Virus record (IMG/VR): IMGVR_UViG_3300050821_002507 | Source: a virus | Lineage: Duplodnaviria; Heunggongvirae; Uroviricota; Caudoviricetes | Direction: 5' to 3' (one strand) | DNA: 64,000 nt | Shown here: positions 1 to 64,000 of the stretch, piece by piece | Layout of the letters: each line of letters begins with the position of its first letter | How positions within the stretch are numbered: position 1 is the stretch's first letter | The notes under the pieces: generated by a model | Seen by the model: only the letters and a program-made list of their open reading frames with translations | What the model was told of the DNA's origin: nothing | The model's database searches: none | Made by a program: the position numbers and the translations under genes

Positions 1-909
1 GAGAAAAAGAGAGTTATCGCTCGCGAGCGCGTCCTCGAATGGGTGGAACCGATTGAAGCCGGAATGGACGCAGTTGGGGGGCTGGAAAACCTCAAACAAT
101 GGCTATTGGTGCGCGGCACAGCATACAGCGCCAAAGCACGCGCCTACGGACTTCCGTCCCCGCGCGGGATTCTCTTGGGTGGCATTTCTGGCTGTGGCAA
201 ATCATTGACTCCGAAGGCGCTTGCAAAGGCCTGGAAATGCCCGCTATTGCGCCTCGATATGGGCGCTCTAAAATCCAAATTTGTTGGCGAATCGGAAACC
301 AATTTAAGGAAGGCGCTAAAGGTTGCCGAGGCCACGGGGAAATGTATATTGTGGATAGATGAAATTGAAAAAGCCTTGCAGGGAGCCACTTCCGGCGCAT
401 CTGATGGTGGCGTTTCGTCGGATGCTTTGGGCGCCTTGCTCTCGTGGATGCAAGAGCGCACAAGCGAGACATTTATCGTTGCTACGGCTAATGATGTCTC
501 AATTTTGCCCCCCGAGCTTTTACGCCGCTTCGATAAAACTTGGTGGATCGACTTGCCAACTCTTGTCGAGCGGACTGACATTCTCGCGGCTGCGTTGCGC
601 GTCCACAAGCGCGGCGATGTCCTCGAATACAGCGATTGGTCAAAGGTCGCCGCCGCTTGCCCAGGCTTCACGGGCGTAGAGGTTGCCGATCTTGTGCCGG
701 CCGCACTATTCGCGGCATTCTCAGAGGATGGCAGGGAAATCGAGACTGCGGACCTTTTGGAAGCAATAAAGTTCGTTTCGCCTTTGAGTGTGACTGCCAA
801 GGAGAAAATCGAGTCCCTCCGTCAATGGGGACGGACACGCGCTCAACCGGCCAGTGCCGTGGCTCAGGTCGAAACCGTCTCAATCGGTGGGCGGGCGCTA
901 GATTTCTAG
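1..909 (+). CDS. Classical AAA-family ATPase, C-terminal part; the reading frame is open from nt 1, so the gene is 5'-truncated by the window edge
   Basis: Walker A GGISGCGKS, Walker B ILWIDEIEKA and an SRH-like region ATANDVSILPPELLRRFD. The frame 1-42 has no stop codon. Confidence 0.75.
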   Translation, partial: EKKRVIARERVLEWVEPIEAGMDAVGGLENLKQWLLVRGTAYSAKARAYGLPSPRGILLGGISGCGKSLTPKALAKAWKCPLLRLDMGALKSKFVGESETNLRKALKVAEATGKCILWIDEIEKALQGATSGASDGGVSSDALGALLSWMQERTSETFIVATANDVSILPPELLRRFDKTWWIDLPTLVERTDILAAALRVHKRGDVLEYSDWSKVAAACPGFTGVEVADLVPAALFAAFSEDGREIETADLLEAIKFVSPLSVTAKEKIESLRQWGRTRAQPASAVAQVETVSIGGRALDF

Positions 910-1015
910 CCCAAAGTGTCACGGAGTGTAACTTTCCGCTTGTGCGCTCCGTGACAATATGCTCTATGTTACAGACTGCGAGTTGAACCCACAACGAATC
1001 AAATAGGAGAATGTC

Positions 1016-1909
1016 ATGGTACTCGAAACGGCTACCCTGCGCCCAGGTTTGCTGGTGAGCCTTAAGACTTCGGTCACTGGCAATGTCTCGTACATCAAGC
1101 GCGACATCGAGACAGACCACGTTACCGAGGACGGCCACCTTGCCGCCAAATGGGAAACGGAACGGACTATCGTTGATCCGGGCGAGCATGAGGCGGCGAT
1201 TAAGGTCCGGTCGAAGGCTCGGGCTCTCGTGACCGGATCGTGCGTCGCCTCTGCTTTCGGTCTCTTGTGTCCCGAGTCGGGTGCCGGCAATCTCGAATTG
1301 GCGATTGCCGAGGCACGCAGGCTTACGGATGCGTTCAATGCCGAGGCACGGCTAACCCGCGTGTCGGTCTATGTCATTGCCGGCAGGGTCGCGGCGAACG
1401 ATGGCGAGGCCACCAAGGCGATCAACTCCGAGGTCCGCGATCTCTTGGAGGACATGAAGCAAGGTATCGCGAATCTTGACGTTGGTGTGATTCGCGCCGC
1501 AGCGAACAAGGCCCGCGCAATCGGTGCCATGCTTGCGCCGGATGCCTCTGAGCGCGTTAAGGTGGCGATTGAAGCTGCCCGGTCGGTAGCTCGCAAGATT
1601 GTCCAGGCCGGCGAGACTGCGGCGCAAGAGGTTGACCACCAAGCGATCCGGGTCATCGCAGAATCGAGGACGGCCTTTCTCGATTTGGATGAGCCGACGA
1701 TCAGCGCGGACGCGGCGGAAGTCCTGGCCGATGAGGCGCGGGCCGTTGACTTTGCGCCGGCAGATGACGACGCGGTTACGCAGGCCAAGTCCGATGAGGG
1801 CGGCGTTGACCTTGTGTTCGATGAATCGGAGGCAAGGACGCAGGCGGAAGCGGCTGCGAAAGCGGCTGATGCGGCGATGTCCACCGTCCCGCAATTCGAG
1901 ATGGAATAG
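1016..1909 (+). CDS. hypothetical protein (Ala-rich, acidic C-terminus)
   Basis: 297-aa ORF with an AGGAG RBS 8 nt upstream. No recognisable motif. Confidence 0.55.
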   Translation: MVLETATLRPGLLVSLKTSVTGNVSYIKRDIETDHVTEDGHLAAKWETERTIVDPGEHEAAIKVRSKARALVTGSCVASAFGLLCPESGAGNLELAIAEARRLTDAFNAEARLTRVSVYVIAGRVAANDGEATKAINSEVRDLLEDMKQGIANLDVGVIRAAANKARAIGAMLAPDASERVKVAIEAARSVARKIVQAGETAAQEVDHQAIRVIAESRTAFLDLDEPTISADAAEVLADEARAVDFAPADDDAVTQAKSDEGGVDLVFDESEARTQAEAAAKAADAAMSTVPQFEME

Positions 1910-1913
1910 TGCC

Positions 1914-2252
1914 ATGCCCTGCGATTCCGCAACGCTGCAAGGCCAAACGCTCACAGAGCGCAAAATCGAGGTACGCGAGGCGGTAGAACGTCTCGCGAAG
2001 GCCCTCGCCAGCGGACGCGCTAGGGCCGTTGTGGGACCGCAAGGTGCCATCACGTTCACGGGCGCGGAGTTCTTGGGAGAATATCGCGTCACAGATAATT
2101 GTGCGTTCCGCCGCGTGATGGCAACGGGGTCGGCGTTGGCGCGGAATGCTATCGCCAAGGCCGAAATGATGGCCGGCCGGTCGGTGGATCGGAAGGTCGT
2201 CGCGGCTGGTGTCCATAGCCACGATGGCGTTACGTGGCACGGGAAGGGGTGA
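1914..2252 (+). CDS. hypothetical protein
   Basis: ATG at 1914 lies 5 nt after the stop of the upstream gene (coupled). It is the C-terminal, protein-like part of the 1599..2252 frame. Confidence 0.45.
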   Translation: MPCDSATLQGQTLTERKIEVREAVERLAKALASGRARAVVGPQGAITFTGAEFLGEYRVTDNCAFRRVMATGSALARNAIAKAEMMAGRSVDRKVVAAGVHSHDGVTWHGKG

Positions 2253-2257
2253 CGGAC

Positions 2258-2449
2258 ATGAGAATAAGCCATCGCGAATATCAATCGCTTTCGCCGCGCG
2301 AGCAGCAAGATTACATTAACTCGATAATCCGTCCCTTCAAGCGGCGTGAAATGATGATCGACCATATCGACGGCGATCCGCGCAACAATGACCCGGCCAA
2401 TCTGCGTTTGGTTACGCTGACTGAATCATTTGGCACGAAGACTCGTTAG
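2258..2449 (+). CDS. small HNH endonuclease
   Basis: HNH motif IDHIDGDPRNNDPANLRLVT. GGAAGGGG RBS before the ATG at 2258. An alternative start is at 2234. Confidence 0.6.
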   Translation: MRISHREYQSLSPREQQDYINSIIRPFKRREMMIDHIDGDPRNNDPANLRLVTLTESFGTKTR

Positions 2450-2499
2450 TGACTAACTCAGCCGGCCGCGCAAATGCGGCCACAACATGCGAGGACAAC

Positions 2500-2790
2500 A
2501 TGACTGCGCATACAGATCCGCTCAAGCTCGAAAACCTGATTTCATGGCTAGAGACAATGCCGCCAGATGAGGAATACAGTTTTTCCAGCCGGGATAACTG
2601 TCTCCTGGCACAATTCCTCAAGTCATGCGGATGTGAAGAGATATGGGTCGGCGGGTTCACCTTTGATTACGATGACAACAAAGGCGTGCGGATACCCGCC
2701 ACCCATAGCGACATCGCAAGCGAAGGTGAGTACACATTCGGGGCCGCTACGCTGCGGGCTCGTGAGGCTTTCGCTGGCGCCGCGCCCTAA
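2500..2790 (+). CDS. hypothetical protein
   Basis: ORF with a GAGGA RBS before the ATG at 2500. The longer version starts at 2449. Confidence 0.45.
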   Translation: MTAHTDPLKLENLISWLETMPPDEEYSFSSRDNCLLAQFLKSCGCEEIWVGGFTFDYDDNKGVRIPATHSDIASEGEYTFGAATLRAREAFAGAAP

Positions 2791-3074
2791 GCAGCGAGCT
2801 TCACCGCACAAGTACCGCACGCCTGAGAGATAGCCAGCCGGCCGATCTCAGGCGTGCGCGTTCCTGCTTCCACCATAGCGGCGACACGCGGGTCAAACGC
2901 ACCATACCGACGCACAATGGATACAAACTCCGTGACATCGTGGCCTTTCAGGGCGTATTGTGGCGATCCGTCTTTGAGATATTTCGGCTCGCCGTCGCTG
3001 TCCAGTGCCACGGAACAATGCAAAAGCTCGACTGCCACATTTAACCTGCGAGGACACCATGAACCGGAAAGCAA
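2787..3074 (-). CDS. hypothetical protein (uncertain, opposite strand to its neighbours)
   Basis: 95-aa ORF filling an otherwise non-coding 270-bp gap. No motif. Confidence 0.25.
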   Translation of the reverse strand: MLSGSWCPRRLNVAVELLHCSVALDSDGEPKYLKDGSPQYALKGHDVTEFVSIVRRYGAFDPRVAAMVEAGTRTPEIGRLAISQACGTCAVKLAA

Positions 3075-3298
3075 CCTACGCCGACGACCGCAAGAAGCGC
3101 GTGATCTCCGTCCACAATGGCCGGTGGGTGGCGCAGAAATTCACCGCCGGCCCGCGCGACGGGAAGGGCTCTAACCGCGTCAGAGGCAACAAGAACGCCC
3201 AGGATCACGTTGATCCGTGGGAGAACATCGCGCCCGTGACCGACGACCGTGCTCGGGCGCTGGCGTCCATCAGTGACAACACGCAGGCGAGGGTGTGA
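3059..3298 (+). CDS. hypothetical protein
   Basis: ATG at 3059 preceded by GAGGA. Basic 79-aa product. Confidence 0.45.
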   Translation: MNRKATYADDRKKRVISVHNGRWVAQKFTAGPRDGKGSNRVRGNKNAQDHVDPWENIAPVTDDRARALASISDNTQARV

Positions 3299-3588
3299 TG
3301 ATAGACTTCACAAGACCCGGACGGATGATTTCGGGATCCAAGACGTGCCCAAAAGGACATGTATGCGTATTCAACGCGAACATCTGTTCAAAATCGCGTG
3401 GCAAGTTTTGGTTTGGCGACATTGACATTACGGCCGATGCCGCCGATCTAAGGGCACTTGCAGCCAAGGAAGGTGAGGAAATCTATATCCTTCGCGAGAT
3501 GGACGGGCGCTTCACAAACGAAGAAAAACCTCTACTCCACAAGTCGGTGGCTCGCGTTCACCCTGACGGAACGATAACGATTGGTTAG
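3295..3588 (+). CDS. hypothetical protein
   Basis: Start overlaps the previous stop (GTGTGATG). 97-aa product. Confidence 0.45.
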   Translation: MMIDFTRPGRMISGSKTCPKGHVCVFNANICSKSRGKFWFGDIDITADAADLRALAAKEGEEIYILREMDGRFTNEEKPLLHKSVARVHPDGTITIG

Positions 3589-3632
3589 CATCTGGTGCTC
3601 CGTGTCCTCGCAGGCGTAGAGCACCGATGGTC

Positions 3633-3678
3633 GGGCCGGGCAAACGTGGGGAAAGCGTAGCCCGGCCCTTTCCGTTTG
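3633..3678 (+). terminator. rho-independent terminator
   Basis: GGGCCGGGC...GCCCGGCCC stem followed by TTTCCGTTT, directly after the 3295..3588 gene. Confidence 0.6.
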
Positions 3679-3779
3679 ATTCGCCATAAAGTGCTTGACG
3701 GCAGACAATAAATAGCGCAATACCTCCCAAACGGGAGGCTATCGTGATTCCTGTGGATAACTACTCGGTCGTGGCCTAA

Positions 3780-5288
3780 GTGCCGGCCCTCTCCATCGAC
3801 CATGAAATGGCCCTATACGAGGCTGCGGCGGTCGAAAACGCCCTCTTTGACGGGTATCCGCCCCCCGGCGATCTGGTCATAGGAACCCATGACAAGGGCG
3901 CTATGCGGGTCGCCGCTGTCCGTGTGGGTGTGAATGAACAGTCCCTCAGACGCAGAATCGGCACTCCAGAGGCTCCGGGTGCGATAGAGAAGCGATTCGG
4001 TATCTCCGTCGATTGGAGCATGTACCGGCCGAAACTCCCTGTAGATGAGACTGAGGAGCTAGAGGCCACGGTCGAGCTATACAAGCGCGAGGGGAGTATT
4101 TTTAAGGCTGCGCTCGCCGCCGGCACCAGCAAAGACACCATACGGATGCGGATCCACAAGGCCGCCGAACGCGGCATGTTGGGGACTGAGCCTGTACTGC
4201 CTGGGTTTCGAATCAAAGAGGCATCCCGGCAGATCGGACCTGACGGCGAGCTACAAAAGGAATGGATACGGCAGGCCAAGGAGCATGGTGAACCATTCAC
4301 GTTGCCGGATGGTCATATCATAAAAGGCATCTCCGCGCTCACAGACGAAGACGGCCGACTCATTCAGCAGTGGGTGAAGACGAAGACTGATACGGTAACG
4401 GCTGATTTGGTCGCGGCGCTCAAGGAGACATTCAAGGAGTACAGCGGCAAGGCTCCGTTGATTCGCGCGCCAAGGAATAGCGACGAATCACTTCTCAGCG
4501 TTTATCCCATAGCAGACCAACATATCGGACTCTTGGCCTGGGGCAAGGAGACCGGGGACGGCGATTACGACCTGAAGATTGGTGTCGAGCGACTCCGCTC
4601 ATGTGCGACTCGTCTTGTCAGTCAAAGCCCTCCAAGCAAGCACGCAATCATATTGAACCTTGGGGATTTCCAGCATACAGACGATTCGAAGAATATGACA
4701 CCCGGTCATGGAAACATTCTGGACGTGGATAGTCGGTATTTCAAGCTACTCCAAGCCGGCGTTCAGCTAATGATGGACGTAATAGAACTCGCGTTGCAAA
4801 AACACGACACAGTGCTTGTTAGGAACATTCCAGGCAACCACGATCCACACGCTTCAATCGCTTTAACCGTAGCTCTTGGTGCATTCTATTCGAGACACCT
4901 CCGAGTCGTCATTGACGACGACCCCGGAGATTTCTTTTTCCATCGTTTCGGTGCAACTTTGATTGGAGCTACACACGGACACAAGTGCAAACCTGATAAG
5001 ATGGCTATGGCTATGGCCGTTCGGTGTCGAGAGGACTGGGGCGCGACTAAGTACCATTATTTTATGCACGGCCACTTTCACCACGAGGCGACTAAAGAGG
5101 TTGGAGACGTGCGCGTGGAGGGATTCCAGACACTCGCAGCCAATGACGCCTATTCAGCCTCACATGGGTACAGTTCCGGCAAGTCTCTAAACAGCATTAC
5201 GATCCACTTCGATGACGGAGAGATAGGACGGCACCGAATCAACTTTCCTCCCTCTCTGCGTAAAGCTACAAAATTTGAGGGCGCATAA
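3780..5288 (+). CDS. N-terminal HTH-like region fused to a calcineurin-like metallophosphoesterase
   Basis: Phosphoesterase motifs in order: ADQHIG (D-x-H), GDFQH, GNHDPH, GATHGH, HGHFHH. N-terminal 200 aa carry two HTH-like segments. GTG start at 3780; alternative ATG at 3807. Confidence 0.65.
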   Translation: MPALSIDHEMALYEAAAVENALFDGYPPPGDLVIGTHDKGAMRVAAVRVGVNEQSLRRRIGTPEAPGAIEKRFGISVDWSMYRPKLPVDETEELEATVELYKREGSIFKAALAAGTSKDTIRMRIHKAAERGMLGTEPVLPGFRIKEASRQIGPDGELQKEWIRQAKEHGEPFTLPDGHIIKGISALTDEDGRLIQQWVKTKTDTVTADLVAALKETFKEYSGKAPLIRAPRNSDESLLSVYPIADQHIGLLAWGKETGDGDYDLKIGVERLRSCATRLVSQSPPSKHAIILNLGDFQHTDDSKNMTPGHGNILDVDSRYFKLLQAGVQLMMDVIELALQKHDTVLVRNIPGNHDPHASIALTVALGAFYSRHLRVVIDDDPGDFFFHRFGATLIGATHGHKCKPDKMAMAMAVRCREDWGATKYHYFMHGHFHHEATKEVGDVRVEGFQTLAANDAYSASHGYSSGKSLNSITIHFDDGEIGRHRINFPPSLRKATKFEGA

Positions 5289-5636
5289 ATGAAATTACTA
5301 TTCGTTGGCGAATCGCGGTCACCAACCGCAAAAAGAATGGGCGTCACATGGAAAGATGGCCGCCTTGCTGCTAAGCCATTATTCGAGGCATTAGAGTTTA
5401 TTGGCATAGACCCAGCGCAACATAAGTTTGTGAACTGGTTTGAAGGTGGAAAGCAGGCGGTACGAAGTTTTCGCGATGGTTCGATTGTGGCGATGGGAAA
5501 GAAAGTACAGAGAGCGCTTGATGCCGAAGGTATCCAATACATTGGGATTGTCCATCCTGCTGCTCGTGGAAAAATTAGAAAGAGAGAGACCTATATCTCA
5601 CACGTTTACGCTGCTTTGAGCGAGTTGAAACTTTGA
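5289..5636 (+). CDS. hypothetical protein (weak family-4 UDG-like pattern FVGE...FVN...HPA, not asserted)
   Basis: ATG immediately after the upstream TAA stop. Lower GC than its surroundings. Confidence 0.45.
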   Translation: MKLLFVGESRSPTAKRMGVTWKDGRLAAKPLFEALEFIGIDPAQHKFVNWFEGGKQAVRSFRDGSIVAMGKKVQRALDAEGIQYIGIVHPAARGKIRKRETYISHVYAALSELKL

Positions 5637-6061
5637 CGACCGTTACATTCAGGGCCGGGGTGCTCGCGAGCGACTCCAACTGCTCGGCTGGCGGCTTGCG
5701 CGTCTATCGCGTACGGAAGATATTCCGCCTAGAGGATGGGTCGCTCGCGGGTTTCGCCGGGGATTTGGCCGAGGGCATGAAAATGATAGACTGGCTGGAT
5801 GACGGCGCCGAGCCTGAATCGCGCCCAGGAATTCAGAACGTTCACGGCCTTGTGGTGAGACCTAGCGGGAGAATCACGCTATACGAGGGCGGCGTGCCGA
5901 TTAACCCGAGAGCGCCGAAGTACATAGCGATCGGCACCGGCCAGGGCGTGGCGATGGGGGCGATGTTCAGCGGGGCGAGCGCGATTGAGGCAGTGCGGGC
6001 GGCGATAGAGCACGATGATTGCTCGCGAGGCCCGGTGATCTCGATGAGGTTGAAACGATGA
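5633..6061 (+). CDS. HslV-like / proteasome beta-type Ntn-hydrolase peptidase
   Basis: Begins MTT (Thr nucleophile after Met removal). LAGFAG and IAIGTGQGVAMGAMFSGASA align with HslV IAGFAG and AIGSGGPYALAAA. TTG start overlapping the previous TGA stop. Confidence 0.55.
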   Translation: MTTVTFRAGVLASDSNCSAGGLRVYRVRKIFRLEDGSLAGFAGDLAEGMKMIDWLDDGAEPESRPGIQNVHGLVVRPSGRITLYEGGVPINPRAPKYIAIGTGQGVAMGAMFSGASAIEAVRAAIEHDDCSRGPVISMRLKR

Positions 6062-6183
6062 CATGGGAAGAATTTAAGGATTCCGTTGAAAAATACCTAG
6101 CTGAAAAATGCATCAATGGTTCAATTAAGGTGGATTATATTAAAATTGAACCAAACCGTGATCTAAATTTCTATCAAGCGTGA
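6058..6183 (+). CDS. small ORF (41 aa) in an AT-rich island
   Basis: ATGA overlap with the HslV-like gene stop. Product MTWEEFKDSVEKYLAEKCINGSIKVDYIKIEPNRDLNFYQA. Local GC is much lower than the flanks. Confidence 0.3.
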   Translation: MTWEEFKDSVEKYLAEKCINGSIKVDYIKIEPNRDLNFYQA

Positions 6184-6282
6184 GATTGCAAAAGGAGGAC
6201 ACGGCGTCAACAGAGCGCTCGCTAAAAAACATGGCGTAACTGATGCATTGATTTCATCTATAAAGCATGGGAGGGCATGGAC

Positions 6283-6654
6283 ATGCGTATCTATCTAGCC
6301 GGTGCGATGAGAAATATCCCCTTTTTCAATTTTCCTGCCTTTCACGCGGCAGCAGCGAAGTTGCGCGCCGAGGGGCACGAAGTATTCAGCCCAGCCGAGC
6401 GCGATATAGAACGTCATGGCGGAGTTGATATATCTGCCGGAAACGTAACCGGCGACGAACGAGAGTCCGCTGAGAAACATGGTTTCGATCTTCGGGTGGC
6501 ATTGGGAGAAGATTTGGCGTGGATCTGCGCCCATGCAGAGGCCATAGCTCTCCTGCCGGGATGGACGAGAAGTCGAGGAGCTACTGCCGAACATGCGACG
6601 GCGCTAGCTCTTGGGTTGAAGGTAATTCAGTTGGAGTTTAGCGAGCATGACTGA
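6283..6654 (+). CDS. DUF4406 family protein (nucleoside 2-deoxyribosyltransferase-like fold)
   Basis: IYLAGAMRNIPFFNFPAFHAAAAKLRAEGHEVFSPAE...LLPGWTRSRGATAEH matches the DUF4406 consensus IYISGPMTG..YNFPAF..AA..LR..GH.V.NPAE...LLPGWE.SRGA..EH. GGGAGGG RBS upstream. Confidence 0.75.
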   Translation: MRIYLAGAMRNIPFFNFPAFHAAAAKLRAEGHEVFSPAERDIERHGGVDISAGNVTGDERESAEKHGFDLRVALGEDLAWICAHAEAIALLPGWTRSRGATAEHATALALGLKVIQLEFSEHD

Positions 6655-7159
6655 TACGAAGCCGTCGAATCCGAAAGACGCCTATGGGATCGCCAAGGTC
6701 TCTCTGTCTTATGTCCCCTCAGGTGTCCTTATGGAGGTCGCCCTTGGGATGATGGAGGGAGGCTATAAATACGGGCGGCACAACTACAGGGTTATCGGCG
6801 TGCGCGGCAGTGTCTATTACGACGCCACGATTCGCCACCTCATGGCATGGTGGGAGGGGGAGGATCTTGACCCAAACAGCGGGGCCGGTCTTCACCATAT
6901 CAGCAAGGCGATTGCGTCACTGACGGTTCTACGGGACGCCATGATGTCCGATAAATTTGTGGACGACCGCCCCCCAGTAACCCTAAAGGCTGGCTGGATC
7001 GAGGGGATGGCACACACCGTCAGGCAGTTGCAGGCGACGTTCCCCAATCCGATCGAGCCCTACTTACAGGTTAAGGACTCACCGGATAAGCCGACCCAAG
7101 CCGCATCTGAGGTCTCCGGGTCGCCATCGGTCGCGGCCAGTGGTCCGGTAGCCTCGTGA
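6647..7159 (+). CDS. DUF5664-like protein (dATP/dGTP diphosphohydrolase N-terminal-like domain)
   Basis: NPKDAYGIAKVSLSYVP...EGGYKYGRHNYR resembles the phage NPKDA.G..K.P..L.P...GA.KYG..NWR pattern. Low-complexity C-terminal tail. Confidence 0.45.
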   Translation: MTDTKPSNPKDAYGIAKVSLSYVPSGVLMEVALGMMEGGYKYGRHNYRVIGVRGSVYYDATIRHLMAWWEGEDLDPNSGAGLHHISKAIASLTVLRDAMMSDKFVDDRPPVTLKAGWIEGMAHTVRQLQATFPNPIEPYLQVKDSPDKPTQAASEVSGSPSVAASGPVAS

Positions 7160-7841
7160 GGGGCCTCGTAATCAGATCGCTAAGCACCCTCCGGGGCGCG
7201 TCGGTGCGGTTCCACGGCTCCGGGGCTACTTCGGGTGCCGTCGCGTCAAAGGCCTCCAGTGAGCCTCTAAGGGCCATACAGAGGCGTCCTAGACCGTCGT
7301 GCCAACCCACGTAGTTCGCACGCTGCCGGGCAAGCTCTATGACCGATGGGCACCACTTAATGGGGCAATATGCTCCCGTAGAGTATAAATCCCTGCCACG
7401 GCATTCACCGACGATGGCTGCGGCGCCGGATGGACCCCTCGCCGGCTGGACTCGTGAAGGGAAGGGTTCGTAGTCGCGACCCCAGGCAGGCCGTGTCTTC
7501 ATGATGCCATGGTACCGAATCAAAGCTGACGGTTTTATGGTCTCGGTCAGGAGGACATCATGCGCCATAAAGAGGGCGTCGAACGGCCCCATTATGGCGG
7601 TGTGGTGGGTCTCCCAATCAATCTGGCAGTCATCAAGGGCATCTACGGCGGCCTCGATGGTTTCCGCGTCCTTGTGGGGGATGCCAAAATCGTAGCGCTG
7701 GCCGCCGCCGCCCCTGCCAGTCTGGATGGGACCGAAGCCTAAATTATCCCAGCGCATACCCTCCGCAGATGAGGTGTATCTTTTCTGCAATTCCTCAAAT
7801 GCCCAGCACGATAATTTGTCAACGGGGACACTCTGCTTCAC
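7071..7841 (-). CDS. hypothetical protein
   Basis: 256-aa ORF convergent with and overlapping the 3' end of 6647..7159 by 89 nt. No motif recognised. Confidence 0.45.
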   Translation of the reverse strand: MKQSVPVDKLSCWAFEELQKRYTSSAEGMRWDNLGFGPIQTGRGGGGQRYDFGIPHKDAETIEAAVDALDDCQIDWETHHTAIMGPFDALFMAHDVLLTETIKPSALIRYHGIMKTRPAWGRDYEPFPSRVQPARGPSGAAAIVGECRGRDLYSTGAYCPIKWCPSVIELARQRANYVGWHDGLGRLCMALRGSLEAFDATAPEVAPEPWNRTDAPRRVLSDLITRPLTRLPDHWPRPMATRRPQMRLGSAYPVSP

Positions 7842-8215
7842 GGTGTAAGGGCCATACGAGGCTTATGGTGTTTGCCGTGTTCTGACGCCGTTAACACCTC
7901 AAGATTTTCTTCAGAATTATTAAATTTGTCTCCATCGACATGATGAGCGTGTTCCCACGACTCCAGCAAGCGGCCAATCTTGTTTTCGGCCACCACCCTA
8001 TGCAGGGGGTATAAGCCCTTGGAATTTCTTTTGGGGTGCGGTGGGTCGGTGCGGCAATATTGGTAGCCGCCACCCTTACATATGGAGAGTATCTTGAACA
8101 CTTTTTGGCTCCAATCTAAGGGATTGGTTGCGGAGGGCCGAAATTGCATCGGCCGTCTCGCGGTTATGAGCCGCGCCTGGGGCTTGGTTACCTTCTCCAG
8201 ACACTCCGCCAGCAC
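7838..8215 (-). CDS. HNH homing endonuclease
   Basis: HHVDGDKFNNSEENLEVLTASEH (H-N-H). ATGA overlap with the downstream gene. Confidence 0.7.
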   Translation of the reverse strand: MLAECLEKVTKPQARLITARRPMQFRPSATNPLDWSQKVFKILSICKGGGYQYCRTDPPHPKRNSKGLYPLHRVVAENKIGRLLESWEHAHHVDGDKFNNSEENLEVLTASEHGKHHKPRMALTP

Positions 8216-8324
8216 TAAATGCCACTAAATATGGTATACGTCAAGGCCTTGGCATGGAGGGTAGTGGTACAGTTTGAAAATCAAGCCACTCGCGCCCTAG
8301 GCCGATCGGTGGCATAATTCCACG

Positions 8325-8573
8325 ATGTCAGAAAAGCGCCTTCCCCGCCCGCGCGATCCCGTCCAACTCGGCAAACTGGTTGGTGATATTCTCACTGGCC
8401 AAATCGAAGACCGCGCGCCGGCACCACCAGCCGACCCCAACAAAGACCCAGCCGCTGTCTCCCTCGGTCGGCGGGGCGGCCTCAAGGGCGGCACCGCGCG
8501 GGCCGCCAAGATGACCCCGGAGCGGCGCGCCGAGATAGCCAAGAAGGCCGCCAAGGCCCGTTGGGGCAAATAG
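8325..8573 (+). CDS. small basic protein with a conserved-looking KGG/Lys-rich C-terminal tail
   Basis: 82 aa. C-terminus GRRGGLKGGTARAAKMTPERRAEIAKKAAKARWGK suggests nucleic-acid binding. Confidence 0.45.
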   Translation: MSEKRLPRPRDPVQLGKLVGDILTGQIEDRAPAPPADPNKDPAAVSLGRRGGLKGGTARAAKMTPERRAEIAKKAAKARWGK

Positions 8574-8645
8574 CCCCCGTCTTGGGTATTGGTTACGTCT
8601 TGTCACAAGAAGACCTTGCAATCCAAGATCGGTTAATTTACACCC

Positions 8646-9113
8646 ATGGCAGAGGTAATTGCCATGACCACAAAATCCGCCAAAGACGAGATGCTGTCGG
8701 CGCACGAAGCCATGGCCGCCGTGCTCGATGTCAAGCTCAAGAATGTGCCGGAATGGCAGGCTTTTCGCGCGATTGACCGGGCACTGGTGGCGCTGGGGAC
8801 CGAGCAGTCTGTTGCCCCTGCTTCGCCCGCGCCGCTCCAGCGAATCGAGCGAGTCCGACTCAACGGCGCGCCTGTACCGTACATGACCCTTGTCAGTCAG
8901 GCCCTTACCGAAGCTGGTAAGCCCGTCACCACCAGCAAGCTCATGGAATATATAACGCGGCATCGTCATTTCGACGACCTGGATAAGGGGAAAATCGTGG
9001 TCCAATCGTCCCTGAGCAAGGACAAGCGATTCAAAAGCGTGCCATGGGAAGATGGCCGGGCGTGGTGGTACGCCGACCGGCAGATCCCGAAAAAGGAAAC
9101 GGCGGGAGGCTAG
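8646..9113 (+). CDS. HARE-HTH (winged helix) domain protein
   Basis: YMTLVSQALTEAGKPVTTSKLMEYI...KIVVQSSLSKDKRFKSV matches the HARE-HTH pattern. Confidence 0.55.
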   Translation: MAEVIAMTTKSAKDEMLSAHEAMAAVLDVKLKNVPEWQAFRAIDRALVALGTEQSVAPASPAPLQRIERVRLNGAPVPYMTLVSQALTEAGKPVTTSKLMEYITRHRHFDDLDKGKIVVQSSLSKDKRFKSVPWEDGRAWWYADRQIPKKETAGG

Positions 9114-9286
9114 TCCCGCCGCCAAGACCCCGGCTGCACTCAGGCCGCGATTACTGGTGCAGTCGGCAGACCGAGCGAGTCGGTCACGGTAGTCCCGGAA
9201 GGGCTGCCATCTAGCATACCGGGGCGTCGCGGTCAATAGCAAAATAAGCAGAGGATTGGAATCCCTATCAAACTGTAAGATTATGC

Positions 9287-9315
9287 TTGACCGTTCGGGC
9301 ATGATAGTGCATTAT
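9287..9315 (+). promoter_or_regulatory. putative sigma70-like promoter for the transposase (leaderless mRNA)
   Basis: TTGACC (9287-9292), 17-nt spacer, CATTAT (9310-9315). ATG at 9323. Confidence 0.35.
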
Positions 9316-9322
9316 CGTGTCC

Positions 9323-10165
9323 ATGAACAAGCTCACCCCAGAAAAGCGCGCCCAAGCCCTCCAAATGATGGCAGAAGGCATATCCCTGCGGGCCACCACG
9401 CGGTTGACCGGCATTAGTCGGACCACGCTGCTGAAGCTCCTAGAGGATGCCGGGCAGGCGTTCTCCGAATATCAAGACCGCGCGCTTGTTAACCTGCCGT
9501 GCAAGCGCATTCAGGTCGATGAGGCATGGGCTTTTTGCTATGCAAAGCAAAAGAACGTCCCGACCGCGAAGGCTGCCCCTGACGGTGCCGGCGATATCTG
9601 GACATGGGTTGGCATCGATGCCGACACGAAGCTTGTCGCGTCTTGGTATGTCGGCAATCGCGATAGCGAAGCCGCCATGACGTTCATGGACGATCTGGCC
9701 CCAAGGCTTGCTTCCCGCGTTCAACTCACCAGCGACGGCCACAAGCCCTACCTAGAGGCCGTTGAGGGCGCCTTTGGCGGCGATATCGACTTTGCGGTTT
9801 TGGTGAAGATTTACGGTGCGGCCCCGGAAGGCCAGCGCCGCTACAGCCCGGCCATCTGCACCGGAGCGAAAAAGTATCGCGTCGAAGGAAACCCCGATCC
9901 GGCGCATGTCAGTACGTCCTACGTTGAGCGCCAAAACCTGAATATCAGGATGGGCAATCGTCGCATGACGCGACTCACGAATGCCTTTTCAAAGAAGGCC
10001 GAAAATCACGCGCACATGATGGCGATCTACTTCATGCACTACAATTTTGTGCGTATCCATCAGACCTTGAAGGTCACCCCGGCGATGGCCGCTGGCGTCA
10101 CGCCCAAGCTTTGGGAAATGGCCGACTTGGTGAAGGTGCTGGAGGATTGGGAAGCCATTCAATGA
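9323..10165 (+). CDS. IS1/IS1595-family DDE transposase with an N-terminal HTH
   Basis: DEAW...GIDADTKL...TSDGHKPY...NPDPAHVSTSYVERQNLNIRMGNRRMTRLTNAFSKK..NH...YFMHYNFVRIHQTL is typical of IS1595/IS1 DDE domains. GTG at 9317 is an alternative start. A TTGACC-N17-CATTAT promoter would give a leaderless mRNA. Confidence 0.65.
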   Translation: MNKLTPEKRAQALQMMAEGISLRATTRLTGISRTTLLKLLEDAGQAFSEYQDRALVNLPCKRIQVDEAWAFCYAKQKNVPTAKAAPDGAGDIWTWVGIDADTKLVASWYVGNRDSEAAMTFMDDLAPRLASRVQLTSDGHKPYLEAVEGAFGGDIDFAVLVKIYGAAPEGQRRYSPAICTGAKKYRVEGNPDPAHVSTSYVERQNLNIRMGNRRMTRLTNAFSKKAENHAHMMAIYFMHYNFVRIHQTLKVTPAMAAGVTPKLWEMADLVKVLEDWEAIQ

Positions 10166-10311
10166 GCACCAAGACCGAAATCGGATGCTGGGCATTCGCC
10201 GCCCCAATTGTGGTCGCTGGCTGGCTTCTTGGCGTGCTTTTACTCTACGGCATAGTTGTTATCATTTTCCGATATGCGTTCGGCGTCGAATTGTGGAACC
10301 CGTTCCATTGA
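10162..10311 (+). CDS. small single-TM membrane protein (49 aa)
   Basis: ATGA overlap with the transposase stop. Hydrophobic core IVVAGWLLGVLLLYGIVVIIF. Confidence 0.4.
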   Translation: MSTKTEIGCWAFAAPIVVAGWLLGVLLLYGIVVIIFRYAFGVELWNPFH

Positions 10312-10327
10312 GCGCCACAACGACATA

Positions 10328-10564
10328 ATGGAGTCCGTTATGGGCCGAAAAACTTCGCTAGTTGACCTAATCGCCACGCAAGAACCAGAAACAACTGCGA
10401 AAGGTGAAACCGTAGTGGTGACAGCGCCTGTAATCGTTGCCGGTAGGCCAGACGCTCCCGGTCAAGTTCGTCTAACACTGACGATTGAACAGGCCGAATA
10501 TCTGGCAGCTCAGATTCAACCCGTTCTTCGAATAGCTCGCGGAAATGCTCGGCAAAAGAGATAG
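10328..10564 (+). CDS. hypothetical protein (alternative: antisense ORF 10338..10568 on - strand)
   Basis: Two mutually exclusive small ORFs. Neither has a strong RBS. Both translations look protein-like. Confidence 0.25.
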   Translation: MESVMGRKTSLVDLIATQEPETTAKGETVVVTAPVIVAGRPDAPGQVRLTLTIEQAEYLAAQIQPVLRIARGNARQKR

Positions 10565-10596
10565 TCATGTGAGACTTCGCCTTTCAAACTGTACCA

Positions 10597-10935
10597 CTAC
10601 CGCATGGAGTTAGACCGGGAGGCTTGCAAGCGATCCCATTGTCTACTGAACCTCTCTGGCCCCGAGCGCGGACCATGGATTTTCGCTCGGTTTCTCCCAT
10701 TAGGAGCCGGTCTCCGTGACCGATAAAGCCTTTGAGGACTTCGACCGTCTAACCCCGTGTCAAGGTCTCCTTCAATGGCTTTAACCGCAAGTGCCACAGA
10801 ATGTGGGATAGGCGTCTGCCCGGTCACATATCGCCAGATCGTGACCGGGTCGAGGTGTAATGCGCGGGCGAGAGGCGCTTTCCACTTGCGACCGTAAAGC
10901 TTCCGCCCGATTCGCTCGAACTCAGTAGGCGTCAT
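10597..10935 (-). CDS. putative Cro/YdaS-like HTH regulator
   Basis: N-terminal FERIGRKLYGRKWKAPLARALHLDPVTIWRYVTGQTPIPHSVALAVKAIE is HTH-like. 4-nt overlap with rsr upstream. Confidence 0.45.
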   Translation of the reverse strand: MTPTEFERIGRKLYGRKWKAPLARALHLDPVTIWRYVTGQTPIPHSVALAVKAIEGDLDTGLDGRSPQRLYRSRRPAPNGRNRAKIHGPRSGPERFSRQWDRLQASRSNSMR

Positions 10936-12512
10936 CCACGTACGAAGTCCGCAATGACGGCCGGCGCCGAAGCGTCAAAGCCCACACAATCCAGCATCCC
11001 GGCATCGGTTGGATCCGCGATCGAGAATCCCGTGCTGGTGAATCCAATCACGACGAGCTTTGCATTGATACCCGTCTTGTTCCGATAGTCCTGCAATGCA
11101 ATGACCGGGTGAACTGCGCCCGCCCAACATTCGTTGTCAGTTTGCACGACAAAGGTGTCCACTTTCAGATCGTTACGAAGTGCATACAGCATCGGCAACG
11201 AGCAGTCTGTGCCGCCGCCGTTGATGTCGGACGTTTTCTCCGTGACGGTCGCAAGCGACATCTTGGCTGTGATGCCGAGGTCTCTCATCCCGTGGTCGAA
11301 GGCGAGGACATGCCAGTTATTTTCGGTTCGCATGGTGACCATCGCCATTGCGGCTGAGGCTTCAGCGACCGTCAGAGACGACCCCATGAACGGAGAGCAC
11401 ATGGAACCAGACACATCCAACCCAATTAGGGTACGCTTCCCGGTTGGCTCCACGTTCTGGAACGCCAGATAGAACGCATTGTCCAGCGCGTCGAGGATCG
11501 TCGGCACCGGCTCCCATTTGAGCGCACCTTTCACGCCGTGTCCGCTACGGTAGACTGCCAAAGCTTGGAGCACGTTGAACGGGTGAACACGCGACTTGCG
11601 GATTTCCTCCCCGAGAGACAGGCGGTTTACGACAAGAGCCGTATCGTCACTCAGCGGCTTCAGTGCACCGATGGAAGTCATCTTGCCCAGGTTGCGAATC
11701 AGTGCCGTGAGGCCAAGATTCGGCAGCATGGCGGACCATACCTTGGGATTCGTCGTGGCCTCAGTCGGGATCGCCTCCCATGGGAGGTTGTATTCGCGAA
11801 TCACGGCAAGAAGCTCAGACTCGTCATTGGTCTGCATGGCATAACGGTGGGCCTGAAGAATTCCCGGTACACCGAGAGGATCGAAATCCTTCCCGCAGAT
11901 CCAGTTGTAAAGCGCCGCCTTCTCCGGAGTTCCGTCAGACTTCGGGTGCGCGCTCTGAAGCATACGCTTATGGGTGTAGTTCTCCCGTGCACGGTATTTG
12001 ATGGCTTGATACGCCAGCTTGTCGGCGCTCTTTGATTCGTACCACCTTGCAACGGCCCGCTTGAGCGTGCGGCCCCATCCACGCTTGAGAGCGCGAACGG
12101 TATCAACGAACTGGAACAGGTGAGTCGAGGTGCGGCAGACCAGCGGGAGAGCGTTCAGCGCAAGTCTGCGAACGTTGACATCCGCATGAACGGCACCGAG
12201 AGCCAGCGCAAAGATGGCCGGATCATTCTTTGGTGCGCGGCCGGATTCGGAGATATTCACGATAACTGCCACGGTTCGCTCGGCATCCAAGCCGTAGCAG
12301 CGCTCGACGCACTTCGCGTTCTCGCGGGTGAGTGCCTTGGCGTTCTGATAAAAAGTGTTGGAGTCCGATCCTAGAATCAGGAATCGGTCTAAGCGCGTCC
12401 AGTCAGACACGGCAAAGACGAAGCCCTTCGCGTTGTTGAGGACTTGCCGCTCGTTCAGCGGCTCAGTCTGCGGGATCGGCGCGGTCGCAAGGCGTGCGTA
12501 TCTGGACATCAT
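10932..12512 (-). CDS. rsr: Ro60/Rsr orthologue (TROVE domain + C-terminal vWA/MIDAS)
   Basis: PLNERQVLNNAKGFVFAVSDWTRLDRFLILGSDSNTFY, LTALIRNLGKMT, RVHPFNVLQALAVYRSGHGVKGALKWEP...FQNVEPTGKRTLIGLDVSGSM and GGGTDCSLPMLYA are collinear with human Ro60 motifs. GAGGAGAG RBS before the ATG at 12512. The ORF track extends to a TTG at 12527. Confidence 0.93.
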   Translation of the reverse strand: MMSRYARLATAPIPQTEPLNERQVLNNAKGFVFAVSDWTRLDRFLILGSDSNTFYQNAKALTRENAKCVERCYGLDAERTVAVIVNISESGRAPKNDPAIFALALGAVHADVNVRRLALNALPLVCRTSTHLFQFVDTVRALKRGWGRTLKRAVARWYESKSADKLAYQAIKYRARENYTHKRMLQSAHPKSDGTPEKAALYNWICGKDFDPLGVPGILQAHRYAMQTNDESELLAVIREYNLPWEAIPTEATTNPKVWSAMLPNLGLTALIRNLGKMTSIGALKPLSDDTALVVNRLSLGEEIRKSRVHPFNVLQALAVYRSGHGVKGALKWEPVPTILDALDNAFYLAFQNVEPTGKRTLIGLDVSGSMCSPFMGSSLTVAEASAAMAMVTMRTENNWHVLAFDHGMRDLGITAKMSLATVTEKTSDINGGGTDCSLPMLYALRNDLKVDTFVVQTDNECWAGAVHPVIALQDYRNKTGINAKLVVIGFTSTGFSIADPTDAGMLDCVGFDASAPAVIADFVRG

Positions 12513-12523
12513 TCTCTCCTCTG

Positions 12524-12563
12524 CCAATATCGTTAGAGAACACAGGCTCTACAACGATATTGG
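12524..12563 (-). promoter_or_regulatory. stable imperfect hairpin between the Y-RNA-like element and the rsr RBS (possible processing site; no U-tract)
   Basis: CCAATATCG/CGATATTGG 9-bp stem plus TAGAG/CTCTA inner stem with an 8-nt loop, directly upstream of GAGGAGAG-ATG. Confidence 0.4.
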
Positions 12564-12720
12564 CAGATAGACGGAAACGAATGAGGATCGGTGTTTTGGC
12601 GGCTGCTCTAACCACTGAGCTATTCTAACTTGCGTCAGAAGTTGGATTCGAACCAACGACCCGCTGCTTATGATAACCGAATACCTCCGGGGCTCGCTTC
12701 CTCCTATCTGCCGTTTAACG
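12556..12720 (-). ncRNA. putative Y RNA (YrlA-like): circularly permuted tRNA-like module closed by a long terminal stem
   Basis: On the minus strand the order is terminal stem GGCAGATAG (12704-12712), T-arm CGTTGG-TTCGAAT-CCAACG, acceptor 3' TTCTGAC, loop, acceptor 5' GTTAGAA, D-arm TAGCTCAGTGGTTAGAGC, then GCCGCC and the partner CTATCTGCC (12562-12570). It sits adjacent to rsr on the same strand. Confidence 0.55.
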
Positions 12721-12754
12721 AGCCGAACATAAAGCGGACATGGGGTGTGGTGCC

Positions 12755-12782
12755 CAAGGGCACCTTCCGTTTCAAGTGGATA
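12755..12782 (+). terminator. possible plus-strand intrinsic terminator
   Basis: GGTGCCCAAGGGCACC hairpin followed by TTCCGTTTC, the same tail as the terminator at 3633..3678. There is no obvious plus-strand gene upstream. Confidence 0.3.
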
Positions 12783-12893
12783 ACCCACGATCCTGGGGCT
12801 CGGCCCCTATTCATACTGCCCGAACGTAGCGTGGCGAGGATAGCAGTTCTATTGCCAGATAAGCTAACCTCTAGGGCTCGGGCATTGACGAGG

Positions 12894-12922
12894 TGTATAA
12901 TATGTGCCATTACGTTTTGCAA
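12894..12922 (-). promoter_or_regulatory. putative sigma70-like promoter reading toward the Y RNA and rsr; the same spot carries a plus-strand TGTATAAT extended -10
   Basis: Minus strand: TTGCAA (12917-12922), 17-nt spacer, TATACA (12894-12899). Plus strand: TGTATAAT at 12894-12901. Confidence 0.35.
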
Positions 12923-12960
12923 GAGGAATATCGCGAGGGATAATCGGGCCGTATGGATGA

Positions 12961-13034
12961 TGGCGAAAGTGGAAGGTGTCGAACCCTCGTTTTCGGTTTT
13001 GGAGACCGACGTTCTACCGTTGAACTACACTCCC
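12961..13034 (-). tRNA. tRNA-Trp (anticodon CCA)
   Basis: Manual cloverleaf: GGGAGTG acceptor, D-arm GTTC/AACGGTA/GAAC, anticodon loop CTCCAAA, T-arm GAGGG-TTCGACA-CCTTC, CCA encoded. Confidence 0.7.
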
Positions 13035-13035
13035 G

Positions 13036-13107
13036 TACAGACGGGTGGAGTCGAGCCACAACTTGCGCGCGGTTCACAGCCGGCGCCCCAAGCCCTTGGT
13101 CGTCTGC
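13036..13107 (-). tRNA. tRNA-like element, degenerate (possible His GTG anticodon in an extended bulged stem; abnormal D region)
   Basis: 7-bp acceptor GCAGACG/CGTCTGT, T-arm GTGG-CTCGACT-CCAC, loop CTGTGAA with GTG. The D-arm collapses to the CCAAGGGCTTGG palindrome. It lies between tRNA-Met and tRNA-Trp. Confidence 0.3.
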
Positions 13108-13111
13108 GTAT

Positions 13112-13190
13112 TGGTAGCGGTGGCTGGCTACGATCCAGCGTTCTCCGGTTTATGGGACCGGCGCTTTAGTCCAAGCTAAGCTACACCGCC
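13112..13190 (-). tRNA. tRNA-Met (anticodon CAT) with an unusual T-loop ATCGTAG
   Basis: GGCGGTG acceptor, D-arm GCTT/AAGC, anticodon stem CCGGT/ACCGG with loop CCCATAA, T-arm GCTGG-ATCGTAG-CCAGC, CCA encoded. Confidence 0.6.
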
Positions 13191-13267
13191 ATATTGGCAA
13201 CGGGCGTTGAAAGTCGAATCAACATCCTAAGTTTCAAAGACTTAGTACCTGACCACAGGAACCCGCC

Positions 13268-13510
13268 ATGAGTCGAATTGTCGTATGGAACGAGCCGCTC
13301 TGTCTTGATGAGGGCCATGTGTTAAATTCTGTAGTACGAGCAACCGAGGAAGATATTGTTCACTTGATGCAGCATAATTTCCCAGAAAGAGCTTATTCTT
13401 ACGACGACGCGCTGGACGACTTTATGGTAGTCCATTGGGCGTGGTTTGAGGAAGTGGTGCCTCCTGACGGTACCGCCACGCTCACTACGGAACAGCGCCG
13501 TGAGAAGTGA
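13268..13510 (+). CDS. hypothetical protein
   Basis: 80-aa ORF, ACAGGAACC upstream. Acidic and Trp-rich. Confidence 0.45.
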   Translation: MSRIVVWNEPLCLDEGHVLNSVVRATEEDIVHLMQHNFPERAYSYDDALDDFMVVHWAWFEEVVPPDGTATLTTEQRREK

Positions 13511-13529
13511 ATTAAACCGCGAAACGGTA

Positions 13530-13607
13530 TGGAGCCGCCAGCGGGAATCCAACCCGCGATGTTCGGGAGTGAAGGTCCCGCACCCTTGGCACCCAGGCGA
13601 TGGCGGC
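13530..13607 (-). tRNA. tRNA-Glu-like (anticodon TTC) with C at position 33 and an extra nucleotide between the D and anticodon stems
   Basis: Perfect acceptor GCCGCCA/TGGCGGC, T-arm GCGGG-TTGGATT-CCCGC, anticodon stem CGGGA/TCCCG with loop CCTTCAC, CCA encoded. 78 nt. Confidence 0.45.
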
Positions 13608-13683
13608 AGATTTAGGCCCTTGACTTTCTTAACCGTATAGCATATTTCCCGTTTAGCCAATTCCGGCCATACAGGATTATGCT

Positions 13684-14436
13684 ATGACCAAAAAGACCAA
13701 AACCGCTGAAAATACGCTTGTTACCTTCTTGCTCGACCGCTCCGGATCAATGGGTTCGTGCCGCGAATCAACCATCGAGGCGTTCAACGGCTATATCGAA
13801 TCCCTCCGCACGGCGCCGGTCTCATTCACCTTCCTCCAGTTTGATTCGGAGTCGCTGGATAAGGTCCATTTCGAGAAGCCCATCAAAGATGTCCCGGACC
13901 TCAGCATGGCGACCTACCAGCCACGGGGCGGAACCCCCCTGATCGAGGCGGCAACCAAGACCATCCAGGCGCTCGAAACCGCCCTCAAGGCCAAGACCGA
14001 GAAGCCGAAGGTCGTCGTCTGCATTCAGACTGACGGCGAGGAGAACCAAAGCGGCCGAGAATATACGTGGCAGGCGCTTAAGGATCTCATCGCAGCCAAG
14101 ACCGCCGAAGGCTGGCAGTTCAACTTCATGGGCGCCGGCATCGACGCTTACGACCAAGGATCGAAGATGGGCATCTCGGCGGCGGCAACCATGAGCTACG
14201 ATAGCACCGACAAAGTTGCGACTCGTGCTGCTTTCGCCGCCAGCGGTCACAATACGATGTTGTACGCATCGGGATTTGCTGCATCAACGGATTATTCCGC
14301 ATTGCAGAAAATGGCTTCGGGCGACAAGTTCGATCCCAACCTCAAGATACCCACTCTCAAGCCGGTGAAGGTGTCTTCTTCGGTGAAGCTTGACCTTGGC
14401 GGCAAGAAGTCTAGCGGGCTCGACCTGACACAGTGA
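13684..14436 (+). CDS. von Willebrand factor type A (vWA) domain protein
   Basis: MIDAS residues DRSGSM, GGT and TDGEEN. ATG preceded by AGGATTATGCT. Confidence 0.7.
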   Translation: MTKKTKTAENTLVTFLLDRSGSMGSCRESTIEAFNGYIESLRTAPVSFTFLQFDSESLDKVHFEKPIKDVPDLSMATYQPRGGTPLIEAATKTIQALETALKAKTEKPKVVVCIQTDGEENQSGREYTWQALKDLIAAKTAEGWQFNFMGAGIDAYDQGSKMGISAAATMSYDSTDKVATRAAFAASGHNTMLYASGFAASTDYSALQKMASGDKFDPNLKIPTLKPVKVSSSVKLDLGGKKSSGLDLTQ

Positions 14437-14702
14437 CCAGACGCGACCGCTACGACTCTGAGTTCGGTGCCTCGGTGAGCCAAGCGCTTGCCGAGGCAAA
14501 GATCAATCAGGCCGAACTCGCCGTGCGATCCGGAATGTCGCCGTCATACCTCAATCAGACCATGACCGGGAGAAAGCATATCCCAACCAAGTGGATCGAC
14601 GTTGTTGCGGAATCTCTCGGTCTACAAGATGCACAGCGAAAGCGGCTGCACCTCGCCGCCGCAAAGGATGCCGGGTACGATATCGACTTGACGAAGGAAT
14701 GA
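14433..14702 (+). CDS. XRE-family HTH DNA-binding protein
   Basis: INQAELAVRSGMSPSYLNQTMTGRK is a classic HTH_XRE. GTG start overlapping the vWA gene stop. Confidence 0.6.
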   Translation: MTRRDRYDSEFGASVSQALAEAKINQAELAVRSGMSPSYLNQTMTGRKHIPTKWIDVVAESLGLQDAQRKRLHLAAAKDAGYDIDLTKE

Positions 14703-14776
14703 TGGAGCGGAGTGAGAGAATCAGACTCTCGTCTTTGGTTTGGAAGACCACTGCTCTGTCATTGAGCTAACCCCGC
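14703..14776 (-). tRNA. tRNA-Gly (anticodon TCC), non-canonical D-loop (AATGACA) and T-loop (TCTGATT)
   Basis: Acceptor GCGGGGT/ACTCCGC, anticodon loop CTTCCAA, T-arm GAGAG-TCTGATT-CTCTC, CCA encoded. Confidence 0.55.
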
Positions 14777-14777
14777 G

Positions 14778-14865
14778 TGGCGGAAGCAGGAGGATTTGAA
14801 CCTCCGGTACCGTTAGGTACTTCGGTTTAGCAAACCGATGCAATAGGCCACTCTGCCATGCTTCC
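14778..14865 (-). tRNA. tRNA-Ser (anticodon GCT), class II
   Basis: GGAAGCA/TGCTTCC acceptor, 3-bp D-stem, loop TTGCTAA, long variable hairpin GTACC..GGTAC, T-arm GGAGG-TTCAAAT-CCTCC, CCA encoded. Confidence 0.8.
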
Positions 14866-14870
14866 GTTAG

Positions 14871-14947
14871 TGGCGATCCCGGCAAGACTCTAACTTGCGA
14901 CAACCGGTTTAGGAAACCAGTGCTCTATACATCTGAGCTACGGGACC
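14871..14947 (-). tRNA. tRNA-Arg (anticodon CCT)
   Basis: Acceptor GGTCCCG/CGGGATC, anticodon loop TTCCTAA, T-arm GCAAG-TTAGAGT-CTTGC (A56), D-loop lacks GG. CCA encoded. Confidence 0.6.
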
Positions 14948-14952
14948 GTGAT

Positions 14953-15028
14953 TGGAGACCCAGGCGTGAATCGAACACGCGACCTCTTGCTTAGAAGGCA
15001 AAGACTCTTTCCACTGAGTTACTGGGCC
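14953..15028 (-). tRNA. tRNA-Arg (anticodon TCT)
   Basis: Canonical: GGCCCAG acceptor, D-arm ACTC/AGTGGAAA/GAGT, loop CTTCTAA, T-arm GCGTG-TTCGATT-CACGC, CCA encoded. Confidence 0.8.
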
Positions 15029-15029
15029 G

Positions 15030-15278
15030 TTACCAAAAGTAGTTATGCGGCTTCTTGCTAACCGGCCAAGTCGCGTTGTCCGCGTCGATCTTGCCCAGCA
15101 AAACCGCTCTAGTCGTCTCCATGGCGCGGCGACGATGCGGTCTACGGTGAAACACGATGTCCCACCACGCAGGCCAGTTGTTCAGCCAGCGATACTCGTT
15201 GCCAAACTCTTTTGCACGCCATTTGTCGAAGCGATTGCCGCGCACTCTCGTCCGCGACCGCTTGCGTTTGTGGTTCAT
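15030..15278 (-). CDS. hypothetical basic Trp-rich protein embedded in the tRNA array
   Basis: 82 aa, MNHKRKRSRTRVRGNRFDKWRAKEFGNEYRWLNNWPAWWD. Its stop abuts the tRNA-Arg 5' end. AAGGTG close to the ATG. Confidence 0.35.
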   Translation of the reverse strand: MNHKRKRSRTRVRGNRFDKWRAKEFGNEYRWLNNWPAWWDIVFHRRPHRRRAMETTRAVLLGKIDADNATWPVSKKPHNYFW

Positions 15279-15334
15279 GACACCTTAGCTCCATGTTGGT
15301 CACTAACGTGTCATGGTCGGATCCTTTCAAGGGT

Positions 15335-15410
15335 TGGAGTAGCAGGCCGGTGCCTACCCGGCTCAATAGCGGTTTTGCAGACCGCCGCGTTCACGTTTCG
15401 CCACTGCTAC
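15335..15410 (-). tRNA. tRNA-Cys-like (anticodon GCA) with a non-canonical T-loop (GTAGGCA) and a D-loop lacking GG
   Basis: Perfect 7-bp acceptor GTAGCAG/CTGCTAC, canonical anticodon arm GCGGT-CTGCAAA-ACCGC, T-stem GCCGG/CCGGC, CCA encoded. 76 nt. Confidence 0.45.
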
Positions 15411-15540
15411 GTTAAGGCTCGGCCAAGGGTCCCTTCGGTCTTTTCCCCGGCTGGGGTAAAGCACTAGGCGTTTCCGGTTTCCCTATGCGCGCCACGCCAC
15501 GGCGCCGGCTCTGCCTGGGTGGTTGATAGCATATCGTGAA
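15411..15540 (-). other. GC-rich structured non-coding segment of unknown function inside the tRNA array
   Basis: Multiple hairpins (CCCCAGCCGGGG, GGCGCCGTGGCGTGGCGCGC). No ORF and no tRNA fold found. Lies between tRNA-Gln and the tRNA-Cys-like gene. Confidence 0.3.
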
Positions 15541-15616
15541 TGGCAGGGGAAGAGAGGATCGAACTCCCGACATCGGCGTCCAGAGCGCCGCGCTACTACC
15601 GCTGAGCTATTCCCCA
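15541..15616 (-). tRNA. tRNA-Gln (anticodon CTG)
   Basis: Acceptor TGGGGAA/TTCCCCT (U1-U72 terminal mismatch), D-arm GCTC/AGCGGTAG, anticodon stem CGGCG/CGCCG with loop CTCTGGA, T-arm GGGAG-TTCGATC-CTCTC, CCA encoded. Confidence 0.65.
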
Positions 15617-15623
15617 TCAAAGA

Positions 15624-15698
15624 TGGTCGGGGCACGGCGATTCGAACGCCGGACCTCACGCTTCCAAAGCGCGAACTCTACCGCTGAGCTATACCCCG
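15624..15698 (-). tRNA. tRNA-Pro (anticodon TGG)
   Basis: Canonical: CGGGGTA acceptor, D-arm GCTC/AGCGGTA/GAGT, loop TTTGGAA, T-arm CGGCG-TTCGAAT-CGCCG, CCA encoded. Confidence 0.8.
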
Positions 15699-15834
15699 TT
15701 GATTCCGTCTAAATTATGTGAGACACTAACCGCGTCCAAATCTCTATCTCAAACGCAAGGAGTACACGCCCCAAAAACGCACCGCAAGTCCTAGTCAGGG
15801 CGGCCGGGCGCGAACCACGTCCGGCCGCAATAAT

Positions 15835-15852
15835 GTGGCGATCCCGGCAAGA
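15835..15852 (+). repeat. 18-nt direct repeat of the 3' end of tRNA-Arg(CCT) (gtggcgatcccggcaaga); first copy at 14869..14886
   Basis: Exact 18-mer present twice about 950 bp apart. The second copy is not part of a tRNA fold. Confidence 0.6.
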
Positions 15853-15863
15853 GGGCTACCGAA

Positions 15864-16055
15864 ATGAGCAACAAGATTACTACCGGACCAGAAATTGCGT
15901 TGGCGCTTGCGATGCGGGCTGGACTGGAAGGCGTTGCCTTCTCCCAGGTGTCTATGGGACACTGGACCCCAGAGTTTTATGCAGAGAGATGTCGCGTCAT
16001 TAAGGATAAATGGCGACCCACCGAGGAATCGAACCCCGAACCATCAGATTCGTAG
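15864..16055 (+). CDS. small ORF of doubtful validity (its 3' end overlaps tRNA-Arg(ACG) on the opposite strand)
   Basis: 63-aa ORF with an AAGAGGG RBS. 45-nt overlap with the tRNA at 16011..16087. Confidence 0.2.
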   Translation: MSNKITTGPEIALALAMRAGLEGVAFSQVSMGHWTPEFYAERCRVIKDKWRPTEESNPEPSDS

Positions 16056-16087
16056 TCTGGCGCTCTGTCCATTTGAGCTAGTGGGCC
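16011..16087 (-). tRNA. tRNA-Arg (anticodon ACG)
   Basis: Canonical: GGCCCAC acceptor, D-arm GCTC/AAATGGACA/GAGC, loop CTACGAA, T-arm CGGGG-TTCGATT-CCTCG, CCA encoded. Confidence 0.8.
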
Positions 16088-16091
16088 GTAA

Positions 16092-16169
16092 TGGTACGGT
16101 CGGCGGGCTACGATCCCGCGTTTCCCGGATGAGGGCCGGGGTTCCTTGTCCGATCTAGAAGACGACCGC
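16092..16169 (-). tRNA. tRNA-Glu-like (anticodon CTC) with C33 and the same architecture as 13530..13607
   Basis: Acceptor GCGGTCG/CGACCGT, anticodon stem CCCGG/CCGGG with loop CCCTCAT, T-arm GCGGG-ATCGTAG-CCCGC, CCA encoded. Confidence 0.45.
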
Positions 16170-16176
16170 GTAAATG

Positions 16177-16260
16177 CTGAAGGGGCAGGATTCGAACCTG
16201 CGACGGGCTTTCGCCAACTGATTAACAATCAGACCCCTGCTACCGCTCGGGTACCCTCCA
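16177..16260 (-). tRNA. class II-type tRNA (long variable arm with a GAAA tetraloop), anticodon ambiguous (GTT in the best register)
   Basis: Acceptor TGGAGGG/CCCTTCA, 3-bp D-stem, palindromic anticodon region CTGATTGTTAATCAG, T-arm GCAGG-TTCGAAT-CCTGC. CCA not encoded. Confidence 0.45.
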
Positions 16261-16269
16261 TCGCATTTG

Positions 16270-16341
16270 TGGTGGAGAAACGGAGAGTTGAACTCCGGAC
16301 GGCAGCCGTGCAAAGGGTGCCTGTGGCCCGCCACTTTCCCC
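16270..16341 (-). tRNA. tRNA-like element: good acceptor stem and T-arm but no D/anticodon cloverleaf (one long arm instead)
   Basis: Acceptor GGGGAAA/TTTCTCC, T-arm CGGAG-TTCAACT-CTCCG, CCA encoded. The body folds as GGCGG...CTGCC enclosing 22 nt. Confidence 0.3.
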
Positions 16342-16468
16342 GAATCAAACAGCCGACCGGTGCTGCGAGACACCGGCCGGCTTGGAAAGCCAATCGAGTT
16401 TACCTGCGCCGGCTTGTTCCGTAGCCGTGACCGTATTGGAACAGCAGGATTGCCCGAAAGGCTACTCT

Positions 16469-16792
16469 TTACGCCGGGTTGGCGGTAGTCGCCGTGGTGA
16501 GGTCGGACGTGGCCTTCTCGACCTTCGCCGCCAGGGCATCAACTGCCGGCTGGATGTCCGCTGGTGCCGCTGCCTTGAGGGCTGCGATGTCGGCGGAAAG
16601 TCCCGTCAGATCCGTTACAGCCGCAGCAACAGCGGCGGTGAGTGCATCAACGTCAGTGGTAAGCTTGCTGAGATCAGCCATGATGGTGTCAACCTTTCGA
16701 GTGAGAGCGTGCAATAGGGCATTGTTGCGGGTGGCGTAGAACTCGATACGCTCAAGCCTCGCGTCGTCTACGTCTGTACCGAACCATCCCAT
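16469..16792 (-). CDS. hypothetical Ala-rich coiled-coil protein
   Basis: 108 aa from the internal Met (MGWFGTDVDD...). The upstream 160 nt of the longer ORF look non-coding. TATATAAC immediately upstream. Confidence 0.45.
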   Translation of the reverse strand: MGWFGTDVDDARLERIEFYATRNNALLHALTRKVDTIMADLSKLTTDVDALTAAVAAAVTDLTGLSADIAALKAAAPADIQPAVDALAAKVEKATSDLTTATTANPA

Positions 16793-16989
16793 GGGGTTAT
16801 ATACTCGCTTTTTGTGACGGTTGCAAGACGCGAAATGGTGCCTCGGCGCCGTTTCGAGCGGCGATCTTCCGTGCTTCAAACGGACGTGTGGAACCACCAT
16901 CACCACCGAGGCGAGCAGCATCCCGGTAACGATCCGGGTCCTACACGTTGGCAACGTGTCGTGCTACCTTTAGCACCAATGCTGCATAT

Positions 16990-17073
16990 TGGTCGGCAAC
17001 CCGCGAATCGAACGCGGCATGTCAAAGACGCAGGTTTTACAGACCCGCTCAGTCACCAGACTTGGCGTTGCCG
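16990..17073 (-). tRNA. tRNA-Tyr (anticodon GTA), class II, compact shifted D-arm
   Basis: Perfect acceptor CGGCAAC/GTTGCCG, anticodon stem GCGGGT/ACCTGC with loop CTGTAAA, variable hairpin GTC-TTTG-GAC, T-arm CCGCG-TTCGATT-CGCGG, CCA encoded. Confidence 0.55.
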
Positions 17074-17273
17074 TAAGTATGCACGGGGCCGTAGTGTCCT
17101 CACCACCGTACCGTGCCGCCATCGTTATCCCTGATGGCTCGGGAAAAGTGCGTCGGCTTGTACTCCGTCGCGTGCGCCGATTTACATCCGATCTGGCGCA
17201 GAATTTAGCGGCCGGTCTGAGGTCTAGCCTCAGTCCCTCGCCCCGGCCGGCGAGGTACGACGCGCGTCGTAGG

Positions 17274-17546
17274 TCATTCTGGCCACACTCCTAATCCCAT
17301 GTCCTGAAGCCCTTGAAGTAACTCGGCCTCGGTCATGTAAGATGGCGGTGAAGTGTGGGCCTGATCCACATGCCTTTGCGGGGCACCAGCGGGTTTCGAA
17401 TCCGTGTCAGGGGCCTCCCTGATTACTTCACCAATCTCTCCTTGGCAGCAATAATCAAATCTATGGCCGCCGCAGGTAAGGCAGGGAAGGACCGCGCCGT
17501 TTAGGCGCAGCATAGTCCCCATGCCATGGCATGTTTCGCAAATCAT
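17274..17546 (-). CDS. Cys-rich small protein (zinc-ribbon-like)
   Basis: CETCHGMG...CLTCGG...CC pairs of CxxC. Overlaps the upstream HNH gene by 4 nt. Confidence 0.45.
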   Translation of the reverse strand: MICETCHGMGTMLRLNGAVLPCLTCGGHRFDYCCQGEIGEVIREAPDTDSKPAGAPQRHVDQAHTSPPSYMTEAELLQGLQDMGLGVWPE

Positions 17547-18034
17547 GGGTTAACCCATCCCCAAATATTCCCACGCCGAATCAACGACACTGTAGCGTGA
17601 TGCACGCCAAATAATTCTGCTATTTCTGTATTCATCTTGCCGTCTTTAATTAGTGATTTGATGACAACAACTTGAGACTGGAGCAATTTGCTGCGTGGAT
17701 TTTTTTCTCCGTTCTGAAAACTATTATTCAAGCTTGCCCGACCCTTAGCATATGCTTCAAGTATATTGTCGCTACAGGTTCCCTCGCGCAGGTGCTCTGG
17801 ATTGATGCAAGGCGGATTATCGCATGAATGAAGAACCATAAGGCTAACATCATCGACAGAAATGCCGCGATTGACGGCGTAAGAAACTCTATGGGTCAAG
17901 TAGTCTTTCCCACCAAACTTTATCTTTCCGTAGCCGCTTTTGTTTCTACCTCCCGACCATTCCCAGCAGCCATTGGGAGCAATAGCGATCTTGGAGGCGA
18001 GATAGGTTCTGAGGTCTTTAATCTTTCTTGGCAT
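17543..18034 (-). CDS. HNH homing endonuclease (HNH_3/AP2-like) with a C-terminal HTH
   Basis: CWEWSGGRNKSGYGKI...HRVSY...HSCDNPPCINPEHL, and IAELFGVHHATVSLIRRG as the HTH. Confidence 0.7.
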   Translation of the reverse strand: MPRKIKDLRTYLASKIAIAPNGCWEWSGGRNKSGYGKIKFGGKDYLTHRVSYAVNRGISVDDVSLMVLHSCDNPPCINPEHLREGTCSDNILEAYAKGRASLNNSFQNGEKNPRSKLLQSQVVVIKSLIKDGKMNTEIAELFGVHHATVSLIRRGNIWGWVNP

Positions 18035-18050
18035 GAAACCTCATATTATC

Positions 18051-18138
18051 TGGCGGAACCGAGGTGATTCGAACACCTGATACCTTGCGGTATGCCGCCT
18101 TTCCAGGGCGGTGCCTTCAGCCTCTCGGCCACGGTTCC
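18051..18138 (-). tRNA. tRNA-Ser (anticodon GGA), class II
   Basis: GGAACCG/CGGTTCC acceptor, D-arm GCC/GAGAGGCTGAA/GGC, anticodon stem CCGCC/GGCGG with loop CTGGAAA, variable hairpin CATACCGCAAGGTATC, T-arm AGGTG-TTCGAAT-CACCT, CCA encoded. Confidence 0.8.
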
Positions 18139-18177
18139 TTTGATTCGCAGAGTATCAGTTTGTGCCTCGCAGTCAAG

Positions 18178-18261
18178 TGGCGGAGAGCGATGGAGTCGAG
18201 CCATCAACCTTGCGGTTGGCCTGGGTTTCAGGTCCAGTTCGCGCCCCGCGCGCCGCTCTCC
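18178..18261 (-). tRNA. tRNA-Ser-like paralogue with a GC-rich aberrant D region and an ambiguous anticodon loop (TGA in one register); T-loop CTCGACT
   Basis: Perfect acceptor GGAGAGC/GCTCTCC, variable arm AACCGCAAGGTT (as in the Ser(GGA) gene), T-arm GATGG-CTCGACT-CCATC, CCA encoded. Confidence 0.35.
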
Positions 18262-18265
18262 CTAT

Positions 18266-18340
18266 TGGCGACCTCCGCAGGATTCGAACCTGCATCCTCA
18301 AGATTCGGAATCTTGTGCTCATCCATTGAGCTAGGAGGCC
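18266..18340 (-). tRNA. tRNA-Arg (anticodon CCG)
   Basis: Canonical: GGCCTCC acceptor, D-arm GCTC/AATGGAT/GAGC, anticodon stem CAAGA/TCTTG with loop TTCCGAA, T-arm GCAGG-TTCGAAT-CCTGC, CCA encoded. Confidence 0.8.
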
Positions 18341-18582
18341 TTTGACTGAGAGCGACCCAGCGGCGCTTTTTGTGGTACGCCGCATTCCGTGTTGACGGTA
18401 ACCAACACCCAGCGCAATGCTGTCCCCCTGATCCAGCCACGAACCTCTACTTCTAATCTCTTCTCAGCTTCGCATCTCGTCTCTGGCAACGGTGGCTCAA
18501 AATCAGTGCGGACCCATTCAGAGTCGGTGTGTGAATTGCGATATTCGTACTCGAAATGTCTTCCGGCGATCTCGCGCATATG

Positions 18583-18960
18583 CTATGCTCCGTGCTGCTC
18601 GAAAAATCGTGATCTGAACGGCTGGTCCGCCCTAGTAGCCCGATTCGGATAGTATGCACCCATTCCCGATGTCCAGGCAATCAAACTGTCGTCAGCCAGG
18701 ATGACTTTGTCCATTGCCCGCGTCATAGCCAACGCAAGGTTGTAAGTGTCAGGACTGCACGGATTGATGTATAACACCCAGATGTCGATGGGGACCGTGA
18801 TCGGGATTTTGATCGCTGCCGCCTTAAAGGCCTCCACAAGCGCCTCCCGGTACTTCTGGATGACCTTATAATGCTGCCGGTAGTGCGGAGCCCCATGGAT
18901 GTATAACCGAAGCCTGGGCAACGGCTCGTCGGATGGATGGTATTCTGCGATGATGCGCAT
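18583..18960 (-). CDS. RusA-like Holliday junction resolvase
   Basis: PDTYNLALAMTRAMDKVILADDSLI parallels the RusA segment DLDNLQKAAFDAL...WLDDAQV. Size 125 aa. Confidence 0.55.
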   Translation of the reverse strand: MRIIAEYHPSDEPLPRLRLYIHGAPHYRQHYKVIQKYREALVEAFKAAAIKIPITVPIDIWVLYINPCSPDTYNLALAMTRAMDKVILADDSLIAWTSGMGAYYPNRATRADQPFRSRFFEQHGA

Positions 18961-18980
18961 GGTCGTATCCTATCATGGGG

Positions 18981-19070
18981 TGGTCGGCGCTACGTGGATC
19001 GAACACGTCCGTCTACGGTAATCAGCCGCTCCGGGTTTATAAGGCCCAGCCGCACCCAGTGCTAGCGCCG
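18981..19070 (-). tRNA. 90-nt tRNA-like element with a 22-nt variable region, 3-nt D-loop and a 9-nt or mismatched anticodon loop (CCTTATAAA)
   Basis: Perfect acceptor CGGCGCT/AGCGCCG, T-arm ACGTG-TTCGATC-CACGT, CCA encoded. The body is not a standard cloverleaf. Confidence 0.3.
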
Positions 19071-19097
19071 CTCTGAAAAACGTGATACCAATATTAG

Positions 19098-19493
19098 ATG
19101 CACAACCAAGAAAATGACGACTGGTTTTTGGCCGCAGTCTCTAGCGGTCACATTTCAGTATCCGAAGATGGGAAAGTTTTTAACCACAAGACCAATAGAT
19201 ACATTGGCGCAGTTGGCAGCGGTAGATATCCAAAAATTTCTCTCTCTGTTGGGCGAAAAGAAATTCGCCATATGCAAATACACCGTCTAGTGTGGTTGGT
19301 TTATCGTGGTAAAATTTCACAAGAAGTTGAAATTAACCATAAGGATACCAACACCAACAATCCATCTCTGCTAAACCTTGAATTAATTACCCCTAGCGGC
19401 AATAGATTGCACGCTATTGCAAACGGCCGTCCCGGATATCTTTTCCAAAAAGGAAACAAATCATCACGCAAAACGAAAGTCATTGACAAATAA
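19098..19493 (+). CDS. HNH homing endonuclease in an AT-rich island
   Basis: YPKISL...IHRLVWLVYRG...EINHKDTNTNNPSLLNLELIT (HNH_3). Confidence 0.65.
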   Translation: MHNQENDDWFLAAVSSGHISVSEDGKVFNHKTNRYIGAVGSGRYPKISLSVGRKEIRHMQIHRLVWLVYRGKISQEVEINHKDTNTNNPSLLNLELITPSGNRLHAIANGRPGYLFQKGNKSSRKTKVIDK

Positions 19494-19497
19494 AAAG

Positions 19498-19574
19498 TGG
19501 TCGGCGCGGCAGGCTTCGATCCTGCGACAACCCGGCTCCGGACCGGGGACTCTACCAGACTGAGCTACGCGCCG
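19498..19574 (-). tRNA. tRNA-Pro (anticodon CGG) with C33 and T-loop ATCGAAG
   Basis: Perfect acceptor CGGCGCG/CGCGCCG, D-arm GCTC/AGTCTGGTA/GAGT, anticodon stem CCCGG/CCGGG with loop TCCGGAG, CCA encoded. Confidence 0.55.
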
Positions 19575-19578
19575 TAAG

Positions 19579-19652
19579 TGGCGGTCCTAGGGGGTATCGA
19601 TCCCCCGTCGATCGGTTGACAACCGAGTACTCTACCTTTGAGCTATAGGACC
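19579..19652 (-). tRNA. tRNA-Asp (anticodon GTC)
   Basis: Acceptor GGTCCTA/TAGGACC, D-arm GCTC/AAAGGTA/GAGT, anticodon loop TTGTCAA, T-arm GGGGG-ATCGATA-CCCCC, CCA encoded. Confidence 0.65.
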
Positions 19653-19653
19653 G

Positions 19654-19732
19654 TATGGCCGGGGAGAATCGAACTCCCATGGTTTCCCACGGCGACCTCA
19701 ACGCCGCGCGTCTGCCGTTCCGCCACAGCCAC
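19654..19732 (-). tRNA. tRNA-Leu (anticodon GAG), class II; CCA not encoded
   Basis: Acceptor GTGGCTG/CGGCCAT (two G-U pairs), D-arm GCG/GAACGGCAGA/CGC, anticodon stem CGGCG/CGCCG with loop TTGAGGT, variable TGG-GAAA-CCA, T-arm GGGAG-TTCGATT-CTCCC. Confidence 0.6.
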
Positions 19733-19740
19733 GTAAAACT

Positions 19741-19815
19741 TGGAGGGTGCTAGGTGAATCGAACACCTGACAAGAGGGTTAAGAAGCCTCTGTTCTTCCA
19801 CTGAACTAAGCACCC
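19741..19815 (-). tRNA. tRNA-Lys (anticodon CTT)
   Basis: Acceptor GGGTGCT/AGCACCC, D-arm GTTC/AGTGGAA/GAAC, anticodon loop TTCTTAA, T-arm AGGTG-TTCGATT-CACCT, CCA encoded. Confidence 0.75.
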
Positions 19816-19948
19816 GAGGATTCCGGAAGTTCTGCCCTTCTTGCGACGCGGGTTAAAAAGCCGGCCCAGAGACTACTCTGATTTACGCTCGGAATCCGAA
19901 TGGACCCCGAACCGTTTAAGTGGATCGCTCATGTTGTTTACTCCATAT

Positions 19949-20023
19949 TGGTGCAAGCGGGAGGTACTGCCCCTCCTATCAGACGCTCATCAGGCGCCGT
20001 CTTCGCTTCTCAGACTCGCTTGC
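19949..20023 (-). tRNA. tRNA-Ile-like (anticodon GAT) with a non-canonical T-loop (GGCAGTA) and a D-loop lacking GG
   Basis: Perfect acceptor GCAAGCG/CGCTTGC, anticodon stem GGCGC/GCGTC with loop CTGATGA, T-stem GGAGG/CCTCC, CCA encoded. Confidence 0.4.
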
Positions 20024-20076
20024 GGTGAAATGGTGCTTCCGATACCTTGGAGAGGCATGACCTTCGCCATGTCGCG

Positions 20077-20149
20077 GCGACGGTGAGGGTCACGATCCCC
20101 CGACATCCTGCGTGTAAAACAGGCGCTCTCCCAACTGAGCTAACCGCCC
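20077..20149 (-). tRNA. tRNA-Val (anticodon TAC); G1-G72 terminal mismatch, CCA not encoded
   Basis: 5' half GGGCGGT-TA-GCTC-AGTTGGGA-GAGC is canonical. Anticodon loop TTTACAC, T-arm GGGGG-ATCGTGA-CCCTC. Confidence 0.55.
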
Positions 20150-20155
20150 ATGAAG

Positions 20156-20233
20156 TGGTGCCGCAGGCGGGTGACGATCACGCGCGGAACCGTTTTTAGG
20201 ACGGATCCCTCTGCCAACCTGGGGTACTGCGGC
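20156..20233 (-). tRNA. class I-sized tRNA with anticodon loop CCTAAAA (anticodon TAA, Leu UUA/UUG) and C33
   Basis: Perfect acceptor GCCGCAG/CTGCGGC, D-arm CCCC/AGGTTGGCAGA/GGG, T-arm GCGTG-ATCGTCA-CCCGC (one mismatch), CCA encoded. Confidence 0.45.
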
Positions 20234-20237
20234 GTAT

Positions 20238-20315
20238 TGGTGCCCAACCGGGAGATCGAATCCCGACACACCGGATTTTGAATCCAGTCGCTTTGCCTGT
20301 TTTGCGTAGTTGGGC
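20238..20315 (-). tRNA. tRNA-Leu (anticodon CAA) with a short variable loop (class I-like)
   Basis: Perfect acceptor GCCCAAC/GTTGGGC, anticodon stem CTGGA/TCCGG with loop TTCAAAA, variable TGTGT, T-arm CGGGA-TTCGATC-TCCCG, CCA encoded. Confidence 0.6.
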
Positions 20316-20320
20316 GTGAG

Positions 20321-20398
20321 TGGTAGCCGACCCCGGTCTCGAACCGGGACTGGACGGAGTCTGGATCCGTTCCCTCTTCCAAATTGGGGTAGTCGGCC
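20321..20398 (-). tRNA. tRNA-Leu (anticodon CAG), class I-like, with C33
   Basis: Acceptor GGCCGAC/GTCGGCT, D-arm CCCC/AATTTGGAAGA/GGG, anticodon stem ACGGA/TCCGT with loop TCCAGAC, T-arm CCCGG-TTCGAGA-CCGGG, CCA encoded. Confidence 0.5.
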
Positions 20399-20404
20399 GT
20401 TGAA

Positions 20405-20477
20405 TGGTGCCACCAGCAGGTTCGAATCTGCATCCCCCTCATTACCAGTGAAGGACTCTACTTTGAGCTATGGCGGC
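20405..20477 (-). tRNA. tRNA-Thr (anticodon GGT)
   Basis: Acceptor GCCGCCA/TGGTGGC, D-arm GCTC/GAGT, anticodon stem CTTCA/TGAGG with loop CTGGTAA, T-arm GCAG-ATTCGAAC-CTGC, CCA encoded. Confidence 0.65.
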
Positions 20478-20482
20478 AAACT

Positions 20483-20557
20483 TGGTTCCGAGTAGACGAA
20501 TCGAACGCCTGCACCCAGTTTACAAAACTGGACCTCTGCCACTGAGGATAACCCGGA
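20483..20557 (-). tRNA. tRNA-Thr (anticodon TGT)
   Basis: Acceptor TCCGGGT/ACTCGGA, anticodon stem CCAGT/ACTGG with loop TTTGTAA, T-arm AGGCG-TTCGATT-CGTCT, CCA encoded. Confidence 0.65.
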
Positions 20558-20648
20558 TCAAAGAGTCTTCGCGGGGCGGGGCACGACTGCCGCTGTTTTT
20601 CTCGCTGGGCGAAACGTGGCTTGGGGCGCGTGGCGACCCACCGCGAAT

Positions 20649-20722
20649 TGGAGCCATCAGGTTGATTTGAACAACCATTGCCACCGTACGAAGGGGGTCT
20701 CCTACCATTGGAGGATGACGGC
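20649..20722 (-). tRNA. tRNA-Thr (anticodon CGT)
   Basis: Acceptor GCCGTCA/TGATGGC, D-arm CTCC/AATGGTA/GGAG, anticodon loop TTCGTAC, T-arm GGTTG-TTCAAAT-CAACC, CCA encoded. Confidence 0.7.
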
Positions 20723-21121
20723 GTTAAAATGAACAAACCGGGCGGACCATTACGATCCGCCCGAATTTCATGATGTCCCCAGCGCGCACAGTTAAGCCGC
20801 TTCTCCGACGCGGAGGAGATAGTGGTCGTCCCGCCTGAGGGGGCCACTATATCTCAATCACCGACTTCCCCTGATTGGTAGCAGGGGCGACTAAATATGC
20901 ACTCAACAGCACAAAAAACGCCATAATGCGCTCTTGAGTGTATATCTGCTTGGGTCTTTGGTGGTGGTTTTGGGCCTCCTCTTCCGCTTTTCGCGGGGGT
21001 CAGCCGCCGAATCAACTTGGTAGTTTTTGCCTGAATTCGGGCTGCATATGCACGCTATACGACCGCCAGGAGCTATTCGGCCCGGCGGCGATGGTCGTAT
21101 CTGTGGCACGCACTATCGAGT

Positions 21122-21349
21122 TCATGCTGACCTTCTGCCATATCCCAATGGGTTTTGCAAGCCCCATTCACGAATAATTCTTGCTGCGTCGGCGGCCTCC
21201 GTTTTTGGATCCCAACTGAGGTATGTGAGGCCCCATGACTGGCAGTTGTCGCACCTGTTCACTCTGGCGTGTGCCGGTTCTGGATCGGTCGTGTGACCAC
21301 AATAACGGCAGTGGTAGACCATCATGTATTTTGTCGTGGGGAGCGTCAC
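21122..21349 (-). CDS. small zinc-ribbon protein
   Basis: YHCRYCGH...CDNCQS, two CxxC pairs. 75 aa. Confidence 0.45.
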   Translation of the reverse strand: MTLPTTKYMMVYHCRYCGHTTDPEPAHARVNRCDNCQSWGLTYLSWDPKTEAADAARIIREWGLQNPLGYGRRSA

Positions 21350-21558
21350 TGCACCGTAGCCCCGATCGGCGCCCCGTCCTCCTCGCCGTCGTCGGCAATC
21401 TCCAGTATGTCGAGGCCAATGTCTAGAGCATAGTCCATATCAAGGACAGCCTCCGCGAAGACGTTTCCCTTGCCATCGAGAAATTCTACATGGCAGTGAC
21501 CTTCGTCGCACTCTACCACGTTGACGGAATCGGCTAGGCGGATTTTTGGTGCTGCCAT
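21346..21558 (-). CDS. hypothetical acidic protein
   Basis: 70-aa ORF, coupled to the downstream gene by a 4-nt overlap. Confidence 0.4.
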   Translation of the reverse strand: MAAPKIRLADSVNVVECDEGHCHVEFLDGKGNVFAEAVLDMDYALDIGLDILEIADDGEEDGAPIGATVQ

Positions 21559-22466
21559 TGTTCGCTCCCAAGAACGTCATTGAAATCTTGCCCAGGCGGC
21601 GGAGACTGTACCTCAACCTGAACCATATCGCAAATCCGATGTGCGAGGGTATATCCGGCGGCGAATCCGGCGAAGTTCAGATCATTGTCCATGAAAATAA
21701 CCACCTTCTTGACGCTCTCCGGAGGTCGCCATTTCATCATTAAGCCGGCCGATCCTGTGGCCCAGCAGGATACCCCGAACATCTTAGTCACTGACAGGGC
21801 ATTCTCGACCCCTTCTGTGACACCAAGTGTATCACAAACCGGCCCCAGCCGTACAGCAGACCCCTCCATAATGTTCCCCGGCATGAACATCTTCTGCTTC
21901 TCAAGCGCCGCCTTCTGCCCATCCTCCGTCAGGTACGTCCGGTGTATCATGGACGCCTTCCCGTCAGGCGCGGTGAGCATCGCCAGCATACATGGGTACA
22001 CTCCGCCTTCCCGGTGCTTCACGCCCAGCGCCGTCCGTATCGCCTCCGGGAAGGTCGTTATGCCGATCCGGTTTATGAGGTAGCGCCCGACCGGATCCCT
22101 CGGGTGGACGGCCTTGGAGCCCCGCCAGAGCCGGTCCATGGCCTTCTGCTTCATGGCTGGCGTCCAATCCGCCTTGGCCTCGGATGGATTGATTCGCCCG
22201 ACCACGGCGTCAACCTGTCGGGCGGCCTCCTTGAACTCCCAGCCATGGAATTTCATCAGGAGGTCGAAACTGGACCCTCCCCCGCATACGCTGCAAATGT
22301 AACCGCCGTTTCCGTCCTTATTGATGAACCGGAACCGGTCCTTGCCCGCCTTGCACATCGGGCACGGGTGGTGCTTCTGGTCGAGCACTATAGACGGGAT
22401 GCCCAACTCGGCAAGGATACCCGGCCAGCGCCCTGCGGCTCGCTCGGCAGTGGTTTCAGGCATGTT
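21534..22466 (-). CDS. DNA primase (primase zinc-ribbon + TOPRIM)
   Basis: CPMCKAGKDRFRF...GGYICSVCGG zinc-binding domain. TOPRIM-like IFMDNDLNFAGFAAG...DFND. AAAGGTGA RBS before the ATG at 22466; the longer ORF runs to 22511. Confidence 0.7.
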   Translation of the reverse strand, partial: NMPETTAERAAGRWPGILAELGIPSIVLDQKHHPCPMCKAGKDRFRFINKDGNGGYICSVCGGGSSFDLLMKFHGWEFKEAARQVDAVVGRINPSEAKADWTPAMKQKAMDRLWRGSKAVHPRDPVGRYLINRIGITTFPEAIRTALGVKHREGGVYPCMLAMLTAPDGKASMIHRTYLTEDGQKAALEKQKMFMPGNIMEGSAVRLGPVCDTLGVTEGVENALSVTKMFGVSCWATGSAGLMMKWRPPESVKKVVIFMDNDLNFAGFAAGYTLAHRICDMVQVEVQSPPPGQDFNDVLGSEQWQHQKSA

Positions 22467-22483
22467 CACCTTTTTAGGGGAGG

Positions 22484-22687
22484 CTACTTTGGACCCGATA
22501 AAATGACGCAAGCCCTAAGAGATGCACCGGGTATTCTATCTGCGTGATCTACCGCCCACGTAACTCTGCGAACAAGCCAAGTGTAGCCACGGATATTGAT
22601 AAATTCCCCAGGGCGCGGCACCGCTCCGTCATCGAGGACGGCCATATGCTTCTCATCATCTCCGTGGTAAAATTCAATTGTTGCCAT
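22484..22687 (-). CDS. hypothetical protein
   Basis: 68-aa product from the internal ATG (MATIEFYHGDDEK...) overlapping the helicase stop. Confidence 0.35.
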   Translation of the reverse strand: MATIEFYHGDDEKHMAVLDDGAVPRPGEFINIRGYTWLVRRVTWAVDHADRIPGASLRACVILSGPK

Positions 22688-24195
22688 TATTTTGATGCCT
22701 GCTGCTCGGCGTACTTCTTGCTCTTGACGAAGGCGATCTGACGGGAACGCAGCCATGACCGAGTCACGATTGATGGAGCGCGTGACGCAACATACTTAAC
22801 GGAAGGATGGTTTGGCCACACACCGAATCGCTCCTTATATTTCATGGCCGCGAAGCCCTCTTTATAATTTTTCTCCGCTGCGTATCCCTTCAGTTCAGCA
22901 TAAAACTGCGCCTTCTCCTCCATTGTGTATTCTCGTTTCTCGCCGCGCTTCTTCTTCGGCAGGAGGCCGGGCTTGATCTCTTGGAGTTCACCGTCGTCTT
23001 CAATGATACCAGAGATTGCTGGCTTTCTCTCATAGCCACACGATGGACAAATTTTCACACCGGGCGCAAGTAAAGCCGAACACTGTTTGCATTCTTCCGG
23101 CAATGGTGCCTTACGTTCAGCCTTCGGCTTTGGTTTGCCATCGTCAAGAGAATCATACGAAATATCCGTTATAAAGCCCATTCTTGTATGATTGTCGCTG
23201 AAATCAAGTATCAACGCCGATTCTTTTCCGGGCGCAGTTCTAAGCGATCTACCCAGAATCTGGACGAACAACATTTCACTTCGTGTCGGTCTGCAAAGCA
23301 GCAAACAACGGCAATCCCAGTCCACGCCTTTGGTGAGCGTGGCCACGTTAGATACAACCTGATATTCTCCGTTGTGAAACTTGCGCTTGATCTCTCGCCG
23401 CTCGTCTGCCGGTGTATGGGCGTCCTGATATCCGCACGTTACGCCTGCCTCAATAAATCGCTGCATGATCGCCTGACTGTGCGCCCTATCGACTCCGTAC
23501 GCCAAAGTTTTATTGAGACCCCATTTTTCCTTCCATGTTTTGACGATATCGGCCGTCAGCGTTCCAGACTGCATCGCTTTTGATAGGTCGTCTTTCTGAT
23601 AGTCCCCAGCCACTATTTTTACATCTCTCAAATCAGGGTGACCGGATGCAAACACTCGAAACGGAGAGAGGTAGCCGCGATCAATCAACTCCTGTGTTGT
23701 CGAGGAGATCAAAAGCGTGTTGTATAGAAGGCCCATTCCGCGCGTCCAAGGACTCGCCGACAATCCTATGAACGGGATTTTTTGCCAATCAGGATGCCCT
23801 AGCCATTTACGGTGGGCTGCGTGGATGACGTGGCACTCATCGAAGATAACTGTCTTTGCTTCTGGGAATGCCGTTCGGTTCTTAATCGTCTGTATGGAGC
23901 ATAGTTGGACGGGCCTCGACCAGTCCGTGCGCTCATTATTGCCCTGAATAATTCCTACGTCACGCACACCCTCGTCATACAGACTCATCAATGTTTGATC
24001 TATTAAGTCAATCGAATCCACCACAAACGCAACACGGTTTCCCTTGCTGAGAGCGCTGTCAATGATTGCGGCTGCGATCTTTGTCTTCCCAGATCCGCAT
24101 GGGCTCTGAACCACGATTCGGTAGATTCCCTGGCCAATGGTTTGACGGAGAGCCTGGATCGTGTCTTTCTGGTAATCTCTCAATTCGGTAATCAT
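22687..24195 (-). CDS. SF2 DEAD/DEAH-box DNA helicase with a C-terminal zinc ribbon
   Basis: Walker A SPCGSGKT, DECH box FDECH, SASP, QILGRSLR. C-terminal CKQC...CPSCG. Confidence 0.8.
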   Translation of the reverse strand: MITELRDYQKDTIQALRQTIGQGIYRIVVQSPCGSGKTKIAAAIIDSALSKGNRVAFVVDSIDLIDQTLMSLYDEGVRDVGIIQGNNERTDWSRPVQLCSIQTIKNRTAFPEAKTVIFDECHVIHAAHRKWLGHPDWQKIPFIGLSASPWTRGMGLLYNTLLISSTTQELIDRGYLSPFRVFASGHPDLRDVKIVAGDYQKDDLSKAMQSGTLTADIVKTWKEKWGLNKTLAYGVDRAHSQAIMQRFIEAGVTCGYQDAHTPADERREIKRKFHNGEYQVVSNVATLTKGVDWDCRCLLLCRPTRSEMLFVQILGRSLRTAPGKESALILDFSDNHTRMGFITDISYDSLDDGKPKPKAERKAPLPEECKQCSALLAPGVKICPSCGYERKPAISGIIEDDGELQEIKPGLLPKKKRGEKREYTMEEKAQFYAELKGYAAEKNYKEGFAAMKYKERFGVWPNHPSVKYVASRAPSIVTRSWLRSRQIAFVKSKKYAEQQASK

Positions 24196-24866
24196 CGAGG
24201 TTCCCTCTGGCCGGGAGGGCTGTTGATGACGTTGTAATAGGCGGTGAAAGCACCCTCCAGGATTTCAATCAAGTCTTCCTGTGAAAGGGGATTATTTGGC
24301 CATGGCTGGGACTCTTCGGGTTGGCATAACTCCGTCGCTGCATTGATAGATAAGGATATAGAGCGACATACTTGTGCCACATCATCAGGTAACGGCTTAC
24401 CTTTGCGGTACCACGTTCTGCGACTCATCCCCATGATAGCCCATGGCTTGGTCTGGCTTACCGCATTTGCCTCATATTTAGACCGTTTGAGAGCCCCGCT
24501 GGCGCGTCTTTTCTTCCGAGCCCGTGCTTGGTCGGCCCACCTCTTTTCCTCGCGCTGGCGAGCCTTGAGTTCGGTTTGGGATATATCGTAAGGGGCGATG
24601 GTCTTGATATTCGCCATCTGCCGTTCTTCGTAGGTAAGTCTAAGCCTACGGCCGGCTGTGAGAGCCTTCAGCTTTCTTGGATTCTCTATCATATCGAACA
24701 GAGGGCCAAGACCAAGCGGATATTCCATCATACGGCGATATTCGAGGAGCCTATATAACTCAGCCATGCGCAGATCGGCTATGGTCGGCCGGTATCCGGA
24801 TCGAGCGTAGCGGATCGCAACCTCGCGCTTCTTCGCCCGTATCTCTTGCTCTGATGGTCGTTGCAT
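24192..24866 (-). CDS. hypothetical protein (Arg/Lys-rich)
   Basis: 224 aa from the internal ATG (MQRPSEQ...) overlapping the upstream stop. The ORF track gives 24192..24923. Confidence 0.45.
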   Translation of the reverse strand: MQRPSEQEIRAKKREVAIRYARSGYRPTIADLRMAELYRLLEYRRMMEYPLGLGPLFDMIENPRKLKALTAGRRLRLTYEERQMANIKTIAPYDISQTELKARQREEKRWADQARARKKRRASGALKRSKYEANAVSQTKPWAIMGMSRRTWYRKGKPLPDDVAQVCRSISLSINAATELCQPEESQPWPNNPLSQEDLIEILEGAFTAYYNVINSPPGQREPR

Positions 24867-25228
24867 TACACACTCAGGTTCGCAATATTCAACTTCACCT
24901 TGGCCTCGTGTCGGCGCGTCCATTCCTCTTGCGGGATGCTCTGGACGCGGGCGAACTCCTTCTGCGTTTCGGCATCGGCGGAAATACCGATGTTCTCTGC
25001 CAGCATTTCAAGGCACGCCATGGCTTGGCCGATCTCTCGTGGTGTATAGCCACGTTGCCTGGAGTACACACGGGCTGCAATTCGATTGATGGTGAGATAG
25101 TCTAACCCCTCCGCGTGGGCAAGCTCCAGTGCTTCCTCGATGAACCGGGCGGCGCGCTCGTCACGGTTTGCGGCGACGGGGCCGAATGTCCGGATGGCCC
25201 ATGCTAGGAATGCTTTGGGGCGAGTCAT
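24866..25228 (-). CDS. MazG-like (all-alpha NTP pyrophosphohydrolase) protein, tentative
   Basis: ERAARFIEEALELAHAEGLD resembles the MazG EExxE metal-binding helix. 120 aa. Confidence 0.4.
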   Translation of the reverse strand: MTRPKAFLAWAIRTFGPVAANRDERAARFIEEALELAHAEGLDYLTINRIAARVYSRQRGYTPREIGQAMACLEMLAENIGISADAETQKEFARVQSIPQEEWTRRHEAKVKLNIANLSV

Positions 25229-25608
25229 GCTACGTCTCTATCTTCTTCCATTGCCTGACATGATAGCGGCGGATTTGCCAACTCAAGAAGAATATCCGCG
25301 TGGCACGGCTGGTCCGGCTTGCAAAAACAGGCAAGATTTTTACCATGCAGCGGCGCTATATACGCCTCATAGTCCGCCGGTCGATGCTTCATCATATCGT
25401 CCATGTGCCATTTGAAAAACATGACCTGAACACGCGGGTCACCAATATCCCACGATACCGGCTTTCCATCGTCGTTGATTCGCCCGTAGCCTAAACCGCA
25501 TCCGGGATGATACGGATTACCGTACTTCCCTGGCCGCGTTACGCTCACCGTATTTAACGGCATTCGCCAGCCCTTGACACGGCGACGTTGAATGCGGACT
25601 GGCATCAA
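25225..25608 (-). CDS. DUF4326 domain protein
   Basis: VTRPGKYGNPYHPG matches the DUF4326 R.s.wGNP motif. Confidence 0.5.
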   Translation of the reverse strand: MMPVRIQRRRVKGWRMPLNTVSVTRPGKYGNPYHPGCGLGYGRINDDGKPVSWDIGDPRVQVMFFKWHMDDMMKHRPADYEAYIAPLHGKNLACFCKPDQPCHADILLELANPPLSCQAMEEDRDVA

Positions 25609-26048
25609 AAGTCGCCCTCGGCAATTTGTGCCACAGGAATGCCGGCCGCGCGTATGGCTTGAACCACTCTCGCCCTGTCATCGAACCAAAGCACAGGCTC
25701 GTACCCATCCGCACGCAGATCGGCCAGAAGCTCAATCTTCAACTCATGGTCTGGCTTGTGGTCTCCAGCCTTGCGCATGTAGAGCCGACCAAACGGCGCC
25801 CCGTGAGAATTGAGCCACATTTCCGTTTCGCGCCTAACTTCATCGCTGCGGCCAGAGACATAAATGACAGTCTTTCCGGCGCCCATCTTGAGGTTCCACG
25901 CCAGATCAAGCATATAGCCGATTGGCTTGTCATCGACGCAATCCGCGAAGAACGCGCGCCAATCCTTTTTGTCGCCCTGAATATGATGCAGCCGGTGCGT
26001 GATGTCGGCTAGAGTCCCGTCCAGATCAAATACATATACGAGTTGCAT
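25605..26048 (-). CDS. HAD-superfamily phosphatase
   Basis: Motif I VFDLDGTLAD, later SGRSD and LWFDDR. Start taken at the internal ATG 26048 (MQLVYVFDLDGTL), just after the upstream gene stop. Confidence 0.6.
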   Translation of the reverse strand: MQLVYVFDLDGTLADITHRLHHIQGDKKDWRAFFADCVDDKPIGYMLDLAWNLKMGAGKTVIYVSGRSDEVRRETEMWLNSHGAPFGRLYMRKAGDHKPDHELKIELLADLRADGYEPVLWFDDRARVVQAIRAAGIPVAQIAEGDF

Positions 26049-26050
26049 GG

Positions 26051-26905
26051 TCACACCAACGTTAGTTGCGGGTCGTTCGATATCCTCGACATTACTTGCG
26101 GACTGAACATCCATGATGGCACCTTTGGGAACTCGCGAATCATCAAATCTTTTGGAATGGCCTTCTTTCCAGTCATCTGCTTCGTGAAGTAGCTTACGTC
26201 CGCAATCAAACATTGGTCACGGATTGCGCGGAACCAATCGGCGTTTGTCTCTCTCCGGTCTGGCCCACTCTCTCCACCGCAGATGACCCAAGCCCTACGG
26301 CCGCATTCGAGGAAATCGACCGGCAGAGTGATAGGCCCTAGCATGGGTTCTATGGATACAAAGACAATCCATCCGAGCGTCGTAAGCGGTCGCATGTGCT
26401 CCCATCGCTCGTCAAATTCCCGCTGGCGCTCGGCGGAGAATCCAAGCCATATCTTCTCTCTCTCGACTCTGTAGCATGTGCCGACGTTCTTGACCATCAC
26501 CTCTGGGCGTTTGGTCAGTAGCTGCGTGACGTGCTTGGTCTCCTCGCATAGATCGAGCACCTTACGGATATCCCGGCGCGGGCGGTCCTCGTGGAATAAG
26601 TCAGACATATCTGCAACAAAGATAGCGGATGGCATATCCTTGCCCATGACAGGGTTCTTTGCGCCTCTCCATCGAAGCGGCCATTTCCATACATCATGGT
26701 CATCGGCGGCGACCGTGAGGTAACCGTTAAAGACTGACTTTCCTTTTACGATGTCAGTGGTACCGGCGTAGAGTGGATGAGTGGCTAGGCGCGTTCCAAT
26801 GATTCGCTGACTGTAGCAGTTTTGGCATCCCGCCGACTTTATGGAGCATCCTCCAACGGGGTTAACCGTGGCATCCGTCCAGGAAATCTCCGTTGGATAT
26901 CCCAT
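26051..26905 (-). CDS. phage Gp37/Gp68 family (DUF5131) protein
   Basis: TEISWTDATVNPVGGCSIKSAGCQNCYS is the family N-terminal signature. Confidence 0.65.
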   Translation of the reverse strand: MGYPTEISWTDATVNPVGGCSIKSAGCQNCYSQRIIGTRLATHPLYAGTTDIVKGKSVFNGYLTVAADDHDVWKWPLRWRGAKNPVMGKDMPSAIFVADMSDLFHEDRPRRDIRKVLDLCEETKHVTQLLTKRPEVMVKNVGTCYRVEREKIWLGFSAERQREFDERWEHMRPLTTLGWIVFVSIEPMLGPITLPVDFLECGRRAWVICGGESGPDRRETNADWFRAIRDQCLIADVSYFTKQMTGKKAIPKDLMIREFPKVPSWMFSPQVMSRISNDPQLTLV

Positions 26906-26909
26906 ATCG

Positions 26910-27383
26910 TCACCATGGCCACTCGAACCCGAGTAGCGCCTTTATCGCACTGAGTTTCCGCTGCGACCACGCCGCTTGGTGGATTCTCTCGACAGATCGA
27001 GTATAGTTCCTCTGCCGCTGTTCGGCAATCTTTACGTTCATGCTCCACGACCGTTTACTGGCTATGTCCGGGTCAAGTTGGAACACCTGTCTTGAGTTGT
27101 CTCGAATTTGATTCTCGACAACCTCTGGCAGTCCAGTTAATCTGATAAAATCGGATGCCCTAATTAGGCGTTTCTCGTATGGGACAAATGGACCTTCTGA
27201 TGCTATAGGAGCGCCAGAACCACCCGGCAGGCTTAGCGACCCACCGTTGCCAAAACCAAGCGCCCCACCTGGGATCATGCCAGTCAGAGACCCAAGCGAG
27301 GCATCGGCCGCTGCCTTCGCCGCAAGAGGTGCGGAGACAGACCCGACTCCAATGAGGGCGAGGACTTTGCGGCGGGTGGTCAT
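26910..27383 (-). CDS. Tat-signal secreted protein of unknown function
   Basis: MTTRRKVLALIGVGSVSAPLAAKA twin-arginine leader. Confidence 0.5.
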   Translation of the reverse strand: MTTRRKVLALIGVGSVSAPLAAKAAADASLGSLTGMIPGGALGFGNGGSLSLPGGSGAPIASEGPFVPYEKRLIRASDFIRLTGLPEVVENQIRDNSRQVFQLDPDIASKRSWSMNVKIAEQRQRNYTRSVERIHQAAWSQRKLSAIKALLGFEWPW

Positions 27384-27820
27384 GGGATTAGAGCCCCGTT
27401 GGCTCGCTTGGCAATTCCCTTAATAATCGGGCTGTTTTCTCCTGTGCGGCCACGACAATACTCTAGGAATCCTGGTGCATTGAGATTTTCTTTTTGTGTC
27501 CCCCACGAAAGATTATATTCTACGTTGTTGCGTGAGTTCTCATCGCCGTGCATACAGACAGCATCATCAAACGGCGGCGCACCATGAAAGGCTTCGCAAA
27601 CTAAGCGCGCAACTTTGTACGTAGTGTCTCTCCAGAAAAAAACGTAGCGTTGGTCAATTTTTGACCATGAGCCAATTCGAGGCTTGCCGCCGTATTGGCG
27701 GCGTCCACGACCTCTTGGCATTTCACCCCAAAATGGAACAACCATTATGCGCCCTAAAGATGACGCAAGAATCCCAGGTAAACTAGGGATAGGTTTCCAT
27801 ATTTCGTTGTATTTGTCCAC
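27380..27820 (-). CDS. HNH homing endonuclease (NUMOD4 + HNH_3)
   Basis: IWKPIP...GRIM N-terminal motif and HGDENSRNNVEYNLSWGTQKEN. Confidence 0.65.
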   Translation of the reverse strand: MDKYNEIWKPIPSLPGILASSLGRIMVVPFWGEMPRGRGRRQYGGKPRIGSWSKIDQRYVFFWRDTTYKVARLVCEAFHGAPPFDDAVCMHGDENSRNNVEYNLSWGTQKENLNAPGFLEYCRGRTGENSPIIKGIAKRANGALIP

Positions 27821-27828
27821 ATTACAAC

Positions 27829-28287
27829 CTAAAAGGGAATTTCGTCTTCCATATCCATTGCATTCGTCGTCGCCGGCCGCCTCGGCTCAGTCTTCCCCGC
27901 CGGCTCCGCGAAGTCGTTCGGTCCCTCGCTCCGCTGTGCAGGCTTGTCCAGCATAAGGAGTTTCGCGTCGTACCCCTGTAGCACAATCTCGGTCGAGTAG
28001 CGATCTGCGCCGGTCTGATCCTGCCACTTGCGGGTGGTCAGCGAGCCCTCGATGTAGACCTTGGCACCTTTTTTGAGGTACTGTTCGCAGACGCGCGTGA
28101 GGCCTTCATTAAAGCATACAACGCGGTGGAATTCCGATTTCTCCTTGCGCTCGCCCTCCTTGGTCTTCCACGTCTCGGAGGTAGCGACGGTCATGTTTGC
28201 GATCTGCTTTCCGGCCTGCGTTGACCGGATTTCAGGATCCTTGACCAAATTCCCGATAATCGTGACCTTATTAAGTGAACCTGCCAT
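27829..28287 (-). CDS. ssb: single-stranded DNA-binding protein
   Basis: LNKVTIIGNLVKDPEIRSTQAGKQIANMTVATSETWK...GSLTTRKWQDQTG OB-fold pattern and acidic tail DEIPF. Confidence 0.85.
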   Translation of the reverse strand: MAGSLNKVTIIGNLVKDPEIRSTQAGKQIANMTVATSETWKTKEGERKEKSEFHRVVCFNEGLTRVCEQYLKKGAKVYIEGSLTTRKWQDQTGADRYSTEIVLQGYDAKLLMLDKPAQRSEGPNDFAEPAGKTEPRRPATTNAMDMEDEIPF

Positions 28288-28300
28288 TATATGCTACTCC

Positions 28301-28873
28301 TTATTTGAATCGGTCTGTCTGATTTCCCCAGCATGACCAGCCAGGACGCTCTGTTCTCGCAAACAATTCGACAAATGGACCGGCCACTAGACGCTCGATC
28401 CTGTCGTACATACAAGATGGTTTCCTGCTATGCTCGCGTCTTGGCTCGACTATTGCCTGTAGGACATCGGCGTTTAGCCTTTTTGGCGCTCCTCGCGTTG
28501 CCAATAAACAACATTCGCTATTAGCTCGTGACCAATAGCCCATGCCCATGTATGGGTCAATGTCATCTCGAAACATCTCCACCTGAGAGGCATCAGCCTT
28601 AACCCACGCAAAAGCACACGTCTTATAGGCGAATGACCATGAGGAGATAAGGTCGAGAGCTTCTTGAAGCATCGGCCATACAACCCACATGAAAAGCACG
28701 CAATCTGGTGCCGCAAGGTCAACCACCGGCATGGCCTTCATTTCGTCAAGCGTCATGGTATCGTAGTGATTGTCGGCTGACCTTGCCTTACCCTTTCCTG
28801 ACCATACCTCGAATCTCCAGGGCGGGTCACAGTACACAACGCCGAAATGATTCCTCGGCAACCCTTCAAACAT
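28301..28873 (-). CDS. MT-A70 family DNA N6-adenine methyltransferase
   Basis: VYCDPPW catalytic motif and EHSRKP. Confidence 0.75.
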   Translation of the reverse strand: MFEGLPRNHFGVVYCDPPWRFEVWSGKGKARSADNHYDTMTLDEMKAMPVVDLAAPDCVLFMWVVWPMLQEALDLISSWSFAYKTCAFAWVKADASQVEMFRDDIDPYMGMGYWSRANSECCLLATRGAPKRLNADVLQAIVEPRREHSRKPSCMYDRIERLVAGPFVELFARTERPGWSCWGNQTDRFK

Positions 28874-29975
28874 CGTCTATGCGCTTCCGCAGGCGATGAT
28901 TCCTCTTCCCCTTGTTCATGTGCTCCACGAGGTAGTTTTCGAGGATCGGTATCGCCATGGATCCAGCCGAGCACAGCCGCGAGATTTCCGGATCCAGCAC
29001 CGGGAACGCCTTGAGCTTGCGCTTCAGGTCGGCATCCACGAACAGATTGTCGCCCTTCCAGAAGTTCTCATGTGAGCAGAACATCTTCGCCAGCGTGACG
29101 AGGAAATTACCACGGAGATGCGCGGCCGACTGGTTGTACTCGATTGTCCGGACACCGAAGCAGGTGTCCATGACCTCGAAAAACTCTGCGACATTCGTGC
29201 GGAACGTGTTGAGACCGACTTTCTTGGCCAAGATATCGAGTCCGGGAGCGAGGACGGAGGCGCGGTCGCCAGTTCGCTTCCTGACCTCATGGAGGCTCCC
29301 CGCCGTGCGCCCGAGCATCGTCGCCGTGATGAGTTCCAGCCGCGTCATGCGCTGGTTCCAACAGACGCGCTCGTACAGGGCGAAATCCTTGTCAGTGTGA
29401 CTGAGCCCGTACAGCGTGAGAATGCTGGGGTGCTTGTCCCGCATATTCCGGAGAATCACGTTCGGAGATACCGGAGTCCGGTGGGTATTGAGCTTGTTGA
29501 ACAGATCCTTCTCGATTTCCTTGTCGGTGGCGAATCGCACCTCGGCACCGATCCGAAGGTTCTTGGCTTCCTCCGGGTGCCGTTCTGCATAGGTCTTGAG
29601 CGCGAACACTCGCTGGAGACCGTCCACGATATAGACCTTGTCCAAGAGACGACAGATTGAGGTTCCATTCGGAAAGTCAATCCTCTGCCCTCGCATCCCC
29701 AGCATGATATCCGGGAGGCGAACGCCATCCTCCACGGCTTCCCGCAGGGAGCCCTTCTTGCCTCCAGTGATGGACAGAACCTCCCGCTGGTAGTCATCCA
29801 CCCGCAGGAGGTTCATGGACTCCAGATCCAACCATCCGTGGGCGATGATCTCGCCGTCGCGCTCGTCCAGGCCGGCGTTGAGAAGCCTAACCGTGCCGTG
29901 CTGGCTCGTGTCAACGGCGACACCGCTCCAACGGCGAGTTTCCAACTGCGTCTCTTCGTGCGTGATTGCCAACAT
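28866..29975 (-). CDS. ParB-like nuclease domain protein (DGQHR/DUF262-like)
   Basis: YIVDGLQRVFALK resembles the (I/V)DGQ(H/Q)R motif of ParB/DUF262/DndB-like domains. Directly upstream of the MT-A70 gene. Confidence 0.4.
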   Translation of the reverse strand: MLAITHEETQLETRRWSGVAVDTSQHGTVRLLNAGLDERDGEIIAHGWLDLESMNLLRVDDYQREVLSITGGKKGSLREAVEDGVRLPDIMLGMRGQRIDFPNGTSICRLLDKVYIVDGLQRVFALKTYAERHPEEAKNLRIGAEVRFATDKEIEKDLFNKLNTHRTPVSPNVILRNMRDKHPSILTLYGLSHTDKDFALYERVCWNQRMTRLELITATMLGRTAGSLHEVRKRTGDRASVLAPGLDILAKKVGLNTFRTNVAEFFEVMDTCFGVRTIEYNQSAAHLRGNFLVTLAKMFCSHENFWKGDNLFVDADLKRKLKAFPVLDPEISRLCSAGSMAIPILENYLVEHMNKGKRNHRLRKRIDDV

Positions 29976-29976
29976 G

Positions 29977-30282
29977 CTATCCTCCGTTCAATCCATTCCT
30001 TGTTGCGTGGGTACGCGCTCCTGCCAACACCGTTGAGTGATGGTGGTTAGTCAACCTTCCGATGGTGCGCAGACTTTTGTTGGTCTCAGTCACGCACCGA
30101 TAGAACAACTCGTGACGCGCTCGCACTATCTGCGGATTTCTGTTGCCAGTCAATAGCTCTTTGGCAAAATGTGCGATGACAACCTCAGTCATGATCTGGT
30201 GTATGGAACCCCGCAGCCGGCGTCCCTGAGGTGACACTTGCCATCGGCTTGCTGAAACCATCGCCGGCTGCGGGGTATTCAT
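29977..30282 (-). CDS. DnaA domain IV-like DNA-binding protein
   Basis: IVRARHELFYRCVTETNKSLRTIGRLTNHHHSTVLAG parallels the DnaA C-terminus R.IAMYL.R..T..S...IG..FG.RDHTTV.HA. Confidence 0.5.
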   Translation of the reverse strand: MNTPQPAMVSASRWQVSPQGRRLRGSIHQIMTEVVIAHFAKELLTGNRNPQIVRARHELFYRCVTETNKSLRTIGRLTNHHHSTVLAGARTHATRNGLNGG

Positions 30283-30285
30283 ATT

Positions 30286-30648
30286 CTATGTTTCCTTTAT
30301 CTTGATGCCGTAGACATGTTCAATGATTTTTTTCTTTATCTTGTACACGTCCGTTTTGTAGCCTTTTGTGTCCTCGACAACCTTCGTCCCATCTTTCTCA
30401 GTATACCCGAAGTCAGAAAAATAGGTAAACATTTTTTTGCCATCTAGCACAAATGCAAACTCTGGCTGGAGGACAAGGTCAGAGATTTCGCCGGCTCGTG
30501 AGAGAAGGAGAAGCTCCCTATATCGAGCCCCCTCCTTGAGGCTGGGAAATCGGTGCCCATCTATAGTGATCGGACGCGCCCTGTATTTAGTCACGCTATT
30601 ATGCCAGCCTCGCAGATCGCCTGGGTCGGAACAAACGCCCTTTCGCAA
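30286..30648 (-). CDS. DUF1064 family protein
   Basis: ITIDGHRFPSLKEGARYRELLLLSRAGEISDLVLQPEF...KGYKTDVYKIKKK matches the DUF1064 pattern. Confidence 0.55.
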   Translation of the reverse strand: MRKGVCSDPGDLRGWHNSVTKYRARPITIDGHRFPSLKEGARYRELLLLSRAGEISDLVLQPEFAFVLDGKKMFTYFSDFGYTEKDGTKVVEDTKGYKTDVYKIKKKIIEHVYGIKIKET

Positions 30649-31061
30649 TGATTCCTACAGTAGACATAGCCATCCAATGTCTTGCCCCCGCAGTGCCCGA
30701 AATCCCTATGACCGGGAATCCCAATAGGCCATCTGCAGGTCTTGGACGTAAGTTCCCATGTCTGCCGGCGCTGTTTCTTCGGTATCGCTGCGTCGAACGG
30801 ATGTAGCCGATCTGGGTTCGCAGCGAGCGATTCGTCCTCGGGCGCCGTGGTGAACTTGGCCTTGAAAGTCTTTGGCTTCGGTCTGAACACTGGTTTCTTT
30901 CGTACTCTGGATTTACTCAATCCCATGCGGTGCAATTTGCCAATCACAGCGTTGCGGGTGACCTTCAATTCGTCCGCGATGAAACTTGCGGATAGGCCAG
31001 ATTTCCACAGTGCGGCGGCTTTTTCTGCGGCTTCCGGCGCCCAATTTTGCTGCGTGCCCAT
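30591..31061 (-). CDS. gcrA: GcrA-like cell-cycle regulator
   Basis: N-terminus WAPEAAEKAAALWKSGLSASFIADELKVTRNAVIGKLHRMGLS and C-terminus CRWPIGIPGHRDFGHCGG...YVYCRNHC are diagnostic of GcrA. Confidence 0.8.
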   Translation of the reverse strand: MGTQQNWAPEAAEKAAALWKSGLSASFIADELKVTRNAVIGKLHRMGLSKSRVRKKPVFRPKPKTFKAKFTTAPEDESLAANPDRLHPFDAAIPKKQRRQTWELTSKTCRWPIGIPGHRDFGHCGGKTLDGYVYCRNHCERAFVPTQAICEAGIIA

Positions 31062-31071
31062 CTGCCGTCCC

Positions 31072-31206
31072 CTATATTGTATTCAAGAGATGCCCAAACA
31101 TGGCGCCCCCGAACGGTATTGCGAGTTCCAAAGGATAAAAACCCACCACGCCAGCGACTAGGAACGTCACGATTCCGGCCGAAAGGCAGCCGATGAACGG
31201 CAACAT
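31072..31206 (-). CDS. small membrane protein
   Basis: 45 aa from the internal Met (MLPFIGCLSAGIVTFLVAGVVGFYPL...). The longer ORF would overlap the HTH gene. Confidence 0.3.
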   Translation of the reverse strand: MLPFIGCLSAGIVTFLVAGVVGFYPLELAIPFGGAMFGHLLNTI

Positions 31207-31228
31207 GATATGGTCAAGCGGACCCGGC

Positions 31229-31432
31229 TTAGACATAGCGTTTCCTCTCGGTGAGTAGGTCCCTTGGGTGAACGACGCCATTTGTCCACTCCTCGATCCC
31301 TACGGCAGTCTCTAGCCCTACCAGTCTCTCCCCGTTCAGTAGTCTTGTTATACAGGAGACGGCGACACCGACGCCATTTGCGCAATCGGTGGCCGTGTAA
31401 CCGTGAGATTCGAGGAACTTGCTCAGCTTCAT
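31229..31432 (-). CDS. Cro/YdaS-like HTH regulator
   Basis: MKLSKFLESHGYTATDCANGVGVAVSCITRLLNGER is HTH-like. Confidence 0.5.
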   Translation of the reverse strand: MKLSKFLESHGYTATDCANGVGVAVSCITRLLNGERLVGLETAVGIEEWTNGVVHPRDLLTERKRYV

Positions 31433-31537
31433 GGCTTTAAGTTCTGGTTAAACCACGAAGCAAAGTATATTACGAATGCACTGATTCCAGCAAACGAAAC
31501 CAGCCCTATGAAAACCGCTACGGAGGGGCTTACCATG

Positions 31538-32461
31538 TCACTTTATCCCAATGAATGGAACGGCCGACCCAGGCACCATTGTTGTTGGTAGTTTCCCGTC
31601 CCATTTTTCAGCCTGCGTCAGTGCAATCAGGTTTGAATTGCTGCTCAGGGCCTCTGCCTTGGCTCTAATTGCGGTTGCTTCGGCATTACCAGCAAGAATC
31701 GTCGCATCGGCCTTGGCTTTGGCTTCTGCGATTACCGAGTTTGCGCGACCAGTGGCCTGAGTTACCGCGATGTCGGCCTTGATCTTCTCCTGGGCAAGCT
31801 CCTGCTGGCGCTGCTGAACAGCAACCTCCGCCATCATCCGGGCCTCAACGGATTTGATGTAATCGGCGGAAAAGCTGATATCCTCGATCTGGACACCCTC
31901 GATAACGAAGATTGGGTCGTAGGCAATCGCTTGGGTTAATGCGGCAGCCGCGTCCGTATTCAACTGTCCGCGCGCCGAAATGGCCTTGGCAGCCGTGTAT
32001 TGCCCGAACACGACCTTAACCTCTTGATTCATGTGAGGTGTGATGAGCCGAGAAATCGCCGCTGCCTGATCTCCGCCGAATCGAGAATACATCTCAGGGA
32101 CTTTATCCGGAGACACATGCAGGGTAACTGATATTTTCAGATCCGCAGGCTGCTGGTCGGCGGAGTACGAATTCACCTTCTCAAAAGTAAAATTGTGCGT
32201 CTGCATATCAATTTTGTAGACGCTCTCGATCCATGGCGTTTTGAAATGCAGTCCAGGGCCGACAACATCGACCAAGGCTCCGTTACGCAGAAGAACGCCG
32301 CGCTCGGTTTGGTTTATAGTGTACCAACTTCCGAATACAATGGTTAGACAGAAGATGACGGCAAATCCGGTTCCTCCGAGGAAGGCGATTTTTCCGGCTT
32401 CTGATCTTTCGGGCTCGGGGGCACTATATCCACTGAGGCCTTGGCTGCGTACTGGAGGCAT
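31538..32461 (-). CDS. SPFH/band-7 (prohibitin/HflC-like) membrane protein
   Basis: N-terminal TM, then GVLLRNGALVDVVGPGLHFKTPWIESVYKIDMQ and an Ala/Gln-rich coiled coil. Confidence 0.7.
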   Translation of the reverse strand: MPPVRSQGLSGYSAPEPERSEAGKIAFLGGTGFAVIFCLTIVFGSWYTINQTERGVLLRNGALVDVVGPGLHFKTPWIESVYKIDMQTHNFTFEKVNSYSADQQPADLKISVTLHVSPDKVPEMYSRFGGDQAAAISRLITPHMNQEVKVVFGQYTAAKAISARGQLNTDAAAALTQAIAYDPIFVIEGVQIEDISFSADYIKSVEARMMAEVAVQQRQQELAQEKIKADIAVTQATGRANSVIAEAKAKADATILAGNAEATAIRAKAEALSSNSNLIALTQAEKWDGKLPTTMVPGSAVPFIGIK

Positions 32462-32529
32462 TTATTCACTCCCATAAGGAAAATGCCGATGAGAACAATC
32501 CCGCCGATGATTTCTGCGACAATCTGCAT
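32344..32529 (-). CDS. small membrane protein upstream of the SPFH gene (possible NfeD-like partner; overlaps the annotated SPFH start)
   Basis: 61 aa, IVAEIIGGIVLIGIFLMGV TM segment. Confidence 0.3.
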   Translation of the reverse strand: MQIVAEIIGGIVLIGIFLMGVNKCLQYAAKASVDIVPPSPKDQKPEKSPSSEEPDLPSSSV

Positions 32530-32585
32530 GGGGCTGCCTCTCGGACCACGTTTCGATTTTTCCTATATGCCACGCCGAAAAATAA

Positions 32586-33149
32586 ATGTCAAGTGGCTAT
32601 TGCCTTGTGGCGCAGAATGTGCGACATACAGGCCGCGCCGACATTCGGCATTCCAATGGAGAGAAACACATTCTTCTTGCTTCGGTTCTTGCGCTTGGGA
32701 TCGCAACAGGCGTTCAAACGGCCGCTCAAGCGCAACTCAATCTCGGGGCGGTGCAGAGCACCAAGGATCCGCTCACCGGCCTTTCAGCGGTCGATTGGAT
32801 CAAGCTCGCCACGAATCTTGTCGATGGCAGCGCCGTCATCGGACAGCCGATGATCTTCATGCTCAACGGTACGGGCAAGGAGTTGTCGGCAGTGACGTGC
32901 GACGGCACATACCAACTCGTTGGGCCGAAGCCATACATCAAGGGCGCCCCGAGTAGGCTAAAGCCATGGCGGGCGACTCTCGTCCCGACCAAGGGGTTCG
33001 ACGGGTACTGCAAGAAAAGCATCACGGCCCAGTCCGATGACGGCGTGACCTATGAATCCAAGTTGGTCTCGTCGGAAACTGCGCCCCACTCAAGAGGCCT
33101 CTACGGTTTGGCGGTTTTGGCAGAGGGTGGCCGCTCAACGCGGTTGTGA
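32586..33149 (+). CDS. probable secreted protein (start codon uncertain)
   Basis: Signal-like ILLASVLALGIATGVQTAAQA follows a long n-region, so an internal GTG start (32607 or 32619) is likely. Confidence 0.45.
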   Translation: MSSGYCLVAQNVRHTGRADIRHSNGEKHILLASVLALGIATGVQTAAQAQLNLGAVQSTKDPLTGLSAVDWIKLATNLVDGSAVIGQPMIFMLNGTGKELSAVTCDGTYQLVGPKPYIKGAPSRLKPWRATLVPTKGFDGYCKKSITAQSDDGVTYESKLVSSETAPHSRGLYGLAVLAEGGRSTRL

Positions 33150-33270
33150 TTATCGCTCAATCATGGTCGATAACGGAGCGATCTCTGCTCTGCCAGACGG
33201 CCACGGTCTGCCGTGGTGCTACCCACTGCCATTGAAATGCAAGCGCAAGGCATCAGGCATCGAGCACTAA

Positions 33271-33699
33271 ATGGCCGTTCGCATCGCAAATCAGGCCGCT
33301 CCTGGGACGCTTCTGGACAAGCGCCGCCGCTCCAATCGTGTGCGGTCGGATGCGCCGGGGCAGCGGAAGCCGCGTGAGCGGGATGACCAGTTCCTTGCAC
33401 TCATACGCCAATTATCTTGTATCCGCTGCGGTCAGGTTCCGAGCGAGGCCGCACATATCAGGCTCACGGTTCCAGGTAAGAAAATCACAGGCAAAGGCAT
33501 GAAGCCGGATGACAGATTTTCGTGTCCGCTATGCTCTGAATGCCACACTATCGCTCCCGATTCACAACATAGGTCCGGTGAGAAAAAATTCTGGGCGCGA
33601 CTGAAGATCGACCCGCTACAGGTTGCGGCTGAGCTTTACGCCGCCGCACCAGATTTAGCGGCTATGCAAATGATTATTTTTCGGTATAGGAGAGTATAA
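33271..33699 (+). CDS. zinc-binding phage protein (DUF968/NinG-like, putative nuclease)
   Basis: CIRCGQ...AHIR...KGMKPDDRFSCPLCSECH spacing resembles NinG/DUF968 Cys-His clusters. Confidence 0.35.
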   Translation: MAVRIANQAAPGTLLDKRRRSNRVRSDAPGQRKPRERDDQFLALIRQLSCIRCGQVPSEAAHIRLTVPGKKITGKGMKPDDRFSCPLCSECHTIAPDSQHRSGEKKFWARLKIDPLQVAAELYAAAPDLAAMQMIIFRYRRV

Positions 33700-33923
33700 T
33701 GCGGACAAATTCACTAGCCAAGTTTCGCAAGGAACACGCAGAGCAACACATCGAATTAATCAAGGCAAAAAATGAGCTTCGCGATAGCCATTTTGAACTT
33801 AAGCAATCAACTGAAAAACTGAATAAGATGTGCCAGTTATGCGATAGGCAGCGACACGAGATTACACGGCTCCGCTCTCTCTTGATGGCCGTGAAGGTTC
33901 TTGTTAGGGCGATGGGAGAATAG
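33699..33923 (+). CDS. small coiled-coil protein
   Basis: GGAGAG RBS. ATG overlaps the upstream TAA stop. Confidence 0.45.
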   Translation: MRTNSLAKFRKEHAEQHIELIKAKNELRDSHFELKQSTEKLNKMCQLCDRQRHEITRLRSLLMAVKVLVRAMGE

Positions 33924-33924
33924 C

Positions 33925-34896
33925 ATGACCGAATCAAACGAATACGCCTTGTGGGAATCGCTCCTAGCCGCCAAGGTTGCAGGGCAGATCCCGCCGCCGA
34001 TCAATCCGAACGAGCCCGCTTGTGGCTTCTACCGGTCACGCCGGAAGGGTGGCCCATATCTCCCGGTGGCTATTTGGATTGATGGCGATCTGTGCTGCCA
34101 GATCGACGGCGAGGACGTGCCGGCGCAAAAGGTGATTGACAGTTGGCCGTTTATCTCAAGGAATCCAGTATCATGGGAGGCCTACGAATTCTACAAGCAA
34201 AACGGTCGTTGGGAAGATGCCGACGAAACCGTACACGAGCAGATGACCGAGCGAGGGATTGGGGACAACAACCCTCCCGATGAACTCGCGCTGATGAAGG
34301 GCGAGATCGAGGCTGCCTCCGCCGGCATTGCGGCCTACAAGGAAATCACGGACGACCAACAACAGGCGCGGGCGCAGTCGCTGCGGTCGAGATTATTGGA
34401 ACTTTCGACCGGCGCAGACAAAAAAAGAGAGGCTGAAAAGAAGCCACACTGGGATGCCGGGAAGGCAGTCGATGCCAAGTGGCAGCCTTTGGTTGCCGCC
34501 GCAAAAGCCGCCGCCGACACGATCCGCGCTGCAATGGCAAAGTTTGAGACTGCCAAGGCCCAGAAGGCGCGAGCGGAGCAGGAAGAGATTGCTAGGAAGG
34601 CCCGCGAAGCTGCTGCGGAGGCCGCCAAGGCTGGGAAGCCGGCACCGCCTCCTCCCCCCGCTCCAACGCCTCCAGTTGCACCACAACCGATTCGTGGGGG
34701 CTACGGCAGGGCTGCAAGCACAAGGCCGGTCAAGGTCTTCAAGAAAATAACAGATCTTGACGCCGCCTTGAAATTCTTTCACAACTGCCCAGAGATCGCG
34801 GAAGCAGTTACAGCGGTCGCCAAAAGCTACTGCAAAAACTACCCGGAAACCGAATTGCCCGGAATCGAAACGGCAATGGAAATGAGCATAAAATGA
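33925..34896 (+). CDS. hypothetical protein with a Pro/Ala-rich linker
   Basis: ATG preceded by GGGAGAATAGC. The ORF track alternative starts at 33901. Confidence 0.5.
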   Translation: MTESNEYALWESLLAAKVAGQIPPPINPNEPACGFYRSRRKGGPYLPVAIWIDGDLCCQIDGEDVPAQKVIDSWPFISRNPVSWEAYEFYKQNGRWEDADETVHEQMTERGIGDNNPPDELALMKGEIEAASAGIAAYKEITDDQQQARAQSLRSRLLELSTGADKKREAEKKPHWDAGKAVDAKWQPLVAAAKAAADTIRAAMAKFETAKAQKARAEQEEIARKAREAAAEAAKAGKPAPPPPPAPTPPVAPQPIRGGYGRAASTRPVKVFKKITDLDAALKFFHNCPEIAEAVTAVAKSYCKNYPETELPGIETAMEMSIK

Positions 34897-35987
34897 GCGA
34901 ACGATTCGATTTGGAAACTGGCGAAATCACAGAATCTCGCGTCCCGGCGATAGTCGATAAGAGAGAGGTCGATTCTCCGCTACAGCCACCGTCCTCCGGA
35001 ACATTCCCGCACATCGCCAAGGCCATTGCCGAGGTCATGGCGGCGCTTGCCCCGGTCGAGCGGGACGGCAAGCACAAGCATTTCGGCTATAAGTACCCGA
35101 CCATGGGCGCGATCCTGACTGAGTTGACGCCTCGCATGGGAACGGCTGGCCTCGCAATCATTCCGGCGGAGTTCGGTGATCCTGCCTTCGTGGAGGGAAA
35201 ATACGTCAAACAACGGTACGTCTTCACGATTCTCCACAGTTCTGGCGAAGTCTGGGCCTATCCCACCAAGTGGACGGGATTGTCTCTGGCCATGTCAGAG
35301 AACGGAAAATTCGATGACAAGTGCCTCGGAAAGACCGCAGTGTCAGCGCGAAAGGCGTTCTTGCAGGCACTGTTCAATATTCCGGTCGAGGACGTGAACG
35401 CAGCGGATCCGGATCGCGGCGATAACGACGCACAGAGGTCTCCTCCCCCGCCACCGAAGCCAGTTGCCGGGGCCAAGCCACACACCATCCAAATAACGGA
35501 TGGAATGGACATGCCGCATTGGATCCAACTGTATCTCTCATATCTCGCCACGTCCGCGACAAACGATGAGTTGCAGCAGTGGGACAAACTTAACGACGCG
35601 ATCTTGACGAAAGTCTCGAATAAGGACAAGGACGCCTACGCGAAGATCATCGAGGCAACGCAGAAGCGCGGGAAGGAGTTGACCGTCAAGAAGCCGGGAC
35701 CGCCCCCTCCTCCGAAGGCCACGACGCAAGCGGAGAAGGATGTCGCACTCGTGACCGAAGGCGTTACGCCTCCAGGAGAGACCGTGTGGGAGGACCCAGC
35801 CATGGACGGCCAAGCGTGGCTGCGCGACTTCGACGGTGCTCTAAGCGCCTGCACCACGAAGGAGGCGCTGGAGGAGGTCCGCAAGATGGTTGGACTTCCG
35901 GCCAAGGGGAAGGTATCGACTGAGGAGTGGGACCAAGGCGGCGTGCTGTTGCAGGCAGCAAAGAACAGGATTGCGCTTGATGCATAG
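34893..35987 (+). CDS. ERF-family single-strand annealing protein
   Basis: FPHIAKAIAEVMAALAPVERDGKHKHFGYKYPTMGAILTELTPRMGTAGLAI matches the ERF core. Pro-rich C-terminal half. Confidence 0.6.
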   Translation: MSERFDLETGEITESRVPAIVDKREVDSPLQPPSSGTFPHIAKAIAEVMAALAPVERDGKHKHFGYKYPTMGAILTELTPRMGTAGLAIIPAEFGDPAFVEGKYVKQRYVFTILHSSGEVWAYPTKWTGLSLAMSENGKFDDKCLGKTAVSARKAFLQALFNIPVEDVNAADPDRGDNDAQRSPPPPPKPVAGAKPHTIQITDGMDMPHWIQLYLSYLATSATNDELQQWDKLNDAILTKVSNKDKDAYAKIIEATQKRGKELTVKKPGPPPPPKATTQAEKDVALVTEGVTPPGETVWEDPAMDGQAWLRDFDGALSACTTKEALEEVRKMVGLPAKGKVSTEEWDQGGVLLQAAKNRIALDA

Positions 35988-36204
35988 GGCGATCTCCAAG
36001 TTCTACCGGATATCCGGACAGGCCATCTACGGTATTGGCTCCGTATTTGCGTTCGCTGGACTTGCCATAGCCATGCCGGGTGCTGTCATAGCCTCGTGGG
36101 GCATGTGGCTGGAGGTGCGCGGGTATCGGTTGCTGATGAAACAGGATTTCAGCGGGTCGATGCCCGTGCCGAAAAGTTCATTGGCGCCTAAAAATGGAGA
36201 ATAG
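35980..36204 (+). CDS. small two-TM membrane protein
   Basis: Internal ATG overlapping the ERF stop. GIGSVFAFAGLAIAMPGAVIASWGMWL. Confidence 0.4.
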   Translation: MHRAISKFYRISGQAIYGIGSVFAFAGLAIAMPGAVIASWGMWLEVRGYRLLMKQDFSGSMPVPKSSLAPKNGE

Positions 36205-36205
36205 C

Positions 36206-36412
36206 ATGGGCACATACAGTCAGATCATCGAAGGGCTGCAACTTCTCGCCACTTGTGAGCCTAATGGATTAGCCACCCACGGCGTTCAAGCCGAGCATGA
36301 CGAGATTTATGCCGGACCATCCATTGAGAAGGTTAGTAAGGAGGTTAGCCTGCGGCTTGAGGCTCTTGGTTGGCACCATAGCGAAGCCGATTGTTGGGCT
36401 ATCTATACCTAA
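36206..36412 (+). CDS. hypothetical protein
   Basis: ATG preceded by GGAGAATAGC, the same 13-mer context as the start at 33925. Confidence 0.4.
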   Translation: MGTYSQIIEGLQLLATCEPNGLATHGVQAEHDEIYAGPSIEKVSKEVSLRLEALGWHHSEADCWAIYT

Positions 36413-36846
36413 TGAGAGGCATCTGGCGCCGCGTCGGTGATACGGCCGTACCGATCTCGCCGCGTGCAAAAAAGTTCTTGGTTGGCATAAAAGAAAACGG
36501 AGTTTTCACGGATGCTCGGAACCCCAAGCAACATGCGCTATTCTTCGTTTTGTGCAAGATTGTCGCAGATAACACAGACGAGACAGTTGAAGTCGTCCGT
36601 AAACGCGCGTTATACAAGGCTGGTTATGTGACAACATGGGTGGAGAAGTCAGGTAGAGTACACATCGAGCCGAAATCGATCCGCGACATGAAGCAGAAGG
36701 AGTTCGACCAATGCTTTAAGGACTGTATCCCGATCATGGCAGAGTGGCTTGGAAACGCACCAGACGAACTACGCGACGAGGCAATGGCGCGGTTTAATGA
36801 TTCGGTAGACGGGGACTTGGCAGAGCGGATGGAGAGTTACAGGTGA
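36412..36846 (+). CDS. hypothetical protein
   Basis: ATG overlapping the upstream TAA stop. 144 aa. Confidence 0.45.
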   Translation: MRGIWRRVGDTAVPISPRAKKFLVGIKENGVFTDARNPKQHALFFVLCKIVADNTDETVEVVRKRALYKAGYVTTWVEKSGRVHIEPKSIRDMKQKEFDQCFKDCIPIMAEWLGNAPDELRDEAMARFNDSVDGDLAERMESYR

Positions 36847-37052
36847 CGACAAAACGAAAGCTCAAGTTGGAAGGCGAGAGGCTGAAACGCTGCCTGCGCA
36901 GACAGTCGTATCCGCCGCAAATCCGAAATATGGCGGATGGCATCATTGCGGGCATAGATGCGGCGCAACTTGCTGCTCGTGTCCATCAAGCCATCAAGGC
37001 ACAGATTGTCAATGGTGTTACAGAGTTGGAGAAGATGTTAGGCGCGGCATAG
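36843..37052 (+). CDS. hypothetical protein
   Basis: GTG start overlapping the upstream TGA stop. Confidence 0.35.
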   Translation: MTTKRKLKLEGERLKRCLRRQSYPPQIRNMADGIIAGIDAAQLAARVHQAIKAQIVNGVTELEKMLGAA

Positions 37053-37342
37053 TGACCGGAGATCGGTCGTGACCGAGCAGGACAATGGGACGATCAAGTG
37101 ACTTGCTGAGCGGTGAAGTGCTCAGCGCCAAAATGCAACAAATAGTAAATGCGCTAGGAGGCGAACATGACCTTGTTTTGGCACCCAACGGGACCGAAGG
37201 TAACATACAGAAACGGCATGTTTCGCGTCTCCGATCTCAATCCACAAGTGGAGACGGGATGGCGGATGAGCCGAAGTGAGATGATCCGCTTCGGATGGAA
37301 CTGCATACGGGCAGCATTTCAGTAGACACCGGGTAGGAAAAC

Positions 37343-38014
37343 ATGACGCTTACCGATTACCTCGATGGAATGCGCGGCGCCGCGACGGCGACCGATCTTG
37401 AAGCCGCAATTCAAGCGCCGTTCAAGCATTCGTTCCGAGGCCCGACTTGGAGCCGAATTTGCAATACACGCATCGAAGCCGGTAATCGCATTTGCTTAGC
37501 CAGCCCCAACGGGAAGTTTGTTCCGATGTTTGGACCGCGTCGGAAGCTCACACTTTGCGGCCACACTTATGGGGTCGGGTACGGGCAAAACTCGAGCGGG
37601 GAACGCTACGTCTGGACGTATGCGGAGGAATGGGCGGTGAAGGTTCTGCGAGAGCACGGCTTCGGCGTTCGCGCCTCGCATCTTATCTGGGATAACGCCG
37701 GGAGCTATCCGCATCGCGCCCTGCAGTGCATCGAGGAAGCCCTGGCGGGACAGCACCCTGATCCGCCGATGAATCGGCTGATCTACGTCCGCGACACATG
37801 CGATGGAATGCCCGTGCGAGTGGACCGCCGATACGAGAGCAAGCATCGTGCTCACCGCCCGTGCCGATGCGGCGGCACTCGCTGGGATTGGGGTTCTGGG
37901 TACAGCCTGGGTATCACATTCGTCCATTGGTATTGCGACGGATGCCCGAGAGTTTACGAGGAACACGTGACCGAGGATCGGTTCGCAAAAATCAGGTCGC
38001 AGAAAGCCGCGTGA
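37343..38014 (+). CDS. hypothetical protein (Cys/His-rich C-terminus)
   Basis: AGGAAA RBS. 223 aa. Confidence 0.5.
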   Translation: MTLTDYLDGMRGAATATDLEAAIQAPFKHSFRGPTWSRICNTRIEAGNRICLASPNGKFVPMFGPRRKLTLCGHTYGVGYGQNSSGERYVWTYAEEWAVKVLREHGFGVRASHLIWDNAGSYPHRALQCIEEALAGQHPDPPMNRLIYVRDTCDGMPVRVDRRYESKHRAHRPCRCGGTRWDWGSGYSLGITFVHWYCDGCPRVYEEHVTEDRFAKIRSQKAA

Positions 38015-38048
38015 GTTACCCGGTAACATCACAGGACGGAGCAGGACG

Positions 38049-38393
38049 ATGGTATCGATGGCTCAGATGGAGACTTGCCGGGCGCTTGCCGCAGAACGCT
38101 TGCGGCCCGTCGATATGCCGGACGGCATCGATAGCCCCATTCCAGGCGTGATCCTGTTCGCCGATGACGGACATAGAAGTCTGGAGATGGTCATGGGAGA
38201 CGGCCGCACGGTCGATCTTCTAAAGGTCTGGAGACTTGCGGAGGACTGCATTCGGAATTGGCACAAGGGAACGCCAGAGCACATCCCGAGCTTTGTCGGA
38301 GACTTCGGCCGACTCGCTCGGCTCGCAGAGGCATTGAACGGGCGCGATCCGCGCGTTCTACCCGGAGTTATCAAACCTCGGGGCGAGACATGA
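38049..38393 (+). CDS. hypothetical protein
   Basis: 114-aa ORF. Confidence 0.45.
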   Translation: MVSMAQMETCRALAAERLRPVDMPDGIDSPIPGVILFADDGHRSLEMVMGDGRTVDLLKVWRLAEDCIRNWHKGTPEHIPSFVGDFGRLARLAEALNGRDPRVLPGVIKPRGET

Positions 38394-38485
38394 GCCAATT
38401 GGATTACATCGGTCTGTTTGTCACCGTCGATACGTCGCTTCTTGTGGTGATTGTCGTTCACTTGTTTTGGGGCAGCAGACGATGA
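38390..38485 (+). CDS. tiny membrane peptide (31 aa)
   Basis: ATGA overlap with the upstream stop. LFVTVDTSLLVVIVVHLFW. Confidence 0.25.
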   Translation: MSQLDYIGLFVTVDTSLLVVIVVHLFWGSRR

Positions 38486-38820
38486 CAGATCGAGCAGCAG
38501 ATTATCTTGAGCGGGTCAAAAGCAACATTGCTGACCAGCGGGGGCACGAAGACCCAGCGGCCTGCATCGCCTACTCGGACGCCGATGCCATGATTGCGGA
38601 GATCGAGGAACTTCGGGCAGCCATGATGGCCAACCGCGCGCTCTCGGAAGCAATAGCGGCCGATGAGAACTTATCTTCTCTTAGGGCGCGCTTGAACCAA
38701 GTTGACGGGAACGAAGCGCATCGGATTCTTCCGGAAATTTGGCCTAGCATAAAAGCGATTTGCGCTTTGTCGGACGTTGCAGAGATGCTCAGTCGCGGTG
38801 AGACAGAGGGTAAGTCATGA
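38482..38820 (+). CDS. hypothetical protein
   Basis: ATGA overlap. Ends ...GETEGKS before the next coupled start. Confidence 0.45.
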   Translation: MTDRAADYLERVKSNIADQRGHEDPAACIAYSDADAMIAEIEELRAAMMANRALSEAIAADENLSSLRARLNQVDGNEAHRILPEIWPSIKAICALSDVAEMLSRGETEGKS

Positions 38821-39005
38821 GCGATATCTACGCAGAGAACCATCAGAACGATCCTCACCCGCCTGTCGTCGAATGCCCCCGGTGCAATGAGACCGATGAG
38901 CGAGCTATTGGCATGAACAGATGCGGTTTATGCGAATGCGAGTTCTTTGTTGCCTGCAATGGCTCTGCCTATGCTCCAGCAAAACGACTACCCGCATGTA
39001 CCTGA
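38817..39005 (+). CDS. zinc-ribbon protein
   Basis: CPRCN...CGLCEC...C. ATGA overlap. Confidence 0.45.
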   Translation: MSDIYAENHQNDPHPPVVECPRCNETDERAIGMNRCGLCECEFFVACNGSAYAPAKRLPACT

Positions 39006-39014
39006 ATACGGAGC

Positions 39015-39500
39015 ATGACGATGGCCGATACCCCAACACAACTCCGCAACATCCGCGATAAAATTCGCAGCGGACGATTTGGGCAACGGTCGATATGGGA
39101 GAATCAACTTGAAGGCGCTGCGGCCGAGATCGAGAAGCTGCGGGCGGCGCTCAAGCCGTTCGCGGATGCAGCGGTCGGCCTAACGGATGATGACGAGGAC
39201 GACGAGGAAATATGGGAGCGTCCGGTCGGCATGGACATTCTCATTGGCGATCTGCGTCGGGCGGCGACGGCTCTTGAGCAGAAGGCGGGCGATCCCGATG
39301 AAGGGCTACCGACAGCCAACGATGTGCGCGGCATCTTGGCCACCGAGCAGAAGGCGGCCCCGAGCGCCGTTTCGACCGGCTATTGCCCCCGCTGGCCGGG
39401 ATGCGGTTGCGGGACGCAAAGCGGGCCACATACCTGTGAGTGGGAACACGAGCAGAGCAGTCCGATGCCCGGTCGTGGGCAAACTGAGGGTAAGCCATGA
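39015..39500 (+). CDS. hypothetical acidic protein
   Basis: 161 aa. Ends ...GQTEGKP with the same GAGGGTAAGYCATGA junction as the gene at 38482. Confidence 0.45.
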   Translation: MTMADTPTQLRNIRDKIRSGRFGQRSIWENQLEGAAAEIEKLRAALKPFADAAVGLTDDDEDDEEIWERPVGMDILIGDLRRAATALEQKAGDPDEGLPTANDVRGILATEQKAAPSAVSTGYCPRWPGCGCGTQSGPHTCEWEHEQSSPMPGRGQTEGKP

Positions 39501-39931
39501 CCACATATTTTTGCGACGGATGCGATGCAACGTGCGATCCGGAGAAAGACCCGCATTGTTTTCATCGGGCCGGGGATTGCGATGTTACCCTCTGCGAGAA
39601 CTGCCGCGAAGCGGCCTACGATCGCCAGCAGGGACGGCTCATGGAAAATGGACCTGGGCCGAGCCTGCGGGATCAGCAGATCTCGGCAATGAAGTTCAAA
39701 GTGACAAGGTCTCAAGAGACCTGCGAGCAAGTAATGTCCGACCAATTCGTTATCCACCGGCTGCGATCGAAGCCCGTCGAATATACGGTTCGCATCCGTC
39801 ACTTTGTGGTGGACGGAGAATGGACAATCGGCGTCCTGGTTCTGGACATCGTAGAGGACGACGAGCAAAAATTAAGGGTTGCTGCCGATCTTCGTCGGGC
39901 GGCCGATATTCTTGATGGGCAACAGACATGA
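39497..39931 (+). CDS. Cys-rich hypothetical protein
   Basis: CDGCDATCD...CENC N-terminal cluster. Confidence 0.45.
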   Translation: MTTYFCDGCDATCDPEKDPHCFHRAGDCDVTLCENCREAAYDRQQGRLMENGPGPSLRDQQISAMKFKVTRSQETCEQVMSDQFVIHRLRSKPVEYTVRIRHFVVDGEWTIGVLVLDIVEDDEQKLRVAADLRRAADILDGQQT

Positions 39932-40083
39932 GCAATACCGCAAGGACGAGATTGGCCGTTATGCTTCTCTACATCTCGGCATGGTGCGCCGCTATGGGGG
40001 TCGGGCATAACGAGGTCGCTCTCGGCATCGCGATCGGTCTCGGCATCAACTCATTGACCTATTTCATGCTCGCAGGTGCCTAA
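39928..40083 (+). CDS. small membrane protein (51 aa)
   Basis: ATGA overlap. LAVMLLYISAWCAAMGV...IAIGLGINSLTYFMLAG. Confidence 0.35.
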   Translation: MSNTARTRLAVMLLYISAWCAAMGVGHNEVALGIAIGLGINSLTYFMLAGA

Positions 40084-40085
40084 AC

Positions 40086-40125
40086 TCCGAGTAAAACGAA
40101 AAAGACCTCACGGTTTCCCGCAGGT
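40086..40125 (-). terminator. possible intrinsic terminator for the minus-strand membrane-gene cluster
   Basis: Imperfect hairpin ACCT..CGG/CCG..AGGT followed by TTTTTCGTTTT on the minus strand. Confidence 0.3.
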
Positions 40126-40133
40126 GCCATATG

Positions 40134-40601
40134 TCAACTTTTCTCTTGGGATGGTTCTATCTCAAAGTTTATTTCTGGCATCTGGACGCATATCGGCCAG
40201 AACTCTTGTAGTGGATTACATGCGTAGCAGGCAACGCTCGAATATTTCGCCGGCCCAGTAATATTCTCAGGCAAAGGAACTGTACGCTCTACCTTGTCGT
40301 TTCGTTGCTGATCCGGCGTACCGTAAATAGCGTTTACCGGATCATAGGCGTGTCGAACCCCTTTGGAATCGACAATCGTGCGCGTGACCTTTGCCCTCGA
40401 TGACGGCCGGCAGGATCTCTCAGTCTTTATATCCCACGTCACCATTATGGACCCATTGACCACTGGATTCGGCGGGTCTATATGGCCAGAAATAACGGCG
40501 AATGGAGGCTCGCGGTCAAGAAGCATCCATAGTGCCGGACCAAACAAAATAACCGATACAAATGCCGCAACCATAGATGTCCTTGGTTCAGATATCATTT
40601 T
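40134..40601 (-). CDS. membrane-anchored protein
   Basis: Start taken at the internal Met (MISEPRTSMVAAFVSVILFGPALW) to avoid a 115-nt overlap. The ORF track gives 40134..40709. Confidence 0.45.
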   Translation of the reverse strand, partial: KMISEPRTSMVAAFVSVILFGPALWMLLDREPPFAVISGHIDPPNPVVNGSIMVTWDIKTERSCRPSSRAKVTRTIVDSKGVRHAYDPVNAIYGTPDQQRNDKVERTVPLPENITGPAKYSSVACYACNPLQEFWPICVQMPEINFEIEPSQEKS

Positions 40602-40759
40602 ATGATATCCTTCAGGCCCCAGAGGTATTTTATACCGGCGACCGCCGCTGCGACCGATGCTAGCCACTTCGCCCAAATTCCCGTTTTCAGCCAAAATTTT
40701 GTTGCCCATTCATGGGCCTCCAACATATTGAGTAGTCGCCGTTCTTCGTCAGGAGTCAT
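40595..40759 (-). CDS. small membrane protein
   Basis: WAKWLASVAAAVAGIKYLWGL TM helix. Alternative starts at 40777 and 40813. Confidence 0.3.
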   Translation of the reverse strand: MTPDEERRLLNMLEAHEWATKFWLKTGIWAKWLASVAAAVAGIKYLWGLKDIIK

Positions 40760-41174
40760 GGGTAATACGACGCGCATGTGAAATAATAGCAACAGTATGT
40801 CCAATAGCTGCAAGTACGCTGTATATCTGGTCGGCAGCTATGAAGGCGTGAGGTCTTAACACGCCATCAGCGAACTGTCCGAGCCACATTGATTCTATGG
40901 CGCCGGCCCCAGACATCATCAGTAGAGCCTGCTGCGGCAGTAGAAAAAGCAACATCCACGGCAAAGCTGTGAAAAGGCCAATCCAAGCCATCACGGCAGC
41001 GCCAATAATGACTGCGATTAGTACCGGCAACAAATTAATGTATACATGCAGAGCATTGATCGCGTTCACATTTAGGGCGGAATCATCCGTCATTAGAATC
41101 AATGCCCACGACATATGCAGGGCAATTGCAAACAGAACCATTATTGAGATGGGGCGGTTGTGGAATGTTACCAT
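40749..41174 (-). CDS. polytopic membrane protein
   Basis: Four hydrophobic segments. 141 aa. Confidence 0.5.
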   Translation of the reverse strand: MVTFHNRPISIMVLFAIALHMSWALILMTDDSALNVNAINALHVYINLLPVLIAVIIGAAVMAWIGLFTALPWMLLFLLPQQALLMMSGAGAIESMWLGQFADGVLRPHAFIAADQIYSVLAAIGHTVAIISHARRITHDS

Positions 41175-41326
41175 TGTCTTTTCTTAGGGGTAAACACTCG
41201 ATGGCTGATCGCGCTCCCATGCTGGCTTTCGTTTCACTGTCATTTGCGACAACTCCACTCCAGCCGAGAACGCGGCAAGAAAACTCAGGAAGGCGATAAC
41301 ATAGGTCGGGTCTAGGTCTTCTGGTC

Positions 41327-41560
41327 TCACCTATGAGGCAGAAGCGATACGCCGCCGCCAAAACTCATGAGACATGAGATCAGCATGAAGCAGAAGATGA
41401 TTACCAGGATCGCCACTACCGCCCATAGGGCTATGTTTAGAGCACCGGTTACGACTGCAAATCCACCGCCGGTAGCTGGCCATCCGAGGGATGCAAAGAC
41501 ATACGGAATTAGGAGCCGAAGAATTCCGATTACGGCGAACACGATCACCGCGAGAATCAA
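41327..41560 (-). CDS. small membrane protein
   Basis: Two TM helices. 77 aa. Confidence 0.45.
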   Translation of the reverse strand: MILAVIVFAVIGILRLLIPYVFASLGWPATGGGFAVVTGALNIALWAVVAILVIIFCFMLISCLMSFGGGVSLLPHR

Positions 41561-41607
41561 AACATGCTCAATTCCAGTCTAATGGAAAGCACATTGGCGT
41601 TTCCCCT

Positions 41608-41856
41608 TTATTGGTTGTCGCACCGACGAACGATACGAACTGTGTCAGGCCCATTACGGTGATGTGTCACAATTTCAACGTCGCGGCAACGGTCGTCATC
41701 GCGGCGGTCATTGTAGTAATCACGCTCGTGTGCTCTGTTTTCCTGAGGGCCAACACGAAACTTCAGGCCATTCGGACCAGCACCAACGTCGATCTGAGCC
41801 ACAGCCGGTGCTGCGAGCAGCATGAGAGCAAAACAGGTCAAAGCGAAGTGTTTCAT
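41608..41856 (-). CDS. secreted small protein (charged, Arg/Asp-rich)
   Basis: Signal peptide MKHFALTCFALMLLAAPAVAQ. Confidence 0.45.
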   Translation of the reverse strand: MKHFALTCFALMLLAAPAVAQIDVGAGPNGLKFRVGPQENRAHERDYYNDRRDDDRCRDVEIVTHHRNGPDTVRIVRRCDNQ

Positions 41857-41882
41857 TGTGGTTTCCTTTAGAAACATGGTTA

Positions 41883-42086
41883 TTATTCCCTAGTTGAACC
41901 CTTGCTTGACTTCAGATCTGCCTCCGGAAACGGAAGTATTAGCCCGGTCGTCAAAAGATTAACTCGCCAAACTCCGTCTTCCTCGCCGGGGCCGATAATT
42001 GCCCCGAGTATCTGTTTCGGTCTTGCATCTGGACTGCGCAGGGTTACCTCGACAAGATCGTGTGCTCTGAATTTTCCTGACATCAA
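41883..42086 (-). CDS. hypothetical protein
   Basis: 67-aa ORF coupled to the downstream gene. Confidence 0.35.
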   Translation of the reverse strand: MMSGKFRAHDLVEVTLRSPDARPKQILGAIIGPGEEDGVWRVNLLTTGLILPFPEADLKSSKGSTRE

Positions 42087-42601
42087 TGCGTTGTCTTTCG
42101 ATCAGACAGGACAGCACGAAGCTCGGTTATCTTACCCTCAGTTGATTTTATCGCAGCTAGGGTATCTAATGAAGGTTCACGGCCCGCTGCCTTATTAAGT
42201 ATAACAACCTCCCGCATCATAGCAAGTTCCCGTACCACTGCATCGAACTCAGATTTCATGGCGGTAGTCATGTTGCTATTAACGAGAGTATGGATCAAAT
42301 CAAGTTTTGTATTGGTAACCTGTGCTGTCTCGACGGCAACCTTAGCAGCATCTGCTACGCGGTCATTGGCATCAAGGAGCTTTCTAGCGACGGTTGCTGC
42401 TTCGGAGGCAGTCACCTTCTGTCGCTCTAAAAGAAGCTTTGCGGCCTCCTCCGCTTTAGCGGCTACAGCATCCTGCCGGGCATAGTCCTCCAGTTTTTCC
42501 GCGCGCCGGCTGCGGTTATTTAGAATCGACAGGACCAGAGGAGATATCACACTGGAAACAGCAACTATTAGTGCGATCTCAACTCCGCTATCGATCGGCA
42601 T
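42083..42601 (-). CDS. membrane-anchored coiled-coil protein (i-spanin-like architecture)
   Basis: N-terminal TM VEIALIVAVSSVISPLVLSIL followed by Ala/Lys/Glu-rich helices. Confidence 0.4.
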   Translation of the reverse strand: MPIDSGVEIALIVAVSSVISPLVLSILNNRSRRAEKLEDYARQDAVAAKAEEAAKLLLERQKVTASEAATVARKLLDANDRVADAAKVAVETAQVTNTKLDLIHTLVNSNMTTAMKSEFDAVVRELAMMREVVILNKAAGREPSLDTLAAIKSTEGKITELRAVLSDRKTTH

Positions 42602-42603
42602 AT

Positions 42604-42846
42604 CTAGGTCGTAGTGGACCCGTCATCCGGCGGGAGAGGCTCTTGAATCTGAGCCGCCGCCGCGTCTACTGCTGCCTCCAATGCGTCAAGCTGAGCCTGC
42701 GTGATGGTTGCACCCTTGGTGAGGTTATTAACTATAGCGGTAGCGATCGGGGTCAGGCTGGTTACCCCAGCCTCAACGGACGGTGCGAGCTTAACGACGA
42801 CGCCAAGGATACCCTCAATGGCCTGGATGATTGCAAGTGGGTTCAT
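42604..42846 (-). CDS. hypothetical protein
   Basis: 81 aa from the internal Met overlapping the lipoprotein stop (ATGA). Confidence 0.35.
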   Translation of the reverse strand: MNPLAIIQAIEGILGVVVKLAPSVEAGVTSLTPIATAIVNNLTKGATITQAQLDALEAAVDAAAAQIQEPLPPDDGSTTT

Positions 42847-43220
42847 GGAGAAGTCCTCTGGGTTGCGCTTACGGCAAACTGGAAATCTGCGAGAGCTTGC
42901 TGCGCGGCTAAGAGTGCCGTCGCGTTGTTGAGCGTCGGGTTGTTCTTGGTGAAGTTCCGCAACGCGACCACAGCAGCCTGCGCCTTCGCACCTGTCTGCT
43001 GAATCTGAACGTCGATACTGCGCCGGCCACAAGGACTGGAGAGTGTTGACACCGTACCAGTCCTGCACAGCGGAAGCGCCATGTAGACTATGGCGATGTT
43101 CTCCGCAGCTAGGTAGCCGGCCTCAATATCGTATTGAGTGGTCAAACTGACCGGGTTGTTGAAGGTCGCGCAGCCAGCAAGGGCGAGCGCAAACAGGATA
43201 GAGACAAAGATTTTGTGCAT
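42843..43220 (-). CDS. lipoprotein (o-spanin-like?)
   Basis: Signal plus lipobox ILFALALAGC. Confidence 0.5.
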   Translation of the reverse strand: MHKIFVSILFALALAGCATFNNPVSLTTQYDIEAGYLAAENIAIVYMALPLCRTGTVSTLSSPCGRRSIDVQIQQTGAKAQAAVVALRNFTKNNPTLNNATALLAAQQALADFQFAVSATQRTSP

Positions 43221-43234
43221 AGCAGGTTCCTTTG

Positions 43235-43603
43235 TTATGATTTGGCGATGACAGAAGCTGAGGTCGTGCCGGCAGGTGCGACAACGGATAGGTCATTCAT
43301 GGAATGCGCTAGGTCGCGGCCCGCAACGCTGTCGGTCGTCACGATTCCGGCCACCGGAGATGTGGGATCCTTGGCGATCTCCTTAACCACGGCGATAGCG
43401 TTTGACTGCTTATGAACCACTAACCCAACGATTCCACTGACAACTGAAACCGCAATTGACATAAATGCTTGACTATTCAATATACCGAGTACCTGATCCG
43501 CCGTAATGAACCCGCTGTGGGCAAACCATCCGGCAGCAAGGGCGCCAAAAGTCGTTACAACCCATCGAATTGCAGACTTGATTTGTTCTGGATTCGGGTT
43601 CAT
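43235..43603 (-). CDS. multi-TM small membrane protein (holin candidate)
   Basis: Three hydrophobic segments. Lies within the lysis region. Confidence 0.4.
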   Translation of the reverse strand: MNPNPEQIKSAIRWVVTTFGALAAGWFAHSGFITADQVLGILNSQAFMSIAVSVVSGIVGLVVHKQSNAIAVVKEIAKDPTSPVAGIVTTDSVAGRDLAHSMNDLSVVAPAGTTSASVIAKS

Positions 43604-43848
43604 TTGATTCCTTTCGCCAATTCAAGGCACTCCGGACTGAATTTATGCGCCGCTACACAGGCGCGAATGGCAGACCCGACAAGCGGCACTGAGCCGCAGA
43701 CCGCAAGATAGGCCGCAATGCAGTCAAGCTGCGTTTGTGCCGGCGGAGGACGGTTTTTCTCCGCAGCATTAGCGCTGTATATCCACAAGAAAGCTAGTGG
43801 AATCAACCGTATATTTTGATAGAGTTGTGGCATATCTACCCCATGCAA
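43600..43848 (-). CDS. small membrane protein (holin/antiholin candidate)
   Basis: LIPLAFLWIYSANAA and CIAAYLAVCGSVPLVG hydrophobic stretches. Confidence 0.35.
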   Translation of the reverse strand: MHGVDMPQLYQNIRLIPLAFLWIYSANAAEKNRPPPAQTQLDCIAAYLAVCGSVPLVGSAIRACVAAHKFSPECLELAKGIK

Positions 43849-44025
43849 TCAATGGTGATGGTACGGTTGGTATACCTGCTCGGTGGTGAGCGTGGTCTCA
43901 GCGGCGGTGGCGCGGCCAAGCCAGAAGATGCCGACTAGGAACGCGACCACGAGCGCGACCGCTGCGATGAACAGCCCGAACACAATGTTCGCGATCCCAT
44001 CGCACTCTCCGGGGGCGGCACGCAT
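43849..44025 (-). CDS. small TM protein
   Basis: Internal Met start overlapping the endolysin stop. IANIVFGLFIAAVALVVAFLVGIFWL. Confidence 0.35.
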   Translation of the reverse strand: MRAAPGECDGIANIVFGLFIAAVALVVAFLVGIFWLGRATAAETTLTTEQVYQPYHHH

Positions 44026-44696
44026 CACGCAACCACCGGAACCGGAATGGCGGGGAGAGCCCACTGACTCCGCAATTCCTCGGCAGTCCCGTCGAATACG
44101 GAGAGGTCAGCATCTGGTTCAAGGCCGTCTAGCGTGTGTGGCTCTGGTCCAATGCCATCTCCCGTACATTGCCAGAGGAACGGTTTGGCCCACGGCAGCG
44201 TCTGATGGTTGGCGTCCACGTTGCGCCAGCGAGGCCCGTACTCGCAGCCCCAGAGGGGGTGCTTGGCAAGGAAATCACGCTGGATGGAGGTGGCACGAGT
44301 TATCAGCGTTTTGATGACATCGCCACTGTAGAGCCCACAGTACCGCCCCGTGGCCTGATCGGCCCTGTCCAGCCACTCGGCCGTCATGTTTAGGGTCATC
44401 TGTCCGGTTCCGGAGGGATTTCGCTCCAGATCGAGATAGCCTGCCTCATCTGATTCGAGGTTGGCCCAGTCAAGGAAACGCTTGACCTGGACAGCAGGGG
44501 GTTCTCCCGTATTGAAGGCATATGCTGCGGTCAATAGTCCATTATTCCGCGCAAGCTCCCTGCGGCTCGGATAGAGCGCGTCGTCCTTCTCATTGCTGCG
44601 AGTTGCCCGGAGGATGACGCCCACACACCCTGATTTGCCGAGCTTGACGAAATTTACGGGGTTCTGTGAACCGAAGTCTGCGACATAAACAGTCAT
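44025..44696 (-). CDS. GH25-family lysozyme (endolysin)
   Basis: YVADFGSQNPVNFVKLGKSGCVGVILRATRSNEKDDALYPSRRELARNNGLLTAAYAF resembles the GH25 N-terminal barrel. Confidence 0.55.
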   Translation of the reverse strand: MTVYVADFGSQNPVNFVKLGKSGCVGVILRATRSNEKDDALYPSRRELARNNGLLTAAYAFNTGEPPAVQVKRFLDWANLESDEAGYLDLERNPSGTGQMTLNMTAEWLDRADQATGRYCGLYSGDVIKTLITRATSIQRDFLAKHPLWGCEYGPRWRNVDANHQTLPWAKPFLWQCTGDGIGPEPHTLDGLEPDADLSVFDGTAEELRSQWALPAIPVPVVA

Positions 44697-44704
44697 TTTT
44701 TCTC

Positions 44705-45136
44705 CTAATACATTGGAATTGGTACAAGACAGAAAACAGTCCTATGATCTCCTACGGAGATAAACACTACAAGCCTTCCAGTGGGGTTGCCATAGTGCGT
44801 TTGTATCTTTTCACGAGGCGCTTTAACCTCAGTCCCGTCTGGAATTATAGTCTTTCCATCATCAATGACAACTGATATATTCCCAAGCACATCTTCGCCA
44901 ACAATTCGACCCTCAAAGGCATCTGTAGATCCACAACAACTATGACCTGAATCATGCATTTCCTCAAACCCAGGCTGCATGACGGTGGGGAACCATTTAT
45001 GGACTTCCGGCGGATAGTTTCCCCAGAATTGCGGATCGCCAGCGCGTGCACACGCGACCCACGCCACGACAAGGAAAAATATCCCCCACAAGAGAACGCC
45101 GAATGCTCCCTGCACTGCTTCTCGGAAGTCTATCAT
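44705..45136 (-). CDS. membrane protein
   Basis: The C-terminal 144 aa of the 320-aa ORF are protein-like (MIDFREAVQGAFGVLLWGIFFLVVAWVA...). The upstream part looks like a spurious extension. Confidence 0.4.
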   Translation of the reverse strand: MIDFREAVQGAFGVLLWGIFFLVVAWVACARAGDPQFWGNYPPEVHKWFPTVMQPGFEEMHDSGHSCCGSTDAFEGRIVGEDVLGNISVVIDDGKTIIPDGTEVKAPREKIQTHYGNPTGRLVVFISVGDHRTVFCLVPIPMY

Positions 45137-45531
45137 CCATGCCCTCCGCGCGGATTCCTGATCGAATACCCCGCCAGCGAAACCTCGTGAACGCGGGTCA
45201 TTCCGTGCCCACTGTTCGCGTCGTAGGCTATCACCCGACCATTCCCAAGAACTGCACGGATTACAAAAACGTGATGCGATCTGACAGCGACCATGCCGGG
45301 ACCAGCCGCCGCCCGAGGAAACCGAAACCACGCTGCCGCCGGCCACAGATCGCGGACGCTGTGCCCGAATACCTCGACACTCGCACCGCAACCGCAAAAG
45401 GCCGATCTCGGGCAACCGCTGGGATGAGGTAACTGTGTGGCCGATGAGGCTACGGAGTAATGGCGGTGTGGATGCGCTTGTGCCCCGGTCGATAAAAACA
45501 ATGCCATGATACAGAATACGAATGCCTTCAT
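45133..45531 (-). CDS. secreted CHAP-like Cys/His peptidase (tentative)
   Basis: Signal MKAFVFCIMALFLSTGAQA. Cys (SGCPRSAFCGCG) then His (GHSV / RSHHVFVI) spacing is reminiscent of CHAP/NlpC-P60 domains. Confidence 0.35.
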   Translation of the reverse strand: MKAFVFCIMALFLSTGAQAHPHRHYSVASSATQLPHPSGCPRSAFCGCGASVEVFGHSVRDLWPAAAWFRFPRAAAGPGMVAVRSHHVFVIRAVLGNGRVIAYDANSGHGMTRVHEVSLAGYSIRNPRGGHG

Positions 45532-46262
45532 CCCAACCCCTCCGATGTGTCTCCCAGCTTGCCGGCGGCGAACCGACGACAGTATGCTTCAGATTGTATC
45601 GGACTTTTGACCCCCGCGCAAGCCGGACCACCATACCTTGCCTCGATAAAATGACGGCAAAGCTCACATTTCTGCCCCTTATGTGTTGATTTTTCCTCGT
45701 ATTTCACCGATTCGTGAGTGCGTTTTTCCTTCTGAGCCGTCTCGTTTACGCGCTCGATTATCTTCGTGCTGCGGGGCGGCGCTAGTAGTGGACGCTGGTC
45801 GAGATCGGTCGGTGAACGAATGATTCGCTCTAAGGAATCTTTTTTTATGAACGGACGAAAGGCGGACTCCACCTCTTTCGGGTCAAAGCCCTTAGACTTG
45901 TATAGGCGCTCTTCCCAATGCTGCGCCGTGAAATGAGCCAGCGGCAGATACGGCCACCCGAACACATCTTCAAGGATAACTTCTAGACGTTCGTGTCGAA
46001 TAAGGCCCGGCTTCACATCAAGTCGTTTATACTTGACCGGGATAACGCCGTAAGGCCAATTCTTGAACCGTAAATGCCTGTCCAGGTAAACGGTCCATCC
46101 ACCGATAGAACTAGAGCCGAGGAGAGCAATATCGTAGTCGCAATTAAGCTTAAAGCTTCGCGCTAGGCGTTTTTTGACTCTCGGATCGGCAAGCGCATGA
46201 TCCAGAAGTGAATCTAACTCGGCCTGCGATAAGTCGCCGTTCGCTTGATGTCCCGCTGACAC
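45528..46262 (-). CDS. hypothetical protein
   Basis: 244-aa ORF. Confidence 0.45.
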   Translation of the reverse strand: MSAGHQANGDLSQAELDSLLDHALADPRVKKRLARSFKLNCDYDIALLGSSSIGGWTVYLDRHLRFKNWPYGVIPVKYKRLDVKPGLIRHERLEVILEDVFGWPYLPLAHFTAQHWEERLYKSKGFDPKEVESAFRPFIKKDSLERIIRSPTDLDQRPLLAPPRSTKIIERVNETAQKEKRTHESVKYEEKSTHKGQKCELCRHFIEARYGGPACAGVKSPIQSEAYCRRFAAGKLGDTSEGLG

Positions 46263-46263
46263 C

Positions 46264-49200
46264 TTATGCGGCTTCCTTGTATCTCACTGGCTTTTTAGTT
46301 TCATTACTCGCCAGCCATTCTTTGAATTTATCCATACTCATTTCCTGGACATGGCCGAATCTATCACCAGCTTTGCCGTCTGAGAACGCTTCGTGAAAGG
46401 CGTTGATGGCTGCGAACTTGGATGGAAAAAACAACATCGCCTTGTGTTCATCGAATTTATTTGTGCCGGCGTGCAACTGGTCAATCACGTATACGTGCGG
46501 CGATTTTACGTGCGGCCCGAGGTAGCAGTCTATGTGGTCCAGATCAGCGCCGGTGGTCCCGCGTATGTATCCGTAGTGAGCACTGAGCTTTGATTTCCAC
46601 GGCTTGCCATCTTTGTCAACGCCCCGCCTATAGGAGCCCTTGGCATTCTCAACCGAGATACGGAGCCCTTGGGCGCTGATATGATCCTTCGCATATGCCC
46701 CGCTTTCCTTCTGCGCCTCGCTCGGATTATGGTTGATATTCGCCGCCTCCACCCTGCCGCCGGCCGCAAATCCAGCGCGCTCCCGCATCTGCTTGCGCAC
46801 CTCCTTTAATGTAGCCTCCTTCATGACGGGGTCGTTCTTGAAGTTCTCGCTAACGGCAGCCTCTGCCATGCGAGAGCCGTAGCCTTGGTCCTTTCTGGAT
46901 GGGCGGTTCTTCATCTCGCCTTTATAGGCAGCATCGAACAAATCATCCGATGTTTTAAAGCCGAGTCCGTTGATAGCATTGCGTATGCGACGGAACACGT
47001 TCATCATGCGATCGAAGAATCTGCGAATACCGGCAGAAAGTCCGTCAGCACTTGCTCGGTCCTTGCCGTATGCCGCAAAGGCCTGCGCCCGAATCTCATA
47101 GTCTGCGATCTTCTCAACTCTCTCCGGACTGATATTCCAGTCCTTAGCGACTATATCTCTGAGTCTGGGCTCCTCCGCCTTCATCAGCGCCATTTCCATT
47201 GGCGTTGCGAAGTGGTCCTCGATTCCGTGCCATGCTTCGTGGAAGACCGATTGAAGCTTGTCCGGATAACTAGGGTCTGCCATCGCTATTTCGATGACAT
47301 CTCGCATGGGAGCGTAGACGCCACCTGAAGTGGATTTGAGTCCTTCTTCGCCTCCCCACCCTGCGGAGATTCCTGGGATTGTGTCCTTGAACACGACTTT
47401 TACAGCATTCCCGACAATATGTCTGACTATCTGCTCAAGTTGTCCATGGCTTACGATGCTGGACATTTCTTCGGTGGTTGGCTTGCTTCTGCCAAGGGCG
47501 ATATTCTCTATGGCCTGTGGAGGAAGCGGCTTGCCAACCAAATCCATAAGATCGGATTGTTTTGATTCGTCCCCGAACATGCCGATGTCGAGTGGCTTTT
47601 GGGCCACAGTCGGCTTTAGTGGCTGGTCGGCGGCGCGCTGGGCCTGTTCGCCCTGACCGATCTTCTCAGCGCCTGGAATTACGGCTTGTGTCCCAGCGGG
47701 AGTTGATTCTGTGGTTAGCGCTTTTTCCGCTGCCGGGCCACCTTCGCTAGGGCTCGGCCGGTTCGCGCTCCCGCCAAGAGGACTTTCTTGCGGTCTGGAT
47801 CCTTCTCCTTGTTCGCCCGCGCTAGCAATTTGTGCGCTAGTTTGGCGTGTGTCTCCGCGCTCAGTTTCATTGTGGTAGTCCTGTGCTAGATAGGCCTTTT
47901 CGAGAGCGTCTATGGGGTCCTTTTCTTCGCCGCTGGCGAGCAATTCTGCCGCGTCGTAGAGTGACTTTGTGTCAATTTGGTCTCGACCAACCCCCTCTTT
48001 CGCATGAGCGTCCAGAATTTCCTTAGCCGCCGACTCAATGCCAGAGGCCTGTCCATCTTCCGGCTTGACTGGAATACGATGGCGGTCGTTTTCACTATAG
48101 AATCTCTCTCCACCTAAGCCTTTTATCGCAGAAACGTCCTGATGTAGGGCGTCATCGAGTTCGGCGCGAATATCCCGACTTGAGTACCCGTCCGGATCAT
48201 ATGGGAGGTAGCCATTCTCAATAAGCTTATTACGCCAGTAGCCGTCGATCGAGAGGCCTGATTTCCTCGCGAGTGGACCGCCACCGGGCACGAAGACCTT
48301 ATCATAGTCGCGGCCTTTTGTCTCGCCTGTCAGTTCCAGACCGCCGTTACGGGCGATAAACTGGGAGATCGAGAGGGGGTTTTTGGCTTGCCACGGCTTT
48401 CTGGGGGCGGGGAGGCCGTCCGGGGTGGCCGTGGGTAGCTCTGGTGCCACCTCTGCCGGCAGTGAGGGGGACGGCTCCACAACGGCCTGGGGAGGCGCTA
48501 CAGCGGGTTCCTCGACCGGTGGCGCTCCGGTCAGGCCAAGCCGTTCGCGTAGCTGGTCGGCCAGCGGGACGCCGGAAACTGGCTTTGGGGCGGGAGTCGG
48601 GGCAGGAGGTGCGGCGGTTGGTGCTTCTGGTGGGGTCTCGGGGGCCGGCAGGAGCCTTTGCCGGTTAGCATCGTCAGCCGTTGCCTGGGCTTCTGCCGCC
48701 CTTTGGGCATCCTTGGAGCGGATAAACTCGTCTATCTCGGCCTTGGTCTTGGCCCCACTGATTCGGGCCTCCACTTCATCGGCCTGACGGAGGAAGTCGG
48801 AGACGCGCCCGGCAGTCGCCGGGGTTGCCCTTGGGGGCGCCCTGCCACCAAGAGTGACAAAACCGGCTAGTTCGTTGGCGCGCTGGGCTAGTTCATCGCC
48901 GGATTCGTCAGTAAGCGTACGGGGTCCGCCGCCGACCGGCGTCTGCACCTTTCCAGCAAAAACGTCTCCCGGAAGACTTGCCGCGCTTCTTATCATCTGC
49001 TCGGTTCCGGTCTGGACGCGCCCCTTTCCGGCCGATGGATATGTCACTCCCTGAGATGGATCAAATGGCAACCCAGACGTTAGCCTAGTCAAATCAGACG
49101 GCGCTTCTTCTGATTCGCCAGTCAGCGCCTGCCATGCTTTATGACGCAATGATGGTGTTGTGAGAACATGGGCAACGTCAGATGCTTCTTGGGGGAGATT

Positions 49201-49365
49201 GGAGACAAGTTCTCTTATGCTGCTCGCTGGACGGAGGTGGCCCTTAAGCCAGTCTTCGTCGGACTGAGACTCAAGCGGAGTGAGGCCGCTTACGTCCAGG
49301 CTTGGAGGTGTCGCCGCTACGGGAGGTGTGTCTAACGGCGTGAGACCAGAAGTGTCAAGTTCCAC
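46264..49365 (-). CDS. large (1033 aa) Pro/Ala-rich protein with an HExxH-like motif, likely virion-associated
   Basis: HEAWHGIEDHF metalloprotease-like motif in the middle. Pro-rich low-complexity linkers. Confidence 0.5.
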   Translation of the reverse strand: MELDTSGLTPLDTPPVAATPPSLDVSGLTPLESQSDEDWLKGHLRPASSIRELVSNLPQEASDVAHVLTTPSLRHKAWQALTGESEEAPSDLTRLTSGLPFDPSQGVTYPSAGKGRVQTGTEQMIRSAASLPGDVFAGKVQTPVGGGPRTLTDESGDELAQRANELAGFVTLGGRAPPRATPATAGRVSDFLRQADEVEARISGAKTKAEIDEFIRSKDAQRAAEAQATADDANRQRLLPAPETPPEAPTAAPPAPTPAPKPVSGVPLADQLRERLGLTGAPPVEEPAVAPPQAVVEPSPSLPAEVAPELPTATPDGLPAPRKPWQAKNPLSISQFIARNGGLELTGETKGRDYDKVFVPGGGPLARKSGLSIDGYWRNKLIENGYLPYDPDGYSSRDIRAELDDALHQDVSAIKGLGGERFYSENDRHRIPVKPEDGQASGIESAAKEILDAHAKEGVGRDQIDTKSLYDAAELLASGEEKDPIDALEKAYLAQDYHNETERGDTRQTSAQIASAGEQGEGSRPQESPLGGSANRPSPSEGGPAAEKALTTESTPAGTQAVIPGAEKIGQGEQAQRAADQPLKPTVAQKPLDIGMFGDESKQSDLMDLVGKPLPPQAIENIALGRSKPTTEEMSSIVSHGQLEQIVRHIVGNAVKVVFKDTIPGISAGWGGEEGLKSTSGGVYAPMRDVIEIAMADPSYPDKLQSVFHEAWHGIEDHFATPMEMALMKAEEPRLRDIVAKDWNISPERVEKIADYEIRAQAFAAYGKDRASADGLSAGIRRFFDRMMNVFRRIRNAINGLGFKTSDDLFDAAYKGEMKNRPSRKDQGYGSRMAEAAVSENFKNDPVMKEATLKEVRKQMRERAGFAAGGRVEAANINHNPSEAQKESGAYAKDHISAQGLRISVENAKGSYRRGVDKDGKPWKSKLSAHYGYIRGTTGADLDHIDCYLGPHVKSPHVYVIDQLHAGTNKFDEHKAMLFFPSKFAAINAFHEAFSDGKAGDRFGHVQEMSMDKFKEWLASNETKKPVRYKEAA

Positions 49366-49460
49366 TGTAACCCTTTGATCTCCTTACTTTACTCTAGGCA
49401 TCTGATTTGACTCCTATACCATATGTCTATGGTGGCACAAGTCGCACCGCACCGCAAGCC

Positions 49461-51182
49461 CTATTTCCGGTAAAGTTTCCCTTCATACATAACAACCGAG
49501 CCAGGAGGGGCGCTCTTTGTGAACCAGTCAGCCTGGGCCTGGGTCGTGAGTTGGAACGGCTTCTCGCGGGTACCGGCGCCGGATGGCAGTGCGTCATATT
49601 GCTCTTTGGTGGTTATGACTGGGGGCATCACAGGGGCGGCTGCGGTCTGGGGGGCTGGTGGTACATTAAGTCGGTTGTCTTTCGCATTACTAGCCCCCGC
49701 CACCATAGTATCGGCAGCAAGAACACGAGGAACGGTGGCTGTTATTGGTACGGGATTCTTAAGAGCAGACAGAGGAGATCGGGAACGAATCAACTCTCCC
49801 AACTTACCGGCCTGAGATTTTGTCACAGCATTGCTGAACAAACGCGCTGCAACGCCGGCCACTGGAGCCAGAGGACCACCCACAACACCAGCAGCCAATG
49901 CTCCCATGCCGCCGCCACCACCAAGGACGTTACCGGCCAGACGGCTAGTGTTTGACGTAATTGACCCATTAACTATCCCTTCCATCTGAGCTAGTTCGTC
50001 CGGGCTCATGCCTTTGGTCAGCTTCTCATTCGTTAGAACATCAGCAAGTCTCTGGCGAATTGTATTCCCAATATTCATTCCAGAATTAGCCGCAGATGCC
50101 CTAAGTTGTGCACGAACCACCTTCTTGTCTATTAGATCAGATCGCTCGGCCGCAGACCAGTTTCCAACCGCATCTTTCAGCACGTCAGAGGCAAGCTTAG
50201 CGTCTCCGCTTATCAAATCAGGTGGTTGAAGATTGGATAGAAAGTCGTCAACACCTCTCTTAGCTACGCCCGCAGCATAGCGTTCCTCGCCATCCGGACT
50301 CATGGTCAAACGACCAAGAGTCTTACGAAGATTCATTAAGTATGCCACATGATCCATGGGACGTGGCGGACCATCTTCAAGTTTCTGTAAGACCCCGAAT
50401 GTCTTCCCAGCTACGTTCTCATCCATCCCGTATTGGGCCAAATCATCTCGAATAGTGTTGGCGACATTTTCAAAAGATTTTGGCTGAATTTGAACGCCCA
50501 TGCCTCTCGCGGCATCAAACCCAGAACTCCCCGCATCGAACAATTCTTGTGTGGTCGGGACCGGTGCTTTTGTCGGTATTTTTGCGCCCGGAAGGGGTCC
50601 CTTCGGTCCAAAGCCAGTCGGCCGCATAGCCATAAGAGATTGAGCAACGTCACCCTTAGCTTGGTCATACATCGCCTGCGGATCATCATGGGCGGCAACC
50701 TCTGGATTTATTTTAGTTCCAATCCAGTGTTCCGCGTCTGCTAGAGGGTGTCCGACAAGAGATTGCACCGCACCCACAAGCGGAGCCATTGGAAGACCCG
50801 TCATGGTTGCTAGGCCCCTGTAAAACCTACCAGCCCTGCCTGGGACATCCATAACCTCATTGCCGACTCCTTCCCAGAACCCTTGGCCAGCATCACGCTT
50901 GATTCTATCGGCAATACTCGGAAAGGCCGAAGATATATCACTGGCACCGCTCTTTGCCGTATCAACGGTGGTTTCATGGGCTTGTCGTGGCACATCGCTA
51001 ATGGCCAGAGGAATCGACGACGCTGGTGGTTGATTGGTCGTAGCCCATGGAGCATCCGGCAAGTCCGTCGATGGCGTAGCCCATGGAGCATCCGGCAAGT
51101 CCGTCGATGGCGTAGCCCATGGAGCATCCGGCAAGTCCGTCGATGGCGTAGCCCATGGAGCATCCGGCAGTTCATCTGCCAT
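49461..51182 (-). CDS. repeat-containing structural protein
   Basis: N-terminal 4x DLPDAPWATPST tandem repeat, encoded by 36-bp repeats at about 51040-51180. Confidence 0.5.
   Translation of the reverse strand: MADELPDAPWATPSTDLPDAPWATPSTDLPDAPWATPSTDLPDAPWATTNQPPASSIPLAISDVPRQAHETTVDTAKSGASDISSAFPSIADRIKRDAGQGFWEGVGNEVMDVPGRAGRFYRGLATMTGLPMAPLVGAVQSLVGHPLADAEHWIGTKINPEVAAHDDPQAMYDQAKGDVAQSLMAMRPTGFGPKGPLPGAKIPTKAPVPTTQELFDAGSSGFDAARGMGVQIQPKSFENVANTIRDDLAQYGMDENVAGKTFGVLQKLEDGPPRPMDHVAYLMNLRKTLGRLTMSPDGEERYAAGVAKRGVDDFLSNLQPPDLISGDAKLASDVLKDAVGNWSAAERSDLIDKKVVRAQLRASAANSGMNIGNTIRQRLADVLTNEKLTKGMSPDELAQMEGIVNGSITSNTSRLAGNVLGGGGGMGALAAGVVGGPLAPVAGVAARLFSNAVTKSQAGKLGELIRSRSPLSALKNPVPITATVPRVLAADTMVAGASNAKDNRLNVPPAPQTAAAPVMPPVITTKEQYDALPSGAGTREKPFQLTTQAQADWFTKSAPPGSVVMYEGKLYRK
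51040..51180. repeat. about 4 tandem 36-bp repeats (ggagcatccggcaagtccgtcgatggcgtagcccat)
   Basis: Exact tandem copies visible in the sequence. They encode the DLPDAPWATPST repeats. Confidence 0.7.
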
Positions 51183-54031
51183 TACGGTTGCCCCTTAGGA
51201 ACCCATGTCGTTCCATTCCAAACGCCGATACCTTGTTTGAATTGCTTCTTTTCTCCGATTTTAGGCGCTGGCGCTCCCGTCGTTGCTGGCGTAGTAGCGG
51301 CGCCAGACGCAGGCCGTCCAGTTATCCTGCTTTCAATGTCTCTCCGCACCGCATCAGGCGCAAGTTGCGCGGCGTGCATTTCCTTGCCCATCTGGTCAAG
51401 AACAGCCTGATATGCTTCTGGACTAGTAGCGGTTGAAAGCAACCGTTCGGCACTAATCCGCGAATGGTCTGTAGTCACGTTAGCGCGGCTCATCGCCTGG
51501 GCGTATGCAGTTATAACAGCTTGGTTGGCCGTCACAAATCTAGCGAGGGCCGGTGAACTTGTCCCAGCCTGCACCATCTGCACGGCCTTGTTCCATGGCA
51601 CGAATTCTGTTCTCGGGAGCGCCGCAGAAGCATCAAGCGCAAGCGGGAAGGTGTTCTGCGCTTCTCGAACAGACATATCAACATTGGCGCCACGCACGGC
51701 GGCAGTGCGGGCACCTGCCGTTTGCGCCGTAAAGTTAACCCTCGCCGCCGCCAAATCTTCTCCAGTTGCACCACTATCCTTTAGCGTCCTCTCAATTTCA
51801 TTCCATAATCTGGCCCGGTTAACTCCTGCCGTCTTTCCAAACCCCAGATTCTGCATGACGGCTGTATTGCCGCTCTTGACGTAGCTAACCGCCATGTCAT
51901 GGATGGCCGCAGGATCGATTAGACCAGACATCGACCCAGAGTTTGGGTCGTTTGGATCCGGAGCCGCAGCAGGCGGAACCTCAACCGGCTTTAACGATCC
52001 GTCTGGCTGCCGGACGCCGTATGTCTGCATCGGCATAAGAGTTGTCGGATCAATATGCTGACCCATCGGTACGGGTTTTGCGGCCTCTTGCTGCTGATAC
52101 CAAGTGCCGCTCTTTTGTGCCTGCGTCTCAAGATTAAGTTTCTGTTGCGCCTGCTTCGCCGCCTGATCGAGCCGCGTGGACTCCAAATCAATGCGCTTGT
52201 TCTGCTGCGCGTACCCGGTCTTCTTCTCCGCTTCAGAGATGTTCTGTGCCTGCTCTGCGTTGTACTCCCTGAGGCCACCTAATCCACCTTCTCCGATCAT
52301 CGTTCCAAGAAACGGTGACCGACTTGCCATCATTCCCAAACCAGCCGCCATGAGAGCGCCACGAATGCCTGTATTTGGATGCTGGTAAGTCAGATCGTTT
52401 GTCTGCGGAGGTGGTGCAGCATTGCGGTCGCGGACATAATCCGGAGACTGGTCAGTGCCGTTAGCGGTAAACGACATTGCGTCGGGAGGAAGGGCCACGC
52501 CACGGGCGGTTGGAGCGGTATGAGTGGCGCTAGCAATGGCATTCAAACCGTTATCACCCAGCGCAATACCGCGAACAAGATCACGATTGTATGGGCTATC
52601 CGGGTCATCTACCGCAGAATTGTTTGACCGATCAGTTAATCCCGCTAGTGTCGCTTGCTGATGTTCGTCCCAATTTGGCGTCACACCGAGCGCAAGACCG
52701 CCACGGCCGCCGTTCACCACAAGATCGGAAGCATCAATATCGTCCGGGCTCCCGCCGTCCGCGTAGCCGTGGATACGTCCACCGGATGCCACGCCGCCGC
52801 CCACAAATCCAATGCCGGGGTCGGCAAAATTGCTAGACGAATCTATCGCCGCGTAAGGACCAAGCTCCTGACCAGCTTGGACCCATTGATTTCCAGAAGC
52901 GGTGCCGTTTGCGTTGTACCCATTATACATATTCTGAATGTCGCCGCCAAGATTAGAAAGATTAGAATATCCACCACCCCCGCCAAGACCGCCAGTGCCC
53001 TGGCTTCCGCCGCCTTGATTCCCTATCCCGGGAGGTGGCGGGGCGCCATGGCCATGCGTAATGCCAATGCTAGGAACCCAACCATGACCGCCTCCGTACG
53101 GAGTTGACCCAGCACCGTAGCCACCACCAAATTGCGGATATGAAACCCCACCACCTACGTCAAAATGAGCAATGCCTCTCGGCTCAATACGGCCGCCTCG
53201 GTTGGCGAATAGACTAGCGGCAGTTAGTCCGGCACCAGCAACCTGTCCCAACACATTAGGCCCAGGCGATGTCGTGGTGGATGTCCCACCAAGTTGGCTC
53301 CCCAAACCACTTGCAATTCCCGCATTCCACTGAAGCTGCTGATACGGAAACGCCTGTTGGTTTAAGAATTGCTGATAAGCCGCCTGATCTGCCGCACTCG
53401 CTACACCATACTGAAGATTCCCGGCGCCGACTTGGGCATTTGCCCCGGTCAGGGCAGCATTCTGCCCTGACACGCCAAGGTTGCCGAGCGAATATGCACC
53501 CTGCGCCTGCGCCTGTTGCTCCGCTAGAGCCGTGCCGACTCCCTGCTGATAGCCTTGGCTTCTCAGGCCGGCGAGAACTGGCGCCTGGGCAAGCTGCTGG
53601 TTGCGAACTGTTTCCGCCTCGGCAACGCCCTCACGGTTGCCGCCGAGAGCGTTCTGCGCAATCGCGTTGCCCTTGACACCCTGAAGCTGCTGGGCGTTCT
53701 GAGTGTTGAACAGGTCTTGGGTGGAATTGATAACGTCAGTTGTGAATGGATTCTGGTACTGCTGTATTTGTGCAGCGGTGAGAGGGGTGGATGCTTGGGT
53801 CGCAAGGCCAGCGGCTTGCTGAATATACGGCTGAGCGTAACTAGAGTTGGCGTTAATGTTTCCGATGCCAAGGTTCTGCTGCGCATTGACACCGGGGACA
53901 AGTTCGCCATCATACGGTGTATATGGAGTCTGCCCAACAGTATTTGCCCTGCCGAGCAAATCCATGTAGGCCCCTGACGCATACGGATTAGGAGCAGTCG
54001 TAGAAGTTGATGTTTGAGATTTGTTGCCCAA
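51182..54031 (-). CDS. Q/G/N-rich 949-aa virion protein (internal virion or tail-associated)
   Basis: Long low-complexity Gln/Gly/Asn tracts typical of podophage internal/ejection proteins. Confidence 0.5.
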   Translation of the reverse strand: MGNKSQTSTSTTAPNPYASGAYMDLLGRANTVGQTPYTPYDGELVPGVNAQQNLGIGNINANSSYAQPYIQQAAGLATQASTPLTAAQIQQYQNPFTTDVINSTQDLFNTQNAQQLQGVKGNAIAQNALGGNREGVAEAETVRNQQLAQAPVLAGLRSQGYQQGVGTALAEQQAQAQGAYSLGNLGVSGQNAALTGANAQVGAGNLQYGVASAADQAAYQQFLNQQAFPYQQLQWNAGIASGLGSQLGGTSTTTSPGPNVLGQVAGAGLTAASLFANRGGRIEPRGIAHFDVGGGVSYPQFGGGYGAGSTPYGGGHGWVPSIGITHGHGAPPPPGIGNQGGGSQGTGGLGGGGGYSNLSNLGGDIQNMYNGYNANGTASGNQWVQAGQELGPYAAIDSSSNFADPGIGFVGGGVASGGRIHGYADGGSPDDIDASDLVVNGGRGGLALGVTPNWDEHQQATLAGLTDRSNNSAVDDPDSPYNRDLVRGIALGDNGLNAIASATHTAPTARGVALPPDAMSFTANGTDQSPDYVRDRNAAPPPQTNDLTYQHPNTGIRGALMAAGLGMMASRSPFLGTMIGEGGLGGLREYNAEQAQNISEAEKKTGYAQQNKRIDLESTRLDQAAKQAQQKLNLETQAQKSGTWYQQQEAAKPVPMGQHIDPTTLMPMQTYGVRQPDGSLKPVEVPPAAAPDPNDPNSGSMSGLIDPAAIHDMAVSYVKSGNTAVMQNLGFGKTAGVNRARLWNEIERTLKDSGATGEDLAAARVNFTAQTAGARTAAVRGANVDMSVREAQNTFPLALDASAALPRTEFVPWNKAVQMVQAGTSSPALARFVTANQAVITAYAQAMSRANVTTDHSRISAERLLSTATSPEAYQAVLDQMGKEMHAAQLAPDAVRRDIESRITGRPASGAATTPATTGAPAPKIGEKKQFKQGIGVWNGTTWVPKGQP

Positions 54032-54811
54032 TTACGCCGCCCGTCCGTTCACTGTTTTGTCTTCTCCACTCCCTAACATCCAGAATTCGCGCTCTTTCTC
54101 GACACCACGTAGCACCTCGGCTGCCTCTCTCAGTAGAGGCAATAGTTGCTTCTGCACCACGTCTTTCGGTATCCGTTGGTTTGTATGCCCATCCGCAAAT
54201 GCACCGAGCCTCCGCCGCAAGTCGCCATGATCCTCTGGCGCTACGTCATCATCGAGGCGCGGCTTGAACTTCGCGTTGTGGACAAAGAACGCACCGGTTG
54301 GATTGCCGAGTCTACGGCGGTAGAGGCGAACCTTGCCTGCCAATGAAGACTCGGTTATGATCCCGGTAAAGAGAGGAATCTTCATCTTGTCGGAACACGC
54401 CTTGGCGAACTCGATCAGTGCCTCAGCATTCCGCGACTTGCGATATTCCGGGGCAACGAAGTTCCACAATTCCACAAGGTGCCAGTCGTCCGTGTAGTGC
54501 GTATCGCTTATCGAGAGACACGTTGACGCCTCAAGATGTCCCGGAGCACCAATAACGCCGACAATGTTGCCTTTAGCCTCGTAGCACTTGCGGATCGTGT
54601 CACGGACCTTGGATTCGTTGAGGCTAAACAGGCCGTTTTCAGCATGTAAGCGACGGCACATTTGTAGCACGTCGCCCTCGTCCTCTTTGGTCGCTATGCG
54701 AACCTCGGGTAGGTCTATCAATTCGGCTTCTCGGTTGATGGCGGGTTGAGCATTTGACCAATTTGTTCGTACAATTGTTGTAAGCATGGACCATCCATCC
54801 GGAGGCGGCAC
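54032..54811 (-). CDS. putative GNAT-like acetyltransferase-fold protein
   Basis: Weak resemblance only: IATKEDEGDVLQMCRRLHAENG...IVGVIG...WHLVELWNFVAPEYRKSRNAEALIEF. Confidence 0.3.
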   Translation of the reverse strand: MPPPDGWSMLTTIVRTNWSNAQPAINREAELIDLPEVRIATKEDEGDVLQMCRRLHAENGLFSLNESKVRDTIRKCYEAKGNIVGVIGAPGHLEASTCLSISDTHYTDDWHLVELWNFVAPEYRKSRNAEALIEFAKACSDKMKIPLFTGIITESSLAGKVRLYRRRLGNPTGAFFVHNAKFKPRLDDDVAPEDHGDLRRRLGAFADGHTNQRIPKDVVQKQLLPLLREAAEVLRGVEKEREFWMLGSGEDKTVNGRAA

Positions 54812-54966
54812 GATACGACAAGATCGGGATCGATGGCATCGCCTTTCACCGAGAACAGAGCCGTAGCGAACTGGATATTATGAACTCCGTTAAGGGTCCC
54901 GCTGCCGATTACAGCGTTGACGAAAACGGGAACGATTTTCATTGGATCGGTTATGCTATCAGACAT
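54718..54966 (-). CDS. hypothetical protein
   Basis: 82-aa ORF overlapping the N-terminus of the downstream ORF. Confidence 0.3.
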   Translation of the reverse strand: MSDSITDPMKIVPVFVNAVIGSGTLNGVHNIQFATALFSVKGDAIDPDLVVSCRLRMDGPCLQQLYEQIGQMLNPPSTEKPN

Positions 54967-54980
54967 TTGAGGCTCCGTGG

Positions 54981-55646
54981 TTATAGAAGGCGTCCGAGTA
55001 AGCGAGCGAAGTCGATTGGGTCTTGTGCCGCCTTATAAAGGTTGCATTTTTCACAGGTAAGTTGGATATTGCTCCGGTCATTAGTGCCACCTTTTGACAG
55101 GGCGATAATGTGATCTGCGTGATGATCTATTCCAAGTTTTTTACGACAATACGCACACCGACCTCCCTGAGCCTTGAAAATCTCCTTTATATCAGCGGCC
55201 GTAAACGATCCTGGGGCGGCAAGTTCGCGAGCGCGGCGCTTGTGTTTTGCAACCTTAGAATTACGCTTAACCCTTTCTGGATTATCTTTGGCCCACTGAA
55301 GAGTTCTGACTCTCGCTTTCGCATTTACCTCTTCGAGATTTTTAGCGCGATAATCTCGACTGCGTTGTTTTCCCGGCTCTGGATTTTTCGCATATTGTCT
55401 CTTAGTTTTGTTTCTGTATTTCTCTGGATTGGAGGCGTATCTATTGCGCTCACGCTCATTAACCCAATCTCTGTTGCGCTCCAGCCAAGCATCGCTTGAC
55501 GCTCTATGCTTAGATTCGTGGGTCTTAGACAAACGCCTGTGTGCGACGCAATATCCGTATAAATTCTCTGGCTTTATTTTTTTGCCGCACTCCTTACAGT
55601 GACTAGACCTTTCGGGCGCTTCTGTTGTAAGGTTCGAGTTAGCCAC
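54981..55646 (-). CDS. HNH endonuclease (basic N-terminal half)
   Basis: CAYCRKKLGIDHHADHIIALSKGGTNDRSNIQLTCEKCNLYK. Confidence 0.7.
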   Translation of the reverse strand: MANSNLTTEAPERSSHCKECGKKIKPENLYGYCVAHRRLSKTHESKHRASSDAWLERNRDWVNERERNRYASNPEKYRNKTKRQYAKNPEPGKQRSRDYRAKNLEEVNAKARVRTLQWAKDNPERVKRNSKVAKHKRRARELAAPGSFTAADIKEIFKAQGGRCAYCRKKLGIDHHADHIIALSKGGTNDRSNIQLTCEKCNLYKAAQDPIDFARLLGRLL

Positions 55647-55716
55647 TTGGGTACCCTCCTACTCACTTGGTTAGAGGCTTGCGAGCGCTGATACGCTCGT
55701 AAGCCTCGCTTTTGTA

Positions 55717-56634
55717 TCACCTTTTGGCCGGCGGAGGCAAGCCCTTAAGTGTAGAAATATGACGCTTGCGGGTGGCCAGAATCCATCGATCTATAGCGGC
55801 GTGCCCCAAATCAAGAAGCTTCTTTACTGGGACGTTCTTCATTCCCAGATCGGCCGCCATCTTTTGCCCCATCTTAAGCACCGATTCTGGGCCGACCAGG
55901 AACTCTCCCCCGGCCACATTGCAGGGCACTGGAGTTCCTATTTCGTGCCCCTCTCTGGCGCCACCTTCATCGGCACTGCCACCAAGACCGAATTTCGGCA
56001 AAGGAGGTGGCTTAGGAGCGCCGCCACTGCGTCCAATTCGCATGGTTGGGCCGCTACCATAAGGGCCTGAAGCCCCAAAGAGGCTATTTGCGACTGCAAA
56101 CCCGTGCAGAGTATTCCCCTGTCCAAGCGCTGAAATATGGTCAGCAGGGAGTACATGCGATGATGATGGCAGAGACGTACTGATATGATCTGTGCGACCG
56201 GCGACAGATGATAGAATCGGCCCCGGCCTCATCATATTGCGAACTTCCTGGCGCTGTTGCCAATTCGTATACGGCGACCCACCGAATGCATATCCGGCCA
56301 CACCACCGTCTGCTCTTGCCGGCCGTCCAGAAGTTACACCGATCTGCTTTTGCAATTTCATAATGTCAGACCCAGTCAATCCTTCAATTGGACGCCCAAC
56401 CTTGTCTGAATAGTCGTGAATGGCGTTCACTACAAAATCTTGCGTGCGCGGATCGGGAGTCGGCAGCGGCACATCAGCCACCCCACCATCCGCATGTCCA
56501 CGGCGCTGTGTTGCAAAAGCTATCGCGAGTGCCTGCTTCTGGCTCTGAACGTGCGGACTCTTCCCAACCTCTCCCATGAGCGTCGATACGTTTCGCTTAA
56601 AAGCGGCCGGACTCGAGGAATGTTCTAGTGGCAT
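55717..56634 (-). CDS. hypothetical Gly/Pro-rich structural protein
   Basis: 305-aa ORF. Confidence 0.45.
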   Translation of the reverse strand: MPLEHSSSPAAFKRNVSTLMGEVGKSPHVQSQKQALAIAFATQRRGHADGGVADVPLPTPDPRTQDFVVNAIHDYSDKVGRPIEGLTGSDIMKLQKQIGVTSGRPARADGGVAGYAFGGSPYTNWQQRQEVRNMMRPGPILSSVAGRTDHISTSLPSSSHVLPADHISALGQGNTLHGFAVANSLFGASGPYGSGPTMRIGRSGGAPKPPPLPKFGLGGSADEGGAREGHEIGTPVPCNVAGGEFLVGPESVLKMGQKMAADLGMKNVPVKKLLDLGHAAIDRWILATRKRHISTLKGLPPPAKR

Positions 56635-56641
56635 GTGTTGC

Positions 56642-57835
56642 TCATGTGATGTTGACGCATCCTGAAACTACCTTACCCGCACCAGAAACAACAATGGCAG
56701 TACTGGCCCAGCACCCAGTTACAGCCGTTGGGGAAGTTCCGGCCGAGAATGTAGTGCTTCCAACTTCGCAAGCGCTGAACATGCTGCCTTTTGCGCTGGT
56801 AATCACTATAGGATGGCTAAATACGCAACCTACAAACGTTGTGAAGGCGGTCAGAGTTCCGCCTCCATCATTAATGGTAACTGAATTTGGTGTTCCGGCC
56901 CCAGAATAAGACAAATCACACATGGTAAGATTATTTTCTTGCCCTTTACCGGCGACAACAGGAGTACTCTGAAAAAATAGAGCCACAGGGGATGCTAGTT
57001 CGTTATCTAGCTTGCATCGTAGATACCAATTAGCACCATGAGAAAATACGTTAAATGAGTTTCCAGTAGCTGTGACATTTTCAAATAAACAATCAGTGGC
57101 AAATATATTAATTGCTGCAACTCCGCCCAAAACAGAGCAATCTCTCATTGTCATTGCTACTGTGGTAGAGTCTATTTCTAGGACGTTAGAAGTTGGCGTT
57201 GCAAATGAATTATATAAAAATATATCTTGTGTTGTGCAGTTACCAGCCGTAACGCATGATAAAACTGTAGTGTCTATATTGCATTGTATCAAAGAACCTT
57301 GAGAAGCAACCCCCTGCAAGATAACTGTCCCGGTGAGATTAAGCGTTGTGTCTATTAAATATGTTTGACCTGGGAAAAATACTGTACCTCCGTTTATGCC
57401 TCCTATGTAATTAATTGCCCCCTGAATCGCCGCGTGGCACTCTCCAGAGCAATCTCCGAACATCTGCGGAGTAACTGTTGTTAGAGCGAGCCCCCACCAC
57501 TGACCGTCAGCGGACTGGAATCCACCAGCCGAAGCACCCCCAACTTTCTTGTAGAGTGCCGCGCCATAATCTCCGACTGCCGCACGTCCGGCGGTCATAA
57601 CAAAACTAACAGTCGAGGCTATCGTTGCCGCCGCCGCTGCTGTCTGTGTGGAGAATATCCCCTGTAGTGGTATGCCGCTATCTTTTAGAAGCTTTCCGGT
57701 ATTATCGGCAAATGTCGGTATATCTCCAGCCACAGAAGACCCTGGCCCGAAGACATCGCCCTTTACTGGAATCAATCCGAACTGGTTTATAACCTTGGCG
57801 ATCCAGTATGGATTCGGTCGTCCAGTCTGCATCAT
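56642..57835 (-). CDS. tailspike/tail fibre protein with a pectate-lyase (right-handed beta-helix) fold
   Basis: QWWGLA...QMFGDCSGECHAAIQGAINY matches the Pectate_lyase_3 N-terminal signature. Cys/Thr/Asn-rich repeats. Confidence 0.6.
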   Translation of the reverse strand: MMQTGRPNPYWIAKVINQFGLIPVKGDVFGPGSSVAGDIPTFADNTGKLLKDSGIPLQGIFSTQTAAAAATIASTVSFVMTAGRAAVGDYGAALYKKVGGASAGGFQSADGQWWGLALTTVTPQMFGDCSGECHAAIQGAINYIGGINGGTVFFPGQTYLIDTTLNLTGTVILQGVASQGSLIQCNIDTTVLSCVTAGNCTTQDIFLYNSFATPTSNVLEIDSTTVAMTMRDCSVLGGVAAINIFATDCLFENVTATGNSFNVFSHGANWYLRCKLDNELASPVALFFQSTPVVAGKGQENNLTMCDLSYSGAGTPNSVTINDGGGTLTAFTTFVGCVFSHPIVITSAKGSMFSACEVGSTTFSAGTSPTAVTGCWASTAIVVSGAGKVVSGCVNIT

Positions 57836-58272
57836 TGTGTGGACGTAATAATCGTGAGTGGATTATTCGCTCCAGACTGGGCTATGCCATTCCATGCCAC
57901 AGAAACTGCACCAGTCAACGTCAAGTAATCTCCAGGCAATATAAGAAAGGACCCGCCTCTAGTGGAGAATGATGCAACGGTCGGACTCTGGCAGATCAGA
58001 AGTTCGACCGTATTGCTTGGATTGTGGAAGACTATGTAAGTTCTTGCCGAGTCTGCGGCTATGACCTGTATCGATGATGTTGTGAGATTATTGACTGCCG
58101 TAACGGTTCCTATAGTAAACGACCCGTCACGCTGGCCAACGGCCACCCACGAACTAAGTTGTTGTACGACCCCCCTTAGCTGAGTAACAACGTCTTGAGC
58201 ACCAGCACCAGGAGGGTTGCTGTACTGGTTTGCTGGAGTGCTTCCAGGAATGGCGTTGGTTGAGTCGGTCAT
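57832..58272 (-). CDS. tail-associated hypothetical protein
   Basis: 146-aa Thr/Ser-rich ORF within the tail gene block. Confidence 0.4.
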   Translation of the reverse strand: MTDSTNAIPGSTPANQYSNPPGAGAQDVVTQLRGVVQQLSSWVAVGQRDGSFTIGTVTAVNNLTTSSIQVIAADSARTYIVFHNPSNTVELLICQSPTVASFSTRGGSFLILPGDYLTLTGAVSVAWNGIAQSGANNPLTIITSTQ

Positions 58273-60320
58273 CGCCTACCACACGGTGCAAACCGAAATT
58301 TGATAGAGCCGAGTCGGTAAAAACTTCCGATATCATTCGTTGAAATAGTCACGCTCATGAATCTTGCACGGAATCTCAGGGGTATAAATTCTGTCGCAGA
58401 ATTCACCGTGTATGGACCATATGTTATGACCGCGTCTCCTTGATAGTTTGTGACGTTGAAAGATATCTGAATTTGCGCATTTTGAGAGCCAGCAAAGGTT
58501 CCGTATTTGAAATCAGGTATAGCCTGATCTACAAATGAGAAGTCTTCGCCTTCTTGGAGATAGAAGAATCCAGTCGTAAAACTCGAAACCAGCGGCTGAC
58601 CATCCGCGTCAGGCGTCGTCTCCTGGAGGTAGATTACCCCCGCTGGAGACGCCGCAATCGGCATTCCCAGAGCGGACTGGTCGATCCAGGCGGACCTTGC
58701 GAGAGGTCCGTAGTCCCACGGAGCCCCAGGCTCGCTGATGTTGAGCTTCACGTATGAGTCGCATTCACCGCTCACGCTCGCCGCACTGGGATATTCCCAG
58801 CCGGCCTCGTTAAACGGCGTATTCGGCATTGCGCGGATATTCTGGAGGAAATTCGTGTTCAGATTCTGGAAAACTACATCCCAGACCGGACACGGAATGA
58901 CCGAAACTCCATTACCGTTGTAAACATAGAAATTTGTGGTCCCCATCCAAAACACACTGCCGCGAAGCTGCTGCGCCGCGTGTGCTGAAACAAGACCGGC
59001 GCCAGCACCGATTTTCGTAAACCCATACACATTTGGAAGACCAACGTAGTTCATCGCCCACAAATCTAAGTCTGTCCATATCAAATTCACATTCGAGACT
59101 GCCGTCCCTCCCATGATCTGTGATCCAATCGGGATCGTGAAGTTACCGGCTTGAGTCTCAGAGGTTGCGGCCCACTGGAAGAAATTTGATACATCAGACC
59201 ACTGCACAAGCATCGGCTGCTTCTGGTATCCAATGCCCTGATGAATAGACGACCCCCAAGCTATAAGTATTTGTTGCGACATTGAAACGAAAATGCCGTT
59301 ATTAAATATAGGACCAGTGCTTATAATAGTGGAGTTCTGGACTCCTCCTGTTGGGCCCCAATAATAAATACCACCTCCGCGTGGACAAGATAAGAGGATT
59401 TCACCCCAATTGTCCTGCGTCCAGTCTGTTGCAGTAATCGGTGTTCCGGTTTGGCTGGTTGGAGTAATTCCAGTTCCATAACCACCAGTACCGTATGTCC
59501 CGAGACCATATCCGGCCCCAACAGGAGGCGGAGCAAGACTAATGTAATACAGCAATTCAATTGTACCAAAATTCATTTGGTGCGTATTCGTAGCGGTCGC
59601 CTGGGTAGCCGCAGAAATAGTGAAGAAAGCAGACGGTATCGTTGGGTCTATGCTGACGACAGTATATGCCCCTAGAATCGTAATTCCGTTAAATGTAGTC
59701 GCAACGTCAAAAACAACGATGCTTCCAACGGATTGACCGTGGTTCTGGAATGCAACAGATACTACAGAACTTCCACTGGTAAATGTGAATATCGGCAGTG
59801 CAGATGTTGTAGTGGTAGATGTTGCGTTTTTAGGTGCCGTTATCTGATATGAATTAATACCTGTGACTGTTGTAATCTGATAGAGACCATCAAGGATTAA
59901 GCCACCAACAGATATTGGTGTATTAAAGAACACAGAGTCTGCGACGGTGACATTTGAAATATTATTATCAGTTATACTGACAACTGGACTGTTGATTGTG
60001 GTTGAGAAATTCGTCCCGCCTGATGCGAAATCAGAGGTAAATATCTGCGGAGTGATGCTGTGTATCAGATTGCTTGTTATGACAACAAGTGAGGTAGTAG
60101 TCCCAATCGAGAGATGACCTAGAGAATTCAAATCCTCCCAGGCATGAAGGTCTCTCGGGACGCCTCCCACTGGAAACTGGTAGTATTTTTTGTACCCCCC
60201 GTATTTCTGGACCAGACCGTCTCGAAACCGGATCAGAGAGCTACTTGAGTACCCCGCTCGCAAAAGTGTCGGAGTTCGCTCAGCGTTTACTCCCGGAGTA
60301 AGCGTAACGCTACCGAACAT
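58269..60320 (-). CDS. large tail protein
   Basis: 683 aa, Thr/Ser/Gly-rich beta-type composition typical of tail/host-recognition proteins. Confidence 0.5.
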   Translation of the reverse strand: MFGSVTLTPGVNAERTPTLLRAGYSSSSLIRFRDGLVQKYGGYKKYYQFPVGGVPRDLHAWEDLNSLGHLSIGTTTSLVVITSNLIHSITPQIFTSDFASGGTNFSTTINSPVVSITDNNISNVTVADSVFFNTPISVGGLILDGLYQITTVTGINSYQITAPKNATSTTTTSALPIFTFTSGSSVVSVAFQNHGQSVGSIVVFDVATTFNGITILGAYTVVSIDPTIPSAFFTISAATQATATNTHQMNFGTIELLYYISLAPPPVGAGYGLGTYGTGGYGTGITPTSQTGTPITATDWTQDNWGEILLSCPRGGGIYYWGPTGGVQNSTIISTGPIFNNGIFVSMSQQILIAWGSSIHQGIGYQKQPMLVQWSDVSNFFQWAATSETQAGNFTIPIGSQIMGGTAVSNVNLIWTDLDLWAMNYVGLPNVYGFTKIGAGAGLVSAHAAQQLRGSVFWMGTTNFYVYNGNGVSVIPCPVWDVVFQNLNTNFLQNIRAMPNTPFNEAGWEYPSAASVSGECDSYVKLNISEPGAPWDYGPLARSAWIDQSALGMPIAASPAGVIYLQETTPDADGQPLVSSFTTGFFYLQEGEDFSFVDQAIPDFKYGTFAGSQNAQIQISFNVTNYQGDAVITYGPYTVNSATEFIPLRFRARFMSVTISTNDIGSFYRLGSIKFRFAPCGRR

Positions 60321-61288
60321 TAGGCGGCCCTGATTAGCGTAAGACCACCAATATACCCAGGAGGAACAGTCGGGACTACAGATGGGGATGCATTGCCAAC
60401 TTGATGTGTATGCTGGGCACTTTCAGTTCCTGTTATAGATGTTAATCCAACCGGAAGTCCTGGCGATCCAAATTGGAGAGTCGTGCTTGTGCTCGTGGCA
60501 CTGTGCAAAAAACTGTCATTTGTACCAGGAACGTGCGTATGTGTTGCACTTTCTACGCCAGTAGATTGAAGTGGCATCTGACTGGCTGTAAGCGTTGTGG
60601 TTTCCGCCGATCCGGCAGAAAAAATAGTATTCCCGTTGATGATATTAACGAGACGAGCAGTTCCTTGATTCAATGTTGCCCTAAATCTACCCCTAGCATC
60701 CGGTAGAGTTGTTCCGCCAAGCAACGCAGCGAGAGCCGGATAGGTCACGCCTGAAAACGCAGACCCGTCACAATTCAGATATGGGGGGACCGACTGATTT
60801 GCGATCCACGATGGAACCGTAGATGTTGCAAGGTCCATATATGAGCCAACGTGATCCAGGTTGACGTATTTAATATCCGTACCGTCGCAATAAGCATGGA
60901 ATATTTCTCCAGGAGGCGCATTGACGTATTTACCAGCACTTATGGACTGTATTGCGATAAAGGCTGACCCAGAAGTCGTGCATTGGTTATCGAATATCCA
61001 AAAACCTGGACGCGGGAGGAATACCGTGCAGTTACCACTCAATGAGCCAGTGAGTTTGATGACGGCGCTCTGAGATGCGTATGGTCCGGCCCAAGATGAT
61101 CCTGAATTTGGTGGCGTGGTTAACGTAACAGACGATCCACCAAGGCCGGTGAGACTGATGGTAAATACATTCCCAGCAAGGCTGTCATTAGCTAGGAAAT
61201 TAGCATTTAGGACTACGCCCCACGTTCCAGAATTTGAACCAGTGGTTTGGTCGTAAAAACCGACTGTAGGTGACTGTGGATCGGCCAT
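60320..61288 (-). CDS. tail fibre protein
   Basis: 322 aa, Gly/Ser/Thr-rich. Confidence 0.45.
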   Translation of the reverse strand: MADPQSPTVGFYDQTTGSNSGTWGVVLNANFLANDSLAGNVFTISLTGLGGSSVTLTTPPNSGSSWAGPYASQSAVIKLTGSLSGNCTVFLPRPGFWIFDNQCTTSGSAFIAIQSISAGKYVNAPPGEIFHAYCDGTDIKYVNLDHVGSYMDLATSTVPSWIANQSVPPYLNCDGSAFSGVTYPALAALLGGTTLPDARGRFRATLNQGTARLVNIINGNTIFSAGSAETTTLTASQMPLQSTGVESATHTHVPGTNDSFLHSATSTSTTLQFGSPGLPVGLTSITGTESAQHTHQVGNASPSVVPTVPPGYIGGLTLIRAA

Positions 61289-61295
61289 TTACTTT

Positions 61296-61982
61296 TTACG
61301 TCCTTGGTGGTGTGCTTATTGACGATGGATTTTTGCTAGTCCAGCCTTGCGCTGCATACTTCTTTCTATTTTCTTCAGTATTTGCCGAGGTGAACTCTCT
61401 CTGATAATGCGACTCCCATGAGGCTGGCATTTGTGGATCGTCGGTGGCAGCGCCAAAGTTCTTCATAAAGCCGCTGGCGAATACCATTGATGCGCTAATG
61501 AAAAGATCGACAAGATATAGCGAAATATATGTAGTGGAATTACTAGCGCTTAGAGGTGCCGGTCTTATTGTCCCAGTCACCTCGACTTTATACGCAGCAT
61601 CTGGAAATGGAGCTACCAGTATTTGCTGATCGGTAAGCATTGCGTAGTATTGCGGCAGTGCTGGTGTTCCACCCCCCCAAACTGCATCCATCCATTCCTG
61701 CGAGACCGGCACAAGCTGATTTGCCGTCGTATTCGTTCCGGCCGGCGTATACACACTTATGCTTGAGGTTACGACAAAATGCTGCGGAAGAACAAACAGC
61801 CGACTATTCGGAGTTAGAACTCCTGTTTCATCTCTTGTAACTGTAGTCAGGAGGTCTAATTCTCTGTATATTCTCTGCTCCGCATCGTTGATGATGGACG
61901 GCAGAATCTGCACAAAGTTCACGTCTGTCGTTGTCGTCGGTATCAAGTTCGCTATCGTGGCAACATAATCTGTGTAGTTCAT
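61296..61982 (-). CDS. hypothetical structural protein
   Basis: 228-aa ORF. Confidence 0.45.
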   Translation of the reverse strand: MNYTDYVATIANLIPTTTTDVNFVQILPSIINDAEQRIYRELDLLTTVTRDETGVLTPNSRLFVLPQHFVVTSSISVYTPAGTNTTANQLVPVSQEWMDAVWGGGTPALPQYYAMLTDQQILVAPFPDAAYKVEVTGTIRPAPLSASNSTTYISLYLVDLFISASMVFASGFMKNFGAATDDPQMPASWESHYQREFTSANTEENRKKYAAQGWTSKNPSSISTPPRT

Positions 61983-64000
61983 TTACATTTCATATGCCGT
62001 ACAACTTACATTGGCGACTATTGCAGTCCCGGCAGTAACCGCCGCGAGCCGCAGATCGAACCAATATGCCGTGCCGGGAGAAAGCCCGGTCGCGACCCCG
62101 ATATTGGCAAAAGAGACCGTTTGATTTGCCGCTGCCGCCGTCATGTTGGTGCCACCCAAACCCGTTCCAGTCGAAGCCGCTTGGTTTACAGGTGCGGTAC
62201 CGGTTCCATAGAATAGGCTGTTGAGGGCACCATCTCCGCTCGTATCATTGGCCATGCCGCCCTGAATTTCCAGGTAGACACGTGAACTATAGAGTGGCGT
62301 AATAGCGCAGGAACTACCTAATCCCATCATCACGCCAGCACCGGTTGCTGTCGTGCCTGTTGGATTTGATGGCGCCCCTACCATCGTGGCACCGCCGGTC
62401 GAGAGCATCGTCACGGAGGCGTTCGGGAACGTGAAGGTGCGGCCAGTCGCCGGCAGCGCCATGGTTGATGCCCCCGCGCCTGTCGTTGTTAGATTTGCAC
62501 CCAGCGTGAGCGTGCTTGATCCGTTGTTAACTCCCGTTCCTCCTACGCTCGCCGTCACAATGCCGGAATTAATTTCCGATCCTGCAATTGATTTGTTGGT
62601 CAGTGTGTCCGTGGTAGCGCGCCCCACCAAGGTATCGGTTCCCGCCGGCAATGTGAGTATACCGGCCGCGGTCGCCCCCGGCGTAAGCGTTGTGGCGCCG
62701 CTCGTGGTATTAGCCAGGATGATCTGACCGATGGTCGAGGCCGCCTGCCCTAATGTAAGAGCGCCGGCTGAGATATTGGCATTTGTGTTGCCGCTTACCG
62801 TATTGGTGCTTGCGGCGTAGTAAGTCAATTGCCCCGCAGTACCAGAGTTTACCGTTCCTCCACCGGCCGCATTGGCCCAGGAGGCGACACCAGAACCGTC
62901 AGTTGTGAGGACTTGACCTCCAGACCCTCCGCTTGTCGGCAGCGTAAGCGTCCACGTCCCGGCGGCGGCGGCCGGCTGAACGGTCACAGCACCGCTTGTG
63001 TTTCCAGCAAACGCCAAAACTCCCTTAGTCGCGCCAGATACGCCCAAAGTGGGAGTGGCCGTGAAGGCCGGGCCAGACCCAGCCAAGACCTGACCAGCGG
63101 CTCCCGCAACCGTGATATTACCGGTAGCGGTCGTAATTGCCAGTGGAGCACTCGCTGTAACCACAGGAGTCCCGCTTGCTGTTCCGAAGGTAATCGTAGG
63201 AGTTCCAGCGGCAGCTTGTGGTGTAAGAGTTACCGACCCCGAAGTATTCCCCTCCAAGACCACTTGCCCGATTGTGGTGCTCGCCACGCCCAATGTGAGG
63301 GCTCCAGCGCTCATATTGGCGTTTGCGTTACCACCCACAACGTTCGTGGATCCAGGATAATACGCGATCTGCCCAGCGGTTCCAGTGTTAACCGTTCCAG
63401 AGCCACTGATGACATTGCACCCGAAGGCGTGCGTAGAGGTGTTATAGGTAAGGGCATTCGCCGCTGTAGAGCACGAAAGAAGTGGTACTGCACCTGGAGC
63501 GGCCGACCCACCAGTAGCGTTTGCGAGCACGTTATCGGCAGCGATAGAGGCAAGAGATAGGGTACCTGTCGTCGTGATAGGGCCACCAGTAAGCCCTGTT
63601 CCGCTTGCTACGCTCGTGACTGTGCCGGTAGATGTCAGAGTGTTACACCCAAATCCAGTGTTTGTCGTCCAGATCAGCGCATTTGACCCACCACTACAGG
63701 ACGGCATAGACATGGCCGTTGGGACAGATGACCCGGAAGTATTATTTCCAATCACAGTATTAGCGGCGATAGCCGGGAAATCACCGATTACGATCCCCCT
63801 GAAGGCTGGAGTAGTCGCCCCTCCTGAAGTAGGACCAGCCCAGAATGTATTGGCGCTCTCGTTTGCTGATGTAAAGGTAAGTGTCCCTCCAGATGTAACC
63901 GGCGACCCAGACACCGTGAATATCGGCGGGGCGGCGAGAGCCACAGACGTTACTGTCCCGGTGCCAGAAACGGTGAGCCACGCCGGAACCCCAGAGGAAT
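61983..64000 (-). CDS. tail fibre protein with Thr/Gly/Ala repeat units; N-terminus may extend beyond the window
   Basis: 653+ aa with repetitive GTxT/SGT motifs. The frame is still open at the window edge (listed Met at 63944). Confidence 0.5.
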   Translation of the reverse strand, partial: SSGVPAWLTVSGTGTVTSVALAAPPIFTVSGSPVTSGGTLTFTSANESANTFWAGPTSGGATTPAFRGIVIGDFPAIAANTVIGNNTSGSSVPTAMSMPSCSGGSNALIWTTNTGFGCNTLTSTGTVTSVASGTGLTGGPITTTGTLSLASIAADNVLANATGGSAAPGAVPLLSCSTAANALTYNTSTHAFGCNVISGSGTVNTGTAGQIAYYPGSTNVVGGNANANMSAGALTLGVASTTIGQVVLEGNTSGSVTLTPQAAAGTPTITFGTASGTPVVTASAPLAITTATGNITVAGAAGQVLAGSGPAFTATPTLGVSGATKGVLAFAGNTSGAVTVQPAAAAGTWTLTLPTSGGSGGQVLTTDGSGVASWANAAGGGTVNSGTAGQLTYYAASTNTVSGNTNANISAGALTLGQAASTIGQIILANTTSGATTLTPGATAAGILTLPAGTDTLVGRATTDTLTNKSIAGSEINSGIVTASVGGTGVNNGSSTLTLGANLTTTGAGASTMALPATGRTFTFPNASVTMLSTGGATMVGAPSNPTGTTATGAGVMMGLGSSCAITPLYSSRVYLEIQGGMANDTSGDGALNSLFYGTGTAPVNQAASTGTGLGGTNMTAAAANQTVSFANIGVATGLSPGTAYWFDLRLAAVTAGTAIVANVSCTAYEM

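What the first reader, a model, noticed from the sequence alone, without database searches (positions are those of the whole stretch)
13530..20398. Recurrent non-canonical anticodon loops (C instead of the near-universal U33) in five tRNAs
Five tRNAs have loops CCTTCAC, CCCTCAT, TCCGGAG, CCTAAAA and TCCAGAC (Glu-TTC, Glu-CTC, Pro-CGG, Leu-TAA?, Leu-CAG). All have otherwise good acceptor and T stems and an encoded CCA. Five independent genes with the same deviation is unlikely to be decay. Altered anticodon loops are a documented route by which phage tRNAs escape host anticodon nucleases (PrrC/RloC/VapC-type), so these may be nuclease-resistant replacements.
Basis: partly seen in the sequence, partly recalled or inferred. 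Interest (0 to 1): 0.75.

Follow-up and report, generated by a model that had tools for sequence, protein, structure and literature searches.

The report
Phage tRNAs with C33 anticodon loops
Seven of about 32 transfer-RNA genes in this bacteriophage have a C next to the anticodon where almost all cellular tRNAs have a U. In my samples this is a recurrent feature of viral tRNA genes (about 5% of them, none of 255 bacterial ones), and whether it serves a purpose, such as escaping host nucleases, is not shown.

Summary
ARAGORN reproduces all five loops at the stated coordinates. The Rfam tRNA model aligns Pro-CGG and Glu-TTC in the standard register with C at position 33, and no alternative 7-nt loop register places a U there.

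That makes 7 of about 32 tRNAs in the array of a 79-kb metagenomic phage contig, probably infecting an alphaproteobacterium.

These genes are not decaying. Their stems are intact, positional orthologues in two related phage lineages keep full pairing through many two-sided changes, and C33 genes depart from other invariant positions no more than their U33 neighbours.

C33 is labile. Orthologues of Glu-CTC, Leu-CAG and Leu-TAA carry U33, and each lineage has C33 in different isoacceptors.

C33 is also not special to this window. It occurs in 4.7% of 569 tRNAs from unrelated viral contigs and in cultured phages, against 0 of 255 bacterial tRNAs.

The nuclease-escape reading is untested. Two anticodon nucleases assayed with U33C substrates cut them normally, and C33 shows no isoacceptor preference.

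Best reading: these are working phage tRNAs in which position 33 has relaxed from U to pyrimidine. Any adaptive value is unproven.

The parts
12961..20722 (-). tRNA gene array. It holds 28 genes at default ARAGORN settings. Gly-TCC (14703-14776) is added by Rfam, and Ser-TGA, Ile-TAT (18981-19070) and Cys-GCA (15335-15410) appear at threshold -ps95, for about 32 in all. HNH and RusA-like ORFs are interspersed.
13530..13607 (-). tRNA-Glu(TTC), 78 nt, loop CCTTCAC, C33 at 13574, T-loop TTGGATT (G56), 3' end TCCA
   Evidence: ARAGORN. Rfam tRNA 38.2 bits with C in the U33 column. Coordinate.
16092..16169 (-). tRNA-Glu(CTC), 78 nt, loop CCCTCAT, C33 at 16134, T-loop ATCGTAG (A54/U58), Glu-like D arm, 3' end ACCA. 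Orthologues in L002 and L086 have U33.
   Evidence: No Rfam tRNA hit. The MFE fold contains the same anticodon hairpin.
19498..19574 (-). tRNA-Pro(CGG), 77 nt, loop TCCGGAG (C33 at 19541, A37 instead of G37), T-loop ATCGAAG
   Evidence: Rfam 48.1 bits with alignment.
20156..20233 (-). tRNA-Leu(TAA), 78 nt, class-I shape (short variable loop), loop CCTAAAA, C33 at 20199, mismatches in the T and anticodon stems. It is the weakest of the set. The L086 orthologue has CTTAAAA.
   Evidence: No Rfam hit.
20321..20398 (-). tRNA-Leu(CAG), 78 nt, class-I shape, loop TCCAGAC, C33 at 20364, canonical T-loop TTCGAGA. The L086 orthologue has TTCAGAC.
   Evidence: No Rfam hit. The MFE fold contains the same hairpin.
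13112..13190 (-). tRNA-Met(CAT), 79 nt, loop CCCATAA, C33 at 13155. Its 79-nt orthologue in L002 has the identical loop while 8 of 17 stem pairs differ on both sides.
   Evidence: Rfam 52.2 bits with alignment.
18178..18261 (-). Probable tRNA-Ser(TGA), 84 nt, loop CCTGAAA, C33 at 18231, A31.C39 mismatch. This seventh C33 gene has lower confidence.
   Evidence: ARAGORN -ps95. Rfam tRNA-Sec-like 32.6 bits, below threshold. Same place in the gene order as Ser-TGA of L002 and L086. The MFE fold prefers a different hairpin.
18583..18960 (-). RusA-like ORF (125 aa) embedded in the array. It is 92% identical in lineage L002 and 76% in L086, and served as the marker used to recover the homologous arrays.

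Best explanation
These are structurally maintained, probably working, phage-encoded tRNA genes inside one co-oriented array of about 32 genes. In this phage lineage position 33 behaves as 'pyrimidine' rather than 'invariant U'.

U-to-C transitions at position 33 arise repeatedly and independently in different isoacceptors, and some persist. C33 is the mildest possible substitution: natural C33 tRNAs decode normally in eukaryotes. Phage tRNAs, which supplement rather than replace the host set, are held to the universal tRNA consensus less strictly than cellular tRNAs.

The window sits at the high end (about 20%) of a pattern seen across viral tRNA genes (about 5% C33, against none in the bacterial sample). 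The same genes also depart at other 'universal' positions (U8, T54, A58).

Shown here: the sequence facts, the recurrence, the lability and the intact structure. Inferred: that the genes are expressed, charged and used, and that C33 is near-neutral rather than beneficial.
For: - Structure is kept. The cloverleaves are intact. Orthologue pairs show 7-11 two-sided changes in 17 stem pairs with none broken.
- C33 genes are no more deviant elsewhere than U33 genes.
- Position 33 toggles U<->C in 8 of 44 orthologue comparisons. Positions 32 and 38 change in 17 and 16, and position 37 in 1.
- C33 falls in different isoacceptors in the three lineages.
- Viral baseline: 27 C33 among 569 tRNAs. Deviations at U8, T54 and A58 are similar (10.7%, 5.6%, 4.9%), against about 0% in 138 bacterial tRNAs.
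- At least 22 of the 29 viral C33 tRNAs checked score 49-71 bits with the Rfam tRNA model.
- C33 shows no isoacceptor bias and rises modestly with GC, from 2.6% to 10%.
- Cultured phages carry annotated C33 tRNAs: DSS3P8 has 3 of 30, and there are Stenotrophomonas A1432 Ile, Acinetobacter phi1_092033 Ile and Enterobacter F1M1E Ser.
- Yeast tRNA-Leu(GAG) naturally has C33 and works as well as its U33 version (PMC13492127).
- The C33 genes sit 4-8 nt from canonical neighbours in tandem runs and encode CCA.
- Their codons are used: GAA+GAG make up 4.6% of codons and CCG is the top Pro codon.
Against: - U33 is absent from none of 255 bacterial tRNAs. C33 therefore has some cost in cells, and phage populations are large enough to purge mild costs.
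- C33 is conserved, not merely tolerated, in at least two families. Met-CAT(79 nt) has an identical loop in the window and L002 despite 8 compensatory stem changes. A tRNA-Ile(GAT) family with CCGATAA recurs across unrelated contigs and cultured phages with compensatory stem changes.
- The rate in this window exceeds the general viral rate (p=0.0006-0.002).
- A close relative carries a PNKP plus two RNA ligases where the window has its array. This suggests the lineage does meet tRNA-cleaving defences.
- Three of the five genes fail the Rfam tRNA model, so function is not assured.
- There are no expression or charging data.
Confidence: 0.5

Rival explanations
1. Nuclease evasion. C33 makes the phage tRNA a poor substrate for a host anticodon-loop nuclease, most plausibly one that cuts the 33p34 bond or reads U33. 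The phage can then keep translating when host tRNAs are cleaved.
For: - Phage tRNAs that escape tRNA nucleases through a few substitutions are documented: T5 tRNA-Lys against AriB (PMC12409363) and the mycobacteriophage hypothesis (PMC10264068).
- PrrC and RloC cut immediately 3' of U33 (PMC2610378).
- Relative L005 has a PNKP plus two RNA ligases, a T4-like tRNA repair set, in the position of the array.
- C33 is virus-enriched, recurrent and in some families conserved.
- Lineage-specific turnover of which tRNAs carry C33 is what an arms race would give.
Against: - U33C does not protect against the two nucleases where it was assayed: gamma-toxin on CCUUCAC, and colicin E5.
- Known escape mutations are at positions 32, 38, 39 and 41.
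- C33 shows no isoacceptor preference, whereas known anticodon nucleases are isoacceptor-specific.
- Orthologues with U33 persist in sister lineages.
- Host and host nucleases are unknown.
Confidence: 0.2
2. Avoidance of host anticodon-loop modification. C33 acts as an anti-determinant for host tRNA-modifying enzymes, so the phage tRNA stays unmodified. This could matter for modification-dependent nucleases or for decoding speed.
For: - E. coli TsaBCDE cannot put t6A37 on a U33C initiator tRNA (PMC8887486).
- Viral tRNAs also depart at other modified positions (U8, T54, A58).
- The Pro and Leu-CAG tRNAs here have A37 instead of the m1G37 site.
Against: - C33 is no more frequent in ANN-decoding (t6A-type) tRNAs than in others, 5.2% vs 4.4%, p=0.7.
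- No modification data exist for any of these tRNAs.
Confidence: 0.1
3. Decay. Some or all of the C33 genes are tRNA pseudogenes on their way out, and C33 is one of several lesions.
For: - Glu-CTC, Leu-TAA and Leu-CAG get no Rfam tRNA hit.
- Leu-TAA has stem mismatches and reads a rare codon: TTA is 4% of Leu codons.
- Four of the six C33 genes also have A54.
- The three short 'Leu' tRNAs lack the long variable arm.
Against: - Stems are intact in six of the seven genes.
- Orthologue pairs show many compensatory changes.
- C33 genes carry no excess of other deviations.
- Position 33 is never a purine.
- The C33 alleles of lineage L002 are identical in six independent assemblies.
- U33 neighbours (Phe, Ala, Tyr) also fail Rfam, so that failure reflects the lineage's odd D and T arms, not C33.
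Confidence: 0.12
4. Mis-registration. The true anticodon loop is shifted, so U33 is present and the anticodons are different.
For: Opening the last stem pair of Pro-CGG or Leu-CAG gives a 9-nt loop with T second.
Against: - No 7-nt alternative exists.
- Covariance-model alignments of Pro-CGG, Glu-TTC and Met-CAT put C in the U33 column with posterior about 1.
- The orthologous loops are identical except at position 33.
Confidence: 0.02

Closest known systems
Phage T5 tRNA-Lys/Thr/Asn that escape the PARIS nuclease AriB, and the mycobacteriophage cluster C1 tRNAs proposed to escape VapC-type nucleases
   Same: Phage-encoded tRNA arrays whose members differ from the standard or host sequence at a few anticodon-arm positions. 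HNH endonuclease genes are interspersed in the array, as in T5.
   Different: The documented or proposed escape changes lie at positions 32, 38, 39 and 41 and are tied to a named nuclease and isoacceptor. Here the change is at position 33, in many isoacceptors, with no known nuclease or host. T5 itself has 0 of 22 C33.
Natural C33 tRNAs of eukaryotes: initiator tRNA-Met of animals and plants, and yeast tRNA-Leu(GAG)
   Same: C replaces U33 in a tRNA that is nevertheless functional (PMC8887486, PMC13492127). The window's Met-CAT shares the loop CCCAUAA and A54 with eukaryotic initiators.
   Different: Those are single, fixed exceptions in cellular genomes. Here 7 of about 32 genes of a bacterial virus are affected, and the state flips between sister lineages. 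The Met-CAT lacks the other initiator marks: three G-C pairs in the anticodon stem, A1:U72 and A60.
tRNA genes of cultured phages that carry C33, seen here: Roseobacter phage DSS3P8 (Val-GAC, Lys-CTT, Pro-GGG), Stenotrophomonas phage A1432 and Acinetobacter phage phi1_092033 (Ile-GAT, CCGATAA), Enterobacter phage vB_ExiM_F1M1E (Ser-GCT)
   Same: The same deviation in annotated phage tRNAs that are otherwise canonical. DSS3P8 also has an alphaproteobacterial host and a short 'Leu' tRNA.
   Different: They carry one to three such genes per genome rather than seven. None of the searched literature comments on it.
T4-type tRNA repair (Pnk + Rnl1) as the counter to the anticodon nuclease PrrC
   Same: Relative L005 encodes a PNKP and two RNA ligases directly after the primase, where the window has its tRNA array. 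Both would be answers to tRNA cleavage.
   Different: The window itself has only a stand-alone PNKP-type phosphatase domain (25605-26213) and no ligase. The link to C33 is inference only.

Membership tests
Canonical tRNA (Rfam RF00005 cloverleaf) | 7-bp acceptor stem, discriminator base and 3' CCA | tested here: met
   All seven C33 genes have 7 acceptor pairs (some G.U) and an encoded CCA.
Canonical tRNA (Rfam RF00005 cloverleaf) | 5-bp anticodon stem closing a 7-nt loop, purine at position 37 | tested here: met
   Five contiguous pairs in five genes. Leu-TAA has 4 pairs plus a T.T mismatch, and Ser-TGA has an A.C mismatch. A37 is present in all.
Canonical tRNA (Rfam RF00005 cloverleaf) | U at position 33 | tested here: not met
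   C in all seven. Covariance-model alignments confirm the column for Pro-CGG, Glu-TTC and Met-CAT.
Canonical tRNA (Rfam RF00005 cloverleaf) | T-loop G53-T54-T55-C56-R57-A58 | tested here: not met
   Only Leu-CAG is canonical. Leu-TAA, Pro-CGG, Glu-CTC and Met-CAT have A54, Glu-TTC has G56, and Ser-TGA has C54.
Canonical tRNA (Rfam RF00005 cloverleaf) | Score at or above the Rfam gathering threshold (29 bits) | tested here: inconclusive
   Met 52.2, Pro-CGG 48.1 and Glu-TTC 38.2 pass. Glu-CTC, Leu-TAA and Leu-CAG give no hit. Ser-TGA matches only the tRNA-Sec model, at 32.6 bits (threshold 47).
Canonical tRNA (Rfam RF00005 cloverleaf) | Expressed, processed and aminoacylated | not testable with these tools
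   The contig comes from a metagenome only. The promoter and terminator scan is at chance level.
Nuclease-evading phage tRNA (T5/AriB, mycobacteriophage/VapC type) | The host encodes a nuclease that cleaves the cognate host isoacceptor | not testable with these tools
   Host unknown. It is suggested to be an alphaproteobacterium only by the GcrA gene and the names of primase relatives.
Nuclease-evading phage tRNA (T5/AriB, mycobacteriophage/VapC type) | The substitution lies in the nuclease's recognition or cleavage site and confers resistance | not testable with these tools
   No assay was possible. In the literature, U33C leaves cleavage by gamma-toxin and colicin E5 unchanged. PrrC and RloC cut at 33p34, but C33 has not been tested with them.
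Nuclease-evading phage tRNA (T5/AriB, mycobacteriophage/VapC type) | The change is tied to particular targeted isoacceptors | tested here: not met
   C33 sits in different isoacceptors in each of three lineages and is evenly spread over anticodon classes in 662 viral tRNAs.
Eukaryote-type initiator tRNA (C33, A54, A60, A1:U72, three G-C pairs in the anticodon stem) | The full set of initiator marks, tested for Met-CAT 13112-13190 | tested here: not met
   C33 and A54 are present. Pair 1-72 is G.U, position 60 is G, and the anticodon stem is CCGGU/ACCGG, with two G-C pairs in the relevant positions.
tRNA pseudogene | Broken stems or an excess of lost invariant positions relative to neighbouring genes | tested here: not met
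   Other deviations per gene: 1.36 for C33 genes vs 1.42 for U33 genes, p=0.92. No stem pairs are broken in the orthologue comparisons for Glu-CTC, Leu-CAG and Met-CAT. Leu-TAA is the one borderline case.

The most novel reading that the evidence does not exclude
U33-to-C33 is a virus-specific, repeatedly selected tRNA adaptation. By removing the U that host anticodon-loop enzymes read or cut next to, it gives phage tRNAs of any isoacceptor a generic shield while keeping them usable by the ribosome. The enzymes in question would be nucleases acting at the 33p34 bond such as PrrC/RloC relatives, or modification enzymes such as TsaBCDE whose products other nucleases need. The same logic may explain the parallel viral departures at U8, T54 and A58.
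Probability: 0.2. Interest if true: 0.75.

Novelty: new variant of a known kind. Interest (0 to 1): 0.5.

Why it matters
U33 is treated as one of the few truly invariant tRNA nucleotides. One phage carries C33 in a fifth of its tRNAs. In my samples about 5% of viral tRNA genes do so, against none of 255 bacterial ones.

This means either that the constraint on U33 is much weaker than cellular genomes suggest, or that viruses gain something from breaking it.

Either answer bears on the open question of why phages carry tRNAs and on the recent idea that they are nuclease-proof spares. The question is directly testable, because cultured phages with tractable hosts (Acinetobacter, Stenotrophomonas, Ruegeria) carry the same variant.

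It also matters practically. Three of the five genes are invisible to the Rfam tRNA model, so phage tRNA counts made with such models are underestimates.

Tried and rejected
- **Close relatives in public phage sets.** There is no near match in INPHARED. The IMG/VR scans with the vWA protein, with the Glu-TTC anticodon arm and with the conserved Leu-GAG core found nothing.
- **Distant primase relatives.** Eighty IMG/VR loci with primase at 50% identity or less mostly lack tRNA arrays. The useful relatives came from the primase and RusA-like proteins through the look-up of encoding contigs.
- **Alternative loop registers.** None found.
- **C33 as a marker of generally degraded genes.** Rejected.
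- **C33 concentrated in t6A-type (ANN-decoding) tRNAs or in any anticodon class.** Rejected.
- **C33 explained by GC content alone.** Only partly: the rate is 2.6% to 10% across GC bins, with 5% in the lowest bin.
- **Promoter and terminator scan of the array.** At chance level, so it says nothing about expression.
- **MFE folding and z-scores.** Weak (-0.7 to -2.2) and uninformative. Four MFE folds keep the ARAGORN anticodon hairpin and three choose other folds, as is common for unmodified tRNA sequences.
- **Literature search for prior description of C33 in phage tRNAs.** Nothing found.
- **Host identification.** Not achieved. I spent the single genome-contig scan on a bacterial baseline instead.

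Full report
**What is there.** The window is part of a 78.8-kb ENA metagenome contig (ERZ27253551 k141_1148552). It encodes virion, head, tail-fibre and DNA-ejection proteins, a helicase-primase pair, SSB, an ERF recombinase, an MT-A70 methylase and a GcrA homologue. It is therefore a phage. The GcrA gene and the names attached to the nearest primase relatives (Pseudolabrys, Enterovirga, Mesorhizobium, Agrobacterium) suggest an alphaproteobacterial host, but the host is not established. No cultured phage is close to it.

On the minus strand between 12961 and 20722 lies a tRNA array. ARAGORN genes at default settings. Rfam adds Gly-TCC. A slightly relaxed ARAGORN threshold adds Ser-TGA, Ile-TAT and Cys-GCA, for about 32 genes.

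**Check of the observation.** The C33 bases are at 13574, 16134, 19541, 20199 and 20364.

The Rfam tRNA model aligns Pro-CGG (48.1 bits), Glu-TTC (38.2 bits) and Met-CAT (52.2 bits) in the standard register with C in the U33 column. An exhaustive look for other 7-nt loops with T second and at least 3 closing pairs finds none.

Met-CAT at 13112-13190 has loop CCCATAA. A probable Ser-TGA at 18178-18261 has loop CCTGAAA. The Ser-TGA is supported by synteny with Ser-TGA in relatives and by a sub-threshold Rfam hit, and is less certain.

The statement that the genes are 'otherwise good' needs qualifying:
- Glu-CTC, Leu-TAA and Leu-CAG are not detected by the Rfam tRNA model even in 86-253-nt searches at E<=10.
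- Leu-TAA has stem mismatches.
- Three of the five have A54 T-loops, and Glu-TTC has G56.
- U33 neighbours (Phe, Ala, Tyr) fail Rfam too. The failure therefore reflects the lineage's unusual D and T arms rather than C33.

**Relatives.** Two other lineages with the same gene order were recovered through the primase and through a RusA-like ORF embedded in the array (92% and 76% identical).
- L002 and five near-identical contigs from other samples: 23 tRNAs.
- L086: 20 tRNAs on a 9-kb contig.

C33 by lineage:
- Window: Leu-CAG, Leu-TAA, Pro-CGG, Glu-CTC, Glu-TTC, Met-CAT and Ser-TGA.
- L002: Ile-GAT, Gly-GCC, Asn-GTT and the 79-nt Met-CAT.
- L086: Val-TAC only.

The positional orthologues of the window's Glu-CTC (both lineages), Leu-CAG and Leu-TAA (L086) carry U33. 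Their loops are otherwise identical or nearly so, for example TCCAGAC vs TTCAGAC and CCTAAAA vs CTTAAAA.

Over 44 orthologue comparisons the loop differs 17 times at position 32, 16 times at 38, 8 times at 33 (always U<->C) and once at 37. The stems of these orthologues differ on both sides at 7-11 of 17 pairs with none broken for Glu-CTC, Leu-CAG and Met-CAT. Met-CAT keeps the identical loop CCCATAA through 8 such changes.

So the genes are under selection for tRNA shape, position 33 is semi-free within pyrimidines, and in at least one gene C33 is conserved.

**Is it more than chance, and is it special to this window?** I scored, with the same tool, tRNAs neighbouring a generic bait (GTAGCTCAGTTGGTAGAGC) in 120 IMG/VR loci and in 120 loci from GTDB bacterial genomes.

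| Sample | n | U33 | C33 | A33 | G33 |
|---|---|---|---|---|---|
| Bacterial, non-bait | 138 | 138 | 0 | 0 | 0 |
| Bacterial, all | 255 | 255 | 0 | 0 | 0 |
| Viral, non-bait | 569 | 537 | 27 (4.7%, 95% CI 3.2-6.8%) | 3 | 2 |

The viral and bacterial samples differ with Fisher p=0.005.

At least 22 of the 29 viral C33 tRNAs checked score 49-71 bits with the Rfam tRNA model, so they are not artefacts of the caller. Twelve of 39 viral loci with five or more tRNAs have at least one C33, and a few have 18-38%. The rate rises modestly with GC, from 2.6% to 10%.

The window's 6/29 or 7/32 exceeds the overall viral rate (p=0.002 or 0.0006). It is only marginally above GC-matched viral contigs (p=0.07 or 0.04).

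Cultured phages show the variant too:
- Roseobacter phage DSS3P8: 3 of 30 (Val-GAC, Lys-CTT, Pro-GGG, all annotated as tRNAs in GenBank).
- Stenotrophomonas phage A1432 and Acinetobacter phage phi1_092033: tRNA-Ile with CCGATAA.
- Enterobacter phage vB_ExiM_F1M1E: Ser-GCT with CCGCTAA.
- T5: 0 of 22.

C33 is thus a virus-enriched, recurrent variant, and this window is a strong example of it rather than a unique case.

**Decay or design?** C33 genes have no more departures at other invariant positions than U33 genes: 0.48 vs 0.56 in the viral sample, and 1.36 vs 1.42 in this lineage, p=0.92. That argues against pseudogenes.

Departures from the universal consensus, by sample:

| Position | Bacterial (n=138) | Viral (n=569) | This lineage (n=71) |
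|---|---|---|---|
| U8 | 0.7% | 10.7% | 11% |
| U33 | 0% | 5.6% | 15.5% |
| T54 | 0% | 5.6% | 32% |
| A58 | 0% | 4.9% | 17% |

In the viral sample G53, T55, C56, R37 and R57 stay at 0-1.8%. So U33 is one of a small set of 'universal' positions that viral tRNAs relax.

C33 is evenly spread over anticodon classes (4.1-5.2% for each N36) and is no higher in ANN decoders. Asn-GTT C33 genes in different contigs are only 62-68% alike, and each has a closer U33 relative, so they arose independently. By contrast, an Ile-GAT family keeps CCGATAA across contigs and cultured phages with compensatory stem changes.

**Mechanism.** From the literature held here:
- Yeast tRNA-Leu(GAG) naturally has C33, and converting it to U33 makes almost no difference (PMC13492127).
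- Animal and plant initiator tRNAs have C33 (PMC8887486). A pyrimidine at 33 is therefore compatible with decoding.
- On the nuclease idea, the general concept is published (PMC10264068) and demonstrated for T5 tRNA-Lys against AriB, through changes at positions 39 and 41 (PMC12409363).
- Position 33 has been assayed with two anticodon nucleases, and C33 did not protect in either. Gamma-toxin cuts the U33C stem-loop of tRNA-Glu, whose loop CCUUCAC is identical to the window's Glu-TTC, like wild type (PMC2275089). Colicin E5 needs only a pyrimidine there (PMC1635277).
- PrrC and RloC cut the bond just 3' of U33 (PMC2610378). I found no data on C33 for them.
- C33 does have one demonstrated biochemical effect in bacteria: E. 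coli TsaBCDE cannot add t6A37 to a U33C initiator tRNA. The absence of enrichment in t6A-type tRNAs argues that this is not the general reason.

Circumstantial support that this phage group meets tRNA-cleaving defences comes from relative L005 (primase 69% identical). It carries a PNKP and two RNA ligases directly after the primase, where the window has its array.

**Verdict.** I rank the explanations as follows:
- 0.5: working phage tRNAs in which U33 has relaxed to Y33 under the looser or different constraints that apply to viral tRNAs.
- 0.2: evasion of a host nuclease.
- 0.1: evasion of host modification.
- 0.12: partial decay, mainly Leu-TAA.
- 0.02: mis-registration.

Shown: the sequence facts, recurrence, lability, intact structure and virus-versus-bacterium contrast. 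Inferred: expression (tight tandem spacing with canonical neighbours and encoded CCA), use (their codons are common: Glu 4.6% of codons, CCG the top Pro codon) and near-neutrality.

Limits: the baselines are samples of a few hundred genes. The viral sample contains at least one eukaryotic-virus-like contig (a eukaryote-type initiator in L209). The host is unknown, and there are no expression data.

Noticed in passing
window 10932-12527 (-) and 12602-12664 (-): A Ro60/Rsr homologue (TROVE plus Ro60 vWA domains, E 1e-42 to 1e-66) lies directly beside the tRNA array. A sub-threshold YrlA (Y RNA-like) hit follows it (30.7 bits, threshold 69), and ARAGORN at a low threshold sees a tRNA-like element at 12632-12712. 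This looks like a phage-borne Ro/Y-RNA module.
   Followed up: partly
window tRNAs at 20156-20233, 20076-20149, 19579-19652, 19498-19574, 16913-16985, 16092-16169, 13112-13190: Seven of 28 tRNAs have A54 instead of T54 (T-loops ATCG...), often with U58, which swaps the 54-58 pair. Non-T54 is 32% in the three related lineages, 5.6% in the viral sample and 0 of 138 in bacteria. Four of six C33 genes also have A54, against 3 of 22 others.
   Followed up: partly
window 20321-20398, 20238-20315, 20156-20233; L086 4371-4609; L094 17638-17713: Three 78-nt 'Leu' tRNAs (CAG, CAA, TAA) have a short variable loop (class-I shape) and A73, unlike the long-arm tRNA-Leu of bacteria. The same is seen in L086 (79, 76 and 73 nt) and in Roseobacter phage DSS3P8 (Leu-CAA, 76 nt). 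Whether LeuRS charges them is unknown.
   Followed up: no
L005 12585-15256: A related phage (primase 69% identical) has a full PNKP (phosphatase plus kinase), an RNA_ligase-family gene and a T4 Rnl1-family ligase right after the primase. It has a single tRNA-Pro there instead of a large array. This is a T4-like tRNA repair cassette.
   Followed up: no
window 19498-19574, 15624-15698, 20321-20398: Both Pro tRNAs (TCCGGAG, TTTGGAA) and Leu-CAG (TCCAGAC) have A37 where bacterial counterparts carry the m1G37 site. DSS3P8 Pro tRNAs also have A37, while T5 Pro has G37.
   Followed up: no
window 14703-14776, 18178-18261, 18981-19070, 15335-15410: Four tRNAs are missed by default ARAGORN: Gly-TCC (Rfam 57.8 bits), Ser-TGA, a 90-nt Ile-TAT and Cys-GCA. 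Conversely, 10 of the 28 ARAGORN genes are missed by Rfam at its gathering threshold with default filters. Either tool alone under-counts this array.
   Followed up: partly
viral baseline loci L096-L215: U8 is replaced in 10.7% of viral tRNAs against 0.7% of bacterial ones, the largest single departure. Also in these arrays: an amber-suppressor-type tRNA (CTA) with C33 in L157, a eukaryote-type initiator tRNA in L209, a ROOL RNA in L173, and a HEARO RNA plus an HDV-like ribozyme in L153.
   Followed up: no
window 25605-26213 (-): A stand-alone PNKP-type HAD phosphatase domain (E 6.5e-26) with no kinase or ligase partner in the window.
   Followed up: no
window 9317-10165 (+): A transposase-like ORF (282 aa; HTH_7 weak and DDE_Tnp_IS1 faint in the precomputed hits) sits inside the phage contig, just upstream of the Ro60 gene.
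   Followed up: no
window 46264-49365 (-): A 1033-aa protein has a C-terminal 'InPase' domain (E 1.9e-46). The domain matches large virion-associated and DarB-like phage proteins in PHROGs.
   Followed up: no
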